A stretch of 64,000 bases of DNA from Gammaproteobacteria bacterium (GTDB lineage: Bacteria > Pseudomonadota > Gammaproteobacteria > Eutrophobiales > Eutrophobiaceae), in NCBI GenBank assembly GCA_965222155.1, contig CBDCTH010000012.1, forward strand, positions 1,856,001 to 1,920,000, written 5' to 3'. A program made the position numbers and the translations under genes. This document shows, one piece after another, positions 1-64,000 of this stretch. The first letter of the stretch is position 1. Each line of letters starts with the position of its first letter. The notes beneath the pieces were generated by a model. It did no database searches and had not been told where the DNA came from. It saw nothing but the letters and a program-made list of their open reading frames with translations.

Positions 1-742
1 TCCGTGCATAATCCTCATCGTCAAATTTGTCCGGAATGGAAGCCTGCGGCAAAATATTCTCGCGCAGGTGGCGTGTCAGACCATCCACAGAGCTGGTGGC
101 ATCATGAACGACCTGCGCCACCTGATCGTGCTGTTTTCCTCCAGACCAGTCGCGACCCAGTCCCGGCAGACTGTCTTTATAAAACGCTGTTGTACGTTCG
201 AGGATCTCTACGGCACGTTGTGTTCTTTCCCTGCTGCCATTTTGCAGTCTGTCTATTCCGAGTTCACACAATGATTGCACACCCTGAAGTCGTTGCACGG
301 TAGCGTGCAGTTTTTCTTCAGGGGTCAGCTGTTCCCTTACCACGATATAGGTCAAGGCCTGGGAAATTAACTCAGCGTACCAGATGGGTTGATTTGCCAG
401 CACCAGGTCATGCTGCCAACGCTCCAGTTCCAGCTTTATTTGACGGCGTAATACCCGTTCGTCAATACGCTCGTTTACGGACAGGTTTAAGAGAGAGTCG
501 ATGTCTGTCAGGGTGTCATGATTATAGGCAATCCATTCTGCAACCCGCTCGGTGGAAAAGTTTTCAAATTCCCATGCTGCCGATCTGAGCCCGTTACTGA
601 AAGCCTCGCTGGGGTAAAACGCGGCCCACCTTTTTATATAGGATTCAGATAAGGCATCCAGTTTTGAGCCTGCCTGCACCATCCCGGTGGACAAACAAAA
701 AACTAGTGCCAGTGCGCATGAGAATATTTTTGATCCGGTCAT
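1..742 (-). CDS. Secreted protein, DUF885-like (partial, runs off left edge)
   Basis: Not in ORF track; manual translation from ATG 742 (MTGSKIFSCALALVFCLSTGMVQA-GSKLDALSESYIKRWAAFYPSEA...) stays open to the window edge; signal peptide; helical composition reminiscent of DUF885. Confidence 0.65.
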   Translation of the reverse strand, partial: MTGSKIFSCALALVFCLSTGMVQAGSKLDALSESYIKRWAAFYPSEAFSNGLRSAAWEFENFSTERVAEWIAYNHDTLTDIDSLLNLSVNERIDERVLRRQIKLELERWQHDLVLANQPIWYAELISQALTYIVVREQLTPEEKLHATVQRLQGVQSLCELGIDRLQNGSRERTQRAVEILERTTAFYKDSLPGLGRDWSGGKQHDQVAQVVHDATSSVDGLTRHLRENILPQASIPDKFDDEDYAR

Positions 743-784
743 TTATCAGGACTGTTATACGGAAAGTTTATTGTTGTCATTCAG

Positions 785-2038
785 TCAACCCTGCGCCGGT
801 TTTTCCCAGTCAGGATACTTGCCCAGGAAGGCGGCCAGAATGACGGCCAGGATATTGATCCCCACGCAAATCGTCAGGATACCTACATAAGAGCCGGTGG
901 TATCGTAACCGATACCGAACGCGAGCGGTCCAATGGCCGTGCCTACCAATACGGCAGAGAACAGGAAGCCGTAGGTCGCGCCGAATGATTTCAGGCCGAA
1001 ATAACGTCCGGTCAGGTAGGCCAGCAAGTCCACTTCCGCGCCCAGGCTCAGCCCCACGCAGATGGCGCCGACGAATGCCATGGTATCCACCGCACCCAGC
1101 GCAAAGATGGCGATGCCGACTGCAGATAAACTGAAAAACACCATGGCGACGTAAGGCGCAAAGAAGCGATCGATCAGGTAGCCGATGACGATACGGCTGA
1201 AGAATACCGTGATGCCCTCCGTTGCCGCCACGGCAGCCGCGGTGCCGGTATCCATCCCCCGGTCCGAAAGCATAGGCACCAGGTGAGCCAGCATGCCGTT
1301 CAGTACGAACGACAGGACTATGAAGATCGAAACCAGCATCCAGAATTCACGATGTCTCAGGATTTCCTTCACCTCCAGTCCCACGTCTTTCCTGGTTGCT
1401 TCAGGCGGCTTGCCGGATACTTGTCCGTCAGGCATTAAACCCATCTCCGCGGGCGATTCTCTCAGGAAAAAGTAAACCAGCGGCAAGGCGATGAACAGGA
1501 CTATTGCGCTCAAGGCATAGTAGCCGTAACGCCAACCTGCGTTATCAACCAGGTACTGAATAAGCAACGGTACATAGGCATAACCCAAACCGATGCCGGC
1601 GATGGAAATGCCGATAGCAAGGCCGCGATATTTAAAAAACCAGGCGGATAATACAGGCATGTAAGGCACACTGTTTGTGCCCGCAGCGATAGTGCCGATG
1701 AGGAAAAAAATCAGCACCAGGTGCCAGAGTTCCGAGACAAAAGCGGGTATGGCCGCCAGGCACAGCGCGAATATGACCAGGGAAGGGAATAAAATGACTC
1801 GCGACCCCTTTTTATCCACATAGCGACCGATGATAGGAAGAGAAACGGCGGTTGCCGCAACCAGCAAGGTCAGACAGGCGCTGATCTGGGTCCGCTCCCA
1901 GCCGAATTCCGCTTCGAACGGGAGAATGAACAAACCCAGTGCGGCAAAAGCAAAGGGACCGGGGCCGGTAGAAATGCACAACATGGCTGCCCCGACTACA
2001 AACCAGCCGAAAAATATACCCTGTTTTTGTTGCTTCAT
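785..2038 (-). CDS. MFS transporter (monocarboxylate/OFA-like)
   Basis: 417 aa, ~12 hydrophobic segments, motif A variants GRYVDKKGSR and GYLIDRF. Confidence 0.9.
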   Translation of the reverse strand: MKQQKQGIFFGWFVVGAAMLCISTGPGPFAFAALGLFILPFEAEFGWERTQISACLTLLVAATAVSLPIIGRYVDKKGSRVILFPSLVIFALCLAAIPAFVSELWHLVLIFFLIGTIAAGTNSVPYMPVLSAWFFKYRGLAIGISIAGIGLGYAYVPLLIQYLVDNAGWRYGYYALSAIVLFIALPLVYFFLRESPAEMGLMPDGQVSGKPPEATRKDVGLEVKEILRHREFWMLVSIFIVLSFVLNGMLAHLVPMLSDRGMDTGTAAAVAATEGITVFFSRIVIGYLIDRFFAPYVAMVFFSLSAVGIAIFALGAVDTMAFVGAICVGLSLGAEVDLLAYLTGRYFGLKSFGATYGFLFSAVLVGTAIGPLAFGIGYDTTGSYVGILTICVGINILAVILAAFLGKYPDWEKPAQG

Positions 2039-2054
2039 GCTTTTTGTCTCCGTT

Positions 2055-3269
2055 CTATGGAGTTTCTGTAATACCGGCGAGTATCAGGTTTGGCAACCGG
2101 GTATCATTCCATTCCCAGGCAAGTACGCCGGTCCTGACGATAACCAGTTCTGCTGACGGAATCACGTATACCCGTTGTCCCCCCAGGCCGTCGAAATAGA
2201 TGATGTCCCCCGCATCAAATGGAGTTTCCGCAACCGCGGCAAATCCCTCGAAGGCTTCCAGGGTACGCTCCTCCACGTAGTCCGTCCCGATCCAGATCAG
2301 TAAACCGTAACGGGGATTTGTCGGTGAGGGTGTGGTCATCTCTACCAGCCAGTCTTCGGGGATGATCTGCATGCCGTTTGCCCAACCCTTGTTGATCAAC
2401 AGGTGTCCGATGCGTAACCAGTCCATCGGTTTTGCATACAATGAGGTAGCGCCCCGCGCCAATCCTCCGGGGTGATCCAGCCAGACGCCGGCGTCTTCAT
2501 TGCCCACCGGCTGCCACAGCTTCCCGGACAGGTAAGCCGCGTAGCGCTGACCCGTTGACCGCTCCAACACCATGACCAGTAAGGTCGGGTTAACGCCGTT
2601 GTAGCTGAATACGCTGCCCGGTTCGTCGTGCAGGAGAAAACTCAAGGCAGTGCCGGTGAGGTCAGTCCCGATCTGCCGCTTGACGTGTTTTGAAAAGGGA
2701 TTTACCGGAAAACTCATGGGCTCAAGACCGCTGTTCATCTGCAGGGCGTGGCGCAGGGTGATCCGTTCACGCGGGTCGCCGCGCCATTCCGGTATATACT
2801 TTGCCAGCGGATCATCGATACCGGCAATTTGACCCTCATCAATAGCTATGCCGAGCAACAGGGCGACAATGCTCTTGTGCATGGAAAAAGAGTAGACAAC
2901 CTGGTCGGCGCCCTTCCCCTTCCAGTACCTTTCCAGCTGTATGACCCCCCTGTGGGAAACAATAAGCGAGGTTGAACCACTCGCCTCCGCAAAGGCCACC
3001 GCCTCATCCAGGGCTGTGGATGAAATCGCCCGGGATGCCGCTTCAGCATGGGGAAAAGTAACAGGAGTTTGCGCACCGGGCACTGTTTCCTGCGGATATA
3101 ACCGATCCACGGTCGGGAACGGATTCTCTACGAACGTATTGAACGTGTAAGCACGCAGGTAGCGATCCCAGTACAACACGTCGGAAAATATCCCCAAGAT
3201 TAATATAAGCAGTAATCCGGTTGCGACCATCAGGCTGGCCTGAAACAACTGTTTGTCGGTTTTTTTCAT
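2055..3269 (-). CDS. Serine hydrolase, beta-lactamase class C / NylB-like, membrane-anchored
   Basis: SxxK (SMHK), FSYN, LQMNSGL, DGLGGQ motifs; N-terminal TM helix. Confidence 0.85.
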   Translation of the reverse strand: MKKTDKQLFQASLMVATGLLLILILGIFSDVLYWDRYLRAYTFNTFVENPFPTVDRLYPQETVPGAQTPVTFPHAEAASRAISSTALDEAVAFAEASGSTSLIVSHRGVIQLERYWKGKGADQVVYSFSMHKSIVALLLGIAIDEGQIAGIDDPLAKYIPEWRGDPRERITLRHALQMNSGLEPMSFPVNPFSKHVKRQIGTDLTGTALSFLLHDEPGSVFSYNGVNPTLLVMVLERSTGQRYAAYLSGKLWQPVGNEDAGVWLDHPGGLARGATSLYAKPMDWLRIGHLLINKGWANGMQIIPEDWLVEMTTPSPTNPRYGLLIWIGTDYVEERTLEAFEGFAAVAETPFDAGDIIYFDGLGGQRVYVIPSAELVIVRTGVLAWEWNDTRLPNLILAGITETP

Positions 3270-3387
3270 GTTATGAGTGTGCCAATCAGGTATATATCCG
3301 CCTGATATATTACACGGATATTGTCAACAAAGGTGTGTTGTCAGCAAAGGTGTTGCATGTGGCGGTCCCACGCACTAAAATGATTTC

Positions 3388-3768
3388 ATGAGTGAAGCTA
3401 TCGCATTTGATACCCATAGATTCGTCAAAAATCTGACAGAAAGTGGCTTTACTGAAAAACAGGCAGAGGCTCTTGCAAATGAGCAGGTCCACCTGCTCAA
3501 CAGCAACCTGGCAACTAAGGCTGATATTATGGCAGTCAAGGCTGATATTATGGCAGTCAAGGCTGATATTCAAACCACCAATGCCAGGATTGAGACTGTT
3601 CACGCCGGACTCAAGGCTGATATTCAAGCCGCCAATGCTAGGATTGAGACTGTTCACGCCGGACTCAAGGCTGATATTCAAGCCGCCAAAGTCGACCTGT
3701 TGAAGTGGATAGTTACGGCAATAATTGCCCAGGCTGGTCTGGTTGTTGCCCTCATCAAACTGTTATAA
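3388..3768 (+). CDS. DUF1640/CCDC90-like coiled-coil membrane protein
   Basis: FDTHRFVKNLTESGFTEKQAEAL head, ATKADI coiled-coil repeats, C-terminal TM helix. Confidence 0.85.
   Translation: MSEAIAFDTHRFVKNLTESGFTEKQAEALANEQVHLLNSNLATKADIMAVKADIMAVKADIQTTNARIETVHAGLKADIQAANARIETVHAGLKADIQAAKVDLLKWIVTAIIAQAGLVVALIKLL
3517..3689 (+). repeat. Intragenic in-frame tandem repeats (2 x 21 bp, 2 x 54 bp, plus partial)
   Basis: AAGGCTGATATTATGGCAGTC at 3517 and 3538; 54-bp units at 3559 and 3613; all start AAGGCTGATATT. Confidence 0.9.
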
Positions 3769-3846
3769 CACCGTCTCAAGGTTATCGTCGGGATGCGTAT
3801 CCGGATGCCTGAACAGTGAACCTGCACGGTTCAGCAAGGCTTGGTC

Positions 3847-4650
3847 ATGACATATCAAACCATTGAGGTGGCCCCGCTGACACCCCGGATCGGGGCAATC
3901 GTAACAGGTATCAACCTGGCAGAGTCGCTGGCTGATGCCCAGCTTGAGGACTTGCACAATGCGCTGGCCGCGCACCTGGTGATTTTCTTTCGCGACCAGG
4001 CCCTGGACCCCGCCTCATTGAAACGGGTCGGACTCTACTTCGGACCCTTGCAAAAGCACGCCCTCAAAGGTCTGCCCGACCATCCGGAAGTACGCAAGCT
4101 GCATGCGGATGAGAATTCCAGGCACGTATCCGGTGAAGAATGGCATACCGATATGTCCTGTGTGGAAGTCCCGCCCATGGGCAGCATTCTCTACCTCCAC
4201 ACGTTGCCGCCGATGGGCGGCGATACGGTCTTCTCCAGCATGTATGCGGCGTATGACGCGCTTTCAGATGGAATGAAGGATTACCTGGAAGGACTGACCG
4301 CCACCCATGACGGTATGCTGGCCTTTGGTCGGTTTGATCCCCACGGCAAGTATCCTAAAGCCGTGCATCCGATTATCCGGGTACACCCCGTCACCAAGCG
4401 CAAAGTCATTTACGTGAATCGCGGTTTTACCAGCCATATCAATGAACTGAGTGAGCGCGAGGGCCGCCATATTCTCGAATTCCTGTACCAGCAGATTGAA
4501 GACCCCTACTTCCACGTCAGGTTTCGATGGAAACCCCATTCAGTGGCATTCTGGGATAACCGCTGTACCCAACACCTGGCAATCTGGGATTACTTTCCCA
4601 ACGTCCGCTCGGGTCTCCGGGTACAGGTAGAGGACAGACGGCCAATCTGA
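3847..4650 (+). CDS. TauD/TfdA family Fe(II)/2-oxoglutarate dioxygenase
   Basis: WHTD (HxD), GGDT, WDNRCTQH motifs. Confidence 0.92.
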   Translation: MTYQTIEVAPLTPRIGAIVTGINLAESLADAQLEDLHNALAAHLVIFFRDQALDPASLKRVGLYFGPLQKHALKGLPDHPEVRKLHADENSRHVSGEEWHTDMSCVEVPPMGSILYLHTLPPMGGDTVFSSMYAAYDALSDGMKDYLEGLTATHDGMLAFGRFDPHGKYPKAVHPIIRVHPVTKRKVIYVNRGFTSHINELSEREGRHILEFLYQQIEDPYFHVRFRWKPHSVAFWDNRCTQHLAIWDYFPNVRSGLRVQVEDRRPI

Positions 4651-4662
4651 GAGGAGACAGCA

Positions 4663-6009
4663 ATGGCATTTAAAGATATGCGCGACTTCCTCAACCACCT
4701 GGAGGAAAGCGGTAGGCTGGTCCGAATTCAGGATGAGGTAGCGCTCGAATACGAACTGGCGGCTTACCTGCGCAAGGCCTCGGATATGGGTGATGATGGC
4801 CCGGCCCTGCTGTTTGAGAAGGTCAAAGGACATGACTTCCGGGTTGCCGGGGGGCTTTATGCAAACCGGCAACTGATGCTGGAGGCCCTGGAAACCACCG
4901 AGCAGGAAGCCAACGCCAAATATCTCAATGCCATAGACAACCTGAAGGAACATACATTACTCGACCGGGGGCCCTGCAATGAAATGATCCGCCTGGGCGA
5001 CGAGGCAGACCTGACTGCGCTCCCCATTCCAACCTATTGCGAACTGGACGGGGGTCCATTTATCACCCTGGGCATCGCTATCAGCAAGGATCCCGAGGAC
5101 GGCGGCAAGAATGCCTCCATCTATCGCCATCAACTGCTGGGCAAACGCCGCCTGGGAGTGCTGTCACCACCGCCCCATCACCTGGGCGTGCATTACAAAA
5201 AAGCCGAAGCGCTGGGTAAACCGCTGGAGCTTGCGATTGCGCTGGGGGTCGCCCCCAGTACATTAATCGCAACTCAATGGGAAGCGGGCTACGGTGTTGA
5301 TGAACTGACCCTGGCGGGAGCGTTCCTGGAAGAACCCCTGGAGGTCGTCAAATGTCAGACACTGGACCTGGAAGTACCCGCGAGCGCGGAGATTATCATA
5401 GAGGGGAAGATGCTTCCCGGAGTACAAGAGCATGAAGGTCCCTTTGGTGAATACACCGGCTACTATACTCAGGGCTCATCTAAACCCGTGCTGGAAGTCA
5501 GCGCAATAACCCATCGCCACGACCCCATCCTGCTCGCCGGAATGAGTGGTGTGCCGACGACGGACAACCACGTACTGAAAATGATACCCATGGAGGCTTC
5601 CTGCTACGCCATGCTGAAACGCAAGTTTGCCGGCATCAAGCGTGTTCATTTTCACGGCGCCGGAGGTGTGGGACTGATGTGCGTCGTCGCCATGAAGCAA
5701 TATGCCAGGAATGAGGCCAGGCAAGTACTGGCAACCCTGCTGGGTTCCCAGGGCAGCAAACTGGCCGTGGTCGTGGACGAAGACATCGACATCCACGACA
5801 TGGACAAGGTGATGTGGGCGATATGCACCCGGGTACAGGCGCAAAAAGACGTCATGATTCTGCCGCAGATGACCCTCTGGCAGTTGGACCCTTCAGCACC
5901 GGACGACGGCAGCTATTCCGTCATGGGCATTGATGCAACCCGGCCATTCGGTGAAGACTTTGAACAAGTGGCGCTGGTTCCGGACGTAGATAAGGTCCCC
6001 GATTTTTAG
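4663..6009 (+). CDS. UbiD family (de)carboxylase
   Basis: NASIYR, EGPFGEYTGYY, VVVDEDIDI, GIDAT; RBS GAGGAG; 12 nt after tauD-like gene. Confidence 0.92.
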   Translation: MAFKDMRDFLNHLEESGRLVRIQDEVALEYELAAYLRKASDMGDDGPALLFEKVKGHDFRVAGGLYANRQLMLEALETTEQEANAKYLNAIDNLKEHTLLDRGPCNEMIRLGDEADLTALPIPTYCELDGGPFITLGIAISKDPEDGGKNASIYRHQLLGKRRLGVLSPPPHHLGVHYKKAEALGKPLELAIALGVAPSTLIATQWEAGYGVDELTLAGAFLEEPLEVVKCQTLDLEVPASAEIIIEGKMLPGVQEHEGPFGEYTGYYTQGSSKPVLEVSAITHRHDPILLAGMSGVPTTDNHVLKMIPMEASCYAMLKRKFAGIKRVHFHGAGGVGLMCVVAMKQYARNEARQVLATLLGSQGSKLAVVVDEDIDIHDMDKVMWAICTRVQAQKDVMILPQMTLWQLDPSAPDDGSYSVMGIDATRPFGEDFEQVALVPDVDKVPDF

Positions 6010-6073
6010 GCAGTTGTTTCCGCTGACCGGGTTTTGGGGACTGTTTTTCCTTCCTGTGGAGTTAGATCGGCTA

Positions 6074-7672
6074 TTACGTGTACTTTTCGAATACCGATTG
6101 CATTTTTTCCATCATTGCCGGATCCGGAGCCGGTTGAGTATATGATTCGCCGATATCCCGGGTCGCCAATATGCCCAGTTTCGTCACCCGCCAGTGCTGG
6201 TCAATCTCCGGGTCCATCTCCCAGGTCGGCATCTGTGGTGAGACAATGTAATCCTCGGGTCGGCGACCGGCGCGGGTTGCCTTGGCCCACTCTACCTGCT
6301 CACTGTTATGGGGGTCGATGTCATCATCCACGACCGTCACAAACTTGAAATACTGGGTTGCCAGCAGGTACTGGAGCACCTGCCGATCCTCACCTTCATA
6401 GGTCTTCTTCATCGAGACAACCGCGTGAAACCCATGGGAGCCGGCAAAAATACCGATATCCACCACGTGAGGAAACTGTTTTTTAATCTGTTCCAGGCCC
6501 ATTTGCTCATAACCGAAAAAAGCCCAGATACAACCCACCCGATGTTCTTCGGAATTACCTGACATACAGGTATGAAAAATGGGATTTTTCCTGCAGGTAA
6601 TCGCAGTGACTTCCATATAGGGAATTGCCTCAACGACGGTGCCCGAATAATCGGTAAACTCCATCATGGGTCCTTCATCTATCTTGTTATCCGGAGGAGG
6701 AGGCGATAATCCTTCAATCACGATCTCCGTGTTCGCCGGTACTTCGAGGTCGATGGTCTTGCATTTCACCAGTTCCAGAGGCTTGTTTCGGATCACGCCG
6801 GTCATGTCGAACTCACTGTACGGGGGTTCCATCCAATAATGCGGTGATGAGTAGGTCGATAATATCTGCGTAACCGGATCCGGGCCGAGGCATATCGCCA
6901 TGGGACACGGCTCGCCTTTGTCATGATACTTTTGAATGATCTTCCCGCCTGGCGTTTGCGTGCCGATCTGCACGCCTACCTGGTTGGGCGCATAGCGTTC
7001 ATGACTCACCATGTGCCGCCTGACACCGATATTAAGCAAGCCGTTATCCGGATCTTTTTGTACCAGACCTCCCGGGGTAATATATGGACCGGCGTCTTCT
7101 TTCAAGTGCCAGACCACAGGCAACAAGCCCAGGACGTCGATATTCTCTCTGATTACGACTTCCTGGCAAGGCGCGTTATCCACCATAACGTAAGGCTTCT
7201 CCTTGTTATAGGCTCTGCGGTCGGTATCCGTCAGTAACTCCTTGATCAGGATCAGTTCGGCCCGGGAGCGCGGGTCCATGGAAAAACCATTCATCTTGCG
7301 ACCGGACATCCCGGCCAGTGAACCGGGACTGCCGCGAGGATCGTCATAGTATTTTTTTACCTGCTCCTCTGTAGGCACTATACCCAGGGCCATAGCAGTC
7401 CGGTGTATGGTGCCATACAGGTTTGCTACGACCGGCATATCGAAACCCTTGACGTTTTCAAATAATACCGCTTTGTTCGACCCGTTTTCACTATGCTGGA
7501 CAATGGCGGATAGTTCAAAATTCCGTGGGTCGACTTCCTCCTTGACTACGATGATCTCATCGGTTTCCCGCAACCACTCGATGAACTCGCGCATGTCATC
7601 CCGCACTGTTTCAGGATGATGGCTGTTTTCAATTTCCGTGTTGCGCGTTTGATTTTTTTGCTCGTTATTCAT
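6074..7672 (-). CDS. UbiD family (de)carboxylase, divergent
   Basis: DMREFIEWL, EIVIEG, DEGPMMEFTDY, VVDDDIDP; start taken at ATG 7672 after GGGGGAG. Confidence 0.85.
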   Translation of the reverse strand: MNNEQKNQTRNTEIENSHHPETVRDDMREFIEWLRETDEIIVVKEEVDPRNFELSAIVQHSENGSNKAVLFENVKGFDMPVVANLYGTIHRTAMALGIVPTEEQVKKYYDDPRGSPGSLAGMSGRKMNGFSMDPRSRAELILIKELLTDTDRRAYNKEKPYVMVDNAPCQEVVIRENIDVLGLLPVVWHLKEDAGPYITPGGLVQKDPDNGLLNIGVRRHMVSHERYAPNQVGVQIGTQTPGGKIIQKYHDKGEPCPMAICLGPDPVTQILSTYSSPHYWMEPPYSEFDMTGVIRNKPLELVKCKTIDLEVPANTEIVIEGLSPPPPDNKIDEGPMMEFTDYSGTVVEAIPYMEVTAITCRKNPIFHTCMSGNSEEHRVGCIWAFFGYEQMGLEQIKKQFPHVVDIGIFAGSHGFHAVVSMKKTYEGEDRQVLQYLLATQYFKFVTVVDDDIDPHNSEQVEWAKATRAGRRPEDYIVSPQMPTWEMDPEIDQHWRVTKLGILATRDIGESYTQPAPDPAMMEKMQSVFEKYT

Positions 7673-7699
7673 CAATATTCTCCCCCAACCGTTCAATTA

Positions 7700-7940
7700 G
7701 CATGTACCAGCAGACCTTCTTGCCGATGATTTTTACAGTTTAATCATCTATGATTTGATTTACAATTTCAAAAAATACTACATCTACTTGTGTAAAAACA
7801 TAATAATTTTTTTTAAGAAAATATTGTATCAATTTGATATTTATGTCATTTACTAAAAAATACTATAATAGTGATTGAACTTTTATTATTTACAATTTTG
7901 TATATAATCCCTAATTGTATATTCCATTATCGGGGGAAAA
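7700..7940. promoter_or_regulatory. AT-rich divergent promoter region between ubiD-like gene and TonB receptor
   Basis: Very AT-rich spacer with TATAAT hexamers; genes diverge from it. Confidence 0.55.
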
Positions 7941-7942
7941 CC

Positions 7943-10327
7943 ATGCGGAATTTCAGTAAATTTCTAATCTGTGCAGTGATCCCTGTTCTTGCTCCGGCTG
8001 ACGTTTACGCCCAGACAAGCATTGAAGAAATAGTCGTTACCGCAACTAAACGGGGAGAAGTATCCGTACAGGACATAGCAGGTGGAATCACCGCTATCAC
8101 CGGCGATACTATTGATAAATATGACCTGCGTTCCCTGGAAGATTTTTCCCGTCTGGAACCCGGGCTGCAATATGCCACCCAGGGTGTCGGTGATACCCAG
8201 TTGATCATCCGCGGTATTTCATCTCCAGGCGACAGCACCGTAGGCGTCTATTTTGATGAGTCCCCGATCACCGGCGGCAATTTTCAGGACGGCGGCGGCC
8301 GCACCCCTGATATCGGCGCCTATGACATTGCCCGCATCGAGGTGCTGAAAGGCCCGCAGGGTACATTATTCGGCGCCAGTTCCATGAGTGGCGCGGTAAG
8401 AATTATCACAAACAAGCCGGATGCCTCCGGTTTCAATATGAATATTTCCACGGGGTTTGAGTCGGTCGAGCATGGTGATGAGGGTTACTCGATCAACGCC
8501 GCGGTCAACGTTCCGCTGGTCGCGGACACCCTGGCCCTGCGCCTGGTGGGCTGGCAAAAGGAACGGGGTGGGTATATCGACCAGTCCGCCGGACTGAACG
8601 GCGTCACTGAACTGGACGACGTGAATGATTCGGAAATCACCGGCGGCCGCATTATGGGGCGCTGGACGCCGAATGAGAACCTGACCGTTGATGCATTTTA
8701 CCAATTGCAGGAAACCGAGGTAGATGGCGCCCAGCACTATGCGCCCGTTGCCAGTGGCCTGCTCACGCCGACCCAGGTGATCGTTGTGCCGTTCCCGCAT
8801 TTTATCCCGGCGTTTGAGGGTTCTTTCGGTGATCTGAAGACTTCAACCGCCCACCAGGAACCCTATGGTGACGACATCGATATGTACGGTTTTACTATAG
8901 ATTATGACCTGGGGTTCGGTTCGATTCTCGGTACCATTTCGAAATTCGAGCGTGACATTGAATTCCTGGAAGACACCTCGGCTACCGCCATGTCATTCGG
9001 CTTCCCACCGGCTTTCGGCCCTCCACTCGGTTCCTACGGTATTCACCAGTTTCAGGACCGCGACGTATTCAATGCCGAAATCCGTTTCAGCTCGGACCTG
9101 GACGGGCCCATCAACTTTGTCGGCGGTTTCTTCTATGAAGACGATGAGACGTATTCCGAACTGGATATCCTGGCCGGGGATATCGTGACCGGCATTCCCG
9201 TATGCAATAGCAGGGACGAATGCATTACCGACCCGGCGCTGGCAGCGGCTTCCCTGGCATTCGCCCGCAGCCAGGATATCAATTTTGAATTCTTTGCGGT
9301 ATTCGGCCACGTCGATTACGAAATAACTGAGCAAATCACCCTGGGCGGCGGGGTCCGGTATTTCGATTCGGAACAGGAAAACCTGGAACAGACCCTGCAG
9401 GCCTTTCAGGGCAGTATCGCTTTCACCATCCCGCCATTATTCGGTGGGCCGATCCAGACCACACCGTTCGTCACCGTCGATAGTACAGCAAAGGAAGATG
9501 AGGTTACCTGGGATGCGAGCCTGTCCTACTCGCCGACTGACAACCAGATGTACTATGTCCGCGCAGCAACCGGATTCAGGCAAGGCGGGATCAACGACGC
9601 CTCGACAGCCTCTGTTTTCGGCATCAGCATCCCTGCTTCGTTCATTTCAGACCAAGTCCTCAGTATTGAAGTTGGCGCCAAGACCGCCTGGTCCGATGAT
9701 CGGGTAACCCTCAATGCGACTTATTTCAAGATGTTCTGGGACGATATGCAGGTGCCGGGCGTTGAACCTACCGGCGCCGTTGAATTCATTTCTAATGCAG
9801 CAAAAGCGGAAGTGGACGGGGTTGAGATTGAACTGGCGGCACGACCGACGGATCAATTTTTGCTGCACCTGGGCGCCACCTGGATTAATGCGGAACTGAC
9901 GGAAGACCAAATCATAGATCCGGGCCTGGCCGCGCCGGGGTTTACCCCACCCCTGGGTGTGGATGGCGACAACATACCCAAAGTACCCGACTGGGCTTTC
10001 TCCGGGACTATGGAATATTCGTTTCCGCTGACCATGCTGGGTAACGTCGAAGGGTCGTTGCGCGGTAATTTTTCCTACACGGGGGAATCGGATACCTTCT
10101 TCAATGACAACTTCCCCGGCTTTGTTGAGATCGGTGATTATTTCCTGTTGAACCTCAGCGCAAATTTCCAGCATAACAACTGGGGGCTGCGCTTCTTCGT
10201 GGATAACCTGACCGACGAACGGGCAAAAGTTGATATAGACGGCTCCTGGGGACCGGATACGTACAGGCTCTTCACCGTGAGGCCGCGCACTTTCGGCGCA
10301 CAGGTAAGCTGGGCTTACGGACAATAG
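7943..10327 (+). CDS. TonB-dependent receptor
   Basis: Signal peptide, TonB box EEIVVTATKR, plug RIEVLKGPQGTLFG, C-terminal PRTFGAQVSW. Confidence 0.95.
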   Translation: MRNFSKFLICAVIPVLAPADVYAQTSIEEIVVTATKRGEVSVQDIAGGITAITGDTIDKYDLRSLEDFSRLEPGLQYATQGVGDTQLIIRGISSPGDSTVGVYFDESPITGGNFQDGGGRTPDIGAYDIARIEVLKGPQGTLFGASSMSGAVRIITNKPDASGFNMNISTGFESVEHGDEGYSINAAVNVPLVADTLALRLVGWQKERGGYIDQSAGLNGVTELDDVNDSEITGGRIMGRWTPNENLTVDAFYQLQETEVDGAQHYAPVASGLLTPTQVIVVPFPHFIPAFEGSFGDLKTSTAHQEPYGDDIDMYGFTIDYDLGFGSILGTISKFERDIEFLEDTSATAMSFGFPPAFGPPLGSYGIHQFQDRDVFNAEIRFSSDLDGPINFVGGFFYEDDETYSELDILAGDIVTGIPVCNSRDECITDPALAAASLAFARSQDINFEFFAVFGHVDYEITEQITLGGGVRYFDSEQENLEQTLQAFQGSIAFTIPPLFGGPIQTTPFVTVDSTAKEDEVTWDASLSYSPTDNQMYYVRAATGFRQGGINDASTASVFGISIPASFISDQVLSIEVGAKTAWSDDRVTLNATYFKMFWDDMQVPGVEPTGAVEFISNAAKAEVDGVEIELAARPTDQFLLHLGATWINAELTEDQIIDPGLAAPGFTPPLGVDGDNIPKVPDWAFSGTMEYSFPLTMLGNVEGSLRGNFSYTGESDTFFNDNFPGFVEIGDYFLLNLSANFQHNNWGLRFFVDNLTDERAKVDIDGSWGPDTYRLFTVRPRTFGAQVSWAYGQ

Positions 10328-10378
10328 TTCTGCCGTATTTATTGATGCCAATCGTATATTCCGGCAAAATTCCTGACC

Positions 10379-11587
10379 GTGAGTGAGATAAGCTACAGCA
10401 ATGCACCCTGGCCGGTGCGCGAGAATTTTGCCGCAGGTCATAATCGCTACTGGCAACGTCTGGCCGCGCCGGGAAACTGGTTGACGAGCACTGAACGGGT
10501 CAATGTAGCCAGGGAAATCCGCCAGGCGCGACAATGCAGCCTGTGCCGCCGACGTAAAGAGGCGTTGTCACCTTACCAGGTTGACGGGACTCATGACGTT
10601 GTAACCGATCTGCCCGAGGTCATGGTCGAAGTCATCCACCGCGTGGTCACCGACTCGGCTCGTCTCACCAAAAACTGGTTTGACGGGATCATGCAGCAGG
10701 GGCTCAGTGAGGAACAATATGTTGAGATCATCGGCACCCTGGTTTCGGTGTTCATGATCGATGAATTCTGCCGTGGTATTGGCCTGCCCCTGAACGAACT
10801 ACCGGAACCACAACCCGGCAATCCAAGTCGTTACCGCCCTGCCAATGCTTCCCATGACGGCACCTGGGTACCACTGCTCCCGGCGAGAGTCGATAGCGGA
10901 CCTGATGCCGATTTGTGGGAGGGACGCGTCGGCGGCTATGTCATCCGGGCCCTCAGCCTTGTCCCTGATGAAGTGCGTACCCTGATGGATACCTTGAAAG
11001 CGCATTATCTCAACAGCGCAGAAATCTGGAACGTCACAAAGTCCCCTCAAGGAACGCTGACCCGCATTCAGACAGAGGTGGTAGCCGCGCGAGTATCCGC
11101 ACTCAACGGCTGTTTCTACTGAACCGCCTCACATGTGGTGATGCTCCGTGAGAGCGTCGAGCTGACAGGCGGGTCCATCGACTTCGACGGTCTCACTGAT
11201 CCCTCCTGTACAGAGATCAGGGGCGTACCGAATTCCCGTGAATTGCTGCAGCTCGCCAATGCCTGTATGGGTGACGACAGTGCCGCCCTGGCCACTGCGC
11301 GCCAGGCCCTGGTAGATACAATGGGTTCTGCGGCGATGATCGATACGGTCGGGGTCATATCGAATTTTCAGCGCATGGTGCGGATTGCCGATGCGACAGG
11401 CATCCCCTCCGACGACTCAATGCAGGTGATGTCCGAGGACCTGCGGGAGCAACTGGGAATTAACCGGTATGTCTCCGCTGCCAACTCCGAGCGACCATCC
11501 TTTTTTCAAAGGCTACTGCTCAAATTCGTAGGTATCCGCCAGTTCCGCAAGATGGTTCGGGAAGCAAGCCAGAATCCAGTGAAATAG
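10379..11587 (+). CDS. AhpD/carboxymuconolactone-decarboxylase-like selenoprotein, 402 aa, Sec at codon 248 (TGA 11120-11122)
   Basis: ORFs 10379..11122 and 11135..11587 share a frame; read-through gives VAARVSALNGCFY-U-TASH, matching AhpD VSxxNxCxxCxxxH; hairpin follows TGA; selA adjacent. Confidence 0.88.
11123..11174 (+). promoter_or_regulatory. Candidate bacterial SECIS element
   Basis: Upper stem GATGCTC (11140-46)/GAGCGTC (11152-58), loop CGTGA 24 nt after TGA with G at loop position 2; lower stem CCGCCT/AGGCGG. Confidence 0.7.
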
Positions 11588-11612
11588 ACAATTCTTTATA
11601 AGGAAGGTTCGT

Positions 11613-13034
11613 TTACTGGATACCGGCATTCGCCGATATGACGGGATACTGATCTAGCTGGGCTATAAATTCACCTTCCCGGTCCAGACAACGCAGGTCC
11701 AGGAAATACGCGCCGTTATTGATCCGGCCGATAACCGGGACAGGCAACCGGCGCAGTGATGCAGCCAGTTCCCGGATAGCCTGGTCTGAATCATCTGCCG
11801 CGTTGATCCTGACGCCGACACTGGGCAACGTTTCAACCGGCAAGGCGCCACTGCCGACCTGGCTGTGACATTCTGTTATCGCCACTTCATAACGCGGCGC
11901 CAATACTTCCGCAATCCGTGGCGCAACCCGCTCAGCCTGGGAGCGTATCTCGGCAATCGGCCGGGTTAAGGCTGCAAGAGTCGGCAGTTTTTTCGCCAGT
12001 TGTGAAGGATTTTGATAGAGTTTCAGCACCTCAGCCAGGGCTGCCAGGGTCATCTTGTCGACGCGCAGGGCGCGTTTCAGCGGATTATTCTTCATCCTGG
12101 TTATCAAATCCCGTTTGCCGGCGATAATACCGCACTGGGGGCCGCCCAACAGCTTGTCTCCACTGAAAGTGACAATATCCGCGCCTCTCTTCACCGTCTG
12201 CGCAACGGTGGGTTCATCGGGCAGGTTGAAAGCGGAAAAGTCGATCAGGTTACCGCTGCCCAAATCGATCACAAAAGCTAAACCGTTCTCATGGGCCAAT
12301 TCCGCCAGGTCCGTTTCGGCAACGCTATGGGTAAACCCCCAGATTTGATAATTACTCGCATGTACCTTCAGCAATAACGCAGTATTGGTGTTTATAGCGT
12401 TTTTGTAGTCTTTCAGGTGGGTGCGATTGGTTGTTCCGACCTCGACCAGGGCGCACCCTGAACTCCGCATGATTTCGGGGATGCGAAAGGATCCGCCAAT
12501 TTCGACCAACTCGCCCCGGGATACGGGTACTTCGGCATGATTCGCCAGCGTGTTCAACACCAGTAATACCGCCGCGGCATTGTTGTTTACCACTGTCGCC
12601 GCCTCTACCCCGCCAAGCTCACAGATCAGGCGCTCCGCGTGAACGTCACGATCACCGCGTTTACCGGTTGGTAAATCGTATTCCAGGTTAGCCGGTGTTT
12701 GTGCTATGGCCAGCACCGCATCCAGTGCTTCACGGGGGAGCGATGCGCGGCCCAGGTTTGTATGTAAAACAGTACCCGTGAGATTGAATACACTGATTAA
12801 ACTGCTATTAGCGGTATTTTCCAATTCAGTTTCAACGGAACAGACGACATGGCTTAAAAATGAAGTCTTATCAACAGGAGTAAACGTTTCCATGTTATTG
12901 CGAATGCGATCAAGCTCATTGCGGATTGCAGTCGTCACACGCTCATGTCCCCAACGTTCAGTAAGATGAGGAGCCTCTCGCAGTACACGATCTACTGACG
13001 GCAAGTCCCTCAGACGCTGCTTGTCACTGCTCAT
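11613..13034 (-). CDS. selA: L-seryl-tRNA(Sec) selenium transferase
   Basis: NLTGTVLHTNLGRA, SRGELVEIGGSFRIP, EVGTTNRT, FSGDKLLGGPQ (PLP Lys). Confidence 0.98.
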   Translation of the reverse strand: MSSDKQRLRDLPSVDRVLREAPHLTERWGHERVTTAIRNELDRIRNNMETFTPVDKTSFLSHVVCSVETELENTANSSLISVFNLTGTVLHTNLGRASLPREALDAVLAIAQTPANLEYDLPTGKRGDRDVHAERLICELGGVEAATVVNNNAAAVLLVLNTLANHAEVPVSRGELVEIGGSFRIPEIMRSSGCALVEVGTTNRTHLKDYKNAINTNTALLLKVHASNYQIWGFTHSVAETDLAELAHENGLAFVIDLGSGNLIDFSAFNLPDEPTVAQTVKRGADIVTFSGDKLLGGPQCGIIAGKRDLITRMKNNPLKRALRVDKMTLAALAEVLKLYQNPSQLAKKLPTLAALTRPIAEIRSQAERVAPRIAEVLAPRYEVAITECHSQVGSGALPVETLPSVGVRINAADDSDQAIRELAASLRRLPVPVIGRINNGAYFLDLRCLDREGEFIAQLDQYPVISANAGIQ

Positions 13035-13072
13035 TTCTGAATTAATTCGCTAATGCGACTAATATCTAAAAC

Positions 13073-13147
13073 CAAAGGGGTCAGACTCGATTGATATTAT
13101 AACAATGCAAAGGTGTCTGGAAAATCAATCGAGTCTGACCTCTTTGA
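13073..13147. repeat. REP-like inverted repeat pair
   Basis: CAAAGGGGTCAGACTCGATTGAT ... ATCAATCGAGTCTGACCTCTTTG, 23-bp arms with 1 mismatch. Confidence 0.75.
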
Positions 13148-13263
13148 TTACGGTAATGCGAAGATCGTTGAAGCTCTGAGCGCTGAAAAGTAGCTTTGAA
13201 ACAGTTTCGGTCTATATCCAATTGTTTTCACTTACTGCCTTGCCTGATAAATGCCGACTTGAC

Positions 13264-13319
13264 GCCTAATACTAAATTCAGCGGTGGCGTTAGCCGTCCG
13301 CTGAAGTGTCTTGTTGTGC
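13264..13319 (-). repeat. attC site (core GTT changed to ATT)
   Basis: Minus strand GCACAAC-AAGACACTTCAGCGGACGGCTAACGCCACCGCTGAATTTAGT-ATTAGGC. Confidence 0.75.
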
Positions 13320-13550
13320 GATGCGGCACTTTTCGTAAACAAACTCAGGATCAAGATCAGCGCCGGATTCCCATGCAATTGCGTCAAAAGAGACATGAAC
13401 AGTTTTGAAGACACTTGGATCTTGTATTTTATTAAAAACCCCAAAATTTAAGTACGGTTTCATATCCAGTAATCCATTCTCTCCATTATCAAAAACTACT
13501 GACAGGATATAATCATCTTCACACTCAACAGATATTACAGCAGGGTGCAT
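13290..13550 (-). CDS. DUF2442 family protein (TA-type partner of DUF4160)
   Basis: DDYILSVVFDNGE...AIAWESGADLDPEFVY; RBS GAGGA; stop lies inside attC. Confidence 0.85.
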   Translation of the reverse strand: MHPAVISVECEDDYILSVVFDNGENGLLDMKPYLNFGVFNKIQDPSVFKTVHVSFDAIAWESGADLDPEFVYEKCRIAQQDTSADG

Positions 13551-13560
13551 CAAATTGTCC

Positions 13561-13827
13561 TCATTGTAGTGGTTGAATCTTAAACGGTTCTTCACCATTC
13601 ATGACAAGTTCCCAATCTGCCATGAGATCTTCCTGGTGGAGCTCTGCCCACGCCAAAACTAACTTGGTTTGCTTTTTTGGCAACTTGCCGTCAATAATCT
13701 CACAAGTGCGAATATCAACCCTTGCCTTATGTTCAGCGTAATAAACATGAAAGTGAGGCAGAGGGTGCTCGCGAGGGGCAAAATACATTCTAATGATGAT
13801 GCCATAAAACATCGATATAGTTGGCAC
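13561..13827 (-). CDS. DUF4160 family protein
   Basis: MPTISMFYGIIIRMY...HPLPHFHVYY...WAELHQEDLMADW. Confidence 0.9.
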   Translation of the reverse strand: MPTISMFYGIIIRMYFAPREHPLPHFHVYYAEHKARVDIRTCEIIDGKLPKKQTKLVLAWAELHQEDLMADWELVMNGEEPFKIQPLQ

Positions 13828-13862
13828 TCCGAAATTCCTCGTTTAGTCAATCAGTTTTTTCC

Positions 13863-13919
13863 GCACAACGATTTAACCAGACGCCGCGTTAGCGGGTCGG
13901 CTGAATTTGATTGTTAGCT
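13863..13919 (-). repeat. attC site
   Basis: Minus strand AGCTAAC-AATCAAATTCAGCCGACCCGCTAACGCGGCGTCTGGTTAAATC-GTTGTGC, starting 5 nt after the upstream ORF stop. Confidence 0.8.
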
Positions 13920-13924
13920 TTCTA

Positions 13925-14260
13925 TCACCTATCCGCCTTCTTGAAATCTTCTGTTTTGGGAGGATCAAGCGCAAACCAATCATAATTGAAAACTTGCTCT
14001 CTATCGGAATTTACTTCGTTTAATGTACATAGTCCTTCACCTGGCAATCCAGTTTCTTGTTTAACAACCAGAACTGTAAGAGGAGGAAGACCGTTATCTT
14101 TGCAGTACCACATAATCGGCCCAGGAAACTGTGCCATTACACCCGCGCCTCCCATCCCAAGTATCTCTGCGATTTCGCCATAAGTGTATGACTTGCGCTC
14201 TCTTGCTGCACATACAAGCAACGTCCAGATTTGCAATGATCTTTGATATCTATTCACCAC
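13925..14260 (-). CDS. Hypothetical cassette protein (possible winged-helix, YTYGEIA...LPPLTVLVVKQETGLPGEG)
   Basis: 111-aa ORF with RBS AAGGAG fills the cassette between two attC sites. Confidence 0.75.
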   Translation of the reverse strand: MVNRYQRSLQIWTLLVCAARERKSYTYGEIAEILGMGGAGVMAQFPGPIMWYCKDNGLPPLTVLVVKQETGLPGEGLCTLNEVNSDREQVFNYDWFALDPPKTEDFKKADR

Positions 14261-14278
14261 GGTCTCCTTTGTTTGTGT

Positions 14279-14350
14279 AGCTAACGTTGGAATTGAGCTT
14301 GCCTTGGAGCACAGTGGAAGGGTAAGCGGTCAACTCGAATGATATCATAT
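14279..14350 (-). repeat. attC site, 5' box (R'') degenerate or deleted
   Basis: Minus strand ...ATTCGAGTTGACCGCTTACC...GGCAAGCTCAATTCCAAC-GTTAGCT. Confidence 0.65.
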
Positions 14351-14483
14351 GGCCTGATCGAGAATCCACAAGACCACGCTCGACCATACGTACGAACGTA
14401 AGTTCGTGCAGGGTTTCCTTATATGTCGCATCTTCCGGCTGCGACTCGATTACTTCCTTCATTTTCTCTTTCGCTATTGCCAC
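14345..14483 (-). pseudogene. Truncated type II antitoxin-like gene running into attC
   Basis: AKEKMKEVIESQPEDATY...VERGLVDSRSGHMIS resembles small RelE/ParE-associated antitoxins; frame continues into the attC palindrome, no toxin follows. Confidence 0.6.
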
Positions 14484-14504
14484 CGAATCTCTCCTCTACT
14501 TAAG

Positions 14505-14575
14505 GCATAACGCCGCACTTGAGCGATCGAGCTGGAGCGAGGTCCGAGCGCCGAAGGAGCGATCTCAAAGTGGGT
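14505..14575 (-). repeat. attC site, 5' box replaced by repeat array
   Basis: Minus strand CACTTTGAGATCG...CGATCGCTCAAGTG-CGGC-GTTATGC. Confidence 0.6.
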
Positions 14576-14578
14576 AAC

Positions 14579-14768
14579 AAATTGAGGACATCCATAAATT
14601 GGGGACAAATTCGGGACATCCATAAATTCGAGCGAGCAAATTTGGGACATCCATAAATTAGAGGAAGCAAATTTGGCAAATTCGGGACATCCATAAATTA
14701 GAGGAAGCAAATTTGGGACATCCAAGAGGAGGACAAATTCAGGGAGACAAATTCAGGACATCCATAAG
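14579..14768 (+). repeat. Irregular array of ~6 AAATT(C/T)GGGACATCCATAAATT units (REP-like)
   Basis: Directly visible; short, mutually similar linkers; solo copy near 15018. Confidence 0.85.
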
Positions 14769-15114
14769 TAACCGATTTATCACATTATGACGATGGGTTC
14801 GTGAGTTCGTTGGGGGCGGCATCAAAGAGGAGACCGTTGTGCGGTTGGTCCGCCGCAACGATACAGACTCCGATGTTTTTTACACCAAAACAAGTAATTC
14901 ATTAACGAACTGCTCTGGTGCGGACGTCAGGTGACACCTCATCGGGCAGGAGGAAGGCGGCTACGTATCCCAGCATTTTAATCTTGTATATAATGTCATG
15001 TACTTTCAACATGAATCAGGACATCCAAATTCTCACCCCTCGCTGACTACCTGGAACAAATTAGAGAGTAAACCCTGCCACCCCACCCTTTATTATTTTT
15101 TGACATCTGCCTCA

Positions 15115-18100
15115 ATGCCCGAACCAGCCACTTTCTCCGACGTCTACGAGGCGCTTTCGCCTGTTGCACAGCTTGTCGCCCAAGTCTACGGCGTCGTGTA
15201 TCCACACGAGTTCACGACGGCGCGGGTTGCGGCAATGCTGGCTTTCGCCGGGATCGATCTTGGCAGGCGTCATATTCCGAATACCCGAACCAAGACAGCA
15301 GGTGATGAGCTTCTGAAAGCGGGCCTCGTATACTCTCCCGGACAGCAGCAGGAGATCAAGGCCATGAGCGCCTGGGCGCCGCGGCTCACGCTCGAGGCTT
15401 TCCGTCACCACAGGCTCGATAAGATGATAGCCGCTTTCGAGCGCGAGCGCCCGTATTCCCGATACTACTACAACGATCCCGACCAGGACGCGATGCGGTT
15501 GCGCTGCCATACCGTCGCAGGCCGTTTCAAGGAGATTGATAAACAACGCATCGGTATTTCCGTAGACGAGTGGCGCTTCCTGGCCGAGCCCGGCGCCGCC
15601 GAACTGTTGCCGAAACTGCCCGAGAAGTACCTGACCCCGGCGCTTACCGCCTGTCTTGCCCACGTCATCGAGACGGCCGCGCCATCGGTTCCGATCATAG
15701 CTGCCTGCCGGGCGTTGGCCCCGGATATATCCTTACACCTTGCCGACCTCGCGTTCATCCATATCCTGCAGGGCAGCTTGGACGCGGCCCTGGCGCTTTT
15801 CGACGACGGCCGGGCGAAGACCCGCGACAGCAAACGGATAAGAACCGAGCGCGCCGCCACCGGCGCACTCATCGCGACGTTGCGCGGCGATGACGATGAA
15901 GCAATCCGCCTCATCGAATCGGCCATTGCCGAGGAGAAGGCAGGAACGCGCAAACGCAGCGTGTTTCCAACAGCGCGGGCCTTTGTCCTGTCCTTGTTGT
16001 CCCTGGTGCGAAACGACACGCCCGCAAATATCGCAATGCTCGAGCAACTTCTCCGCACCGGTATTCGACAGAACGTCCACCCACGCATGACCAAGCTCGT
16101 CGCAGGCGTTGCGGGATTTCAATACGAGCAACAGTACGGCACGCCAACGCCTGAGCGAGTATCGATTTACTCGCTCCTGGACGGGTTCGCGTGCTGCTGG
16201 GCTGACGAACTCCAACTGTTGTTCTACCGCGGCGGCTCGCGTAATATTCTGTCCAGCCTCATGCGCCGCGCCACCGCCAATGGGTTCGACTGGGTCGCAG
16301 CAGAGTGCCTCGAGGTCATCCATCGGGCTGAGTCCGACAAGCGCAAGCCTGACAAACGCACCGAAACACTGGCTAAGCAAGCTGCCGACATACACGCCAG
16401 ACTCGGCACAGTGACGCTGGCCTCTCTAGTCAAGCCCTTGCCCGAGTGGGAATATTCTCTCAAGGAGATCGAGCGGTTCGCGTTCGAGACCAGGAACAGG
16501 AAAAAGCCGGTACGGGGGGATACTGCGCCAGGCCGTCAACGCCGGCTGGTGTGGGATCTCAACGCCGACGATCTCAACGACATCTGGGTTACACCGCGCG
16601 AGCAGCGCGCCAATAAGAACGGCACGTGGAGCAAGGGCCGTCCGGTGGCCCTGAAGCGGCTGGCCTCAGGGTTGGGCGAGATGGATTTCCTGCTGGAGCA
16701 GGACCGTGCGGCGGCGGCGAAGATCAGACAGAATAATTATGGCCGGCGCAGTTACCAGGAATTCTATCTGCCTTTAGCTGGCCTGTACGCGTTGGCCGGT
16801 CATCCCTATGTCTTCAACGCTAAAGGCGAGTTGGTCGACGTCGTTCGACGTGAGCCGGAGTTGCTGGTAGATGAAGACGCCAACGGCATGATGGTGGCGC
16901 GTGTTGAACCCCATGGTCTGGACGCTGACGAATCGAACTGTCAGGCCCGGATGGGCGGCAATAACCGCTGCGAAGTGACCCGGTTCACACCCGACCATAA
17001 ACGATTGTTCAACATCATCCCCCCGGAGGGACTCGAACTACCGATGGCGGCCAAGACGCGCCTGCTGGAAGCGGTTTCTGACCTTGCCGCCGAAATACGA
17101 GTGCAAGGCGTCATAGGCGAAACCACGGGGGTGGTAAACCAGATTGAAGCGGACCCGCAACCGTGGGTGAAACTCGAGCCGAAGGCAGCGGGGTTGGCCG
17201 TGGAGCTGGTAGTCGAACCGGCGCCGGGAACCGGGGCCTACTTCGAACCAGGCACCGGCGGAACCACGGTTTTCACCAATCGGAACGGTGAAGCGGTACA
17301 GGCCAGACGCGACCTTAAGGCTGAGCGCGCGGCTGTCGAAAGGCTGGCTTCCGTCTGCCCGATGTTGGGCGCGCTAGGCGCTGGACGACAATCGCTGGCT
17401 TTGCCCGCCCCCGCGGATTGTCTTGAACTGCTGGAACAGGTCGACGCTGCCGGGGCTCGTTGCCTGTGGCCCAATGGTGAACCGTTCAAGATCGTCGTCC
17501 GCGCCGAAACAGCAGCGCTCAGACTGTCGATAAAATCTGCTGCCGACTGGTTCCGCGCCTCCGGTGAACTCGAGATCGACGAGCAGCGGGCACTTGATCT
17601 CCGGCAGCTTTTCGCGCTGATGGATAAGAGTCCGGGGTCGCGCTTCCTGGAGCTGGACAGTGGTGAGTTCGTCGCGTTGACCGTGGCCTTCCGCCGCCAG
17701 CTTGACGACTTGCGCAGCTTGTCGGCGCCAGCCGGACAGGGTTCGATTCGGCTGCACCCCCTGGCGACCCTGGCACTGCAGGACTTCGTCGAGGAAACCC
17801 AGCTTAAGGCTGGCGCGGCCTGGCACAACCAATGCGACAAGCTGCGGGATGCGCAGGCATTTCAACCGGAGACGCCCAGCACCCTGCAGGCAGATCTGCG
17901 TCCGTATCAACTGGAAGGCTTTTACTGGCTTGCTCGACTCAGCCATTGGGGCGCCGGCGCCTGTCTCGCGGACGACATGGGACTCGGCAAGACCGTGCAG
18001 GCCCTCGCACTGCTGCTGCGCCGCGCCCCGGACGGTCCCGCGCTCGTGGTCGCACCGACCTCAGTCGTTGCCAACTGGACCGATGAGGCGCGCCGTTTTG

Positions 18101-19287
18101 CCCCGACGTTGAAGGTCACACCCTACACCGGCGCTGCTGCTACCCGCGCCAAGCTGTTGAAGACCCTCGGCCCCTTCGACGTGATAATCACCACCTACGG
18201 CGTCTTGCAGGTCGACACCGACAGACTGGCCGAGGTAGAGTGGCACAGCGCCGTACTTGATGAGGCCCAGGCAATCAAAAATCCGACAACCCAACGCGCC
18301 CGGGCGACGCGAATGCTCAATGCACGCTTCCGGCTCGTCACCACCGGCACGCCGATCCAGAATAACCTGATGGATCTGTACTCGCTGTTCGGCTTCATCA
18401 ATCCGGGGATGCTGGGTTCGATGGAGCAGTACCGGCGCAACTTCGCCCTGCCCATCGAAAGAGACGCCGATGCCGATGCGCGGGCGCGCCTGCGCCGCCT
18501 GATCGCGCCGTTCGTGCTGCGGCGGCTGAAGACCCAGGTCCTGGATGATCTGCCGCCCCGCACCGAGATCATCCTGCACGTCGAGATGTCGCCGGCCGAG
18601 GCGGCGTTCTACGAGGCGCTTCGGCAGCGGGCCGTTGAGGATCTCGAGACCCTGGCCGATGACAAAGTCGGCGACGGCAAGCACAGGTTGCAGATACTGG
18701 CTCACCTGACGCGGCTGCGGCTCGCCTGCTGCAACCCCAGGCTGGTGCAGAAAACCGGTGCCCCGGCAAGCGCTAAGCTGGAGGCGTTCGCCGAGACCTT
18801 GGACGAATTGCTTGCCAACCAGCACAAGGTGCTGGTCTTCTCCCAATTCGTCATGCATCTGAAGCTGATTGAAGATTACCTGGGCAAGACCGGCATAGCC
18901 TACCAGTACCTGGACGGCAGCACGCCCGCCAAAGCGCGCGCGGAGCGCATCACCGCATTCCAGGCAGGCCAGGGAGACGTGTTCCTGATCTCACTGAAAG
19001 CGGGCGGCATCGGCCTGAACCTGACCGCGGCCGACTACGTGATCCACATGGACCCATGGTGGAATCCGGCCGCGGAAGACCAGGCCTCCGACCGCGCCCA
19101 TCGGATTGGCCAGACACGCCCGGTAACCATCTATCGGCTGGTCACGAAAGGCACCATCGAGGAGCAGATCGTCGATCTGCACCACCACAAGCGCGACCTC
19201 GCCGACCGTCTACTGGAGGGCGCGGACGCGCCGGCGCGGCTGAACACCGATGAATTGCTGAACTTGCTGCGCCAGCCGCTGGCATAA
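15115..19287 (+). CDS. SNF2/SWI2 family helicase with long N-terminal region
   Basis: LADDMGLGKT, DEAQ, TGTPIQN, LVFSQF, SLKAGGIGLNL, DPWWNP, QASDRAHRIGQ; visibly more GC-rich than neighbours; start could be 14998. Confidence 0.95.
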   Translation: MPEPATFSDVYEALSPVAQLVAQVYGVVYPHEFTTARVAAMLAFAGIDLGRRHIPNTRTKTAGDELLKAGLVYSPGQQQEIKAMSAWAPRLTLEAFRHHRLDKMIAAFERERPYSRYYYNDPDQDAMRLRCHTVAGRFKEIDKQRIGISVDEWRFLAEPGAAELLPKLPEKYLTPALTACLAHVIETAAPSVPIIAACRALAPDISLHLADLAFIHILQGSLDAALALFDDGRAKTRDSKRIRTERAATGALIATLRGDDDEAIRLIESAIAEEKAGTRKRSVFPTARAFVLSLLSLVRNDTPANIAMLEQLLRTGIRQNVHPRMTKLVAGVAGFQYEQQYGTPTPERVSIYSLLDGFACCWADELQLLFYRGGSRNILSSLMRRATANGFDWVAAECLEVIHRAESDKRKPDKRTETLAKQAADIHARLGTVTLASLVKPLPEWEYSLKEIERFAFETRNRKKPVRGDTAPGRQRRLVWDLNADDLNDIWVTPREQRANKNGTWSKGRPVALKRLASGLGEMDFLLEQDRAAAAKIRQNNYGRRSYQEFYLPLAGLYALAGHPYVFNAKGELVDVVRREPELLVDEDANGMMVARVEPHGLDADESNCQARMGGNNRCEVTRFTPDHKRLFNIIPPEGLELPMAAKTRLLEAVSDLAAEIRVQGVIGETTGVVNQIEADPQPWVKLEPKAAGLAVELVVEPAPGTGAYFEPGTGGTTVFTNRNGEAVQARRDLKAERAAVERLASVCPMLGALGAGRQSLALPAPADCLELLEQVDAAGARCLWPNGEPFKIVVRAETAALRLSIKSAADWFRASGELEIDEQRALDLRQLFALMDKSPGSRFLELDSGEFVALTVAFRRQLDDLRSLSAPAGQGSIRLHPLATLALQDFVEETQLKAGAAWHNQCDKLRDAQAFQPETPSTLQADLRPYQLEGFYWLARLSHWGAGACLADDMGLGKTVQALALLLRRAPDGPALVVAPTSVVANWTDEARRFAPTLKVTPYTGAAATRAKLLKTLGPFDVIITTYGVLQVDTDRLAEVEWHSAVLDEAQAIKNPTTQRARATRMLNARFRLVTTGTPIQNNLMDLYSLFGFINPGMLGSMEQYRRNFALPIERDADADARARLRRLIAPFVLRRLKTQVLDDLPPRTEIILHVEMSPAEAAFYEALRQRAVEDLETLADDKVGDGKHRLQILAHLTRLRLACCNPRLVQKTGAPASAKLEAFAETLDELLANQHKVLVFSQFVMHLKLIEDYLGKTGIAYQYLDGSTPAKARAERITAFQAGQGDVFLISLKAGGIGLNLTAADYVIHMDPWWNPAAEDQASDRAHRIGQTRPVTIYRLVTKGTIEEQIVDLHHHKRDLADRLLEGADAPARLNTDELLNLLRQPLA

Positions 19288-19394
19288 GCGCTCGACAGTA
19301 ATTATCGATAGCGTCATGGCATTGCGTGACCCTGCTCTCAATACCCCTGCACAGCACCAGGATGCTGTCGCAAAGCAGGAGCCAAGGGGTTTGG

Positions 19395-19459
19395 GGTCAG
19401 AGTATGCCCGAATCCGACAAAAATCACTATATTGACCTCGATTTAGCGGGAGCACCTGC
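19395..19459 (+). repeat. 65-bp direct repeat, copy 1
   Basis: GGTCAGAGTATGCCCGAATCC...GATTTAGCGGGAGCACCTGC; 60/65 identical to 34405-34469 by manual count. Confidence 0.9.
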
Positions 19460-19488
19460 GTTTGTATCAGCAAAGTGAGAGATGTGGA

Positions 19489-20801
19489 TTAAAGCGCGCA
19501 GGTCCTGAAACCCGCCATCACATCGCGCCGGTCCGGAGGGAAAAAATTACGGTACCGGCCTGTTACCATACGGCTTCGAGTTGCCCAGGCCCCGCCTTTT
19601 AATACCTTGGTGTCATAAAACAGCGGCTCTGAATATTCCTTGTAGGCATCCGCTGAAAATCCGGGAAACGGGGCAAACGTATCCGCTGTCCATTCCCATA
19701 CGTTGCCAAGCATCTGCCGGCAGGCAAACGCGCTGTCTCCCGCAGGCAACGCGGCCACATCAACACACCCCAGTGCGCGGCCATCAAGATTCGCCTGCCG
19801 TATCTCCGGCGCTTGTTCCCCCCAGGGGTAGGTGCGTTTTATCAGGGCAAGCACACTGTTGTCTTTTCAGGTTCACCCAATGCGGCGGCTTCCCACTCCA
19901 CTTCCGTCGGCAAGCGCCTGCCTGCCCAACGGCAATAAGCATTGGCTTCATACCAGTTCACATGAATGACAGGTTGATGCAGCGGCATAGCCTCGATCTC
20001 ATTAAAACGCCTCAGCCGCCATTCCCCCCGGTCACCGGTGAGCCAATATACAGGATGTCCGGCATGGGTTTGCTCCCGCCAGGACCAGCCTTCATCACTC
20101 CAGAACTCCCGGTGCCGATACCCCCCCGCATTGACGAAATCCATGAACTCGGCATTGGTGACCGGCGCTTTTGCCATGTGAAAGGGTTCAACAATTACTT
20201 TGTGCGCCCATTTTTCATTATCGAAGACAAACGGCGTTTCTTCAGTGGACCCTGGAAAAAACACCCCTCCCGGAATGGCTGCATCCCCCGGCCAGGCCCC
20301 GGCATCTGCATCTTCCGGGCTGAGAGCATTACCGAATGAGGGCTTTGGATAAGCCAATGTCTGACGCGACCAGGAATAAGCCTCGGTGTGCATGTCTTCA
20401 TGAAAGGTGGAAAACTGGTACAGGTAGCTTTGCGCCGGATCGGCCGTTCCGTCAGGTAACAGTGACAGGCAGTCGTGCAGGACATTCTCCGTATAATCCA
20501 GCGTCTCCTGCAAACTCAACAGTGGCAGGTCCCAACGCTGTTCGTGATGGATGGCGATGGAATCATAGATAGCGTCACCGTTTGCCAGTAGCGGGGGCCG
20601 ACCATACAGGTCGCGCAGGATGAACTTTTCATGAAACCAGGCCACGTGCCCGATTTCCCAGCGTAACGGATTGACGATGGGCAACTTCGGCCCTATCAGT
20701 TGCTCCTCATCCAGACCGGTGACCAGTTCCAGAGTCCTGTTATGGGCATCCGTCATGATTTCCTTCAAATAATTACTGCTTACCGGTTGCATCGTGACCA
20801 T
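19489..20801 (-). pseudogene. senA: Selenoneine synthase SenA (EgtB-like DinB + FGE-sulfatase domains), one frameshift near 19864-19867
   Basis: NPLRWEIGHVAWF, HEDMHTE, RLPTEVEWE in 19842..20801; YPWG, GNVWEW, GFRT in 19489..19854; one extra A in the A4 run joins them; next to senB and selD. Confidence 0.85.
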
Positions 20802-20820
20802 AGTTACTTAAAGTATAAGT

Positions 20821-21771
20821 ATGAAGATTATCCTAATTACCCCCGGAAAAAAACAATCGAAAACGGGAAATCGTACTACGGCGGTACGCTGGGCGCGATT
20901 GTTACGGGATATCGGCCACAGGGTAATAGTTCAGACCGACTGGGACGGGACGCCGGCCGATATGATGGTGGCGTTACATGCGTGGCGCAGCGCGTCATCG
21001 ATAGAGAGATTTTTCCAGCGCTTCCCCGGCCGCCCCCTGGTGGTTGCCTTGACCGGCACGGACATCTACCACTTCCAGCACAGCCATCCTGAGGAAACCC
21101 TGCGCTCCATGGAAATGGCCGACGCCCTGGTATGTCTGCATGACCTGGTATACCGGGCGATCCCGGAAACATACCGTGAGAAACTGCGTGTAATCCATCA
21201 ATCGGCAGTACCGCTGAAACGCGAACGCAGGCCGTCAGTGCGCACATTCGATGCCTGTGTAATAGGTCATTTACGCGAGGAGAAAGACCCGTTCAGAGCC
21301 GCCTGCGCTGCCCGAATCCTGCAGGAAGAGTCCAATCTCCGTGTGATCCATCTCGGCAAGGCACATGATAGTGAATGGGCCGAACAGGCGCGCACCGAGA
21401 TGGAGATAAATCCCCGTTATCACTGGCTTGGCGAGGTTGGCGCGTGGCGGGTACGACGGGAATTTGTAAAGACACATGTGCTGGTGCATAGCTCGATCAT
21501 GGAAGGCGGCGCTAACGTCATTTCAGAAGCCGTGATCGCGGGTGTTCCTGTCATTGCCTCTGATATCGATGGTAATGTCGGTCTGCTCGGCGAGGATTAT
21601 CCCGGTTATTATCCCGTAAAAGACACCAGAGCGCTTTGCGCATTGTTACAGCGAGCGGAAACAGAGCAAAGCTTCCTGCGACGTTTGCACGAGCATGGAA
21701 ATGAACGCAAACAATTGTTTACCCCGGAACGGGAGATCGAGCTCTGGAAAATGTTGTTGGATAGCCTGTGA
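20821..21771 (+). CDS. senB: Selenosugar synthase SenB (GT-B glycosyltransferase)
   Basis: ITP...GNRTTAVRW, ALHA, LTGTD, GHLREEKDP, SIMEGGANVISEA; between senA and selD. Confidence 0.9.
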   Translation: MKIILITPGKKQSKTGNRTTAVRWARLLRDIGHRVIVQTDWDGTPADMMVALHAWRSASSIERFFQRFPGRPLVVALTGTDIYHFQHSHPEETLRSMEMADALVCLHDLVYRAIPETYREKLRVIHQSAVPLKRERRPSVRTFDACVIGHLREEKDPFRAACAARILQEESNLRVIHLGKAHDSEWAEQARTEMEINPRYHWLGEVGAWRVRREFVKTHVLVHSSIMEGGANVISEAVIAGVPVIASDIDGNVGLLGEDYPGYYPVKDTRALCALLQRAETEQSFLRRLHEHGNERKQLFTPEREIELWKMLLDSL

Positions 21772-21783
21772 TAATGACGATGA

Positions 21784-22191
21784 CTACCCTGTTTCGAATG
21801 GATTCAAGAATTCCACACCAAGTATGTCAAAATCACGCCCGTTTCTGGTGACGACCGTCAACCTGTGAACGATGGCCGTTGCAGCAATCATCGCATCCTC
21901 AGTTATGGTGTCTGACTTTCTGTGCATGAGACGCGCCCATTCTCGGAAAGCTGGCGCATTCATCGGTAGTACACTGTAGGAAGCGAGAACTTTGTTGAGC
22001 CAGTCTTCCAACTCCTCTGCCTTTACCACATCCTGCTCCCGGGTAATTTCGATGCCCGCCTGTATCTCCCCGACCGTAACTACAGATACAAAGAGTTGAT
22101 CCGAAGGTATGTTCGTAATCCAATCCAGAACCGCCCGGTGTGGCTGTCGACGTCGCAATTCTGAAACCACCTTGGTATCAAGTAAGTACAC
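21784..22191 (-). CDS. vapC: VapC/PIN-domain toxin
   Basis: YLLDT(K)VVSE, TVGEI, DAMIAATA, VVTRNGRDF. Confidence 0.9.
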   Translation of the reverse strand: MYLLDTKVVSELRRRQPHRAVLDWITNIPSDQLFVSVVTVGEIQAGIEITREQDVVKAEELEDWLNKVLASYSVLPMNAPAFREWARLMHRKSDTITEDAMIAATAIVHRLTVVTRNGRDFDILGVEFLNPFETG

Positions 22192-22195
22192 CTGT

Positions 22196-22456
22196 TTACT
22201 CGACGACCGTTGGCGTCCGTCGGCGGTATTTCAGACGCGGTGGAGTAAGCGTGTCAGCCCGCGCTTCCGGTGTAAGAAGCAATTCCTTCAAGTCAGGTTT
22301 CGCCATCTCCTCTAATCTCCGCCACTGCCCAATAGGGACGAGCACTGCCGTTTCTACGCCACGCTTGGTCACGATCTGCGGTCCATCGGACAGACTAGCT
22401 TTAAGTAATTCGCTGAATCTCGCCTTCGCATCCTGAACCTGCCATATCTTGCTCAT
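22196..22456 (-). CDS. Phd/YefM family antitoxin
   Basis: WQVQDAKARFSELL...GPQIVTKRG; directly upstream of vapC. Confidence 0.9.
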   Translation of the reverse strand: MSKIWQVQDAKARFSELLKASLSDGPQIVTKRGVETAVLVPIGQWRRLEEMAKPDLKELLLTPEARADTLTPPRLKYRRRTPTVVE

Positions 22457-22479
22457 ACCGCCCCCAATTATTTGTAAAC

Positions 22480-22500
22480 TGACTAGGCATAAGACTAGTC
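22480..22500. promoter_or_regulatory. Possible TA autoregulatory operator
   Basis: GACTAG twice, second within palindrome GACTAGTC, just upstream of the antitoxin start. Confidence 0.4.
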
Positions 22501-22569
22501 TATAACACATGGAAGGTCAAGATGAAGAAGTGCAGTGTGAAAACAGGGCCGAATGGTCATCTTGAAACG

Positions 22570-24840
22570 TCATGACAGCAATCTTACCGGCTCCAACCGA
22601 TCACCCTCAGGCAACACCCTGCCGATAATTGCCGTTCGGGTATAGCCCAGATTACGCAGCTCGCTGAGACACGCTTGTGCCCGCTCTTCCGGGACACCGG
22701 CAAGTAATCCACCGGAGGTCTGCGGATCGAATATCAATGGGTAGCGCAGATATTTTGACGCGCTTTCAACATCACGTATGGCTCGGCGCAAACGCAGGTT
22801 CTCTGGTTGTAATGAGCTGAATATGCCGGCTGCAACCGTCTCCTCGGCACCGGCCAGAAACGGGATGGCGCCCAGGTCGAGCTCAACATCAACGTGAGAA
22901 GGCTTTATCATTTCCACCAGGTGTCCCAGCAGGCCAAAGCCGGTTACATCCGTGCATGCGGTTGCCCCGTGTGCGAACAAACACCCGGCGGCTTCATGGT
23001 TTGATTGCAACATGCTTGCCAGTGCGGCAGCGATCCAGGGCCCTTTTGCCTTGTATCGCATATCGGCCGCAAACAGGGTCCCGGTCCCGATGGCCTTGGT
23101 CAACAGGATTCGATTACCTGCATCCAGGCCGCTTTTATGCAGGATATTCTCCCGGTCAATCAGGCCGTTCACGGAAAAACCCAAAGACAACTCCTCGCCT
23201 TCGCTCGTATGTCCGCCGACCAGTGCCGTACCTGTCTCGTTCAATACCTTGAGGGCGCCTCGCAACATTTGCGAAAGCAATTCTTCAACCTTCTTTTCAT
23301 TAGCGTAGGGGACGGTCACGATAGCCAATGCCGTTTGCGGCTGCGCGCCCATCGCGTATAAGTCACTCAGGGCATGATTTGCGGCCACCTGTCCGAAAAT
23401 ATAGGGATCATCGATAAACGATCGGAATGAATCGACCGTGTGCACCATCACTTTACCGGCAGGAACACTCGCTACGGCAGCATCATCAGGTTCGTGTAAC
23501 CCGATAAGCACATCATCCCGGGAAACCGGTTCAAGTCCTGCCAGTGCGTTTTCAAGCACCGTAGCGCCCACCTTGGAACCGCAACCGCCACAGCGCATGG
23601 CAATGGCGGATATCTCCTTGATCGCGTCCTTATCGACTAACCCGCGGGGAATATCCTGCCGCACCTCCCCCTCCATATCGGGAAGCCGGTTGAACTTGCG
23701 CATGAAGCGGCGATCAATCCAGTCTTTCCAGTTCCACACCCAGCGTCCTTCCAGCGCCCACCAGGAGCGTGAGGCGATGGCATATTTATCTCCCGTGGAA
23801 ATCAGGCTGAGGAATTCTCTTTGCGGGAAAAAGGGTTTAAGGGGACGGTCCAGCAACTTGCGCCGGACATTCGATGACAGAGGCGGTCCCTGACGCACGG
23901 CGAACACACCGGATTTGGGCCGGGGATGGTTAACCACGTGGGCGCTATCACCGGCCGCGAAGATGTCCGCATGTGACACGGACTCAAGTGTATTGTTGAC
24001 TTTGATAAATCCCTGTTCATCAACGTCAAGCCCGGCCTTTGCCAACCACGTCTGGGCGCGGGCCATGGTCACCCATAGTATCTCATCCAGATCAAAGGTT
24101 GCGCCGTTGGCGCATTGCAAACCGCCGGGCCGGACTTCGACCACCTTGTGTCGCGTATGGACGTTGATCTCCCGCTCTGTAAGCACGCGCCGGAACTTGG
24201 CGCGTACAAATCGGTTGTGGGTGGTCAGGACGGCATCAGCATCGGTAAACAAGTGAAATTCAGGAGCTACATTATCCGGCCATTTTCCGGCCAGTAACTC
24301 TTTCAGTCGATATTGAACCGCAAGCGTCAGTTCAACGCCGCCTGCCCCCGCGCCGACGATGCCGATCCGCAAGCCACCCCGGCGCCGTAATACCCGCTCA
24401 CACAGGCTTTGCCAGTTGTCAACAAAACCATCGATGGGTTTGACCGGCGTTACATTGGCGGCAGCGCCGGGGACAGCAGAGATATCAGGCGCGGAGCCAA
24501 CGTTAATTGACAGCACGTCGTAACTCACGTCAGGCCGGTCGCGGCAGATCAGTCTTTTATTGTCCGTATCCAGACCGACCACCTCATCATGGAAAAACCG
24601 GGCGCCGGCAAATCGGGATAAGGGAACCAGGTCGATATGAGCCTCGTCGAAACTATAGTGTCCGGCTATAAATCCTGGCAACATACCGGAATAAGGCGCC
24701 TGCAAATCCCGGCATATCAAGGTCACGCGTACGCCCGGCATGGGCTTCATACCAAGCTTTTTCAACACGGTGACGTGGGCGTGCCCACCACCTACCAGCA
24801 CCAGGTCCTTCAAAACCGGGATATGATTGCTATTCATCAC
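22570..24840 (-). CDS. selD: Selenide, water dikinase fused to N-terminal FAD/NAD(P) oxidoreductase (SelD, SenC role)
   Basis: N-terminal GGGHAH, YSGMLPG, GAGAGG; C-terminal RCGGCGSK, DDAA, ALSDLYAMG, GGHTSEG, TDVTGFGLLGH, DPQTSGGLL. Confidence 0.95.
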   Translation of the reverse strand: MMNSNHIPVLKDLVLVGGGHAHVTVLKKLGMKPMPGVRVTLICRDLQAPYSGMLPGFIAGHYSFDEAHIDLVPLSRFAGARFFHDEVVGLDTDNKRLICRDRPDVSYDVLSINVGSAPDISAVPGAAANVTPVKPIDGFVDNWQSLCERVLRRRGGLRIGIVGAGAGGVELTLAVQYRLKELLAGKWPDNVAPEFHLFTDADAVLTTHNRFVRAKFRRVLTEREINVHTRHKVVEVRPGGLQCANGATFDLDEILWVTMARAQTWLAKAGLDVDEQGFIKVNNTLESVSHADIFAAGDSAHVVNHPRPKSGVFAVRQGPPLSSNVRRKLLDRPLKPFFPQREFLSLISTGDKYAIASRSWWALEGRWVWNWKDWIDRRFMRKFNRLPDMEGEVRQDIPRGLVDKDAIKEISAIAMRCGGCGSKVGATVLENALAGLEPVSRDDVLIGLHEPDDAAVASVPAGKVMVHTVDSFRSFIDDPYIFGQVAANHALSDLYAMGAQPQTALAIVTVPYANEKKVEELLSQMLRGALKVLNETGTALVGGHTSEGEELSLGFSVNGLIDRENILHKSGLDAGNRILLTKAIGTGTLFAADMRYKAKGPWIAAALASMLQSNHEAAGCLFAHGATACTDVTGFGLLGHLVEMIKPSHVDVELDLGAIPFLAGAEETVAAGIFSSLQPENLRLRRAIRDVESASKYLRYPLIFDPQTSGGLLAGVPEERAQACLSELRNLGYTRTAIIGRVLPEGDRLEPVRLLS

Positions 24841-25421
24841 ACCACAAATCCACCCGGGATGGCGCCCATCAACCAGTCCCGGAGAAAGCGCGCCACACTG
24901 CGGTCCACCAGGACGCGAAAGCGCGGTGTATCATCCAGGCGATGGATAATGACTGACAGGTGTTGCAAACGGGTCAATGCATAGCGGCCGGAGGGAAATG
25001 CCTTGCCATCGAGGTCGACCGAACATCCCTCCGCCAGCCTTGCTACAGCATCTTCACCGGATATGTCGATGATACTGTACGCATCGGTCAAATCAGTGAC
25101 GACATACGTGACCTCATTGGATGAATCCTGTAACGCGGTGTTGATACTGTCGATATCTGACGCCGGATTAACTAACAACCAGTCATTTGGCGCCAACCAG
25201 TAAGCTGAGATCTCATTATCCACATTTTCCTGCGGACCTGGCGGTAGTACGATTCCGGTCAGCCTTTCAAGAGGAGTGGTATTCAATTCAGCACCTGGCC
25301 GCGTCTGCAGGCGCAGTTTACGTATATTGTCAACCGCTTGCAGCTTCAGCCGCTCAGTCTGCAGCAACCATGACTGTCCGTCATTTCCTTGCAACGCAAA
25401 TGAAGGATTGATATCAAACAT
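24837..25421 (-). CDS. soxG: Sarcosine oxidase family gamma subunit
   Basis: WLAPNDWL, GCSVDL, VDRSVARFLRDW; stop overlaps selD start (ATGA). Confidence 0.85.
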   Translation of the reverse strand: MFDINPSFALQGNDGQSWLLQTERLKLQAVDNIRKLRLQTRPGAELNTTPLERLTGIVLPPGPQENVDNEISAYWLAPNDWLLVNPASDIDSINTALQDSSNEVTYVVTDLTDAYSIIDISGEDAVARLAEGCSVDLDGKAFPSGRYALTRLQHLSVIIHRLDDTPRFRVLVDRSVARFLRDWLMGAIPGGFVV

Positions 25422-28380
25422 GCAATCGTTCCCCTTTCGGGTCCCAGGCGGCCGGCACACTGATCACCGCGACATTAACCTGGCCATCGTCATACACGTT
25501 CACTGTCTCACCCAGTCGCTTACTGCCGTCCCGCACCAGTCCCAGCCCCACATAGCGTTGCAGGTTGGGACTGTAACAGGCAGATGTGACATACCCCTGG
25601 GTAGGTGCCGGCGCCGCCGAATGTCTTGCATCGATAACATGGGAGCCGGCAGCAAGCACCCCTCCGTCCTGCGCTGGAGTCAGCCCTACAAATTCCAGGC
25701 GTCCGTCGCTGACATTGAAGGGACGGCTTAAGGATCGTTTACCGAGAAACTCACCCTGCTTCCGGTCTGCCACGTGGCCCCAGCCGATATCCCTGGGCGT
25801 GGTATAACCGTCGGTATCACTGCCTACATGCAGGTAGCCCTTCTCGGTCCGCAATACCGTCAGTGTCTCGATACCGATCGGCATCACCTGCAAGTCTTCC
25901 CCGAGCTGCAACAAGGCGTTCCATAAGGTTGCTCCCCGGTCCGCGGGAACGTTGAGTTCATAACAAAGTTCACCGGTGAAGCTTGCTCTCAATACGCGTA
26001 GCGCTATGTTATCTATAGTACCGGTCGTGATAGCCATATGAGGCAACCCGTTATCGCTGAGATCGATACCGGTCTTCAGTCGCTCAAGCAGTTCTCCGGC
26101 GCGCGGCCCGGATACGGCCACATTCGCCCACTGGCTGGTAACAGGCGTCAGCAATACATCCAGATCCGGCCAGTCACCCTGCAGCAAAGCCTCCATCCAG
26201 GCGTGGATTCGGTTTGCACCGGCGCTGGTGGTATGTACCAGATAGCGGTTCCCGGCAACCCTGGCAAAAATGCCGTCATCGATGATAACGCCGTTTTCAT
26301 TCAGCATCAGGCCATAACGGGCCCGGCCTGTTTTCAGCGAGGTGACGTTATTGATGTAAACCCGGTTCAGAAATTCGGCGGCATCAGGTCCATATACTTC
26401 AAATTTACCCAGTGGCGACCCGTCAAAGAGAACCACAGAGGTACGCGCAGCCACGGCCTCCCGGGCTATGGCCTGCTGCTCGTTTTCACCATTGCGCAGG
26501 TAAACCCGGGGCCGGCGCCAGGGTCCGTAATCGTCAAATTGAGCGTTTAACTGTTCATGACAATCATTCAACGGGCTGCGCTGGACCGGCGCATAGAATT
26601 CACCGCTGTTGCGTCCGGCTATAGCACCCAGTGTTACCGGCAGATAGAAGGGGCGAAAGGTGGTAGTGCCTACTTCTCCGGGTGTCCGATCAGTGCGTTC
26701 CGCCAGGGCAATCAAGGCATTCACATTTGCGGTTTTACCCTGATCTATGGACATGCCCGTGGTGGTATAGCGTTTCATGTGTTCTACGGAGGTATAGTTC
26801 TCGGCTACCGCAATATCTATATCCTGCAGGGTTACGTCATATTGAAAATCAATCCATTGTCTGTCGCTGCGCTGTTCACGCCAGACCCGTTCGATGTGCA
26901 GAGCGTCATCACTACTCGATTGAGCGTGCGGGCGATTGTTTTTTGCTTGGTTGCCACTAGCCTTGTATCCGGCATCCCAGCCCTGCTCCAGCGCTCTATC
27001 CAGGGTCAGGGCGCCGGCCACCATTCCCGCCACATGCACATGGGGAGGAATCAGGTCCGGCAGGAATGCGCCCAGCGAGGAATCGTAGCGCAGCCTGCCG
27101 CGGGCCTGGGTGAAGAGGTGAACCGCCGGCTGCCAGCCTCCGGCCATGGCGACACAGTCACATTGCAGGGTCGCGCTACTCTCCGGATCGTCCCGTTTGG
27201 CGACGGACACGCTATGTACGCCTTTATCACCCCGGCAATCAAGGGGAATGGCATTCTGAAACACTGTCATGCTCTGCTCGCGCAGCACCCGCGCGCCTTC
27301 GCCTGCCGGCTTTTGCCGTGAGTCGATCATAGCCACAACGTTGACGCCTGCATTCATGAGTGCATCGGCAACGCCATATGCGCTGTCGTTATTTGTCGCA
27401 ATGACGATGCGCATTCCCGATGCCACTGCGTAACGGCTACAGTATTGTTGTACAGCACTTGCCAGCATGATGCCCGGGCGATCATTGTTGGGGAACACCA
27501 GGGGCTGCTCGATGGCGCCTGTAGCCAGGACAACCTCTTGCGCGTGGATCTTCCATAACCGCTGCCGCGGCCCTTCACCTGCCCCAGTGATGCGCCGGTC
27601 CTGTACCATTTCAGCGGCGATGACCATGTGATGGTCAAACCAGGCTGAGGCCGTGGTGTTGGTCAACAGTGTAACGTTATCCCGTTGCTGCAAAACGCGA
27701 ACGGTGTCTTCCAGCCATACGCTCCCCGGTTCACCATTAATGCTATCTTCGTTCCAAAGCAGACTACCGCCTAACAAGGTGTCCTGCTCAATCACAATGA
27801 CCCGCGCTGCGTGCTCACTGGCGGTCAGCGCCGCGCTCAGCCCGGCTGGTCCCCCGCCCACAACCAGTACATCACAATGCACGTTGTGGTGAATATATTG
27901 ATCGGGATCATCGTCCGGCGGCAGTTTGCCCAGGCCCGACATACGCCGGATAAACCCTTCGTACCAGCGCCAGCCGGGCCAGATGAAGGTCTTGTTGTAA
28001 AAACCGGCAGGCCACAGGAAATGCAAGTAATCCAGGCTGCGCCCGATATCGAAATTTACACCGGGCCAGCAGTTTTGACTGCGCGCGGCCAACCCCTGGT
28101 ACAATGGCTGCAATGTCGCCCGCACATTGGGCTCTTCCAGTGCGCCCTGCCCCACAGTCACCAGTGCATTACACTCCTCAGCGCCGGCAGCGAGAACGCC
28201 CCGGGGACGATGAAACTTGAAACTGCGTCCCACAACCCGTACCCCATTGGCCAATAATGCCGACGCCAGGGTGTCACCTTCAAATCCATCATAGCGTGTG
28301 CCGTTGAAAGTAAACGACAACGGCTTCTCACGATCTATCCGGCCACCTGATTCAAGCCGCAATGGCTGCGCTTCGCTCAT
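25414..28380 (-). CDS. soxA: Sarcosine oxidase family alpha subunit
   Basis: GDTLASALLANG, RSFKFHRPRG, GGGPAG, KRYTTTGMSIDQGK, GcvT-like C-terminus (LRTEKG). Confidence 0.93.
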   Translation of the reverse strand: MSEAQPLRLESGGRIDREKPLSFTFNGTRYDGFEGDTLASALLANGVRVVGRSFKFHRPRGVLAAGAEECNALVTVGQGALEEPNVRATLQPLYQGLAARSQNCWPGVNFDIGRSLDYLHFLWPAGFYNKTFIWPGWRWYEGFIRRMSGLGKLPPDDDPDQYIHHNVHCDVLVVGGGPAGLSAALTASEHAARVIVIEQDTLLGGSLLWNEDSINGEPGSVWLEDTVRVLQQRDNVTLLTNTTASAWFDHHMVIAAEMVQDRRITGAGEGPRQRLWKIHAQEVVLATGAIEQPLVFPNNDRPGIMLASAVQQYCSRYAVASGMRIVIATNNDSAYGVADALMNAGVNVVAMIDSRQKPAGEGARVLREQSMTVFQNAIPLDCRGDKGVHSVSVAKRDDPESSATLQCDCVAMAGGWQPAVHLFTQARGRLRYDSSLGAFLPDLIPPHVHVAGMVAGALTLDRALEQGWDAGYKASGNQAKNNRPHAQSSSDDALHIERVWREQRSDRQWIDFQYDVTLQDIDIAVAENYTSVEHMKRYTTTGMSIDQGKTANVNALIALAERTDRTPGEVGTTTFRPFYLPVTLGAIAGRNSGEFYAPVQRSPLNDCHEQLNAQFDDYGPWRRPRVYLRNGENEQQAIAREAVAARTSVVLFDGSPLGKFEVYGPDAAEFLNRVYINNVTSLKTGRARYGLMLNENGVIIDDGIFARVAGNRYLVHTTSAGANRIHAWMEALLQGDWPDLDVLLTPVTSQWANVAVSGPRAGELLERLKTGIDLSDNGLPHMAITTGTIDNIALRVLRASFTGELCYELNVPADRGATLWNALLQLGEDLQVMPIGIETLTVLRTEKGYLHVGSDTDGYTTPRDIGWGHVADRKQGEFLGKRSLSRPFNVSDGRLEFVGLTPAQDGGVLAAGSHVIDARHSAAPAPTQGYVTSACYSPNLQRYVGLGLVRDGSKRLGETVNVYDDGQVNVAVISVPAAWDPKGERLHV

Positions 28381-28670
28381 ACCATTTCTTCCGGGTCAAT
28401 ACCAGGGCGTGCTTCATCCATGCGATACACTGTCAGGATTTCATGACTCAGGGTATGACGCACTACATTGAACCACTGCCGGCAACCATGGCGGTGTTGC
28501 CAGCGTTCAAAATGCAGTCCCTTGGGGTTATCACGAAAAAAGAGATATTCAGCCCATTCCCGGTCCGATACCTGCCCCGCCGGTTCCGGCCGGGCGATAT
28601 GTGCTTGCCCGCCGAAAACGAATTCATTTTCATCACGTTCACCACAAAAAGGGCATGAAATACGCAGCAT
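28377..28670 (-). CDS. soxD: Sarcosine oxidase family delta subunit
   Basis: CPFCGERDENEF, RDNPKG, HRHGCRQWF zinc ligands. Confidence 0.93.
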   Translation of the reverse strand: MLRISCPFCGERDENEFVFGGQAHIARPEPAGQVSDREWAEYLFFRDNPKGLHFERWQHRHGCRQWFNVVRHTLSHEILTVYRMDEARPGIDPEEMV

Positions 28671-28683
28671 GACAATATCCGGG

Positions 28684-29928
28684 CTAGTGAGCGACACCTG
28701 CCGCGGCCGATTCATCCACCAGGGCGCCGCTCTCAAAACGCTCCAGGGAAAAGGCTTGTATCAATTCATGCGGACGGTCGTTAACGATGGTGTAGGACAT
28801 GGTGTCACCGCTTGCCGGGATGGCCTTGAAACCACCGGTCCCCCAGCCGCAGTTGATATACAGGTTCCGTACCGGTGTCTTACCCATAATGGGACTGGTG
28901 TCCGGCGAAATATCGACAATACCGGCCCACTGGCGCATGAGTTTTAACCGGCTGAAACGAGGATACAACGACAGGAACGCCTGTACATTGGCCTCGATTG
29001 TATTAATACCGCCACGCTGGGCATAGGAGTTGTATACATCGGCGCTGGCGCCCAGGACGATTTCACCGCGATCCGACTGATTCACGTACATATGTACGGA
29101 GCCTGACAAGGTAGCGATATTAAGTACCGGCTTGACAGGTTCGGATACCATGGCCTGCAACGCCATACTGGTGAGTGGTAAACGAAAACCGGCCATTTTC
29201 GCCAGTACACTGGTGTGGCCGGCTACCGTGACATGCACTTTGCCGGCCACAATATCACCCAGGGATGTACGCACTTCGGTCACCGTGCCGTTGCTGATAT
29301 CCAAACCGGTTACGCTACAGTTCTGAATAATATCCACGCCCAGGTTATCGGCAGCGCGGGCATAGCCCCAGTTGACCGCATCGTGACGAGCAATGCCGCC
29401 ACGTTTTTGAATAAACCCACCGACCACGGGAAAACGCGCATTGATATCCAGAAGCGGTTCAATCTCTTTGATCCGTCTTGGCGTCAGGATTTCAGAATCT
29501 ATGCCGTTCAGCTGAATGGCATTGGCCCAGCGCCTGAGCATTTCCATTTCGTGATCACTATGGGCAAGGACCAGCAGGCCGCGCTGGCTGAACATCACAT
29601 TGATATTCAGCTCGCGGCTCAGGCGTTCGTATAACTTCAGGGAATGCTCAAAGAAAGCGGCGCTTTCCGGATAAAAATAATTTGAACGGATAACCTGGGT
29701 ATTGCGACCGCTGTTACCGCCGCCCAGCCAACCGCGCTCCAGCACCGCAATATTGCGGACACCATGCTTTTTTGCCAGGTAATACGCAGTGGCAAGACCA
29801 TGGCCGCCGCCGCCGATGATGACCACGTCATAGGATTTCTTCAACTCCGGGGCACGCCAGGCCGGCTGCCAGCGCTTATGGCCGGTGAGCGCATGGTAGA
29901 CAATCCTGGCAAAAGAATACCTCTCCAC
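28684..29928 (-). CDS. soxB: Sarcosine oxidase family beta subunit
   Basis: GGGGHGLATAYYLA, GRNTQVIRSNY, ARHDAV, GWGTGGFKA, C-terminal AAGVAH. Confidence 0.93.
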   Translation of the reverse strand: MERYSFARIVYHALTGHKRWQPAWRAPELKKSYDVVIIGGGGHGLATAYYLAKKHGVRNIAVLERGWLGGGNSGRNTQVIRSNYFYPESAAFFEHSLKLYERLSRELNINVMFSQRGLLVLAHSDHEMEMLRRWANAIQLNGIDSEILTPRRIKEIEPLLDINARFPVVGGFIQKRGGIARHDAVNWGYARAADNLGVDIIQNCSVTGLDISNGTVTEVRTSLGDIVAGKVHVTVAGHTSVLAKMAGFRLPLTSMALQAMVSEPVKPVLNIATLSGSVHMYVNQSDRGEIVLGASADVYNSYAQRGGINTIEANVQAFLSLYPRFSRLKLMRQWAGIVDISPDTSPIMGKTPVRNLYINCGWGTGGFKAIPASGDTMSYTIVNDRPHELIQAFSLERFESGALVDESAAAGVAH

Positions 29929-30031
29929 GACAAATTCCCGGTAGCAGTTTAATGTAAATTGATGGTTACATTAGCAGTCATTCCGTGCCCCGGCTTACAA
30001 CATGCCGGGGCAGGCTTGACACGGAAACCAG

Positions 30032-30235
30032 TTATTCCAGTTCGTTAACAACAACATTCTCATCCAAACTCCGTAATAACTCAATCCACCTGTCAACGTA
30101 TTCCTTATCCGAAGGCACAGGCGCTTCGCCTGCTTCGAGTTCACCGCTCATTATGGCTTCTACCACCAGCGAAACCGGAATAGAGACCAGTCTTGCCATG
30201 GCTGATCCTGCGTCGTTGCCGGCGCTGTCCAGCGA
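30032..30235 (-). pseudogene. C-terminal remnant of a saccharopine dehydrogenase-like gene
   Basis: Manual translation SLDSAGNDAGSAMARLVSIPVSLVVEAIMSGEL...NELE*; 5' part absent, hicB abuts. Confidence 0.55.
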
Positions 30236-30248
30236 TTAACCGCAACGG

Positions 30249-30578
30249 CTACCTCATGGCCTGCTCAATGGACCGTTTGACAAACTCATTCAGGTTGAGA
30301 TTGTTTTTTTTCGCTGTTATAAGTGCCTGCCTGTGCAATTCCGGACCAATACGGACATTAAATGAGCCTTTGCACGGTTTGGCGGGTTCCCTGCCAAGCT
30401 TTTCACAATCCAGCAGATAATCGTCAACCGCGTCCTTGAACGCCTGTTCCAGTTCTTCAATGTCTTGACCTTCATAGCTGACCAGCGGTTCGATGAATTC
30501 CAGTTTCCCGTACAGACAATTATCCTCTATGCTGGCTTGTGCAGAACCATAAAAGCCTTTGTATTTGAATAAACTCAT
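30249..30578 (-). CDS. hicB: HicB family antitoxin
   Basis: YKGFYGS, FKDAVDDYL, KGSFNVRIGPELH. Confidence 0.92.
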   Translation of the reverse strand: MSLFKYKGFYGSAQASIEDNCLYGKLEFIEPLVSYEGQDIEELEQAFKDAVDDYLLDCEKLGREPAKPCKGSFNVRIGPELHRQALITAKKNNLNLNEFVKRSIEQAMR

Positions 30579-30823
30579 AACAATTTCGCCCGTGACAATT
30601 TGTCTACGACCAATTTGATTGCATATCGTTTTACCTGGTTGTACGGGTGTGGACGATGCAAGTTGATAGTATCGTCCGGGTCACCGTTATCGAATTTTAC
30701 TCTTGAACCATCTCCCTTAATCTCCCTGTATCCCAGTGATTTCAATAATGTGACTAACTCTTTCCAGGTAACAGCTTGTTTGCCATCCAACAATTTGGCT
30801 TTCAACCTATCACGCCTTCCCAT
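30575..30823 (-). CDS. hicA: HicA family toxin
   Basis: WKELVTLLKSLGY, GSRVKF, LHRPHP; ATGA overlap with hicB. Confidence 0.92.
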   Translation of the reverse strand: MGRRDRLKAKLLDGKQAVTWKELVTLLKSLGYREIKGDGSRVKFDNGDPDDTINLHRPHPYNQVKRYAIKLVVDKLSRAKLL

Positions 30824-30947
30824 AGCTGGAATATATCAAGTGACAGTGTTAAATGCAACTGATAGTCAGTTGCATTGGAGTATAAATGCAGCAAATATCA
30901 GTGATAATCAGGCTCCCTGAATGAGCAACAGAAACAGGTGTCATTAC

Positions 30948-33900
30948 TCATTCTTCAGCCGGTTGTAGAGGGGTAACCGGAAGTTTATCTATTTCCGCCA
31001 CGATGTCAGCAGTCTTTATCAGAGCGACAATAATTCTCTGGTAATGCATAAGGTCATCTGATGTCAGTTTTCGGCCTATGCGATCTTTGAGCCATTTTTG
31101 TGCGGGCTGGTATCCGCCTATGTAATGTTCCCAGGCTATCCTGGGAACACCCTCAAAATATTGTGTATCGTTGATATGCACATTACCGGTAGGATCATTC
31201 GGCTTCCTGCTTTTAAAATCGATTTTTTCAACATTATTGCTGCCTGGGATGTTGTAGCCGGTAACCAGTTGCCGGAGAGCTGGACTTTCCATTAAATGAA
31301 GCGCGCGCAATTCACTTCCTGATATGACCAATCTCCAGAACAACCCTTTGTCAGTGGGACAGGGCACTTTCGGAAAATCCGTTTTCAGGAACTCCTTGTA
31401 GCGTTTCCGATACGCGGGTGAGTGCAGAACTGCATACACATAGTCCAGTATGTCAACCGGGGCGAAGCTGACATCATCTTCCTGTTTTTCGGGTGTAAAG
31501 CGCAGCCCGAGACTGTCCTCAATGGATTCAACAATGCTTTGCTCCAGATTGGAAATTCGCTCCTTTTCAATGTGTTGTTGGACGGTATCTGGATAAATAT
31601 AGAGAGGGAAACCGGAGCTTATTTCACTCGTTTTATTTGAAACCAGAGAAGATTCAAAAATATTTTTTGTAATGAACACATGTTGGTAATGTTTGAATGA
31701 TTTGAACTGCTTGCAAAGCATTAATCCTACATTTTCCCTTATGTCCTCCTCGCTGAGGAAATGCTGCATCACTTCACCGCGAGGCATACAATGAAATCCT
31801 TTTGAATTTCCCGTGTAGTATGTATATCGGGTATCAAAGGGACGATAGTTGATTGCTAAAGCTTCGTCGTTGCCCTTAGCGAAAATGTTATCTTCCAAAT
31901 CCTGTCTTGCCATAGCGACTTTCCAATCCCTGACATCACTACCAAGTGAAAATCTGGCGCGAGCTGTTTCATCATCCATGGCACGAAATTCAGCAATTGC
32001 TGCCTTCAATTCCTGTGGCGTATGATAAATTGTAAAATCATCTCGGGCAGTTACAATGCCGACAGAATTTGTCGGAAACAGTTCGGTAAGACGTATGCCT
32101 TTGTCATACTCGGCCTGTAACCTATAGTCCTTTGGCACAAAGAAATACTGGGGTGGTTGAGGTTCGAGTTCCCTGAAGTCAATTCGGGGCAGGTCGTGAT
32201 CCCACAAAAACTGATATTTCTCCTCCCGGGTCCCATACAGATCGTAATGGGCTACCTGGGCCAACGCACCTTCATTTTTCTTACCGGTCTTGATGAACAG
32301 GTTAATAGATACACCTTGCTGTATGTCAAACACATTCTTGTCGGCTGAGCCATCAGGCGCGACCTCCTTCTTCTTGCTGTTGCCGTGCAAATCTATGATG
32401 TAAATCTCGTCGAAACTCTGTAACAGACTCCAGCGCATACCGCGAAAGGTCGGGTTGTCCAGAAAGCTGTGGTTAGTTATGTAGGCAAGCACGCCTTCAC
32501 CCGTTCGGTCGATATAGTATTGACCGTACCGGATGAATTTGACATAGTCATCATTCAGCCACTTGGGATTTTTTTCCTGTAATCTGCCGCCGCCCGGTTC
32601 CCTCTTGTAGGCCTGCAACAAGCGGGTAATCCATTCTCCCTTGTTGGCCGATTCCCCGCTATAGGGCGGGTTGCCAATCACGACCATTACCGGTGTTTTG
32701 AGCTTGATAGAGTCAGCTGCCTTGGCTTCGGCAGCAAGCCATTGAGAAAACATGGCGCCTCTATCGTGTTTATGTTCTTCCAGCGAGTTAGTAAGGAAAA
32801 TGCGCAGACGTCTATTCTCTGTTTCGCAGCCGGTATCACGCAGTACCATTTCCAGTTTGGTATGCGCCATTGCGTATGAAGCCATTAATATCTCAAATCC
32901 GTTGAGGCGCGGTATCAAATCAGAAATCACATAGCCTGGCCAGATTCCTTTCTGGTTGGCAAACCGCGTCTGATAAATGTACTGGACGATGTTAGACAGG
33001 AAGGTGCCGGTCCCGGTGGCAGGGTCAAGGATTTGTACCCGGTGTACTTCCCGTTTACTAATTTTATTCTCTCCTTGTTCGGATGAGCTTGTAGAGGTCG
33101 GAGTATCCACTTCAATGACGGTCTTGCTGGTGTCAGCCAGGCCCTGAGGCAGACCAAATCTGGTCTGCAAAATCTCATCCACCGCACGAACCATGAAGTT
33201 CACCACGGGTTCGGGCGTATAGTAAACTCCTCGGCTCTTACGCAATTTCGGGTTATACTTGGCGAGGAAGGTCTCGTAAAAATGCAGGAACGGGTCATTG
33301 CGTTGGGTGGCTTTCCCGTAATCCTTCATCAGTTCACCCACGTCAACTGCGCAGAAAAGGTCAGCAAGATCATCAACGAGCCAACTGATACGGGAATCGA
33401 GGTCGTAACCCGCTATGTACTGGAAAAACCTGCGCAGAAAGGGATTGGCTGCCGGAATCAATTCTGCGGCTTCATGGCGCGTGAAGGTATCCGGTGTAGT
33501 GTCATGGAGGCGAGCTGAGAACAGGCCATAGGCGATGGTTTGAGCATAAATATCAGCAAACGTAGCCGGATCAAGATCATGTATCAGGCGTTCTTTAAAC
33601 GCATTCAACTGGCTTAATAACTCGTCGTCCATTTCACTGATTTCATCACTCAGGCCAAGACTGTCGTTTTCCTGGTCAAGCGCATTCTTTATCACCCCTG
33701 CCAACATCCGTGTTTTTGCCGCCATATGTTTGGCAAGATTGTTTGCAGATGTGATGGTCTGACCCTGGTAGCCCCAGAAGGCATTAAGGAGAGCGGCTAA
33801 GCCATCAAAGCGTTGAGGCGTCTGTTTGACCTTTCCACCTGCGACTGTACCAATACTGACTGTAGTGATTAGCTCTCCATCACGGACCAGGCGAAACTCC

Positions 33901-34235
33901 AGATAGTTGGAAAAAATCAGGTTGCCAAGTGATTCTCGGTAGCGACTGAATTGCTCTTTGAATCCGGCATCATCCAGATTTTTATCAAGGTCTTTGGCTT
34001 CAATGTAACCTCGCGGGATGTTGTTGTGACTCAGAACAAAATCCGGTGCGCCGCACTCTATTTGTCTCGGTTCATTAGTGACGTTCGCTTCAGGCAGTAC
34101 AGCTTGGAGGAGATTTTGAAAGGCAGGCCGATAAGTATGCTCGGTAGCGTTGCCTTTAGCATACGAATCAGATAACGATTTCAAATAACTTTTTATTGCT
34201 GTTTGAAGTGTTTTATCGGCCATAAAAGCTTTCAT
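30948..34235 (-). CDS. N6-adenine DNA methyltransferase with N-terminal nuclease-like motif and type ISP-like specificity domain (single-chain R-M)
   Basis: PDF...YIEAK, GVYYTP, LDPATGTGTF, GNPPY, YRPFD, IGGYQPAQKWLKDR; start 34235 or 34223. Confidence 0.88.
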   Translation of the reverse strand: MKAFMADKTLQTAIKSYLKSLSDSYAKGNATEHTYRPAFQNLLQAVLPEANVTNEPRQIECGAPDFVLSHNNIPRGYIEAKDLDKNLDDAGFKEQFSRYRESLGNLIFSNYLEFRLVRDGELITTVSIGTVAGGKVKQTPQRFDGLAALLNAFWGYQGQTITSANNLAKHMAAKTRMLAGVIKNALDQENDSLGLSDEISEMDDELLSQLNAFKERLIHDLDPATFADIYAQTIAYGLFSARLHDTTPDTFTRHEAAELIPAANPFLRRFFQYIAGYDLDSRISWLVDDLADLFCAVDVGELMKDYGKATQRNDPFLHFYETFLAKYNPKLRKSRGVYYTPEPVVNFMVRAVDEILQTRFGLPQGLADTSKTVIEVDTPTSTSSSEQGENKISKREVHRVQILDPATGTGTFLSNIVQYIYQTRFANQKGIWPGYVISDLIPRLNGFEILMASYAMAHTKLEMVLRDTGCETENRRLRIFLTNSLEEHKHDRGAMFSQWLAAEAKAADSIKLKTPVMVVIGNPPYSGESANKGEWITRLLQAYKREPGGGRLQEKNPKWLNDDYVKFIRYGQYYIDRTGEGVLAYITNHSFLDNPTFRGMRWSLLQSFDEIYIIDLHGNSKKKEVAPDGSADKNVFDIQQGVSINLFIKTGKKNEGALAQVAHYDLYGTREEKYQFLWDHDLPRIDFRELEPQPPQYFFVPKDYRLQAEYDKGIRLTELFPTNSVGIVTARDDFTIYHTPQELKAAIAEFRAMDDETARARFSLGSDVRDWKVAMARQDLEDNIFAKGNDEALAINYRPFDTRYTYYTGNSKGFHCMPRGEVMQHFLSEEDIRENVGLMLCKQFKSFKHYQHVFITKNIFESSLVSNKTSEISSGFPLYIYPDTVQQHIEKERISNLEQSIVESIEDSLGLRFTPEKQEDDVSFAPVDILDYVYAVLHSPAYRKRYKEFLKTDFPKVPCPTDKGLFWRLVISGSELRALHLMESPALRQLVTGYNIPGSNNVEKIDFKSRKPNDPTGNVHINDTQYFEGVPRIAWEHYIGGYQPAQKWLKDRIGRKLTSDDLMHYQRIIVALIKTADIVAEIDKLPVTPLQPAEE

Positions 34236-34332
34236 CTTCTTCGTTATCTTATTGCTTGCGGCCTGACGAAATAAATGGCCCGGATTATTTTTATCCTTAC
34301 CGATACACAGGTAACAGCAGTTCCCGCTAACG

Positions 34333-34385
34333 CCCGGGATCGAGGGCATCCTGCCCTCGTGGAGAGCGAGACGCCCTCCCTCCCA
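34333..34385. repeat. REP-like doublet
   Basis: GGGATCGAGGGCATCCTGCCCTC ... GAGAGCGAGACGCCCTCCCTCCC. Confidence 0.55.
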
Positions 34386-34404
34386 GAGAAAAATACCCCC
34401 TTAT

Positions 34405-34469
34405 GGTCAGAGTATGCCCGAATCCGGCAAGAATCACTCTATTGATCTAGATTTAGCGGGAGCACCTGC
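34405..34469 (+). repeat. 65-bp direct repeat, copy 2
   Basis: Matches 19395-19459 at offset 15010. Confidence 0.9.
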
Positions 34470-34536
34470 ACAGGTAACAGATTATATCGGAGACATAGGT
34501 TACATAATATAAGGGGAAGGCGGTTACGCTTCGCAA

Positions 34537-35838
34537 TCAACTCGCCGGCCAACTGAATGCTCTCACCGCACCTTCCGACACGGATAGTTCACACTTCACC
34601 ATTTCCCCTTTGCGTATAATGACCGGAAGCGCCGCGCCGTTCTGTTCCATCAAGGAAATATCTTCCAGGGGATTGCCGTTGACTACCAGCAGGTCGGCAA
34701 ACGCGCCTTCCCTGATACATCCCAGCCTGTCGGGTTCCATCAATATCTCGGCATTAACCGCCGTGGCTTGATGCAGTATTTCAAACGGCGCAAATACCTG
34801 CTTCCTGATAGCAAATTCAGTGCATTGCCGCACATGCTGCGCGCCGAGCAGGTCCGTGCCCAGACCCATTTTTACACCGGCATCACGCATAATTTCCAGG
34901 CCATTCATGGCTTGTCCGTAAATCATCCGGATTTTTTCCTGACTCGCAGGCGGCAGACCATATTTGGCGCCTTCTTCATACAGTGCATTCAGCACTGCAA
35001 AAGTAGGCACAACGTAGGCGCCCTGGCCGGCCACATAGTCTGCTGTTTCCCTGTCAATCAGGGTTGCATGTTCAATGCAGCGCACGCCGAACTCAACGCA
35101 ACGCCTGACGGCCTCAGTCGGATGACAATGTGCGGACACGTAGGTTTCCTGCCGCGTGCATTCATCCACTGCAGCACGAATCTCATCTTCGGTAAACTGT
35201 GTATGATGCAAGGGATCATTGGGACTGACCACGCCACCCGATCCCATTATCTTGATGCAATGAGAACCTTTTCTTAATTCTTCCCGCACCGCACGGCGCA
35301 TTTCATACGGATCATCGACTATACGCGTCAGTTTGGTCGAATAGTTACCACAGGTACAAAGTTGTTCCGAGGGGTCCACTTCCCAGCCCGGGCGCATATC
35401 TCCGTGTCCTCCTGTTTGTGACATGATCTTCCCGGCATAATAAAAACGTGGGGCGCGCACAAGTCTGTGATCTATAGCACGTGAGATACCGACATCACCG
35501 CCGCCAATATCGCGTATCGTGGTAAATCCACGTTGCAAGGTCGCATTCAAAAAAACATTGGCATACTGGGCAATATACGTCTCCGGCATCCTGGACAATG
35601 CAGTCGTATCCAGGGTAGGTATGTTTACATGGATGTGATTATCTATCATACCCGGCATAACGGTGCGGCCTTCGGCATCGACCACGTGATGCTTACCATT
35701 GCTGATATCACTCGTAGAAATTTCCTTGATCTCACCATTCGCCAACAGGATATTTGTTCGATCCGACAAATCCGGATTATGTCCGTCAAATATATGCGCG
35801 TTTTTTATAAGTATCGATTCAGTGGTCATATCAGTCAC
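34537..35838 (-). CDS. Metal-dependent amidohydrolase (prolidase-like subgroup)
   Basis: PGMIDNHIH, GFTTIRD, TGGHGD, IKIMGSGGV, AH, IEH, GTD. Confidence 0.92.
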   Translation of the reverse strand: MTDMTTESILIKNAHIFDGHNPDLSDRTNILLANGEIKEISTSDISNGKHHVVDAEGRTVMPGMIDNHIHVNIPTLDTTALSRMPETYIAQYANVFLNATLQRGFTTIRDIGGGDVGISRAIDHRLVRAPRFYYAGKIMSQTGGHGDMRPGWEVDPSEQLCTCGNYSTKLTRIVDDPYEMRRAVREELRKGSHCIKIMGSGGVVSPNDPLHHTQFTEDEIRAAVDECTRQETYVSAHCHPTEAVRRCVEFGVRCIEHATLIDRETADYVAGQGAYVVPTFAVLNALYEEGAKYGLPPASQEKIRMIYGQAMNGLEIMRDAGVKMGLGTDLLGAQHVRQCTEFAIRKQVFAPFEILHQATAVNAEILMEPDRLGCIREGAFADLLVVNGNPLEDISLMEQNGAALPVIIRKGEMVKCELSVSEGAVRAFSWPAS

Positions 35839-35844
35839 CTGTCT

Positions 35845-36705
35845 TCATTTTCGGGCCAATCTAAAGTCATAAAGATCATCAGCATTGATTGGAATGTCTC
35901 TGCCCTGCTCCGCACTCAGGGTATTTAACGCCGCCTGCAGCGTCTCCGGGTCTGTATATCCGTCCGCTGTGTAACACGGCAAAATCAACTCGTAGGTTTT
36001 TTCGGCAACCTCATCCGAGACGCCCATTACATCTGCCAGGATGGGATAGATTTCAGCGGGTGAATGGTGGATTACAGCCAGGCTGCGCCGGTAGGCGTTT
36101 ACCAATCCTTCCACCAGGGCCGGATCTGCCTGCGCAATCGTTTCGGTGGTGGCTATACCGGTGGTAACAAAGGTAATCTCGTCACCCAGCAAGGTCAGCA
36201 TGTTCAGGCCCAGCCATTGTATCTTCACCGGTGAGATGGCGGAGCTGATCACCGCTGCGTCCACGGCGCCTTCGCGCAGCAGACCCAGGCGGGCTACATC
36301 ATCTCGCGCAGCCAGCATCTCGACGTCATTATCCGGATCAAGTCCGTGATTGCGCAGGGCGATGCGGTTGAACCAGTATGGCGGGGCCGGCGCAGGATAA
36401 GTGGCGATGCGCTTGCCGGCGAGCTGCTCAACGGCAGCTATTCCCGCTCCTGCGTATAACCAGAACATCGGTTTGATCGTGGCAACCAGAAAAATCCTGA
36501 AAGGCACAGTCCGGGACTGAAACGCGGCAGCGCAGGCAACCTGAAAAAAATCCGCATCGGGAAGTTTGTCATCGGGGATAAAGGTTGTATCAACCAGTCG
36601 AACGTCCAGGCCCGCAGCAGCATAAAAACCGCAACGTTTGGCGACAAAATGGCAAAGCAGTTCATGGATATCAAATGCCTTGATGCCGCATTTAACGGTT
36701 TTCAT
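35845..36705 (-). CDS. SsuA/NMT1-THI5-like substrate-binding-fold protein, no signal peptide
   Basis: GFYAAAGLDV, LAGKRIA, GLDPDNDV, GAVDAA. Confidence 0.75.
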   Translation of the reverse strand: MKTVKCGIKAFDIHELLCHFVAKRCGFYAAAGLDVRLVDTTFIPDDKLPDADFFQVACAAAFQSRTVPFRIFLVATIKPMFWLYAGAGIAAVEQLAGKRIATYPAPAPPYWFNRIALRNHGLDPDNDVEMLAARDDVARLGLLREGAVDAAVISSAISPVKIQWLGLNMLTLLGDEITFVTTGIATTETIAQADPALVEGLVNAYRRSLAVIHHSPAEIYPILADVMGVSDEVAEKTYELILPCYTADGYTDPETLQAALNTLSAEQGRDIPINADDLYDFRLARK

Positions 36706-36828
36706 TTGCCTTTTTTGCCGCAGAGGACACAGAGATCATGGAGTGTTGGCATGGCAAAACCATGACAGGTTTGGAAAGGGTTTTCAAGTTAAGATACTAT
36801 GTTATGTAATACACATGGGGGTCTTCGC

Positions 36829-38138
36829 ATGAAACAACTGCTTTCTCCAATTATCCTCATCATCTCCCTGCAATCGGCGATCGCGGCAGAACCGCCACTT
36901 TACCCCTATCCTGCCCCTCAGGATATTACCCTTGAAGACATCACACCTGCTGCCATGGCTAATCTCAAGCAGCCTGGTTACGTACCAGGCATGCAGGCCG
37001 GGGAAAAGGTGCTGATTGTCACTGATCGTTCCGTTGATCCATTAACTGCAGAAGCCTTCTATGTGGCGGCATGGCGACTTGGCGCCGCTCAGGTGGACAC
37101 GATTATGCTGCAAGGCCATCTGGACGTCACCGACCCTACCGAACTCGTCTTCGAAATCTTCGAGAAAGATCCATGGCCGCAATGGGTCTGGGACGCCGCG
37201 GCCGGTTATGACCGGGTTATACCGCTGTCTTTTATCAATCCGGTTAACCTGATGGCAGCCGTCAACGTTCCTGGCACCGGTTGGAAAAACAAATGGGCCC
37301 ACGATACCGATACCGTGTTTCACATGCTCTGGAACACGCACCAACAGCGGCAACGCCTTGCCGCCAACAAGGATTATCCCGATGAACTTGTCTGGGCGTT
37401 AATCCGCAAAGGGTATGACACCATGCGCAAGGGCAGGGAATTCCACCTGACGGATCCTAATGGCACGGACTTGAGGTGGAGCCTGGATGAGCAGATGTGG
37501 AACCGATATAACGAACTCTGGGGTAATATCGTCAACAACCATTCCCCGCGCCTGCACCTGAGTGACAACCCGGATATGCAGGGCGTATTCGTATCCGACC
37601 ACCTGCATTCAGGCAGGATCCCCACGATTGAACTCACCATCGATAAGGGCAAGGTCGTCAAGGTCACAGGAGGCGGTAGGATGGGCGATTATCTGCGCAC
37701 GGCGTTTGAGGAGTACAAGGACGTCCGCTACCCCCATTTCCCGGGTCCGGGAATAAACTGGGTCGAATATGCCGTATGGGGCTTCTACCCGGCCCCCGGT
37801 TACGAACCGTTACCGGACATCCCGGATATGGCCTGGTCCGGCAAGTGGTGGACCTACAACATCGACCTGAAAGCGGGTTTGTTTCACATTGCCGTCGGTA
37901 CGACGGCAGGCGGATTTACAGCGGAATTTACCAACGAGCACGGCTATCCTGTGCATCACAAGGATTTCGTGATTTATAGGCCGACGTTAACGGTAGATGG
38001 TGAATTAATCATCGACCCCGGCCATCCCACGGCACTGGATGACCCGGAAATCCGTGCCATCGCCGCGAAATACGGCGATCCGGACACACGCTGCTGAAAC
38101 AGCCCTGGAGTCCGGATCAAGACCCGCGTTTCAGGTAA
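36829..38138 (+). CDS. Secreted protein, possibly M29 aminopeptidase/NicX-like fold; 2-bp frameshift near the 3' end
   Basis: Signal peptide; GEKVLIVTD, TDPNGTDL, FHIAVG, HHKD...PTLTVDGELII; ACACAC at 38084-89 stops the ORF at 38097, while the duplicate copy shows the ending DTLLKQ.WSPDQDPRFR*. Confidence 0.6.
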
Positions 38139-38176
38139 TAATTGGCGCTTACCCCTCAGACCACGCGCTCGACCTG
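37885..38176 (+). repeat. ~290-bp diverged direct repeat, copy 1
   Basis: Aligns with 39485-39774; 22 mismatches in 190 nt counted by hand (~88%). Confidence 0.92.
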
Positions 38177-38273
38177 AGTTGCCGCTAACCCGGATAAAGT
38201 CAATATGAATATCAATTGATCTGGTGGCATATCACTCTATAATACCTGTGGTGACAGCGGGAACAATATCATC

Positions 38274-38609
38274 ATGAATGCCATCGCTCATAAAATTGAA
38301 ATCATCGAACAGAACGGCGGAATGCGCTCCAGAGATATTGCCGACATCCTCGGTTCCAGGCCTGAAACAGTATCCAGGTGAAATCAGGGTAAGGCATTCC
38401 CCCACCCGAAAACGGAGCAACTTCTGTCAGACCTGGAATACATCACAAACCAGTTGTCTGATCTATATAAACCTATGGAAGTCAAGCTCTGGTTATTCTC
38501 CAGGCAAAAACTACTACACGGTAAAAGACCGGTCGACTTGATAAGGCAAAGACAAACCGAATCCGTGATGAATGTACTCGACCAACTGCTTGATGGAACC
38601 TACGTATGA
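38274..38609 (+). pseudogene. Xre/MbcA/ParS-type antitoxin, nonsense TGA at 38379
   Basis: MNAIAHK...DIADILGSRPETVSR*NQGK...WLFSRQKLLHGKRPVDLI...LLDGTYV*; stop replaces the usual HTH Trp. Confidence 0.8.
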
Positions 38610-38624
38610 CAGGAATGCCCCATC

Positions 38625-39161
38625 TTGTCGCATGACCGTGAACTACTTGACCACCTCGCCAGTTTGGTTCCAGTCTCTTTCTCCGGCATGGTATAAAGAG
38701 CAGTACGGAAAAACCTGAAACCAATAATACCATCAAACGCAGGCGGGCGCTGGGGACCTCGGGGAGAAAACTCCATCCTGTATACCAGCCTCACGCGTGA
38801 AGGCGCGCTTGCGGAAATTATCCACCACTGGAGAATGTTGGACCCTCTGCCTTCAAAACCGATAACCTTGAGTACAATACAGGTAACAACAAACTCCACC
38901 CCCAAGTTGATTGAGGCTGATCTCACAAGTTCAGGCATAAACCTGGACAGGTACAGTCAATCTGATTACACCAGAACACAGGAAATTGGAGCAATAATCA
39001 ATTTCCTTAGCCATGATGGTCTGATAGCGCCCTCGGCACGTTGGGACTGTCTCAACCTGATGTTATTTTTCGACAATTTATCTGCCGATATGAGAGTTGA
39101 ATTGGTAACTACGGAACAAGTGGACTGGCAAACCTGGGGTAAGGAAAACGGCTTGCTGTAA
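38625..39161 (+). pseudogene. RES-domain toxin, nonsense TAA at 38694
   Basis: ...FSGMV*RAVR...GGRW...LYTS...ALAE...GLIAPSAR...NLMLF. Confidence 0.82.
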
Positions 39162-39352
39162 AAACTACCCGCTATCCTGCACCAAGTAAACAAGATATGG
39201 GAATGGATTAATTTTTACTCTACCATTCTATCCATATCCCTTTGTCTTGGAAAAATAAAGTTATTCCCTTTCCTTCACAATCATTTCACGCCGATTTCCA
39301 TTTTCGATTACATCTCCCCCAAGAGTCCTAATCTATACCGAATATTTGCCAT

Positions 39353-39480
39353 TAATTTATGGGTGTCCTGAATTTCACCGAATTTTATGGGTGTCCTAAA
39401 TTTCACTCATCCTAAATTTCACTCATTAATTTATGGGTGTCCTGAATTTCATCCTTAATTTATGGGTGTCCTGAATTTCA
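39353..39480 (-). repeat. Array of 4 TTTATGGGTGTCCT(G/A)AATTTCA units
   Basis: Reverse complement closely matches the 14579-14768 unit. Confidence 0.85.
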
Positions 39481-39484
39481 TGTA

Positions 39485-39774
39485 CACATTGCCGTCGGTA
39501 CGACGGCAGGCGGATTTACTACGGAATTTACCAACGGGCACGGCTATCCCGTACATCACAAGGATTTCGTGATCTATCGGCCGACGCTAACGGTCGATGG
39601 AGAATTGATCATCGATCGCGGCCATCTCACCGCACTGGATGACCCGGAGATACGCGCCGTCGCTGCCAGATACGGCGATCCGGACACCCTGCTGAAACAG
39701 CACTGGAGTCCGGATCAAGACCCGCGTTTCAGATAGTTACCGGCGTCTTCCGCTCAGGCTACGCGCTCGACCTG
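39485..39774 (+). repeat. ~290-bp diverged direct repeat, copy 2 (orphan gene 3' end)
   Basis: Encodes HIAVGTTAGGF...DPRFR* with no 5' gene; includes last codons of the convergent Mo-oxidoreductase. Confidence 0.92.
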
Positions 39775-41889
39775 TACCAGGCTGTCAAACACCCTCGGGG
39801 CATGCCCCATGTCGGCAAAGTCCGCGGACGAAACGACGTTGGCGGTACCATTGTTCAACTGCCGCCAGTAGCCCAGGGATGACACCACCAGACCGGCATT
39901 GACATCGTCAGTGACCTTGGCCGCGACCTCGAAGGCGCCCCGATCATTAAAGACGCGCACGTGGTCTCCTTCACTGATACCCCGCGCCTCGGCATCCGTT
40001 TCGCTGATCATCACGAACTGCTCGCCCTGTCTCTTGATCTTGTTATCCATGTTTGCATAGCAGGAGTTCAGGAAGCCATGACTCTTCGGAGCTATGATAT
40101 TCAGAGGGTATTTCTCTGCCAGTTCCGGGTTGGTCTCGGGCGCTTCCTTTGACGGCACATAATCAGGCAGACTGTCCAGCGGTTCGCTGTTGCCCGGTTG
40201 CATATCCTCGTACATCTGCCGGAATGGCGCGATGACAAAATTGCCGTTGGCGGCAGTTTCCGAGAAAAATTCACACTTGCCTGATGGGGTGGGGAAATTG
40301 CCCTCCTTATGCGGCGCCCGCTCATGCGGTTCGCCAATCTTGATGCGTGCAAAACCGTGATCGCGCAGGTAATCCACATTAATGCCCTCACAGGCCGGCG
40401 CATCCCAGTCAACAAAACGCTCCAGGCATTCACTGTCAGACCACTTGAAGCGGTCTTCATCAAAGCCCATGCGCGCGGCCAGGTGGTTGAAGATATCGTT
40501 ATTGGACAAAACCTCGCCGGGTAGTTCTGCACACTTGGTATTGTAGGTAAGATAGTTGTGCCCCCAAGACAGGATGATATCTTCCATTTCCGCCCCCATG
40601 GCAGCAGGCAGGACGATATCCGCATAGGCCGCCGTATCGGAGATAAAATGCTCGGCTGAGACCGTGAACAGGTCTTCACGCTCCAGTCCCTTGATTATCT
40701 TGTCACTCTCAGGGGCCTGGGTAACCGGGTTCGAGTTCCAGCACATCAGGGACATGACAGGCGGATCCAGGTCCATTTCGCCGGTCAGCGCCCGGCCTAT
40801 CTGCAGGTTGTTGATAACCCGCGTGCCTTCCGGAATAAGTTGAGGTTGCGATATCACGTCCAGCTTGTAGGGATGTTCCCAGAACGTCATCTGGTAAATA
40901 CCACCTCCTACCTCGCGCCAGGCGCCGGTCAGGGACGGCAGACAACTGATGGCCCGTATCGCCTGGCCGCCGCCCCAGTTTCTCTCCACCGCAACGCCGA
41001 TACGAATGGCGGCAGGGTTGTTGGCGGCATATTCACGCGCCAGGGTGCGGATATCATCGGCACTGATGCCCGTGATCTCAGCAGCCCATTCCGGCGTGCG
41101 CGTCTTGGCCCTCTCTGCCAGTTCCTTATAGCCCACGGTGTAGTTATCCACGTAATCCTGATCAAGCAGGTTCTCATCGATAATGGTATGGATCATCGCC
41201 ATGGCCAGGGCGCCGTCGGTACCGGGACGTATTGTTATATGCCAGTCGGCCTGCCTGGCGGTACGTGAACGATAGGGGTCAATCACGATCAGTTTGGCCC
41301 CTTTGTCTTTGGCCTCCTTGACAAAATGCCAGGCGTGCAGGTTGGTGCTTACACTGTTGCAACCCCATAGAATAATGTATTTGGAATAGGTAAAACTTTC
41401 CGGGTCAACGCCGCTGGTGGGCCCGTTGGTCAGTACCCAGGCCGTTGCCGACCCCTCGCCGCAGAATGTGCGCTCACAAACCGTCGCGCCCAGCTTGTTG
41501 AAAAAGGCATCCCCGCCATTCAAACCATGTATCAGTCCCTGGTGTCCGAGGTAACTGTACGGGACGATCGCCTGGGTGCCATATTCATCGATGATGTCTT
41601 TCCAGCGGCTGATCACTTCATCCAGCGCCTCATCCCAGGAAACGCGCTCGAATTGTTTACTGCCCTTCGGGCCGGTCCTGCGCAAGGGGTGGAGAACGCG
41701 ATCAGGATGGTAATGGCGTTTCTCATAATCATCGAGCTTTACGCACAAACCACCCCGCGTCATGGGATGCTCCTTATTCCCGTGCACACCGGTAAGTTTG
41801 CCGTCCTCTACTTCGAATACCATGGAACAGGTATCGGGACAATCATGCGGGCAACCGCCGTAATAAGTTTCTTTCAGTTGTGCAGCCAT
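39754..41889 (-). CDS. Molybdopterin (bis-MGD) oxidoreductase of unknown specificity
   Basis: CPHDCPDTC...GGLC Fe-S motif, SWDEALD, RPGTDGALA, TAAYADIVLP, C-terminal MopB domain; RBS GGAGGT before ATG 41889. Confidence 0.92.
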   Translation of the reverse strand: MAAQLKETYYGGCPHDCPDTCSMVFEVEDGKLTGVHGNKEHPMTRGGLCVKLDDYEKRHYHPDRVLHPLRRTGPKGSKQFERVSWDEALDEVISRWKDIIDEYGTQAIVPYSYLGHQGLIHGLNGGDAFFNKLGATVCERTFCGEGSATAWVLTNGPTSGVDPESFTYSKYIILWGCNSVSTNLHAWHFVKEAKDKGAKLIVIDPYRSRTARQADWHITIRPGTDGALAMAMIHTIIDENLLDQDYVDNYTVGYKELAERAKTRTPEWAAEITGISADDIRTLAREYAANNPAAIRIGVAVERNWGGGQAIRAISCLPSLTGAWREVGGGIYQMTFWEHPYKLDVISQPQLIPEGTRVINNLQIGRALTGEMDLDPPVMSLMCWNSNPVTQAPESDKIIKGLEREDLFTVSAEHFISDTAAYADIVLPAAMGAEMEDIILSWGHNYLTYNTKCAELPGEVLSNNDIFNHLAARMGFDEDRFKWSDSECLERFVDWDAPACEGINVDYLRDHGFARIKIGEPHERAPHKEGNFPTPSGKCEFFSETAANGNFVIAPFRQMYEDMQPGNSEPLDSLPDYVPSKEAPETNPELAEKYPLNIIAPKSHGFLNSCYANMDNKIKRQGEQFVMISETDAEARGISEGDHVRVFNDRGAFEVAAKVTDDVNAGLVVSSLGYWRQLNNGTANVVSSADFADMGHAPRVFDSLVQVERVA

Positions 41890-42063
41890 GGAACACCTCC
41901 CCTCTGGACTAATTAATTTAAATTTCCGGAATATTCCTGAAACAGATATTAGTATCACCGTATTATAGTATATAAATTAAAGTGTTTGGAAAATTTTGCA
42001 TTTGATTTTATCCGGTTTTTGTGAGTACTCTAAGCAGTCCTGAAAAAGGGAACATAATTCTCT

Positions 42064-42633
42064 ATGAAACGAATTATTATCGGTATGTCCGGGGCCAGCG
42101 GCCTGCCTTACGGTATCCGGCTGGTAGAAGTGCTGGCTGATTTGCCGGATATCGAAACCCACCTGATCATGACCAATGCGGCCAAGCTTAATATCGGTAT
42201 TGAAACGGAACACAGCGTCACCGACATAGAGGCGTTGGCGGACGTGGTCCATAGCGTAAAAGACGTTGCCGCCACCATCTCCAGCGGTTCTTTCAGGACC
42301 GACGGCATGATCGTCGCTCCCTGTTCCATGCGGACACTGTCAGCGATTGCCCACTCCTACGCCGACAACCTGCTGGTGCGAGCTGCCGACGTAGTCCTCA
42401 AGGAACGCCGGCGCCTGGTAATCATGCCCCGTGAAACGCCGTTGCATACGGGACACTGTAAATTATTCTACGATGCATCAGTCCTGGGAGCAATCATCGC
42501 CCCGCCCATCCCGGCGTTTTATAATCGACCCCAAACCATCGATGATATTGTCAACGCCAGTATAGGACGGGTGCTGGACTTGTTTGATATCGAACCCGGC
42601 ATCGTAAAACGCTGGGCGGGCGTGAAAAACTGA
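42064..42633 (+). CDS. ubiX: Flavin prenyltransferase
   Basis: GMSGASG, ISSGS, APCSM, RAADVVLKERR, RETP, PAFY. Confidence 0.96.
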   Translation: MKRIIIGMSGASGLPYGIRLVEVLADLPDIETHLIMTNAAKLNIGIETEHSVTDIEALADVVHSVKDVAATISSGSFRTDGMIVAPCSMRTLSAIAHSYADNLLVRAADVVLKERRRLVIMPRETPLHTGHCKLFYDASVLGAIIAPPIPAFYNRPQTIDDIVNASIGRVLDLFDIEPGIVKRWAGVKN

Positions 42634-42709
42634 CACATCGAACGATCTCCTCATACGATTATTCAGGAAAAGCAGGCAGATTTTATGTCCGGAAGAACCA
42701 TCGTATAGC

Positions 42710-44386
42710 ATGTCTGGATGCACAAATTATTTATCAATATCTTCCTTATTGCTATCACTTCTGCTGCTGGCGGGATGTGACAGCGACGGTCAACCTGACC
42801 CACTGAGCCGAAAAGACCCTCGCCCGAACATTTTACTCATTGTCGCGGATGATCTCGGTTATACCGACCTGGGGGTATATGGCGGTGAAATTGATACGCC
42901 ATACCTGGATCAATTAGCCCGCTCCGGGGTGATGTTCACTAATTTTCATGTCGCCGCCGTGTGTTCGCCGACCCGTTCGATGCTGCTGTCCGGCACGGAT
43001 AACCACCTCGCCGGTCTGGGCAATATGTATGAGGCCATGGCGCCAAATCAATCGGGCAAGCCGGGATATGAGGGCTACCTGAACTTCCGGGTTGTATCCC
43101 TGGCAACCCTGCTGCGTGACGCGGGCTATCACACCTATATGACCGGCAAGTGGCACCTGGGCAGGGAGAAGCAGCAGAGTCCGACAGCCCGCGGGTTTGA
43201 AAAGTCCTTTGTGTTGACCCATGGTGGCGGCGGCCACTTTGATGACCTGGGCATAAGCATGGACGACCAGGTCGCAGAGTATCGCAAAAACGGTGAACCG
43301 GTTGAATTACCGAAGGGGTTTTATTCGACGGAGTTCTATACCAGTGAACTTATCCGCTACATCGACGCGGATAAAAATGATGATAAACCGTTCTTTGCCT
43401 ACCTTGCCTACACTGCGCCCCATTGGCCATTACAGGCGCCGGATGCGTCCATTGCCAGACAAAAAGGCGCCTACGACGAAGGATACGACGTGATTCATGA
43501 ACGGCGGATAAAGCAATTAACAGCCAAAGGATTACTCAAGGAAGGGGTACAAATTGCCCCCCGTCTTCCCGGCGAACCGGCCTGGGATGAACTTGATGAA
43601 GATGAGAAGAAGATTGAGGCGCGCAAAATGGAGATTTATGCCGCCATGGTGAAGGATATGGATAGCCATATCGGGCGTTTATTGAAGCGCCTGGAGCAAT
43701 CCGGAGAACTGGATAATACATTCATCTATTTCATGTCGGATAACGGCGCAGAGGGAGCGCCCCTTGATGACTGGCCCGTGTTCGGCGACTGGATGGAGCA
43801 ATGCTGTGATAACAGTTACGAGAACATGGGCAGACCGGATTCTTATGTGTTTTACGGACAAAACTGGGGGCGGGTGAGTACCGGCCCTTTCCGGGCGTAT
43901 AAGGGCTTCACCTCCCAGGGAGGTATCCTGGTCCCCGCAATTGCCAGCTACCCCGGATATGTTGAACAAGGAAAAGTCAATCATGATTTTGTTTCCGTCC
44001 TGGACGTCATACCGACACTGCTGGAACTGGCTGAGACAGATCATCCCGGCACAAACTATCAGGGCAGGCAAATCTATCCGCTGGAAGGGAAGTCAATGAC
44101 GGCCATGTTGAAAGGGAATAGTGACAGGGTGCATGCACAGGATGATTGGATGGCATGGGAAATATTTGAGCGCCGGGCAGTATTACAGAACGAGTGGAAA
44201 ATGCTGATGATGGAGCATCCATGGGGAAACGGTCATTGGCAACTCTACGACTTGAAGGCAGACCCTGCAGAGCAGTTTGATTTAGCCGCGGAATACCCCG
44301 AACTGGTTGAGAGGATGGGCAGTTATTGGGAACAATACCAGTCAGAGGTGGGAATTATTCCAATGCAGGGTGGAACAAGGTTTTAA
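42710..44386 (+). CDS. Arylsulfatase (lipoprotein)
   Basis: LLAGC lipobox, ADDLG, CSPTR, GKWHLG, APHWP, SDNG. Confidence 0.93.
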   Translation: MSGCTNYLSISSLLLSLLLLAGCDSDGQPDPLSRKDPRPNILLIVADDLGYTDLGVYGGEIDTPYLDQLARSGVMFTNFHVAAVCSPTRSMLLSGTDNHLAGLGNMYEAMAPNQSGKPGYEGYLNFRVVSLATLLRDAGYHTYMTGKWHLGREKQQSPTARGFEKSFVLTHGGGGHFDDLGISMDDQVAEYRKNGEPVELPKGFYSTEFYTSELIRYIDADKNDDKPFFAYLAYTAPHWPLQAPDASIARQKGAYDEGYDVIHERRIKQLTAKGLLKEGVQIAPRLPGEPAWDELDEDEKKIEARKMEIYAAMVKDMDSHIGRLLKRLEQSGELDNTFIYFMSDNGAEGAPLDDWPVFGDWMEQCCDNSYENMGRPDSYVFYGQNWGRVSTGPFRAYKGFTSQGGILVPAIASYPGYVEQGKVNHDFVSVLDVIPTLLELAETDHPGTNYQGRQIYPLEGKSMTAMLKGNSDRVHAQDDWMAWEIFERRAVLQNEWKMLMMEHPWGNGHWQLYDLKADPAEQFDLAAEYPELVERMGSYWEQYQSEVGIIPMQGGTRF

Positions 44387-44407
44387 GTCGAGACAGGCAA
44401 CGATTAT

Positions 44408-44700
44408 TCAGGATGAACGAGCAGGTTTCATGGTTAAAAGCGCTGGTATCATTATTGCGTAACAGGCCAGGATGCAGACGATCGCGTACAGATTCACGCC
44501 GTTCAGTGTGTTCTCTGTAACGAATAATCCGGCAGTAGTCGGTGCGAGAGAACTGCCAATCACCAAAACAACTGCTGCAATGGGCATTATCGTTCGTGTT
44601 GCATCAAGTGCAGCAATGGATGCGTACAGGTAAGGAAGACCCAGCATCCAGGAAATGAAAAACAATGATGCGCCGATTGGATATAACCATATATAGCTGG
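44408..44700 (-). pseudogene. 3' fragment of an MFS-like membrane protein
   Basis: Three hydrophobic helices (FFISWMLGLPY...GSSLAPTTAG...) with no credible 5' end. Confidence 0.5.
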
Positions 44701-44856
44701 CCCCTGATAGATCTGCGCGTTGACTGGACAGACAATAATCCATTGGTCGAACTTCGGGACCTGTGGGACCGATATGCCCCGCAGGTGGATGATTATATAT
44801 CACGAGCAAACAACCCCTCGTCAGCGCCAGGTTATGGTGTCCCAGGTGAAGGATAA
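44692..44856 (+). pseudogene. 3' fragment of a DUF1028-like gene
   Basis: WPLIDLRVDW...PLVELRDLW...RANNPSSAPGYGVPGE resembles the DUF1028 C-terminus. Confidence 0.6.
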
Positions 44857-44892
44857 CGGCGCCGAGGGAGCGCCCCTTCTGTTGAAGCCAGC

Positions 44893-45327
44893 TCAGCTAC
44901 ACCGCGCGTCGCCGCCCTCATTACAACAAGTCCACCAGCGAAAGTAAGCGCTAGACTCTCCGTCGCCCATACCATGCCTCCACTTTTGATAAGCCGTTGC
45001 ATTATATGTGCCCCCAGGGTCGAGTGTAAAGAGCTCGTCCGAACCTTTATTGACAACGACTCTCACCTTTACGGGGTAACTGCATTGGTTCCTGGCATGA
45101 AGTTCCTTGGGGTACAGGCAGAGATTCGTGCTCGGGTGAGCACAACGTTTGGAGTCAATACGTCCACTGTCATAATTAATAAGTTTAAGCTTATAACAAG
45201 CGGGGGGCGCCCGGAACGAGGACCTGGAACACTCTGCGATACTCGCTGAGGTAAACAGGCACGACACCACAAACGCGCCAGCCAATGTAACCCACCGGAA
45301 GGGGGAGAGTTGAGTTATGTGCATCAT
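44893..45327 (-). CDS. Small secreted Cys-rich hypothetical protein
   Basis: RBS GGAGG, signal peptide ending ASIA, 8 Cys in the mature part. Confidence 0.7.
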   Translation of the reverse strand: MMHITQLSPFRWVTLAGAFVVSCLFTSASIAECSRSSFRAPPACYKLKLINYDSGRIDSKRCAHPSTNLCLYPKELHARNQCSYPVKVRVVVNKGSDELFTLDPGGTYNATAYQKWRHGMGDGESSAYFRWWTCCNEGGDARCS

Positions 45328-45487
45328 GATTGCCTCCGGTAATGATCTTAGTCATCTTGGATTGTTACAACAGTACCTTTTTGTCAAAACATGGTACTGT
45401 TCTCCTTCGATGCATCCTCTTCAGGAGTCAGTAACTGTGTAAAATGACACTGTTTTTATTATACCTTTTCCTAAGAGGTTTGTAAAG

Positions 45488-45527
45488 CCCAATGACAACA
45501 GCCCAATGACAACACCCAATGACAACA
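45488..45527 (+). repeat. 3 x CCCAATGACAACA tandem repeat
   Basis: Directly visible. Confidence 0.8.
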
Positions 45528-45573
45528 TCAGGGCAAACGCATACTTTTGAATTCAGATGTTTTTGCCCGATTC

Positions 45574-45670
45574 CGTCATTCTGGCGCAGGCCAGAATCCA
45601 GTGAATAACCCTTCATTACCCTGAGCATGCGCTGTTGTTTGACTGGATGCTGGCATTCGCCAGCATGACG
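45574..45670. repeat. REP-like doublet (CGTCATTC...GAATCCAG family)
   Basis: CGTCATTCTGGCGCAGGCCAGAATCCAG ... CTGGATGCTGGCATTCGCCAGCATGACG; relatives at 49809 and 52392. Confidence 0.8.
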
Positions 45671-45995
45671 GGCGGCGTTGTCCGGTTGGTTTCCTGTCTT
45701 CTGCAACAGAATCCAAAAGTATGCGGTTGCCCTGATGACAACATTGGTGTGTTGACAACATAACTTTGATCTTATATATTTCTGACTGTTTGGAGCCTTT
45801 GGCTGTACGTTTCTCCCGACACTTTCTGGAGGAGAAGCCGAACCCAAAGGCTATTTTATTAATATAGTTGATAACGGACTATTCGGAATGACTGGCCGGG
45901 CGAGCAAACCGTCCCAGCGGAAGAGCGACAGTGGGTTTTCGCTGTACCCAGGAAACCAAACAGGGTACTGATGAACCCTCAGTGCGTTGTGTCAA

Positions 45996-47441
45996 TCAGG
46001 CAAACAGGTTACCGGGGTCAAGCGCCTGTTTGAGCCTGCCGCGCAGTTCGGACATGCCGGCGTTGTCGTAGCCGGCCACCGCCCGATCCAGGTAACCGGT
46101 ACTGATATGGCTCACGCCGAAACCTCGTTTTGCCATGGTGTTTATAAGTGCATCAAGAGCAGCTACCGTCCTGGATTCAGCGGAAGTTTGATACGGTAAA
46201 TAAACCCGCTGGATGATGGAGCGCCAACCGACCGCGTACTCCGTCATATAATCAAATTCACTGCTGCGCACCGCGTTACTGACCAGCTTGTTCATCTTCA
46301 ACACCTGGCGGCCGTCAATTGGGGAGACAAACCCGGCATACAGGTACGCCTGGCCGGACCAGTTCTCCAGATGATTGAACTCCACCGAGGGCCGGCCGCG
46401 CATCATCTTCTCCCTGCCTGCCAATACCGGATTAGCCGCCTGGGTTTTCAAGTCGTGTACCGTGGCGCCTTGAATGCCGGCAAAAGCGCCTCTTACCATG
46501 GGCCATAACACATCGATGTTGGGCGGGGTGTTATACAAGGCGCCATACAAAGTCCACAGGCCCACACCATAATCTGCCGCCAACCGCTCCATATCGATTG
46601 TTTTGCCGTGGGCATAATCTTTCCGTGATGCGTATGGGCTCACGTCCAGTACCGGATTACTGATTACGACCGTATTCGGAATAATCATGTTGACCTTGAA
46701 TGAACGCAATATCTCCACCGCCTGGGCAAGATCACTGTCGCTTTTGAGAGTCACTGCAAACGGCTGGTATGCAGGTGGCGCCGGCATCAGCCATACGCCC
46801 ATTTTGGTCACGATGCCCAGGTTGGATTGCGTAAACAGGCCATCAAGGTAGGGGCCGTAGGCATATTTTGCCAGTTGCCAGGTGTTGCTCTTCGGCATGG
46901 CCCCCATACCCAGCCTCACCAGTTCGCCGTCAGCCAGCATGATCTCCATACCACATTGCATCATTGTGTGGTCTCCGTAGGCGGTATAGCCGAACTCCCG
47001 GGCGCTGATGCTGCCGGCGACCGAGTTCAAGCCGTTCCTGTCGCAATCCACCCACAGGCCGGTCCTGTTTTCCTGCAGGTAGTCATTTAACTGTATATAA
47101 CTCACGCCCGGTTCCACCAGGGCGTAAGCGGCCTTGTTATTTACCTCCACGATTTTATCCATCCGGGATTGATCGATAACCAGGACATCCTTATCCGTTA
47201 CCGTACTGACTATCCCCCCGTTAGCAGCGCTGTTGGGCAGCACCCATAGTGAGACATTGCTTCCGGCAGCAATTGTCAATACCGCCCGCAACTGTTCAAC
47301 GTCCTCAGGCAGGACCACGCCGACAGGTGTCTTGCCCAGCCGTGCATATCCCTCCTTGACGACAGTGGCGGCACCGGACAACACGGCGTCCTTACCCAGT
47401 TCGTTTTTCAGTTCCTTAATTAACTGCCTGGACATATTCAC
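45996..47441 (-). CDS. VAO/PCMH family FAD-binding protein, degenerate paralogue
   Basis: VEPGVSY, GYTAYGDH, GPYLDGLFTQSNLGIVTKMG, ALDPGNL; lacks the GYGG and YR motifs. Confidence 0.85.
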   Translation of the reverse strand: MNMSRQLIKELKNELGKDAVLSGAATVVKEGYARLGKTPVGVVLPEDVEQLRAVLTIAAGSNVSLWVLPNSAANGGIVSTVTDKDVLVIDQSRMDKIVEVNNKAAYALVEPGVSYIQLNDYLQENRTGLWVDCDRNGLNSVAGSISAREFGYTAYGDHTMMQCGMEIMLADGELVRLGMGAMPKSNTWQLAKYAYGPYLDGLFTQSNLGIVTKMGVWLMPAPPAYQPFAVTLKSDSDLAQAVEILRSFKVNMIIPNTVVISNPVLDVSPYASRKDYAHGKTIDMERLAADYGVGLWTLYGALYNTPPNIDVLWPMVRGAFAGIQGATVHDLKTQAANPVLAGREKMMRGRPSVEFNHLENWSGQAYLYAGFVSPIDGRQVLKMNKLVSNAVRSSEFDYMTEYAVGWRSIIQRVYLPYQTSAESRTVAALDALINTMAKRGFGVSHISTGYLDRAVAGYDNAGMSELRGRLKQALDPGNLFA

Positions 47442-47474
47442 ATCCTGTCTGGATACGGGGTTTGTCTGCCATTG

Positions 47475-47723
47475 TTATAATTCTGATGTTTCATCCACTT
47501 GCGCCGGCGGGATATTGTGTTTGTATTTTTCAGGGTGATCCGGGTCTGCTCGAAACCAGGCTTCCCGCTGCGTATAGTCTATGGATTCATCCGGTTCGCT
47601 ATCGCGCCAGGTGAACGAACAGCGCCGGCAGTGCAAAACGGCCCATACGATTTCATCCCCTTCCCTGCCCTGGTATTCGGTGCGCAGGTGTTCTTCGGCT
47701 GATCGGCAACGGGGGCAGTTCAT
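47475..47723 (-). CDS. Non-oxidative hydroxyarylic acid decarboxylase subunit D (VdcD/BsdD-like)
   Basis: CPRC...W..LHCRRCSFTWR..E...IPP; ATGA overlap with subunit C. Confidence 0.88.
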   Translation of the reverse strand: MNCPRCRSAEEHLRTEYQGREGDEIVWAVLHCRRCSFTWRDSEPDESIDYTQREAWFRADPDHPEKYKHNIPPAQVDETSEL

Positions 47724-49198
47724 CGGCTTTCCACCTCTTTTTGCAACTGCTGAATATATCTTGCAAGTTCATCAATTTCGGGTCCCCTGGGCGGCGATAC
47801 GATTTTTGCGTCACCACCGATGGGATCCGGCGGCATGAAACTGGTTGCGTCAATGATCAGACGATGTCCCTTGCCTGGGATTTCCGCAGCCGGGTCAATG
47901 TGCACCATTGGCATGTTAGGTATGACGATGATATCGGCGGCGCGGGTGCGCGTGGATAAGGCCCACATCACCTGGTTGAGATCAAAGGGATCGACGTCGT
48001 CGTCCACCATGATAAGATTTTTCAGGTACATCAGGCCGTGGGGTGTCCCCAGGGCGCGCATGGCAACCGATTTGGCAAAACCGGCAAATCGGTTCTTCAC
48101 TGAAATAATCCCAGTCAAACCGTGCTGGTACAAGGCGTTAACCGCAACGACTTCAGGAAAGTTTTCCTTTAACTGAGAGTAAATCGGTGCAGAGGTATTC
48201 AGCCCGATCAAAGTATCATGCTCGGTCCAGCCCTTGCCGATATAAATACTTTCAAAGATGGGATCGGTACGGTGGGATACGGCAGTCACCTGGAACAGGG
48301 GGACTCGACCAATACCACTGTAACTGCCCGGAAATTCTCCGAACGGCCCCTCCAGGCAGCGCTGGTTATTCAATAATTGCGCCTCTATCACCATTTCAGA
48401 GCCGGCGAGGATATCCAGACCATTGCCGGACCGGGTCAGGTCAATGGGGCTGCCCATCATCTGCGAGGCATAGGCAAACTCCGATTCATCGTAATTGACC
48501 GGGGTGGCCGCAAACATGGCCATGGCCGGGTGGTTGCCGATCATCACTGCGATCTTCAGCGGGACATCATCCTGTTCCGCCATGCGTATCTGTTGCGCCA
48601 TGTCATGGGACGGGACAGACAACAAGGTAAACATATCAGGACCCTGCACCTGGATACGGTATATCCCCACGTTCTGTTTGGCAAAATTATCCGGGTCGCG
48701 GGGATCGCGGCTGACGATATTGGCCTTGGCGATATAAAAACCACCATCCAGGGCGTTGATACGATACAACGGCAACAGGTCATACAGGTTGATATCAGCC
48801 TCAAGCCTGTTCTCATGCACCGCTGCATCTTCCGGTTTCACCCTGTTGATCAGCGGTCTGTCGGAGCCCCAACGGCCTGTGAGTTCGTAGAATAGTTCCT
48901 TGATACTGGTCCCTTTCGGCTTGCCCAGCAGGAGGGCTGTATTGGAAAAACTGCCATGTACACCTACCACGAGTCGTTTTCCGGGGTAACCGCGGATCTT
49001 ATCGAACAGGATGGCCGGACCGGACATCGCGTCGCGCCCTGCCGCAACAACAACCTTACGGATATCAGGCTCGGGCATGACCGCTTCCGGCCAGGTAATA
49101 CACTGGCCATGCTCGGATAATAGCTCAAGATAATCCCGTATATTCCGGACCCGTTCCGCTACGGCCCGGGCTTCGGCTGATAAAGTATTAGCCCGCAT
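47720..49198 (-). CDS. Non-oxidative hydroxyarylic acid decarboxylase subunit C (VdcC/BsdC-like UbiD)
   Basis: GVHGS, DGGFYI, QNVGIYR, EGPFGEFPGSY, GTPHG, DVDPFDLNQVMWALS. Confidence 0.92.
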   Translation of the reverse strand: MRANTLSAEARAVAERVRNIRDYLELLSEHGQCITWPEAVMPEPDIRKVVVAAGRDAMSGPAILFDKIRGYPGKRLVVGVHGSFSNTALLLGKPKGTSIKELFYELTGRWGSDRPLINRVKPEDAAVHENRLEADINLYDLLPLYRINALDGGFYIAKANIVSRDPRDPDNFAKQNVGIYRIQVQGPDMFTLLSVPSHDMAQQIRMAEQDDVPLKIAVMIGNHPAMAMFAATPVNYDESEFAYASQMMGSPIDLTRSGNGLDILAGSEMVIEAQLLNNQRCLEGPFGEFPGSYSGIGRVPLFQVTAVSHRTDPIFESIYIGKGWTEHDTLIGLNTSAPIYSQLKENFPEVVAVNALYQHGLTGIISVKNRFAGFAKSVAMRALGTPHGLMYLKNLIMVDDDVDPFDLNQVMWALSTRTRAADIIVIPNMPMVHIDPAAEIPGKGHRLIIDATSFMPPDPIGGDAKIVSPPRGPEIDELARYIQQLQKEVESR

Positions 49199-49350
49199 AT
49201 CTCACCTATGGACGCGAAGATCGCGCCGGATTTGTGCGGCTGGCGGGTGCCTGCGACCGAGAGCATAGTGGTGACTATGGTTGAGGGAGCACGTGCCCGC
49301 CAGCCGCACAAAGACAAGCGAGGGAGCATCCATAGGTGAGATATGCGGGC
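49191..49350. mobile_element. MITE, 160 bp
   Basis: TIRs GCCCGCATATCTCACCTATGGA / TCCATAGGTGAGATATGCGGGC; core shared with 57792 and 59486 copies. Confidence 0.85.
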
Positions 49351-49365
49351 TGGTTTCCATATCCA

Positions 49366-49728
49366 TCAGTTTTCTTCTCCAGTAATATAGCCTGCCAGCA
49401 GGTCCAACTGCCTGTCGGTGATTTCAGTGGGACGAAACGGCGGCATCAGTTTGAAACCTTCCCGTACCACCAGCTTTACATACTCGGGATCCAGGTTATC
49501 CCGGTTGAGCAGGGGCGCCTGATCTTCACTCAGCCTTTCCTGCAGGCGCATGGTCCCCGGGTGGCCCGGTCCTTCACCATGACAGGCAATACAATACAGT
49601 TCGAACAATGCCTTGCCATCAGTAATTGCTTCGATTTGCACGACTGCGGGCTCACCTGCTCCTGTAGTTTCACCCTCACCGCAACCTGTCGCTAACAACA
49701 ACATAACTACCACAGATATTTTAGCCAC
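49366..49728 (-). CDS. Monohaem cytochrome c lipoprotein (PchC-like subunit)
   Basis: LATGC lipobox, CIACH, VREGFKLMPPFRPTEI; start uncertain (49728 or 49788). Confidence 0.88.
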   Translation of the reverse strand: MAKISVVVMLLLATGCGEGETTGAGEPAVVQIEAITDGKALFELYCIACHGEGPGHPGTMRLQERLSEDQAPLLNRDNLDPEYVKLVVREGFKLMPPFRPTEITDRQLDLLAGYITGEEN

Positions 49729-49808
49729 AGAGAACACAGAGTGGATCGAGACTCTTGTTAATACACAGGTAGCTTGCATATTTATCATTTTATCTTATTC
49801 GCTCGACC

Positions 49809-49905
49809 CGTCATTCCGGCGAATGCCGGAATCCAGTGAACCAATCATCCTTATAATATAAGGATTTAATTTTTCGACTGGATTCCTGCTTGCGCAGGAA
49901 TGACG
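49809..49905. repeat. REP-like doublet
   Basis: CGTCATTCCGGCGAATGCCGGAATCCAG ... CTGGATTCCTGCTTGCGCAGGAATGACG. Confidence 0.8.
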
Positions 49906-49952
49906 AGTACGCTGATAACTTTATACTTTCTCTGTATCCTCTGTGGCTTTAA

Positions 49953-51605
49953 TCAACCCTGAGAGACCGGCCAGATGCCGCTTTTGCCCGGTGATAAAAT
50001 GCCATCCGGGTCAAGGGCCTGTTTCAGTCTATGGTGTAATTTCCATAGCGCCCCGTCGTTCCAGTTGTAGGTGCCGGCAATCTCGTCCATGAAATTAAGA
50101 TGGGTACGGTACTCACCATAACCCTGTTCGGCAAAATCATTAACCAGCAGGCCGAAACACTCATGGGCGCGGCGCCGTTCATCGTCATTCAGGCGATCAA
50201 AAACCAGTTGAAAGATATTCAGGAGTTCCCGCCATCCCACCAGGAACTCACCGATGTAATCGAACCCGTACTCATTCGCCCGATCTCTTATCAGTGTGAA
50301 CTGTTTCATGGAATCTTCGCCGGTGACAGGTGAACGCGGCGAGAAATCGATATGCGCGCCACTGCCTACCCAGTTCATTAAACTGAATTCGGTCATATTC
50401 GGTACGCCGCGCATAAGCTTGACCCGATAGCGCCAGGCCGGATCATTCGGCCGCTCCCCCTCAAAGAAAAATTTAGCGCCGGGGATGCTGCGAAAGGCCT
50501 CTTCCAGGACTTTCCAGTTGTTATCCATGATCGGTTCCGGTCCATACAGGGCGCCGTAAAAATTCCACATGCCGATGTCAAGATCTTCCGCCATCTTCTG
50601 ACGCTGGCGCATGGGCATGGGACCTTTACCGCTGTAATATTGCTTCCTGGTCGCCCTGGGGGCAGCTTCCCAGATCAGGCCCACGGTCGTCGCCGCATTG
50701 GGTATCAACATATTAAGGCGCAAGGGACCGACAACCTCAGTAATCCGGTAAAGATCTTCTTCGCGCGGGAAAGTCACCAGGTACGGCCGGTAACCGGGTG
50801 GCTCGGGCATCAACCAGATACCCACTTTGGTGATAATGCCGAAATTTGACTGGGTAAACATACCTTCCACCCAGGGCCCGCAGCCATACTTGTACAGGCC
50901 GGACGTAGCGGCGCCGGACAAGGCCCCCATACCGGTATCGACGACGGTGCCGTCGGCCAGTACCACCTGCATGCCGCAGTTCATCAGCAGGTGATCGCCA
51001 TAGGGCGTATAACCAGCGCCGTGCTCCGACAGGTTGCCCAGTACGCTGCCCCAGCCCGGGGCCGCAGGGTCTATCCATAATTTGCTGCCGCGCTGCTGCA
51101 GGTAATTATACAGTTCAAAATAGCTGACCCCCGGTTCAACCACGGCGTAACCGTGTTCCTCATTGACTTCGATAATGCGCTTCATGCGGTTCAAATCGAG
51201 AACGAAAAAACCGGGCTTGCGCGGCGCCGGACCGCCGTAGGCATAATTCTTGCCGGTGGAAACAGTCCAAAGGGGAATTTGATAATTGCGGGCAATGCCC
51301 AGGATGGCCTGAATTTCTTCAACGGTCCTGGGCGCAACCGCTGCGGACGGCATATTTGCCTCGTCCGGTAGCGTGGAATAGACATCCCGATACGTTCTCA
51401 GTTCCTGTTGTTCATCGGTAATCACCCACTCAGCACCGACGACCTGACGCAATTCCTCAACGGCCTGGTTGTACCCGGCAGGCGTCAGGGTCTCCGGCAG
51501 GGGTTTTCCTTGTGCTTCATCTGCTGCGGCTATCCCGCTACCGGCGGCCAGGGGCGCGCCGGCAGCCGCGAACGATGATTTCAGGAAAATTCGTCTGGAT
51601 AGCAT
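49953..51605 (-). CDS. Tat-exported VAO/PCMH family 4-alkylphenol-oxidising flavoprotein (PchF-like)
   Basis: SRRIFLK twin-arginine, GKNYAYGG, GYTPYGDH, NWVGSGAHIDFSP, GEYRTH, LSPGKSGIW. Confidence 0.9.
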   Translation of the reverse strand: MLSRRIFLKSSFAAAGAPLAAGSGIAAADEAQGKPLPETLTPAGYNQAVEELRQVVGAEWVITDEQQELRTYRDVYSTLPDEANMPSAAVAPRTVEEIQAILGIARNYQIPLWTVSTGKNYAYGGPAPRKPGFFVLDLNRMKRIIEVNEEHGYAVVEPGVSYFELYNYLQQRGSKLWIDPAAPGWGSVLGNLSEHGAGYTPYGDHLLMNCGMQVVLADGTVVDTGMGALSGAATSGLYKYGCGPWVEGMFTQSNFGIITKVGIWLMPEPPGYRPYLVTFPREEDLYRITEVVGPLRLNMLIPNAATTVGLIWEAAPRATRKQYYSGKGPMPMRQRQKMAEDLDIGMWNFYGALYGPEPIMDNNWKVLEEAFRSIPGAKFFFEGERPNDPAWRYRVKLMRGVPNMTEFSLMNWVGSGAHIDFSPRSPVTGEDSMKQFTLIRDRANEYGFDYIGEFLVGWRELLNIFQLVFDRLNDDERRRAHECFGLLVNDFAEQGYGEYRTHLNFMDEIAGTYNWNDGALWKLHHRLKQALDPDGILSPGKSGIWPVSQG

Positions 51606-51608
51606 GGG

Positions 51609-52361
51609 TCAGGAACTCTGGTCCAGGTTGAGTTTTAAATGTGAGCCGTCACACCAGGGCTTGGTTTTCGAGTACTTGCAACCGCACAGTGCAACGTGCT
51701 GGAAACCATCCAGTTTAAATTGCAGCGGCACGCGTCTTGTTTCCTTGTGGGAACCATCGCAGAACGGCTGATTTTGAGAACGACCGCAGGCGCACCAGTA
51801 ATACTCACCCTTGTCCAGGTTCATCAGGTAGGGTGAATTACGACTGCCATCAAGGAATTTGGCCTTTACCCAACCCTCGTTGTACGGACTCACCATGTTC
51901 AGCTTCAATTCCATGGATTGGAACAGCCAGCGTCCGTCCTGCTTGACGCACTGACAGTCGTAGGTACCGCCAATCCAGTGGGATTCAGCCTCGTCGGTGT
52001 GGGGGTTGGGTACGGTTGCCGATTCCCACAGGTACCAGAATACCGTGGCGCTGAGACCATCAGGGGCGATGTCGATAAGCGGAGAAATCATATAGTGTAA
52101 CGACCACCAGATTTTCTCACCGGCAATCCCGCGCAATCCCCTTGCCAGTTTATCCCGGCCATGGTATTTGCCGAACCCTTTGCATTCCCAGGTACCGTCT
52201 TCTGCAAAACAGGGGCCGATGATTTCCGGGTCATTGCCGCGATCACAACCCCTGGCATACGTTACTATCAGGCGTTGTAGCGCATCTACGTCTTCGAGAC
52301 GGCTCAGTTTGGCATCCAGTTTTTCCAGTAATCCCTTTATTTCCAGAAGATCATTGCTCAT
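51609..52361 (-). CDS. SnoaL/NTF2-fold protein fused to tandem CDGSH [2Fe-2S] domains
   Basis: YARGCD...FAEDGTW...SLHYM...GGTY...DGRWLF, then WCACGRSQNQPFCDGSH and LCGCKYSKTKPWCDGSH. Confidence 0.88.
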   Translation of the reverse strand: MSNDLLEIKGLLEKLDAKLSRLEDVDALQRLIVTYARGCDRGNDPEIIGPCFAEDGTWECKGFGKYHGRDKLARGLRGIAGEKIWWSLHYMISPLIDIAPDGLSATVFWYLWESATVPNPHTDEAESHWIGGTYDCQCVKQDGRWLFQSMELKLNMVSPYNEGWVKAKFLDGSRNSPYLMNLDKGEYYWCACGRSQNQPFCDGSHKETRRVPLQFKLDGFQHVALCGCKYSKTKPWCDGSHLKLNLDQSS

Positions 52362-52382
52362 ACCTGTCACCCAGGAGTCTGT

Positions 52383-52438
52383 TTAGACAACCGTCATTCC
52401 GGTTAGACAACCGTCATTCCGGCGGATGCCGGAATGAG
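52383..52438. repeat. 20-bp tandem duplication with REP-like hairpin
   Basis: TTAGACAACCGTCATTCCGG x2 then CGGATGCCGGAATGA. Confidence 0.75.
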
Positions 52439-52454
52439 GCGTAGTAATGAATTG

Positions 52455-53699
52455 TCAGGCTACCCGTTTCGTTTTTTGTTTGCGTCCCTCAAGCTCTGCC
52501 GCGTAAGCCTTGTAGCGGGTTATCAACCAGCGGTTGAATTGCGGCAAGGTTGCCTCTTTAGGGGCGTAACGCCCGCGCGGCGCAAAACGTGAACGCAGGC
52601 CCTTGTGAACGTTGGTGTTAGCGCCGGTATCCTGGTCATTCAACGTTTCCAGACCCATGACAACAGCCTTGAATATGATATCGAAATTATCCATCCGCAA
52701 TGTGGATTTAGGATAGACGAAACCGACCCGGATGGTCATGGCGTTGGCGCCCTGTGGCAGGATACAGTAATAAAAACAACCGTCAGGCACGCAGCCGAAA
52801 AACAGGTTGGGCAGGATACAGGCGAACATCACCCGCTTGCGTTCATTCTCGGTCAACCCCTCGATCACGGGAAACAGGCAACTGAAAGCAGAGGTAAAAT
52901 TACCGTCCAGCTCCAGGAACCCGGTAGGATGAAATATGGCGCCGTCATCGAAATCGTCCCATTCGGCGAACGTGGCCAGCTTGGAAGGAGCAAAATCGTG
53001 CGGTCCTTTGTGCAGATACCAGGTGTGATGAGGCTCAATGGCATTCTCGTGCATAAACTTCCAGTTCCACGGACTTGGTCCCCAGTCAACCGTAGGCACG
53101 CCTCCCATCTCTGCAAGGTGATGGTTTTCAATTTCCTTGCCGAGCCGTTTCAGACGGGGGGCAAGGGGTTTTGCGTTGCCGTCCATGTTGATGAAGATGA
53201 AACCGTTCCACACTTCGGTACGGAGTACGGGCAGGCAATATTTCTTCTGTAATTCACTCAGGCCGGCATGGGCGTCCATTTCCGGGGCGCTTACCAGCTT
53301 GCCCGTTTCATCATAGGACCAGCCATGGAATGGACAGGTAAAAACCCGGGTATTGCCTTTTTCCTCGCCCAGCAGGTGACCGCGGTGCCGGCACACGGCA
53401 GACATGACCCGCACGCCGCCGTCATCCCGCCGCTGCACCAGGAGAGGGTCTTCGTTGATCGTAATGGACACGTAATCGCCCGCCTGTGGTATCGTACCCA
53501 CGTGCCCCACACAGATCCATTCCCTGTCCCAGACTGCCCGCTTCTCGAATTCAAACCACTCTTCGGAGGTGTAGACTGCCGGCGGCATGCTAAGGCAATC
53601 CTTTAATTCAACATTGGATTCGTCAAGCTGTCCTAATATCTCACGCAGGTGATCGGTCAACCTGATATCAGGTAAGGTATGTGTGACATAATCGGTCAT
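52455..53699 (-). CDS. Rieske non-haem iron oxygenase alpha subunit
   Basis: CRHRG...CPFHGW; NWK...ENAIEPHHTWYLH...QD mononuclear iron site. Confidence 0.93.
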   Translation of the reverse strand: MTDYVTHTLPDIRLTDHLREILGQLDESNVELKDCLSMPPAVYTSEEWFEFEKRAVWDREWICVGHVGTIPQAGDYVSITINEDPLLVQRRDDGGVRVMSAVCRHRGHLLGEEKGNTRVFTCPFHGWSYDETGKLVSAPEMDAHAGLSELQKKYCLPVLRTEVWNGFIFINMDGNAKPLAPRLKRLGKEIENHHLAEMGGVPTVDWGPSPWNWKFMHENAIEPHHTWYLHKGPHDFAPSKLATFAEWDDFDDGAIFHPTGFLELDGNFTSAFSCLFPVIEGLTENERKRVMFACILPNLFFGCVPDGCFYYCILPQGANAMTIRVGFVYPKSTLRMDNFDIIFKAVVMGLETLNDQDTGANTNVHKGLRSRFAPRGRYAPKEATLPQFNRWLITRYKAYAAELEGRKQKTKRVA

Positions 53700-53833
53700 G
53701 GCAATCCCCAGGCAGAAATGAGCCTATATCTGATTTATTATACAGTTGGTTTTATCCCTAATAATATACATTAAATCCATGTATATTGAAAAGATTGGCG
53801 ATATTTCTTTCAGTAATCAGGCAGGAGAAAATT

Positions 53834-54061
53834 ATGACCAGCATTACGGAAAAGAAAAAAATAATCAGTGATTTTATCAGGCAATGTAATGACTATGCCG
53901 ACGGTCAAATCAGGAAATACCAGGCCCGATTGGATAGCGTCGAAGATATGGAAGCCCTGGATATCGAGACAAAAATTTATCATTGGAAGGTCTACAGAGC
54001 GTTCAACGCCTATTCCATTGAAGAACTGAAAACCGACGAACTGGACCCCTGGTTTGATTAG
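53834..54061 (+). CDS. Small hypothetical protein
   Basis: RBS AGGAG, 75-aa ORF ending ELDPWFD. Confidence 0.65.
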   Translation: MTSITEKKKIISDFIRQCNDYADGQIRKYQARLDSVEDMEALDIETKIYHWKVYRAFNAYSIEELKTDELDPWFD

Positions 54062-54105
54062 TCACAGAGGGTGAAATACCCCCTCTGTGACTGGATATAC
54101 TTGAC

Positions 54106-55530
54106 TCAGAGAGGTTCTGACAGGAAATCCCAGAAGACCAGGAAAAAGATTGTCGACAGTACCAGGGTCAGCAACATGGCCGGCGAGCCTTTCCTGAACC
54201 AGAGTCCGGGAGTGATACGCAGGCTGGGATCGTTCTCGATTCTTGCCAGGCGTTCCGAAATCGTCACAATGTACACGTTTGCGGTCGAACCGATATGGGT
54301 CCCGTTGCCGCCCATGCCCACGCCTATGGCCAGTCCCCACCATAGCGGTGTCACGTTAATGCCCACCGTCTCCATACTTAAAATAATCGGGATCATGGCT
54401 GCCGTGAAAGGAATGTTATCAATGGCTGCAGACAGAACCGCGCCAACCCACATCAGGATAATGGTCGCCATCAGCAGGTCCTGTTGTACAAAGGGTGTAA
54501 TAAACTGGCCAACGTACATGAGGAACTGGCTGTGCTCCACACCTCCCACCAGCATGAACAGTGAAATAAAGAACACCAGCAGGGTAATTTCGACGTGTTC
54601 AAACGTATGGTCCATGGTGATCTTGCGGGAGACGTACATCAGCGCCACCATGCCTACTGCCGCGACAAACCATGGGTCCCAGTGCAGTGCAGTGTGGAGC
54701 ATGAAGAGAATGACCATGAGCCCGAGGATGACGATAGAAGCGTTCCATACCCTCTTGTTTTTCACCTCTACCAAATAATCGGACACGTCTTCAGGTATCT
54801 GGGCAAGTTCCTCTTTGAACAGGTATTTCAGCAGGATCAGCACGCCTATCCAGGCAATGAGAACCGGTGGAAACATGTGGATAGCAAAATCGTTGAATGA
54901 GATATTTGCCGCGGAACCAATCATCAGGTTCGGGGGGTCGCCTACCAGGGTAGCGACACCACCTGTATCAGATAACAAGGCTGCCGCCAGCAGGAAGGGG
55001 ATCGGGGTAACCTTTTGCGCCCGGGCAATCAGGATGATAAGCGGACCAAATATAACCACCGTGGTCACGTTATCCAGCAACAGGGATAAAACGGTAACAC
55101 AGGTACCGGTCAATGCCAGTAATAGATACAAACGACCCTTACTGAAATTTGCGATCCGGTAGGCCAGCATATTGAAGCCGCCGGTGGGTATCATGATGGC
55201 AACTACCGTCATCATGGCGCCCAGCAGGAAGACAACGTTCCAGTCCACGGATTCGACTGCCAGCCCAGGCGAGTAAAATCCATAGAGTTGCCCTACAATC
55301 ACCATAACGACGGCGCCGCCTGCCGCCACTTTCATGCGTTCCAGACCATGTATCATTTCGGTGAATATGCCGACAAAAGTCAGCGCCAGCACGAGTGCCG
55401 ACACCAGCATCGCCTCACTGAACACTAATGGGGCATCGATACTTACAGACTGCCCGTGACCGGACTCGGCAAATGCCAGAATTGGAAACAATGCAACCGC
55501 CAAGACACTGAAAATGGTTCTTTTTATCAT
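54106..55530 (-). CDS. ArsB/NhaD (IT superfamily) permease
   Basis: LLDNVTTV, GGVATLVGDPPN, IDNIPF, GGNGTHIGSTAN. Confidence 0.92.
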   Translation of the reverse strand: MIKRTIFSVLAVALFPILAFAESGHGQSVSIDAPLVFSEAMLVSALVLALTFVGIFTEMIHGLERMKVAAGGAVVMVIVGQLYGFYSPGLAVESVDWNVVFLLGAMMTVVAIMIPTGGFNMLAYRIANFSKGRLYLLLALTGTCVTVLSLLLDNVTTVVIFGPLIILIARAQKVTPIPFLLAAALLSDTGGVATLVGDPPNLMIGSAANISFNDFAIHMFPPVLIAWIGVLILLKYLFKEELAQIPEDVSDYLVEVKNKRVWNASIVILGLMVILFMLHTALHWDPWFVAAVGMVALMYVSRKITMDHTFEHVEITLLVFFISLFMLVGGVEHSQFLMYVGQFITPFVQQDLLMATIILMWVGAVLSAAIDNIPFTAAMIPIILSMETVGINVTPLWWGLAIGVGMGGNGTHIGSTANVYIVTISERLARIENDPSLRITPGLWFRKGSPAMLLTLVLSTIFFLVFWDFLSEPL

Positions 55531-55676
55531 TATAACTTCCTGATTATTAATATAATTAAGCCAACTCTTACAGTTGCGACTGAGCAGATCACGGCATGGA
55601 CGGAGAGATTATAGTACCTGAAATTTATATAATCAATGTTACGCAATTATTACGTCGTTCTCGCTAATGAATATTT

Positions 55677-55893
55677 GGGGTCAGAGTAAAAATACCCTGG
55701 AATAAACCAGCAACGCCTGTCAGTGATTGTATTTTTACTCTGAACCCACAAATCCGCCAGGAGCGGATTTGCAAAGTACGTCCTGTACTTTGCCCTTGCA
55801 GGGCCAGTCTCGCTACGCTCGACTGTCCAAATCTGTTCCATACAGATTTGTGGACGTCCGAAGGACGCCCTATGTGCCAGGGAAGGCGCACAT
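55677..55893. repeat. Composite palindromic repeat region
   Basis: GGGTCAGAGTAAAAATAC...GTATTTTTACTCTGAACCC, then CAAATC(C/T)G...GATTTG hairpins and GCCAGGGAAGGCGCACATC, whose reverse complement occurs near 59531. Confidence 0.75.
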
Positions 55894-55935
55894 CAACTAT
55901 ACCGCAATATCCCGGTTAAGATATAATAGGTTCCC

Positions 55936-56562
55936 ATGATGACTGGGCAATCACTGAAAACAGGTCTCATGGTAACAGGCCTGGTTGTACTGGCAACCAT
56001 CTTCGGCGTGCTGACCGCAAAATACCAGCAGCAGGCGCAACCCGATATCCAGGGGTTGCTTTGGCCTGAACCGAAGACCCTGGCTCCGTTTACAGCCGTT
56101 GATCATGAAAGCAACCCGTTTACCCTGACTAATCTGCTGGGAAAGTGGTCGTTCCTGTTCTTCGGTTTCACGCACTGCCCCGATATATGCCCGGTCACGC
56201 TGGCAGCCATGGACAAAGTGCACAAGCAACTGGAGCAGACACAGAACGTACAAACCGTATTCGTTTCGGTTGACCCGGAACGGGATACGCCGGTGCGCCT
56301 GGATAAATACGTCACCTCTTTCAATCCGGAATTTATCGGCCTTGGGGGTTCGGTTGAACAGATTGCAAGTCTGACGGGCCAGATCGGCCTCCCCTATTTT
56401 CTGGATAAAGCGGAGAGGCAGGAAAACTATCTCGTGGACCACGGCACATCATTATTCCTGATTGATCCTCAGGGTCGGCTGGTGGCGATATTTTCCACTC
56501 CTCATGACAGCCGGAGCATCACTGACAGGTTTAACCGGATCCGTCATTTCATTGATGGTTAG
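55936..56562 (+). CDS. SCO1/SenC family copper chaperone (unrelated to selenoneine SenC)
   Basis: FGFTHCPDICP, SVDPERD, YLVDH. Confidence 0.95.
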   Translation: MMTGQSLKTGLMVTGLVVLATIFGVLTAKYQQQAQPDIQGLLWPEPKTLAPFTAVDHESNPFTLTNLLGKWSFLFFGFTHCPDICPVTLAAMDKVHKQLEQTQNVQTVFVSVDPERDTPVRLDKYVTSFNPEFIGLGGSVEQIASLTGQIGLPYFLDKAERQENYLVDHGTSLFLIDPQGRLVAIFSTPHDSRSITDRFNRIRHFIDG

Positions 56563-56619
56563 CCATCGTCCTGTTATTTTGGTCTTTCTGTTTCCCGTTA
56601 CTCCCAGGCAGGTGCGGAC

Positions 56620-57465
56620 ATGTGGAAGCTGATCAATATCTTCCTCCAATACGTCGTACCGCACCACCTGCTCTCCAGGTTGATGTACGGAGCAACCCGT
56701 TGTTCGTGGCGTCCCTGGAAAAATGCCCTGATTCGGCTATTCATCCATAAATATAACGTTGATATGAGCCTGGCAGAGAAATCTTCTGCGCATGAGTTTG
56801 AGACTTTCAACGATTTTTTCACTCGCAGCCTGAAACCTGGACTGCGACCCATATCCATGACAGACAACGGCCTGATCTCGCCCGTAGACGCCGGTATCAG
56901 CGCAGCAGGAACCCTTGAAGACAAGCAGATTTTCCAGGCTAAAGGCAAGGATTACTCACTTGCAGAACTGGTCAACGGAGACGAGGAACACGTCAGATAT
57001 TATCAAAATGGCAACTTCATTACACTTTACCTGTCCCCTCGGGATTACCATCGGGTACATATCCCCAGCGACGGAAAATTGCGCTATATGGCTTACATCC
57101 CCGGCCGGCTGTTTTCCGTCAACCCGACGAGTACGAATTACATTGATAAATTGTTTGCCCGGAATGAGCGTGTAATTACCACCTTTCAGTCAGCGACCGG
57201 CATGTTTTCCATTATTTTTATAGGTGCAATTTTCGTAGGTTCCGTGGAGACGGTATGGCATGGGCAAGTCACCCCTGCTGAAAAACGGGAATACTCCTGT
57301 TGGCATTATGATCCAGGCATGGTTTTCACACAGGGAGATGAAATCGGGCGCTTTAATATGGGCTCAACGGTGATCCTGCTGACGGAACCGAATAAAATCA
57401 ACTGGGCCGTGCCCGGCAAATGGGTGGCCATGGGTCAGCAAATAGCGGTGAGAAATGCGGGTTAG
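56620..57465 (+). CDS. psd: Phosphatidylserine decarboxylase
   Basis: FNDFFTR, SPVD, QAKG, YLSPRDYHRVH, NERV, FNMGST cleavage site. Confidence 0.95.
   Translation: MWKLINIFLQYVVPHHLLSRLMYGATRCSWRPWKNALIRLFIHKYNVDMSLAEKSSAHEFETFNDFFTRSLKPGLRPISMTDNGLISPVDAGISAAGTLEDKQIFQAKGKDYSLAELVNGDEEHVRYYQNGNFITLYLSPRDYHRVHIPSDGKLRYMAYIPGRLFSVNPTSTNYIDKLFARNERVITTFQSATGMFSIIFIGAIFVGSVETVWHGQVTPAEKREYSCWHYDPGMVFTQGDEIGRFNMGSTVILLTEPNKINWAVPGKWVAMGQQIAVRNAG
57447..57465 (+). mobile_element. Solo MITE terminal repeat forming the psd 3' end (VRNAG*)
   Basis: GGTGAGAAATGCGGGTTAG resembles TIR GGTGAGAAATCCGGGTTA. Confidence 0.6.
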
Positions 57466-57467
57466 TT

Positions 57468-57779
57468 CTAATTCGGTCTGTTGCTTCCCGATTTCTGCCC
57501 CTTGTAGATAAAGCCGGGGAAAGCAAAGACCACGAATAAAAAGAACGTGACTGCGTAGAACTCCCAATCCTGCGCATGGGTTTCTCCCTGCATTTTTTTC
57601 TCAACTCCCAGAGCCAGCAACCCCGCAAGAAAATACAGTATCAACCACTCAAGCAGACACATCCAGACCTTTTTTCTCTCCGGTCTGATAAACAGCAGGA
57701 AACGTCCATAAAACCAAGGGACGTTAGCCAGAAAAACAGTAACGATAATCAGCAGCCAGGTAAGATTACCCGCGGACAT
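57468..57779 (-). CDS. DUF2818 family membrane protein
   Basis: ANVPW, EWLILYF, QDWEFYAVT...FAFPGFIY; usual position after nuoN. Confidence 0.88.
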   Translation of the reverse strand: MSAGNLTWLLIIVTVFLANVPWFYGRFLLFIRPERKKVWMCLLEWLILYFLAGLLALGVEKKMQGETHAQDWEFYAVTFFLFVVFAFPGFIYKGQKSGSNRPN

Positions 57780-57791
57780 CGGCAGGAGATA

Positions 57792-58032
57792 ACCCGGATT
57801 TCTCACCAGTTGATGCGATGATCGCGCTGGATTTTTGCCGCCAGCGGGTGCCTGCGACCGAAAGCATAGCCGTAGCTATGGTTGAGGAAGCACGTGCCCG
57901 CTGGCGGCAAAAAGACAAGCGAGGGCGCATCAAGCGCAGTCTGTTATGTCGATATAGTGAGCAGATTTTCATACCGTATTGACAGCAAACAAATATCCGA
58001 TGGCAACAAGCGGACTGGTGAGAAAACCGGGT
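57792..58032. mobile_element. MITE, 241 bp, TA-flanked, at the nuoN stop
   Basis: TIRs ACCCGGATTTCTCACCAGT / ACTGGTGAGAAAACCGGGT. Confidence 0.88.
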
Positions 58033-59483
58033 TAAAGGCCTAGAACCGTTGTGCAGATCCGTATGAGTTCTCCCGGGACAAAACCCAGTACCAGCACAGC
58101 CAGGCCGTTGAGGCTCACCATCACTCTCACTTGCCTGCTCGCTCCGATCTCCGGCCTGGTCTCCTGTTTATCAAAAAACATCAGCTTAACTATTCGTAAA
58201 TAATAATAGGCGCCTACCACTGAAAAGATAACCGCCAGAACCGCCAGCCAGATATAACCGATTGCGATGACTTCCTTGATGACGAACCACTTGGCCCAGA
58301 ACCCAAGGAACGGGGGAACGCCGGCCAGGGAGAACATGAACAACAACATGATGAAGGCAAACCAGGGACTGGACTCGGCAAGACCCTTGTAATCGTCCAG
58401 CTGATCGGCTTCATGCCCTTGGCGGCCTGATAATATGATGAAGCCGAAGGCGCCCATGCTCATGATGACGTAGGCAATAACGTAGAACAATGCACCGGCA
58501 TAACCGGCGCCCAGGCTTACCTGCAATCCCGGCAGAATACCCAGAATCAAGAACCCGGCATGAGCGATGGCGGAATATGCCAGCATACGTTTTATATTGG
58601 TCTGGGAGATAGCGATAATGTTCCCGACTGCCATGGACAGCAGGGACAGAATGATCAGCATTCCCTGCCAGTCGACGTGCAGGGGCAGCATTCCGTCAAT
58701 CAGCAGGCGTATCGCCATGGCGAATGCGGCTACTTTCGGCGCGCCGGCCAGGAACAGGGTGACTGCCGTCGGCGAGCCCTCATATACATCCGGCAGCCAG
58801 CTGTGAAAAGGTACTGCGCCCAGTTTGAAAGCGATTCCGACAACGACAAATACCAGTCCGAAGATGAATGCAATCCTGTTATCAGCCTGAGAGCTGATAT
58901 ACGTGGCAAGCTCCGGCAACACCAGCGTACCCGAGGCGCCATATAAAATCGAAATGCCGTATAACAGCAGGCCGGACGCCAGAGCCCCGAGGACAAAATA
59001 CTTCATGGCGGCCTCGGAGGCTGTCCCTGATTCCTTATTCATGGCAACCATGGCATATAAGGATAGGGACATGAGTTCCAGACCCAGGTAGACGGTCAAC
59101 ATGCTGTACGCTGATATCATGACCAGCATCCCCAACACGGCAAATAGCCCCAGTACGAAATATTCGCCCTGCAACAGCCCGCGCTCTTTGAAGTAATGGT
59201 ATGAGTACAGGAACACAACGATGGTTGCGGCACAAACAGTTACTTTGAGCAAAGCGCTCAACGGATCGAGAATGAAGTGATGGTGAAATACTGAGACGCT
59301 ATCACCCGGGCTCAGGTAAATCACAAGAAATATCACCACTGCCAGGGAAACCTGAGCCAGCCAGTAGGTCAGTAGCTTGTTTGGACTTGTTGAAAACGCA
59401 TCACATACCAGGACCAGGCAAGCAAGGCCCAACAACGCAAGTTCCGGGATAACAAACATGATTTCAGCAGTAATCGGCATCAT
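58032..59483 (-). CDS. nuoN: NADH-quinone oxidoreductase subunit N
   Basis: EAAMKYF, FKLGAVPFHSWLPDVYEG, KRMLAYSAIAH. Confidence 0.97.
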   Translation of the reverse strand: MMPITAEIMFVIPELALLGLACLVLVCDAFSTSPNKLLTYWLAQVSLAVVIFLVIYLSPGDSVSVFHHHFILDPLSALLKVTVCAATIVVFLYSYHYFKERGLLQGEYFVLGLFAVLGMLVMISAYSMLTVYLGLELMSLSLYAMVAMNKESGTASEAAMKYFVLGALASGLLLYGISILYGASGTLVLPELATYISSQADNRIAFIFGLVFVVVGIAFKLGAVPFHSWLPDVYEGSPTAVTLFLAGAPKVAAFAMAIRLLIDGMLPLHVDWQGMLIILSLLSMAVGNIIAISQTNIKRMLAYSAIAHAGFLILGILPGLQVSLGAGYAGALFYVIAYVIMSMGAFGFIILSGRQGHEADQLDDYKGLAESSPWFAFIMLLFMFSLAGVPPFLGFWAKWFVIKEVIAIGYIWLAVLAVIFSVVGAYYYLRIVKLMFFDKQETRPEIGASRQVRVMVSLNGLAVLVLGFVPGELIRICTTVLGL

Positions 59484-59485
59484 TA

Positions 59486-59901
59486 ACCCGGATTTCTCAC
59501 CAGTTGATGCGATGATCGCACAGGATTTTTGATGTGCGCCTTCCCTGGCGCACCCCCTAGGGGCGCCCTACGGGCGTCCAAATCTGCTCCAGGCAGATTT
59601 GTGACCGCCAGCGGGTGCCTGCGACCGAAAGCATAGTGGTTCTTATGGTTGAGGGACAAATTGTCAGGACAGACAATTTGCACGGCGACAGCCGCCCGCA
59701 GGGTTGCGCCCCAGAGCCTGCCCCTGTATGGAGTTGAGCAGGGGGATGGGCGCAATGAACACGTGCCCGCTGGCGGGAAAAAGACAAGCGAGGGCACATC
59801 AAGCGCAATCTGTGATGGCGTCATAATGAGTAAACTAACATAGTGTATTGACTACAAACAACTATCCGATGGCAATAAGCGGACTGGTGAGAAATCCGGG
59901 T
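59486..59901. mobile_element. MITE, 416 bp, TA-flanked, with two nested palindromic insertions
   Basis: Perfect 19-bp TIRs; colinear with the 57792 copy except inserts at ~59530-59603 and ~59657-59757. Confidence 0.88.
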
Positions 59902-61418
59902 TAGCCGATCTTGGATTGTGAGATATGCTCCACCAGGTGGTTGAGGGTGGCATCCATAAGTTCAAATAACGGCGCCGGCCACAGTCCCAGGAACAGCACG
60001 GCGACTGCAAGCAGGAGCAGGAACAGGGTCTCGCGCCTGGAAATATCCTGCAATTCGGCCACCCGCTCATTGGCCACGTCACCGAATATCACGCGTTTAT
60101 ACATCCATAACGTGTAAGCGGCGCCCAGGATCAGTACGGACGCAGCAATAACAGCAATCCAGGCATTGGCCCGGAAACTGCTCAGGATGACCAGGAATTC
60201 GCCGACAAACCCGGAGGTGCCGGGCAAACCGGCATTCGCCATGGCAAACAACATCATAAATGCGGCAAACACCGGCATGGTATTCGCCACGCCGCCATAA
60301 TCGGAAATCTGTCGGCTGTGCACCCGGTCATACATAACACCGACACACAGGAACAAGGCAGCGGAGATAAGTCCGTGCGATATCATTTGCATCATAGCGC
60401 CGGCCAATCCCATTACCGCGCCAGTGTTTGGCTGGGCCTGGTTAATGATGGAAAACACGATAAATAATCCCAGGGTCACAAACCCCATGTGGGAAACGGA
60501 TGAATAGGCAATCAGTTTTTTCATGTCCTGCTGTACCAGGGCGACAAACCCGATATAGACAATGGCAATCAGTGACAAAATGATCATAAGGTCCGCCAGC
60601 GCCGCGCTGGCATCCGGAACGATGGGCAGACTGAAACGAATAAAACCGTATCCACCCATTTTCAACATGATCGCCGCCAGGATCACGGATCCGCCTGTAG
60701 GCGCCTCAACGTGTGCGTCCGGTAACCAGGTATGCACCGGCCACATGGGTATTTTCACGGCAAAGGCGAGCAGAAACGCAATAAATATCCATTTCTGTGC
60801 AGCCAGTGACAACGGCAACTTGTACAAGTCAGGGATATAGAAACTTCCCATCTTCGAATACAGGTAGAGCAAGGCTACCAGCATGAATACCGAGCCCAGA
60901 AAGGTATACAGAAAAAACTTGATGGTGGCATAGACGCGCCTCGGGCCGCCCCACACGCCGATGATTAAAAACATGGGAATCAACATGGCTTCCCAGAAAA
61001 AATAAAACAAAATTGCATCCTGAGACACAAACACCCCATTCATCAGCCCTTCCAGGATAAGAAAGGACGCCATGTATTGGGATAGCCTGGTATTGATAAC
61101 CTCCCAGCCGGCGATAACCACCAGTACTGTCGTAAACGTCGTCAACAGGATCAAGGGTACGGAAATACCGTCAACCCCAAGGTGATAATTTATGTTGAAC
61201 GTATCTATCCACTCGGAGTATTCAACAAACTGCATCAGGGCGGTTGATGTATCAAAGCGCAGGTATAGCAAGGCCGACAACGAAAATACGATTATGGATA
61301 CAAGTAATGAAAATAATTTTACCGACTCCCGCTGCCGGTCTCCGGCAAACAGGAGCAATGAGCCACCCAGTATGGGCACCCAAATCAATAAACTCAGAAG
61401 AGGCAGGGCTGGAACCAT
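59901..61418 (-). CDS. nuoM: NADH-quinone oxidoreductase subunit M
   Basis: GVDGIS, KFFLYT, HTWLPDAHVEAP, GLPGTSGFVGE. Confidence 0.97.
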   Translation of the reverse strand: MVPALPLLSLLIWVPILGGSLLLFAGDRQRESVKLFSLLVSIIVFSLSALLYLRFDTSTALMQFVEYSEWIDTFNINYHLGVDGISVPLILLTTFTTVLVVIAGWEVINTRLSQYMASFLILEGLMNGVFVSQDAILFYFFWEAMLIPMFLIIGVWGGPRRVYATIKFFLYTFLGSVFMLVALLYLYSKMGSFYIPDLYKLPLSLAAQKWIFIAFLLAFAVKIPMWPVHTWLPDAHVEAPTGGSVILAAIMLKMGGYGFIRFSLPIVPDASAALADLMIILSLIAIVYIGFVALVQQDMKKLIAYSSVSHMGFVTLGLFIVFSIINQAQPNTGAVMGLAGAMMQMISHGLISAALFLCVGVMYDRVHSRQISDYGGVANTMPVFAAFMMLFAMANAGLPGTSGFVGEFLVILSSFRANAWIAVIAASVLILGAAYTLWMYKRVIFGDVANERVAELQDISRRETLFLLLLAVAVLFLGLWPAPLFELMDATLNHLVEHISQSKIG

Positions 61419-61424
61419 GGGGGC

Positions 61425-63395
61425 TTATATAATTTGATGAACAAAAACAGCCAGCAGCAATAACAGGCCGATAATCATGGCAAAGGCATAGTGGTACAGG
61501 TAACCGGTTTGCACCTTTCTGATTAAAGCCGAAAACCTGCGTACCATACGAGCTGTTCCATTAACCAGGAAGCCGTCAATAATGCGTACGTCGCCCCATT
61601 GCCAGAGCGTATTGCCGGTGTTGCGGGCGCCGCCGGCAAAAACAGCCTGGTATATTTCATCGAAATAATATTTCCTGACAAACAGCCGGTACGGTATGGC
61701 GAACAGGCCGGCAATCTTACCCGGCCAGTGCGGAAACCTGACATAAAACAACCAGGCAACAAATATCCCTGCCAGAGCCAGCCAGACGGGAGCGTGCTTA
61801 TACGAGTTCGCGACAAAATCGAAGACGCCGGAATAATGCAAAGCCATTTCATGGAGCCCGGCGGCATGGTCGGCAGACACGTGGATTGCATCCATGTAAT
61901 AATCGCCCAACACCATGGGTCCAACCAGAAAAGCACCGATGACAAGGGAAGGAATTGCCAGGATGAACAGCGGTACGGTAACGACTCCCGGTGATTCTTT
62001 CAGATGTTCCCAGGTATGCCGATCCATCCGTTCCTCACCGTGGAACGTCAGAAAAAATAACCGGAATGTATACAGCGCCGTTATAAAAACGCCGGACAAC
62101 ACGGCCAGGTAGGCGATATCAGCACCCGGAAGTTGTGAATAATGCACCGCTTCGATAATGGCATCCTTCGAGAAGAACCCGGAAGTCAGCGGGAAACCGA
62201 CCAGTGCGAGAGAACCGATCAGCGCGCTAAACCACGTTATCGGCATGTAACGATACAAGCCTCCCATCTTGCGCATGTCCTGCTCATGGTGTAGCGCAAT
62301 AATTACGGAACCCGCGGCCAGGAACAGCAATGCCTTGAAAAAGGCGTGTGTCACCAGGTGAAAGATCGCGACGGAGTAGGCGGACGCACCAAGCGCAACT
62401 GTCATGTACCCTAACTGGGACAAGGTCGAATAAGCAACTACCCGTTTGATGTCATGCTGAACCAGACCCAGGAGACCCATAAAGAATGCCGTTATCGCGC
62501 CAACCAGTAAAATTAAACTGAGCGCAACCTCAGACAACTCGTACAGGGGTGACATACGCGCCACCATGAAAATGCCCGCCGTTACCATCGTGGCCGCGTG
62601 AATTAACGCCGAAATAGGCGTAGGTCCCTCCATGGAATCAGGCAACCAGACGTGCAGGGGAACCTGGGCGGATTTTCCCATGGCGCCGATAAACAGGCAG
62701 ATGCAGATAAAGGTCAGTGCCGACCATTCTTGACCGGGGATGAGGGAAATTGTCGAATCCGCGTGCGCCCCAGCCTGGTTGAACACCTGCACATAATCCA
62801 GTGAATTAAAATACAACAGGACCGCAGCAATACCGATCAGGAAGCCGAAATCGCCTACCCGATTAACGATAAAAGCTTTCAGACCGGCAAAAATGGCTGA
62901 TTCGCGTTTAAACCAGAAGCCGATCAACAAGTAGGATACCAATCCAACCGCTTCCCACCCGAAAAACAATTGGACGAAGTTATTTGACATCACCAACACC
63001 AGCATGGCGAAAGTAAACAACGAGATGTAACTGAAAAATCGCTGGTAACCCGGGTCATCATGCATATAGCCGATGGTATAAATATGGATCATCCAGGAAA
63101 CGAAACTGACGACCACCATCATGGTCACGGATAACTGGTCCACCAGGAAACCCACCGTAAATTTCAGTTCCCCGAGCGTAAGCCAGGTGTAAATCTCGGC
63201 GTTATAGACTGCACCACCGTCAAACATGAGATGTTTGTATGCAAGCAGGGATAACACCGTAGAAATGCCTACCCCGATTATGGTCACCCAGTGTGCGCCG
63301 CTCCTGCCGATGAGGTGACCTGCCAGGCCGGCGATGATCGCTCCGACTAATGGTGCGAGCACGATCGCAAGATAGATATGTTCCATATTATCCAT
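61425..63395 (-). CDS. nuoL: NADH-quinone oxidoreductase subunit L
   Basis: KAFIVNRVGD, GKSAQVPLHVWLPDSMEGPTP, HAFFKALLF. Confidence 0.97.
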   Translation of the reverse strand: MDNMEHIYLAIVLAPLVGAIIAGLAGHLIGRSGAHWVTIIGVGISTVLSLLAYKHLMFDGGAVYNAEIYTWLTLGELKFTVGFLVDQLSVTMMVVVSFVSWMIHIYTIGYMHDDPGYQRFFSYISLFTFAMLVLVMSNNFVQLFFGWEAVGLVSYLLIGFWFKRESAIFAGLKAFIVNRVGDFGFLIGIAAVLLYFNSLDYVQVFNQAGAHADSTISLIPGQEWSALTFICICLFIGAMGKSAQVPLHVWLPDSMEGPTPISALIHAATMVTAGIFMVARMSPLYELSEVALSLILLVGAITAFFMGLLGLVQHDIKRVVAYSTLSQLGYMTVALGASAYSVAIFHLVTHAFFKALLFLAAGSVIIALHHEQDMRKMGGLYRYMPITWFSALIGSLALVGFPLTSGFFSKDAIIEAVHYSQLPGADIAYLAVLSGVFITALYTFRLFFLTFHGEERMDRHTWEHLKESPGVVTVPLFILAIPSLVIGAFLVGPMVLGDYYMDAIHVSADHAAGLHEMALHYSGVFDFVANSYKHAPVWLALAGIFVAWLFYVRFPHWPGKIAGLFAIPYRLFVRKYYFDEIYQAVFAGGARNTGNTLWQWGDVRIIDGFLVNGTARMVRRFSALIRKVQTGYLYHYAFAMIIGLLLLLAVFVHQII

Positions 63396-63400
63396 CGGTT

Positions 63401-63706
63401 TTATCCTTTAAGACTATCCAGGTCTACCACGTTTATGGTATTTCGATTGCGAAACAGAACTACCAGGATCGCCAGGCCGATCGCAGCTTCAGCCGCGGCA
63501 ACAGTCAGAATGAAGAAGACAAAAACCTGGCCGTGAATATCACCGAGGAAATAGGAAAACGCGATGAAGTTCAAATTCACGGACAGCAGCATCAATTCGA
63601 TACACATCAATAAAATAATGACATTTTTCCTGTTGATAAAAACGCCCGCCACACTGATGCAGAACAGTAATGCGGCTAATATCAGGACTTCGGTCAGTTC
63701 AATCAT
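63401..63706 (-). CDS. nuoK: NADH-quinone oxidoreductase subunit K
   Basis: [22 protein letters not shown]. Confidence 0.97.
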
Positions 63707-64000
63707 CTGCTTTCTCTGACTCCATGTTGACTAACCGCACGCGCGTCCCGGATTTGACATTGACCTGCTCCCAGGGTTTGGGAGTGCGTCGCGCCCGTGG
63801 TTTACGCATGGTCAGACTGATCGCTGCGATAATCGCGGTCAACAGGATGGCGCCGGCGATCTCAAAAGGGTAAATATATTCGGTAAACAGTGCTTTGCCG
63901 AGCAACCGGGTATTATCGATGCCGGTTGCAAGCTGATCGCTTGTTGGTCCCGAATCAGGCAAAATATGGTCGGCGCCTACAATCAATCCCATGGCAATCA
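63699..64000 (-). CDS. nuoJ: NADH-quinone oxidoreductase subunit J (partial, 3' end)
   Basis: [25 protein letters not shown]; position upstream of nuoK. Confidence 0.93.

Follow-up and report, generated by a model that had tools for sequence, protein, structure and literature searches.

AhpD-fold proteins and their selenocysteine-containing relatives

The closest described system is the NCBIfam family NF041238 (AhpD_rel_CFYUT), named as an "alkylhydroperoxidase-related (seleno)protein". According to the table of a 2026 review (PMC13188914), it is the same family as the "hypothetical protein 1" that the Sargasso Sea selenoproteome study of 2005 described. That family comprised four sequences carrying a CXXU motif, and the part of the original report that deals with it gives no functional evidence (Zhang, Fomenko and Gladyshev, 2005; PMC1088965). 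The short "AhpD-like 1/2" and "CMD domain" selenoproteins of marine metagenomes belong to the same superfamily and place selenocysteine (Sec) at the same CxxU position; in the sections of the surveys that describe them, they are abundant in marine bacteria, with 299 and 70 sequences in GOS samples (PMC2398784; PMC1088965). Reviews treat the COG2128/TIGR01926 and PF02627 selenoproteins as families apart from NF041238. Also comparable are M. tuberculosis AhpD and P. aeruginosa PA0269, proteins of 177 or 145 aa that adopt the CMD/AhpD helical fold, and the TIGR01926 "peroxidase-related" proteins, single ~190-aa domains with a CxxC motif, most of them themselves without an assigned function.

A single gene with an in-frame UGA

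The gene considered here lies on the + strand at positions 10379..11587 of the window, the whole 64-kb stretch of DNA that was analysed, and consists of 402 codons with a GTG start, a TAG stop (11585-11587) and a single in-frame UGA. Plain ORF calling divides it into two ORFs that have a common frame, 10379..11122 (+, 247 aa, GTG start) and 11135..11587 (+, 150 aa). When the TGA at 11120..11122 (+) is read as U, positions 10379-11587 give 402 residues with U248 as the lone non-standard codon, and the surrounding DNA (tgt ttc tac tga acc gcc tca cat) translates as C-F-Y-U-T-A-S-H. Membership of the product in NF041238 is established: it scores 476.6 bits against a cutoff of 175, and the alignment, of residues 13-365 with profile positions 1-356 of 357, runs across the TGA. 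At this full-length, equivalog-level match the window gene is a member from which the family differs in nothing of substance, sharing the CFYUT motif, the alternation of Sec and Cys, and the SECIS hairpin that follows the UGA. The CFYUT motif occupies residues 245-249, where C245, Y247, U248 and T249 are invariant (48 sequences) and position 246 is F, Y or V, and the 402-residue protein aligns end to end with 47 homologues.

That the two ORFs are one gene, encoding a Sec-containing AhpD-like redox protein of the NF041238 family, is confirmed. An earlier note on this DNA had proposed a single frame split by one TGA at the second Cys position of an AhpD CxxCxxxH site, a full-length reading of 402 aa, and a CFYUT-type family present in databases with no established function; the frame, the motif and the homologues agree with this proposal, and the family is NF041238. 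It was first reported in 2005, and the finding is correct, not new, and holds nothing surprising to a specialist. Added to what is known of NF041238 are a two-domain AhpD-like model, an invariant N-terminal CxxC motif, codon-level evidence for the SECIS element, and, for one gammaproteobacterial group, the genomic association with sel and sen genes.

Sec/Cys pairing and coding sequence past the UGA

Locus counts refer to the best 80 of 162 relatives of a Sec-form query, comprising 79 loci, with the UGA codon scored at 79 sites in 78 loci. The homologue check suggested in the earlier note, for TGA or Cys at residue 248 and conservation beyond it, found both. Of the 79 sites in these relatives (best 80 of 162), 77 carry TGA in the aligned position, and Cys codons take its place in L024 (TGC) and L033 (TGT); the resulting Sec-to-Cys ratio is biased because it is drawn from only the best 80 of 162 relatives of a query in the Sec form. 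The TGA-bearing sites are distributed over Gamma- and Alphaproteobacteria, Binatia, Thermoanaerobaculia, Myxococcota, Entotheonella and Spirochaetales, and L033 belongs to the cultured Pseudomaricurvus alkylphenolicus KCTC 32386. The pairing of Sec with Cys is also established at the protein level: the best 120 database proteins comprise 116 fragments of 226-291 aa, of which the five aligned all end at CFY, and four full-length proteins (P0014, P0018, P0020, and P0027), which carry Cys at the U248 position (CYYCTSGH).

None of the loci compared ends with TAA or TAG at this point, and the downstream half does not form an independent family; both the profile and the homologues run across the TGA. 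Motifs 3' of the UGA are kept in the Cys forms, with D322, A337, D338, and G341 invariant (48 sequences), and nucleotide differences past the UGA fall mostly at the third codon position in 14 relatives (14, 14, and 54 differences by codon position versus L004). Judged by this substitution pattern, the sequence past the TGA evolves as coding sequence.

The SECIS hairpin

Criteria of the bSECISearch type call for a hairpin shortly past the UGA with a G in its apical loop. Such a hairpin is found at 11139..11159 (+), with an 8-bp stem (11139-11146 with 11152-11159), a conserved core of 6 bp (11141-11146 with 11152-11157) and the apical loop CGUGA at 11147-11151, in agreement with both features. 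The stem begins 16 nt past the UGA and the apical loop begins after 24 nt; the stem-loop with an apical G that had been placed 24 nt downstream is thus present, including the loop G, although the 24-nt distance applies to the loop and not to the start of the stem. Folded alone, the 25-nt hairpin reaches -10.1 kcal/mol (z = -2.44; 4 of 200 shuffles fold as well), and the wider 111-nt stretch has no unusual stability (z = -0.45; 60 of 200 shuffles are as good). Rfam gave no match at the gathering score in the whole window and none at E up to 10 within 11050-11250.

The hairpin is convincing only through comparison with relatives, among which its conservation is established. In 69 distinct sequences from the best 80 of 162 relatives, stem positions are paired in 88.4% of 552 cells, the loop follows the consensus CGUGN, and covariation amounts to 0.263 versus 0.179 in shuffles, a value that none of 500 shuffles reaches. 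Compensatory change is visible at pair 22-38 (CG 24, AU 21, UG 12), and the outer two stem pairs do not form in 31 and 23 of the 69 sequences. Codon choice within the hairpin is likewise constrained (best 80 of 162 relatives): its Leu codon is CTC at 77/77 sites, compared with 28% elsewhere in the same genes, and its Arg codon is CGT at 69/77, compared with 13%. The hairpin is missing from both Cys-form loci, L024 and L033, where folding yields -3.7 and -3.0 kcal/mol at z about 0. By analogy with the standard bacterial SECIS mechanism, the hairpin with its CGUGA loop would recruit SelB carrying Sec-tRNA, and the UGA at 11120-11122 would be decoded as Sec.

Predicted fold and active site

The AlphaFold2 model of the 402-aa protein (pLDDT 94.9, pTM 0.94) confidently predicts two AhpD/CMD-fold domains in tandem. 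For the C-terminal half, sequence and fold agree best with the TIGR01926 AhpD-core structures (6k40, 2prr, 2oyo, 3c1l, and 2pfx), with E of 2.2e-14, Foldseek probability of 1.00 and target-normalised TM up to 0.67; the same structures are the best fold matches for the N-terminal half. The PDB profile match at E 2.2e-14 is to D. radiodurans AhpD (6k40), over profile positions 179-342. Foldseek assigns both halves a probability of 1.00 to 6k40, 2prr and 3c1l, at E of only about 0.01-0.07, and its E-values are weak throughout: the lowest is 0.021 with the whole model as query and 0.0087 with the N-domain, and none is ≤ 0.001. The TIGR01926 profile itself scores 36.1 bits on the window protein, under its cutoff of 81.8, and the Pfam CMD match is confined to residues 220-258. 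Whereas AhpD, PA0269 and the short AhpD-like/CMD selenoproteins have one domain, the 402-aa window protein has two and lies outside the size range of single-domain AhpD proteins (about 145-190 aa). An internal duplication is only suggested by hhalign, which places C53xxC56 of the N-terminal half on C245xxU248 of the C-terminal half with E 0.0015 but a probability of only 17%. Sestrins are built of two AhpD-like lobes, and human Sestrin2 (5dj4, 5t0n) is the sole full-length structural match, with 392 aligned columns and a query-normalised TM of 0.43; at an rmsd of 12.8 Å, 12% identity and E 0.035, this is a likeness of architecture only.

The AhpD-type active site maps to 11075..11134 (+) and comprises E233 (11075-11077), C245 (11111-11113), Y247, U248 and H252 (11132-11134), all of them invariant (48 sequences). 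The relay Glu-x11-Cys-x-(His/Tyr)-Cys-x3-His of AhpD and PA0269 is reproduced exactly, with the spacing of Glu36/Cys48/Tyr50/Cys51/His55 in PA0269 and of Glu118/Cys130/His132/Cys133/His137 in M. tuberculosis AhpD (PMC3141380), and Sec takes the position of the second Cys. Relay residues, spacing and fold matches all bear out the proposed assignment as an AhpD-like CxxU protein. In the N-terminal AhpD-like domain, C53-x-x-C56 (10535..10546, +) also falls in invariant columns, as do H72 and H87, and this motif may form a second site, for redox chemistry or for metal binding.

Proposed redox chemistry

In M. tuberculosis AhpD, the second Cys of the CxxC motif is the attacking nucleophile, and in the window protein U248 would take the place of this Cys. 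Cycling between selenol/thiol and selenenylsulfide states is proposed because the AhpD relay is complete and Sec sits at the nucleophile position; most likely, the protein would thereby reduce an oxidised substrate such as a hydroperoxide, a sulfenate or a disulfide. We consider the overall reading, an NF041238 selenoprotein with an AhpD fold and a Sec-decoded UGA that acts as a selenol/thiol oxidoreductase, to be right with a probability of roughly 0.8; within it, that Sec is actually inserted is inferred, as are the redox chemistry, substrate and reductant. Experimental handles are offered by the two-domain model, the Sec-containing relay, the second invariant CxxC, the cultured carrier of a Cys form, and the link to sel and sen genes.

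Selenium genes in the window and in relatives

The selA gene (11613..13034, -; TIGR00474, 587.8 bits against a cutoff of 267.9, profile positions 1-450 of 455) is convergent with the selenoprotein gene and separated from its TAG (11585-11587) by 25 nt, the tail-to-tail arrangement described in the earlier note. The rest of an ancestral selenium cluster occupies 19489..24840 on mixed strands and consists of a frameshifted senA (SenA 359.5 bits, under the cutoff of 420), senB (20821-21771, +; SenB 427.3 bits), a VapC-like PIN gene and a fused oxidoreductase-SelD gene (22570-24840, -; TIGR03169 498.6 bits, selD 294.4 bits). The window thus holds an intact selA together with selD as parts of the selenoprotein machinery; no tRNA, and with it no tRNA-Sec, was found in its 64 kb, and no SelB family match among the 39 window ORFs scanned. 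The ORF-poor gap of ~2 kb upstream of selA (13035-14997) was considered as the site of a decayed selB and proved instead to be an insert of low GC content (41-47%) that carries DUF2442 and DUF4160 genes along with a tandem-repeat array. In relatives, the gene adjoins selA in 11 of 79 loci, in about four clades (best 80 of 162 relatives); CFYUT, selA, senA and senB are contiguous in L001, L002, L005, L006, L008, L009, and L010, with the SelD fusion coming after senB in L001, L002, L005, L008, and L010; and in L011 and L012 the orthologue adjoins tRNA-Sec, selB (392 and 401 bits), selA and the SelD fusion. The window keeps the CFYUT-selA-senA-senB order, broken by insertion. The link to sel and sen genes recurs within one marine gammaproteobacterial group.

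This arrangement raises the possibility that the protein belongs to selenium metabolism and not to general redox defence. As a dedicated enzyme of a selenium island (selC, selB, selA, senA, senB and the SelD fusion), it might reduce or mobilise a selenium compound at its CxxU centre, relayed via the N-terminal CxxC, releasing or carrying selenium from selenite adducts, a selenosugar or oxidised selenoneine for the SelD fusion, which would feed SelA and the SenA/SenB pathway, or it might recycle oxidised selenoneine. If true, such a role would explain why a family reported in 2005 is a selenoprotein beside the genes for Sec and selenoneine. The adjacency to selA, the seven contiguous clusters, the order retained in the window despite insertion, and the loci with selC and selB favor it, as does L029, where a plain selD immediately precedes the gene on the same strand. 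We nevertheless regard both the general role and its island-specific form as improbable, given that 68 of the 79 loci (best 80 of 162 relatives), including the Alphaproteobacterial and other clades, have no sel gene in the flanks examined. The bioRxiv preprint on the discovery of selenoneine names the genes overlapping selD without any AhpD-like gene among them, and "AhpD" occurs zero times in its main text. Moreover, selenoprotein genes frequently adjoin sel genes without a role in selenium supply.

The upstream TonB-dependent receptor

A TonB-dependent receptor with Plug and beta-barrel domains is encoded at 7871..10327 (+), 51 nt upstream of the selenoprotein gene. The GTG at 7871 is probably not its true start, which would lie about 20-27 codons further downstream, as orthologues match from residue 16-27 on. 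The 51-nt gap contains no promoter-like or terminator-like site, and the sole nearby + strand promoter-like site lies at 7834-7861; co-transcription of the two genes in the window is plausible. The earlier note inferred, beyond probable co-transcription, that the protein acts on a substrate imported by this receptor. The same-strand 51-nt gap stands, and an orthologous receptor lies directly upstream on the same strand in L002, L003, L008, L017, and L019, but these are 5 of 79 loci (best 80 of 162 relatives), all within the clade of the window itself (≥70% identity), and a receptor-enzyme pair conserved across the family was not found. Even in this clade, other members have different genes upstream, namely an opposite-strand POT transporter in the sister loci L001, L005, L006, and L007, a UbiD enzyme in L004, or unrelated genes. 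The receptor, furthermore, falls below the cutoff of every specific NCBIfam family and so carries no substrate assignment, and TonB-dependent receptors are numerous in marine Gammaproteobacteria of this kind. A function tied to the imported substrate is accordingly doubtful, about as much so as the selenium-metabolism role.

Variable gene neighbourhoods

Two neighbours on each side were collected from 68 loci (from the best 80 of 162 relatives) and grouped into 184 clusters, each labelled by a Pfam or NCBIfam scan of one member. No conserved partner gene emerged, each family being confined to about 6 of 32 clades at most, and with neighbours this heterogeneous the genomic context does not fix the substrate. 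The AhpC peroxiredoxin with which AhpD proteins pair is likewise absent: no AhpC or peroxiredoxin partner, and hence no ahpC neighbour, was found among the window ORFs scanned, and the AhpC-TSA/Redoxin fold appears in only one of the 184 clusters, at L071, where the gene is flanked by a DsbD/CcdA-type membrane protein and an AhpC-TSA/Redoxin-fold protein, an arrangement that speaks for the AhpD-like redox reading.

The neighbours are mostly of catabolic or xenobiotic character, including UbiD decarboxylases at 10 of 79 loci in five clades (best 80 of 162 relatives) as well as amidases, acyl-CoA ligases, P450, 2OG and ring-hydroxylating oxygenases, alpha/beta hydrolases, TetR regulators and MFS transporters. 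They would suit a Sec-dependent reductase encoded in catabolic islands of varying content, whose substrate would be a small organic compound and whose reaction might be, for example, reductive dehalogenation. Bmp8 is an AhpD-fold debrominase, and the N-domain model does match it (6ohj: E 0.32, probability 0.85), though more weakly than it matches AhpD-like proteins, and no single catabolic partner is conserved. We rate this reading as slightly less probable still than a role in selenium metabolism or in the use of an imported substrate.

An improbable reading of the TGA as a stop codon

The last reading, that the TGA is a real stop separating two genes or marking a gene killed by nonsense mutation, can appeal to the two ORFs of plain ORF calling, to the abundance of ~247-aa fragments, which account for 116 of the best 120 database matches, and to selB and selC not being seen in the 64-kb window, but is highly improbable and already contradicted by the comparative sequence data. 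In these, the same TGA recurs in several phyla, at 77 of 79 sites, the remaining two having Cys (best 80 of 162 relatives); the stop would split the CxxU-xxx-H site, the downstream half is under coding constraint, the hairpin is kept only alongside the TGA, and the seventh codon past the TGA is ATG at only 32 and CTG at 26 of 77 sites, so that there is no conserved restart. For annotation, both ORF calls are to be merged into one selenoprotein gene, which, as the evidence supports, escapes plain ORF calling; public protein sets are rich in the resulting ~247-aa fragments of the family.

Reading Frame and Family Assignment of the CFYUT Gene

Two open reading frames on the forward strand, 10379-11122 (247 aa, GTG start) and 11135-11587 (150 aa), lie in the same frame and, as the earlier note had it, form one frame broken by a single TGA at 11120-11122 (junction tgt ttc tac tga acc gcc tca cat, CFY*TASH). 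Translation of 10379-11587 with TGA read as selenocysteine (Sec, U) gives 402 residues with U248, within C-F-Y-U-T-A-S-H, as the sole non-standard codon. The flanking genes are likewise placed as first described, with a TonB-dependent receptor (7871-10327, forward) 51 nt upstream and the end of selA (11613-13034, reverse) 25 nt downstream.

The read-through protein scores 476.6 bits (cutoff 175) against NCBIfam NF041238, an equivalog model named [quoted passage not shown], and residues 13-365 align with profile positions 1-356 of 357, spanning the TGA; the CFYUT-type family named in the earlier note thus exists. The gene belongs to a selenoprotein family that is already known and curated, and the core interpretation originally put forward is right. 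Pfam recognizes only a short CMD stretch (PF02627, residues 220-258), and the string “CFYUT” does not occur in the literature searched. A 2026 review (PMC13188914) equates the family with “hypothetical protein 1” of a 2005 Sargasso Sea study, which describes four sequences with a conserved CXXU motif and a predicted SECIS, with “no functional evidence” (PMC1088965), so that the family is two decades old and still without an assigned function.

Conservation of the UGA Codon and of the Downstream Sequence

Among the best 120 of 1347 database matches, 116 are fragments of 226-291 aa covering 56-61% of the query, and the five that were aligned all end at C-F-Y. The other four are full length (376-382 aa), carry C-Y-Y-C-T-S-G-H at the site, and keep the downstream motifs GLTDPxC, NFQRMxRIAD, and LGINxY. 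A single scan of species-representative genomes returned 162 relatives, the best 80 of which were kept as 79 loci; the site was counted in 78 of these (locus L029 ends short of it), and two tandem copies in locus L011 bring the total to 79 sites. The aligned codon is TGA at 77 of the 79 sites and Cys at two (TGC in L024, Henriciella; TGT in L033, Pseudomaricurvus alkylphenolicus), a ratio that overstates Sec because the search started from a Sec form and kept just the top half of the relatives. Loci with TGA are spread over Gamma- and Alphaproteobacteria, Binatia, Thermoanaerobaculia, Myxococcota, Entotheonella, and Spirochaetales MAGs.

Compared with 14 relatives, the part after the UGA shows amino-acid identity similar to that of the first half, and nucleotide differences there fall mostly at third codon positions (e.g., 14, 14, and 54 by codon position against L004). 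The expectation of homologues with Cys or TGA at residue 248 and of conservation past it was thus borne out on both counts. The codon seven positions past the TGA varies among sites (ATG at 32, CTG at 26, and TTG at 14 of 77), which leaves no conserved restart. Overall, we place the probability that the window gene encodes a selenoprotein at about 0.93.

The SECIS Hairpin

Folding and comparison with relatives place a forward-strand hairpin downstream of the UGA, in which a stem (11139-11146 with 11152-11159) closes a CGUGA loop (11147-11151). The hairpin proposed earlier is present, but the 24 nt given as its distance from the UGA is the distance to the loop; the stem starts at 16 nt. Folded alone, it reaches -10.1 kcal/mol (z = -2.44; equalled by 4 of 200 shuffles). 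No unusual stability is seen over the wider 111-nt stretch (z = -0.45), so that the window by itself is no proof of a SECIS.

Aligned without gaps from the TGA onward, 70 sequences (69 distinct) share an invariant core, GCUC-CGUGN-GAGC. Columns 20-27 pair with 33-40 in 88.4% of 552 cells, compared with only 28-54% when the 3′ partner is shifted by 1-3 columns, and helix covariation is 0.263 against 0.179 ± 0.012 in shuffles, a value reached by none of 500. Pair 22-38 occurs as CG (24), AU (21), or UG (12), and pair 23-37 as UG (34) or UA (33). Since the two outer stem pairs are often open (in 31 and in 23 of the 69 sequences), what is conserved comes down to a 6-bp stem and a 5-nt loop. No model matching the hairpin was found in Rfam.

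Codon choice, compared between the hairpin positions at 77 sites and the rest of 67 of those genes, supports a putative SECIS independently of the pairing statistics. The stem Leu codon is CTC at all 77 sites (28% of 2010 Leu codons elsewhere), the loop Arg codon is CGT at 69, CGG at 7, and AGT (Ser) at 1 (CGT, 13% of Arg codons elsewhere), and the closing Ser/Gly codon is AGC at 67, AGT at 5, GGC at 3, GGT at 2, and never TCN (AGC, 26% of Ser codons elsewhere). In the two Cys-form loci, MLSVS and MLQTS replace (M/L)LR(E/A/V/G)S, and the same region folds there at -3.7 and -3.0 kcal/mol, not better than shuffles. The loop Arg thus appears to be imposed by the RNA and not by the protein, since the Cys forms encode other residues at this position and lack the hairpin. 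Most likely, the conserved hairpin would direct SelB-dependent Sec insertion at the UGA.

Predicted Fold and Active Site

AlphaFold2, run with a 48-sequence alignment, gives an all-helical model (pLDDT 94.9, pTM 0.94). Matches in a PDB-sequence profile search are restricted to the C-terminal half, led by Deinococcus radiodurans AhpD (6k40, E 2.2e-14, profile positions 179-342) and followed by the “peroxidase-related” AhpD-core proteins 2oyo, 3c1l, 2pfx, and 2prr. Foldseek aligns the same AhpD-type proteins with half of the whole model at a probability of 1.00 and a target-normalised TM of up to 0.67, and human Sestrin2 matches over the whole length (392 columns, TM 0.43, rmsd 12.8 Å), all whole-model E-values being weak at 0.02 or above. 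Modelled alone (pLDDT 91.9), the N-terminal half again matches 2prr, 6k40, and 3c1l (at E about 0.01 and TM 0.47), and there is a weaker match to the debrominase Bmp8. An hhalign comparison of the two halves is weak (E 0.0015, probability 17%), with C53xxC56 falling exactly on C245xxU248. From these models, the protein is read as a putative tandem duplication of an AhpD-like domain.

Residues E233, C245, Y247, U248, T249, and H252 are invariant in the 48 sequences, as are C53, C56, H72, and H87. In AhpD, the second Cys of the motif is the attacking nucleophile, and U248 occupies its position. The spacing of E233, C245, Y247, U248, and H252 exactly reproduces that of the proton relays given for Mycobacterium tuberculosis AhpD (Glu118, Cys130, His132, Cys133, His137) and PA0269 (Glu36, Cys48, Tyr50, Cys51, His55) (PMC3141380). 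The protein most likely runs a selenol/thiol redox cycle of the AhpD type at C245/U248, perhaps with a relay via C53/C56; that the chemistry is peroxide or disulfide reduction is given about an even chance.

A C-terminal amphipathic helix (window 11501-11584, residues 375-402; H375-398, PSFFQRLLLKFVGIRQFRKMVREAS) is present in the gammaproteobacterial relatives and absent from the four aligned Cys-form database proteins, and may serve in membrane association or oligomerisation.

Selenium Genes Around the Locus

The window carries an intact selA (587.8 bits against TIGR00474, covering profile positions 1-450 of 455). A fused pyridine-nucleotide-disulfide oxidoreductase-SelD (22570-24840, reverse; TIGR03169 “Nterm_to_SelD” 498.6 bits, selD 294.4 bits), of the kind called an “Ndh-SelD fusion” in the GOS selenoproteome paper, is the window's sole SelD, which would need to supply both SelA and SenB; a PIN/VapC-like gene (21784-22191) lies between it and senB. 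Neither a tRNA gene nor, among the 39 ORFs scanned, a SelB was found in the 64-kb window, and the ORF-poor 2 kb upstream of selA, considered as a decayed selB, proved to be a low-GC insert. In loci L011 and L012, tRNA-Sec, selB (392.5 and 401.3 bits, respectively), selA, and the SelD fusion follow the orthologue on the opposite strand (L011 9987-15858; L012 12016-17705), a complete Sec cluster that is partly dispersed in the window's clade. The two tandem gene copies of L011 (6931-9486) each carry a TGA and a hairpin.

Seven relatives (L001, L002, L005, L006, L008, L009, and L010) share the gapless order CFYUT (+), selA (-), senA (-), senB (+), with the SelD fusion (-) next in L001, L002, L005, L008, and L010. 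This order is the ancestral selenium cluster, and the window carries the same genes interrupted at 13035-19488. A role for the CFYUT protein in selenium handling, the least ordinary reading, draws on its place beside selA, senA/senB, and the SelD fusion, but we regard it as improbable. The gene has selA as its neighbour in 11 of 79 loci, which belong to about 4 of the 32 clades defined at 70% identity.

The insertion, which separates selA from the senA contiguous with it in the seven relatives, holds a low-GC stretch (41-47%) with small DUF2442 and DUF4160 genes, a tandem-repeat array (14578-14767; periods 31, 40, and 71), and a helicase of the Snf2 family (1429 aa) whose best NCBIfam match is of the SCO1167/SCO6262 type, with ZorD- and DrmD-like matches too, all below cutoff. 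Neither the low-GC stretch nor the helicase has a counterpart in any of the 79 loci. Beyond it, senA (selenoneine synthase; 19489-20801, reverse) is frameshifted near 19850-19866 at an A-run, with residues 1-320 of the L001 orthologue in one frame and 315-439 in another. The ORF is shorter here (319 aa) than in seven relatives (434-446 aa), and its 359.5 bits fall short of the SenA cutoff of 420. Either the gene is a pseudogene or the assembly is wrong at this point.

The TonB Receptor and Other Neighbours

The gene pair behind the idea that receptor and selenoprotein act together on an imported substrate exists in the window, and the orthologous receptor (82-91% identity) lies directly upstream in 5 of 79 loci. 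These all belong to the window's clade, and the idea thus concerns a local feature of one clade. Any TonB receptor within 10 kb was seen in 16 of 79 loci. Receptor orthologues are 793-794 aa long and match from residue 16-27 on, and a promoter-like site ends at 7861, just 10 nt ahead of GTG 7871; the annotated start is probably too far upstream (window 7871-7950).

When two neighbours were taken on either flank of the gene in 68 loci, the resulting 253 ORFs formed 184 clusters, all labelled through a Pfam or NCBIfam scan of a cluster member. They are mixed catabolic and transport genes, including UbiD decarboxylases, amidases, acyl-CoA ligases, dehydrogenases, P450 and 2OG oxygenases, alpha/beta hydrolases, TetR regulators, and MFS transporters. 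No conserved partner gene emerged among these clusters, and genomic context therefore names no substrate. Just one cluster has a peroxiredoxin/redoxin fold, from L071, the sole locus with thiol-redox genes flanking the CFYUT gene (9136-11741), where a DsbD/CcdA-type transmembrane protein lies upstream and an AhpC-TSA/Redoxin-fold protein overlaps the gene's 3′ end. Genes for UbiD/UbiX-type (de)carboxylases are unusually common in the window (4663-7696, 42064-42633, and 47720-49198), comprising two UbiD-like genes beside the receptor, one UbiX, and a VdcC match that barely exceeds its cutoff (658 against 650 bits); in 10 of the 79 loci, which represent 5 clades, the selenoprotein gene likewise has UbiD homologues nearby.
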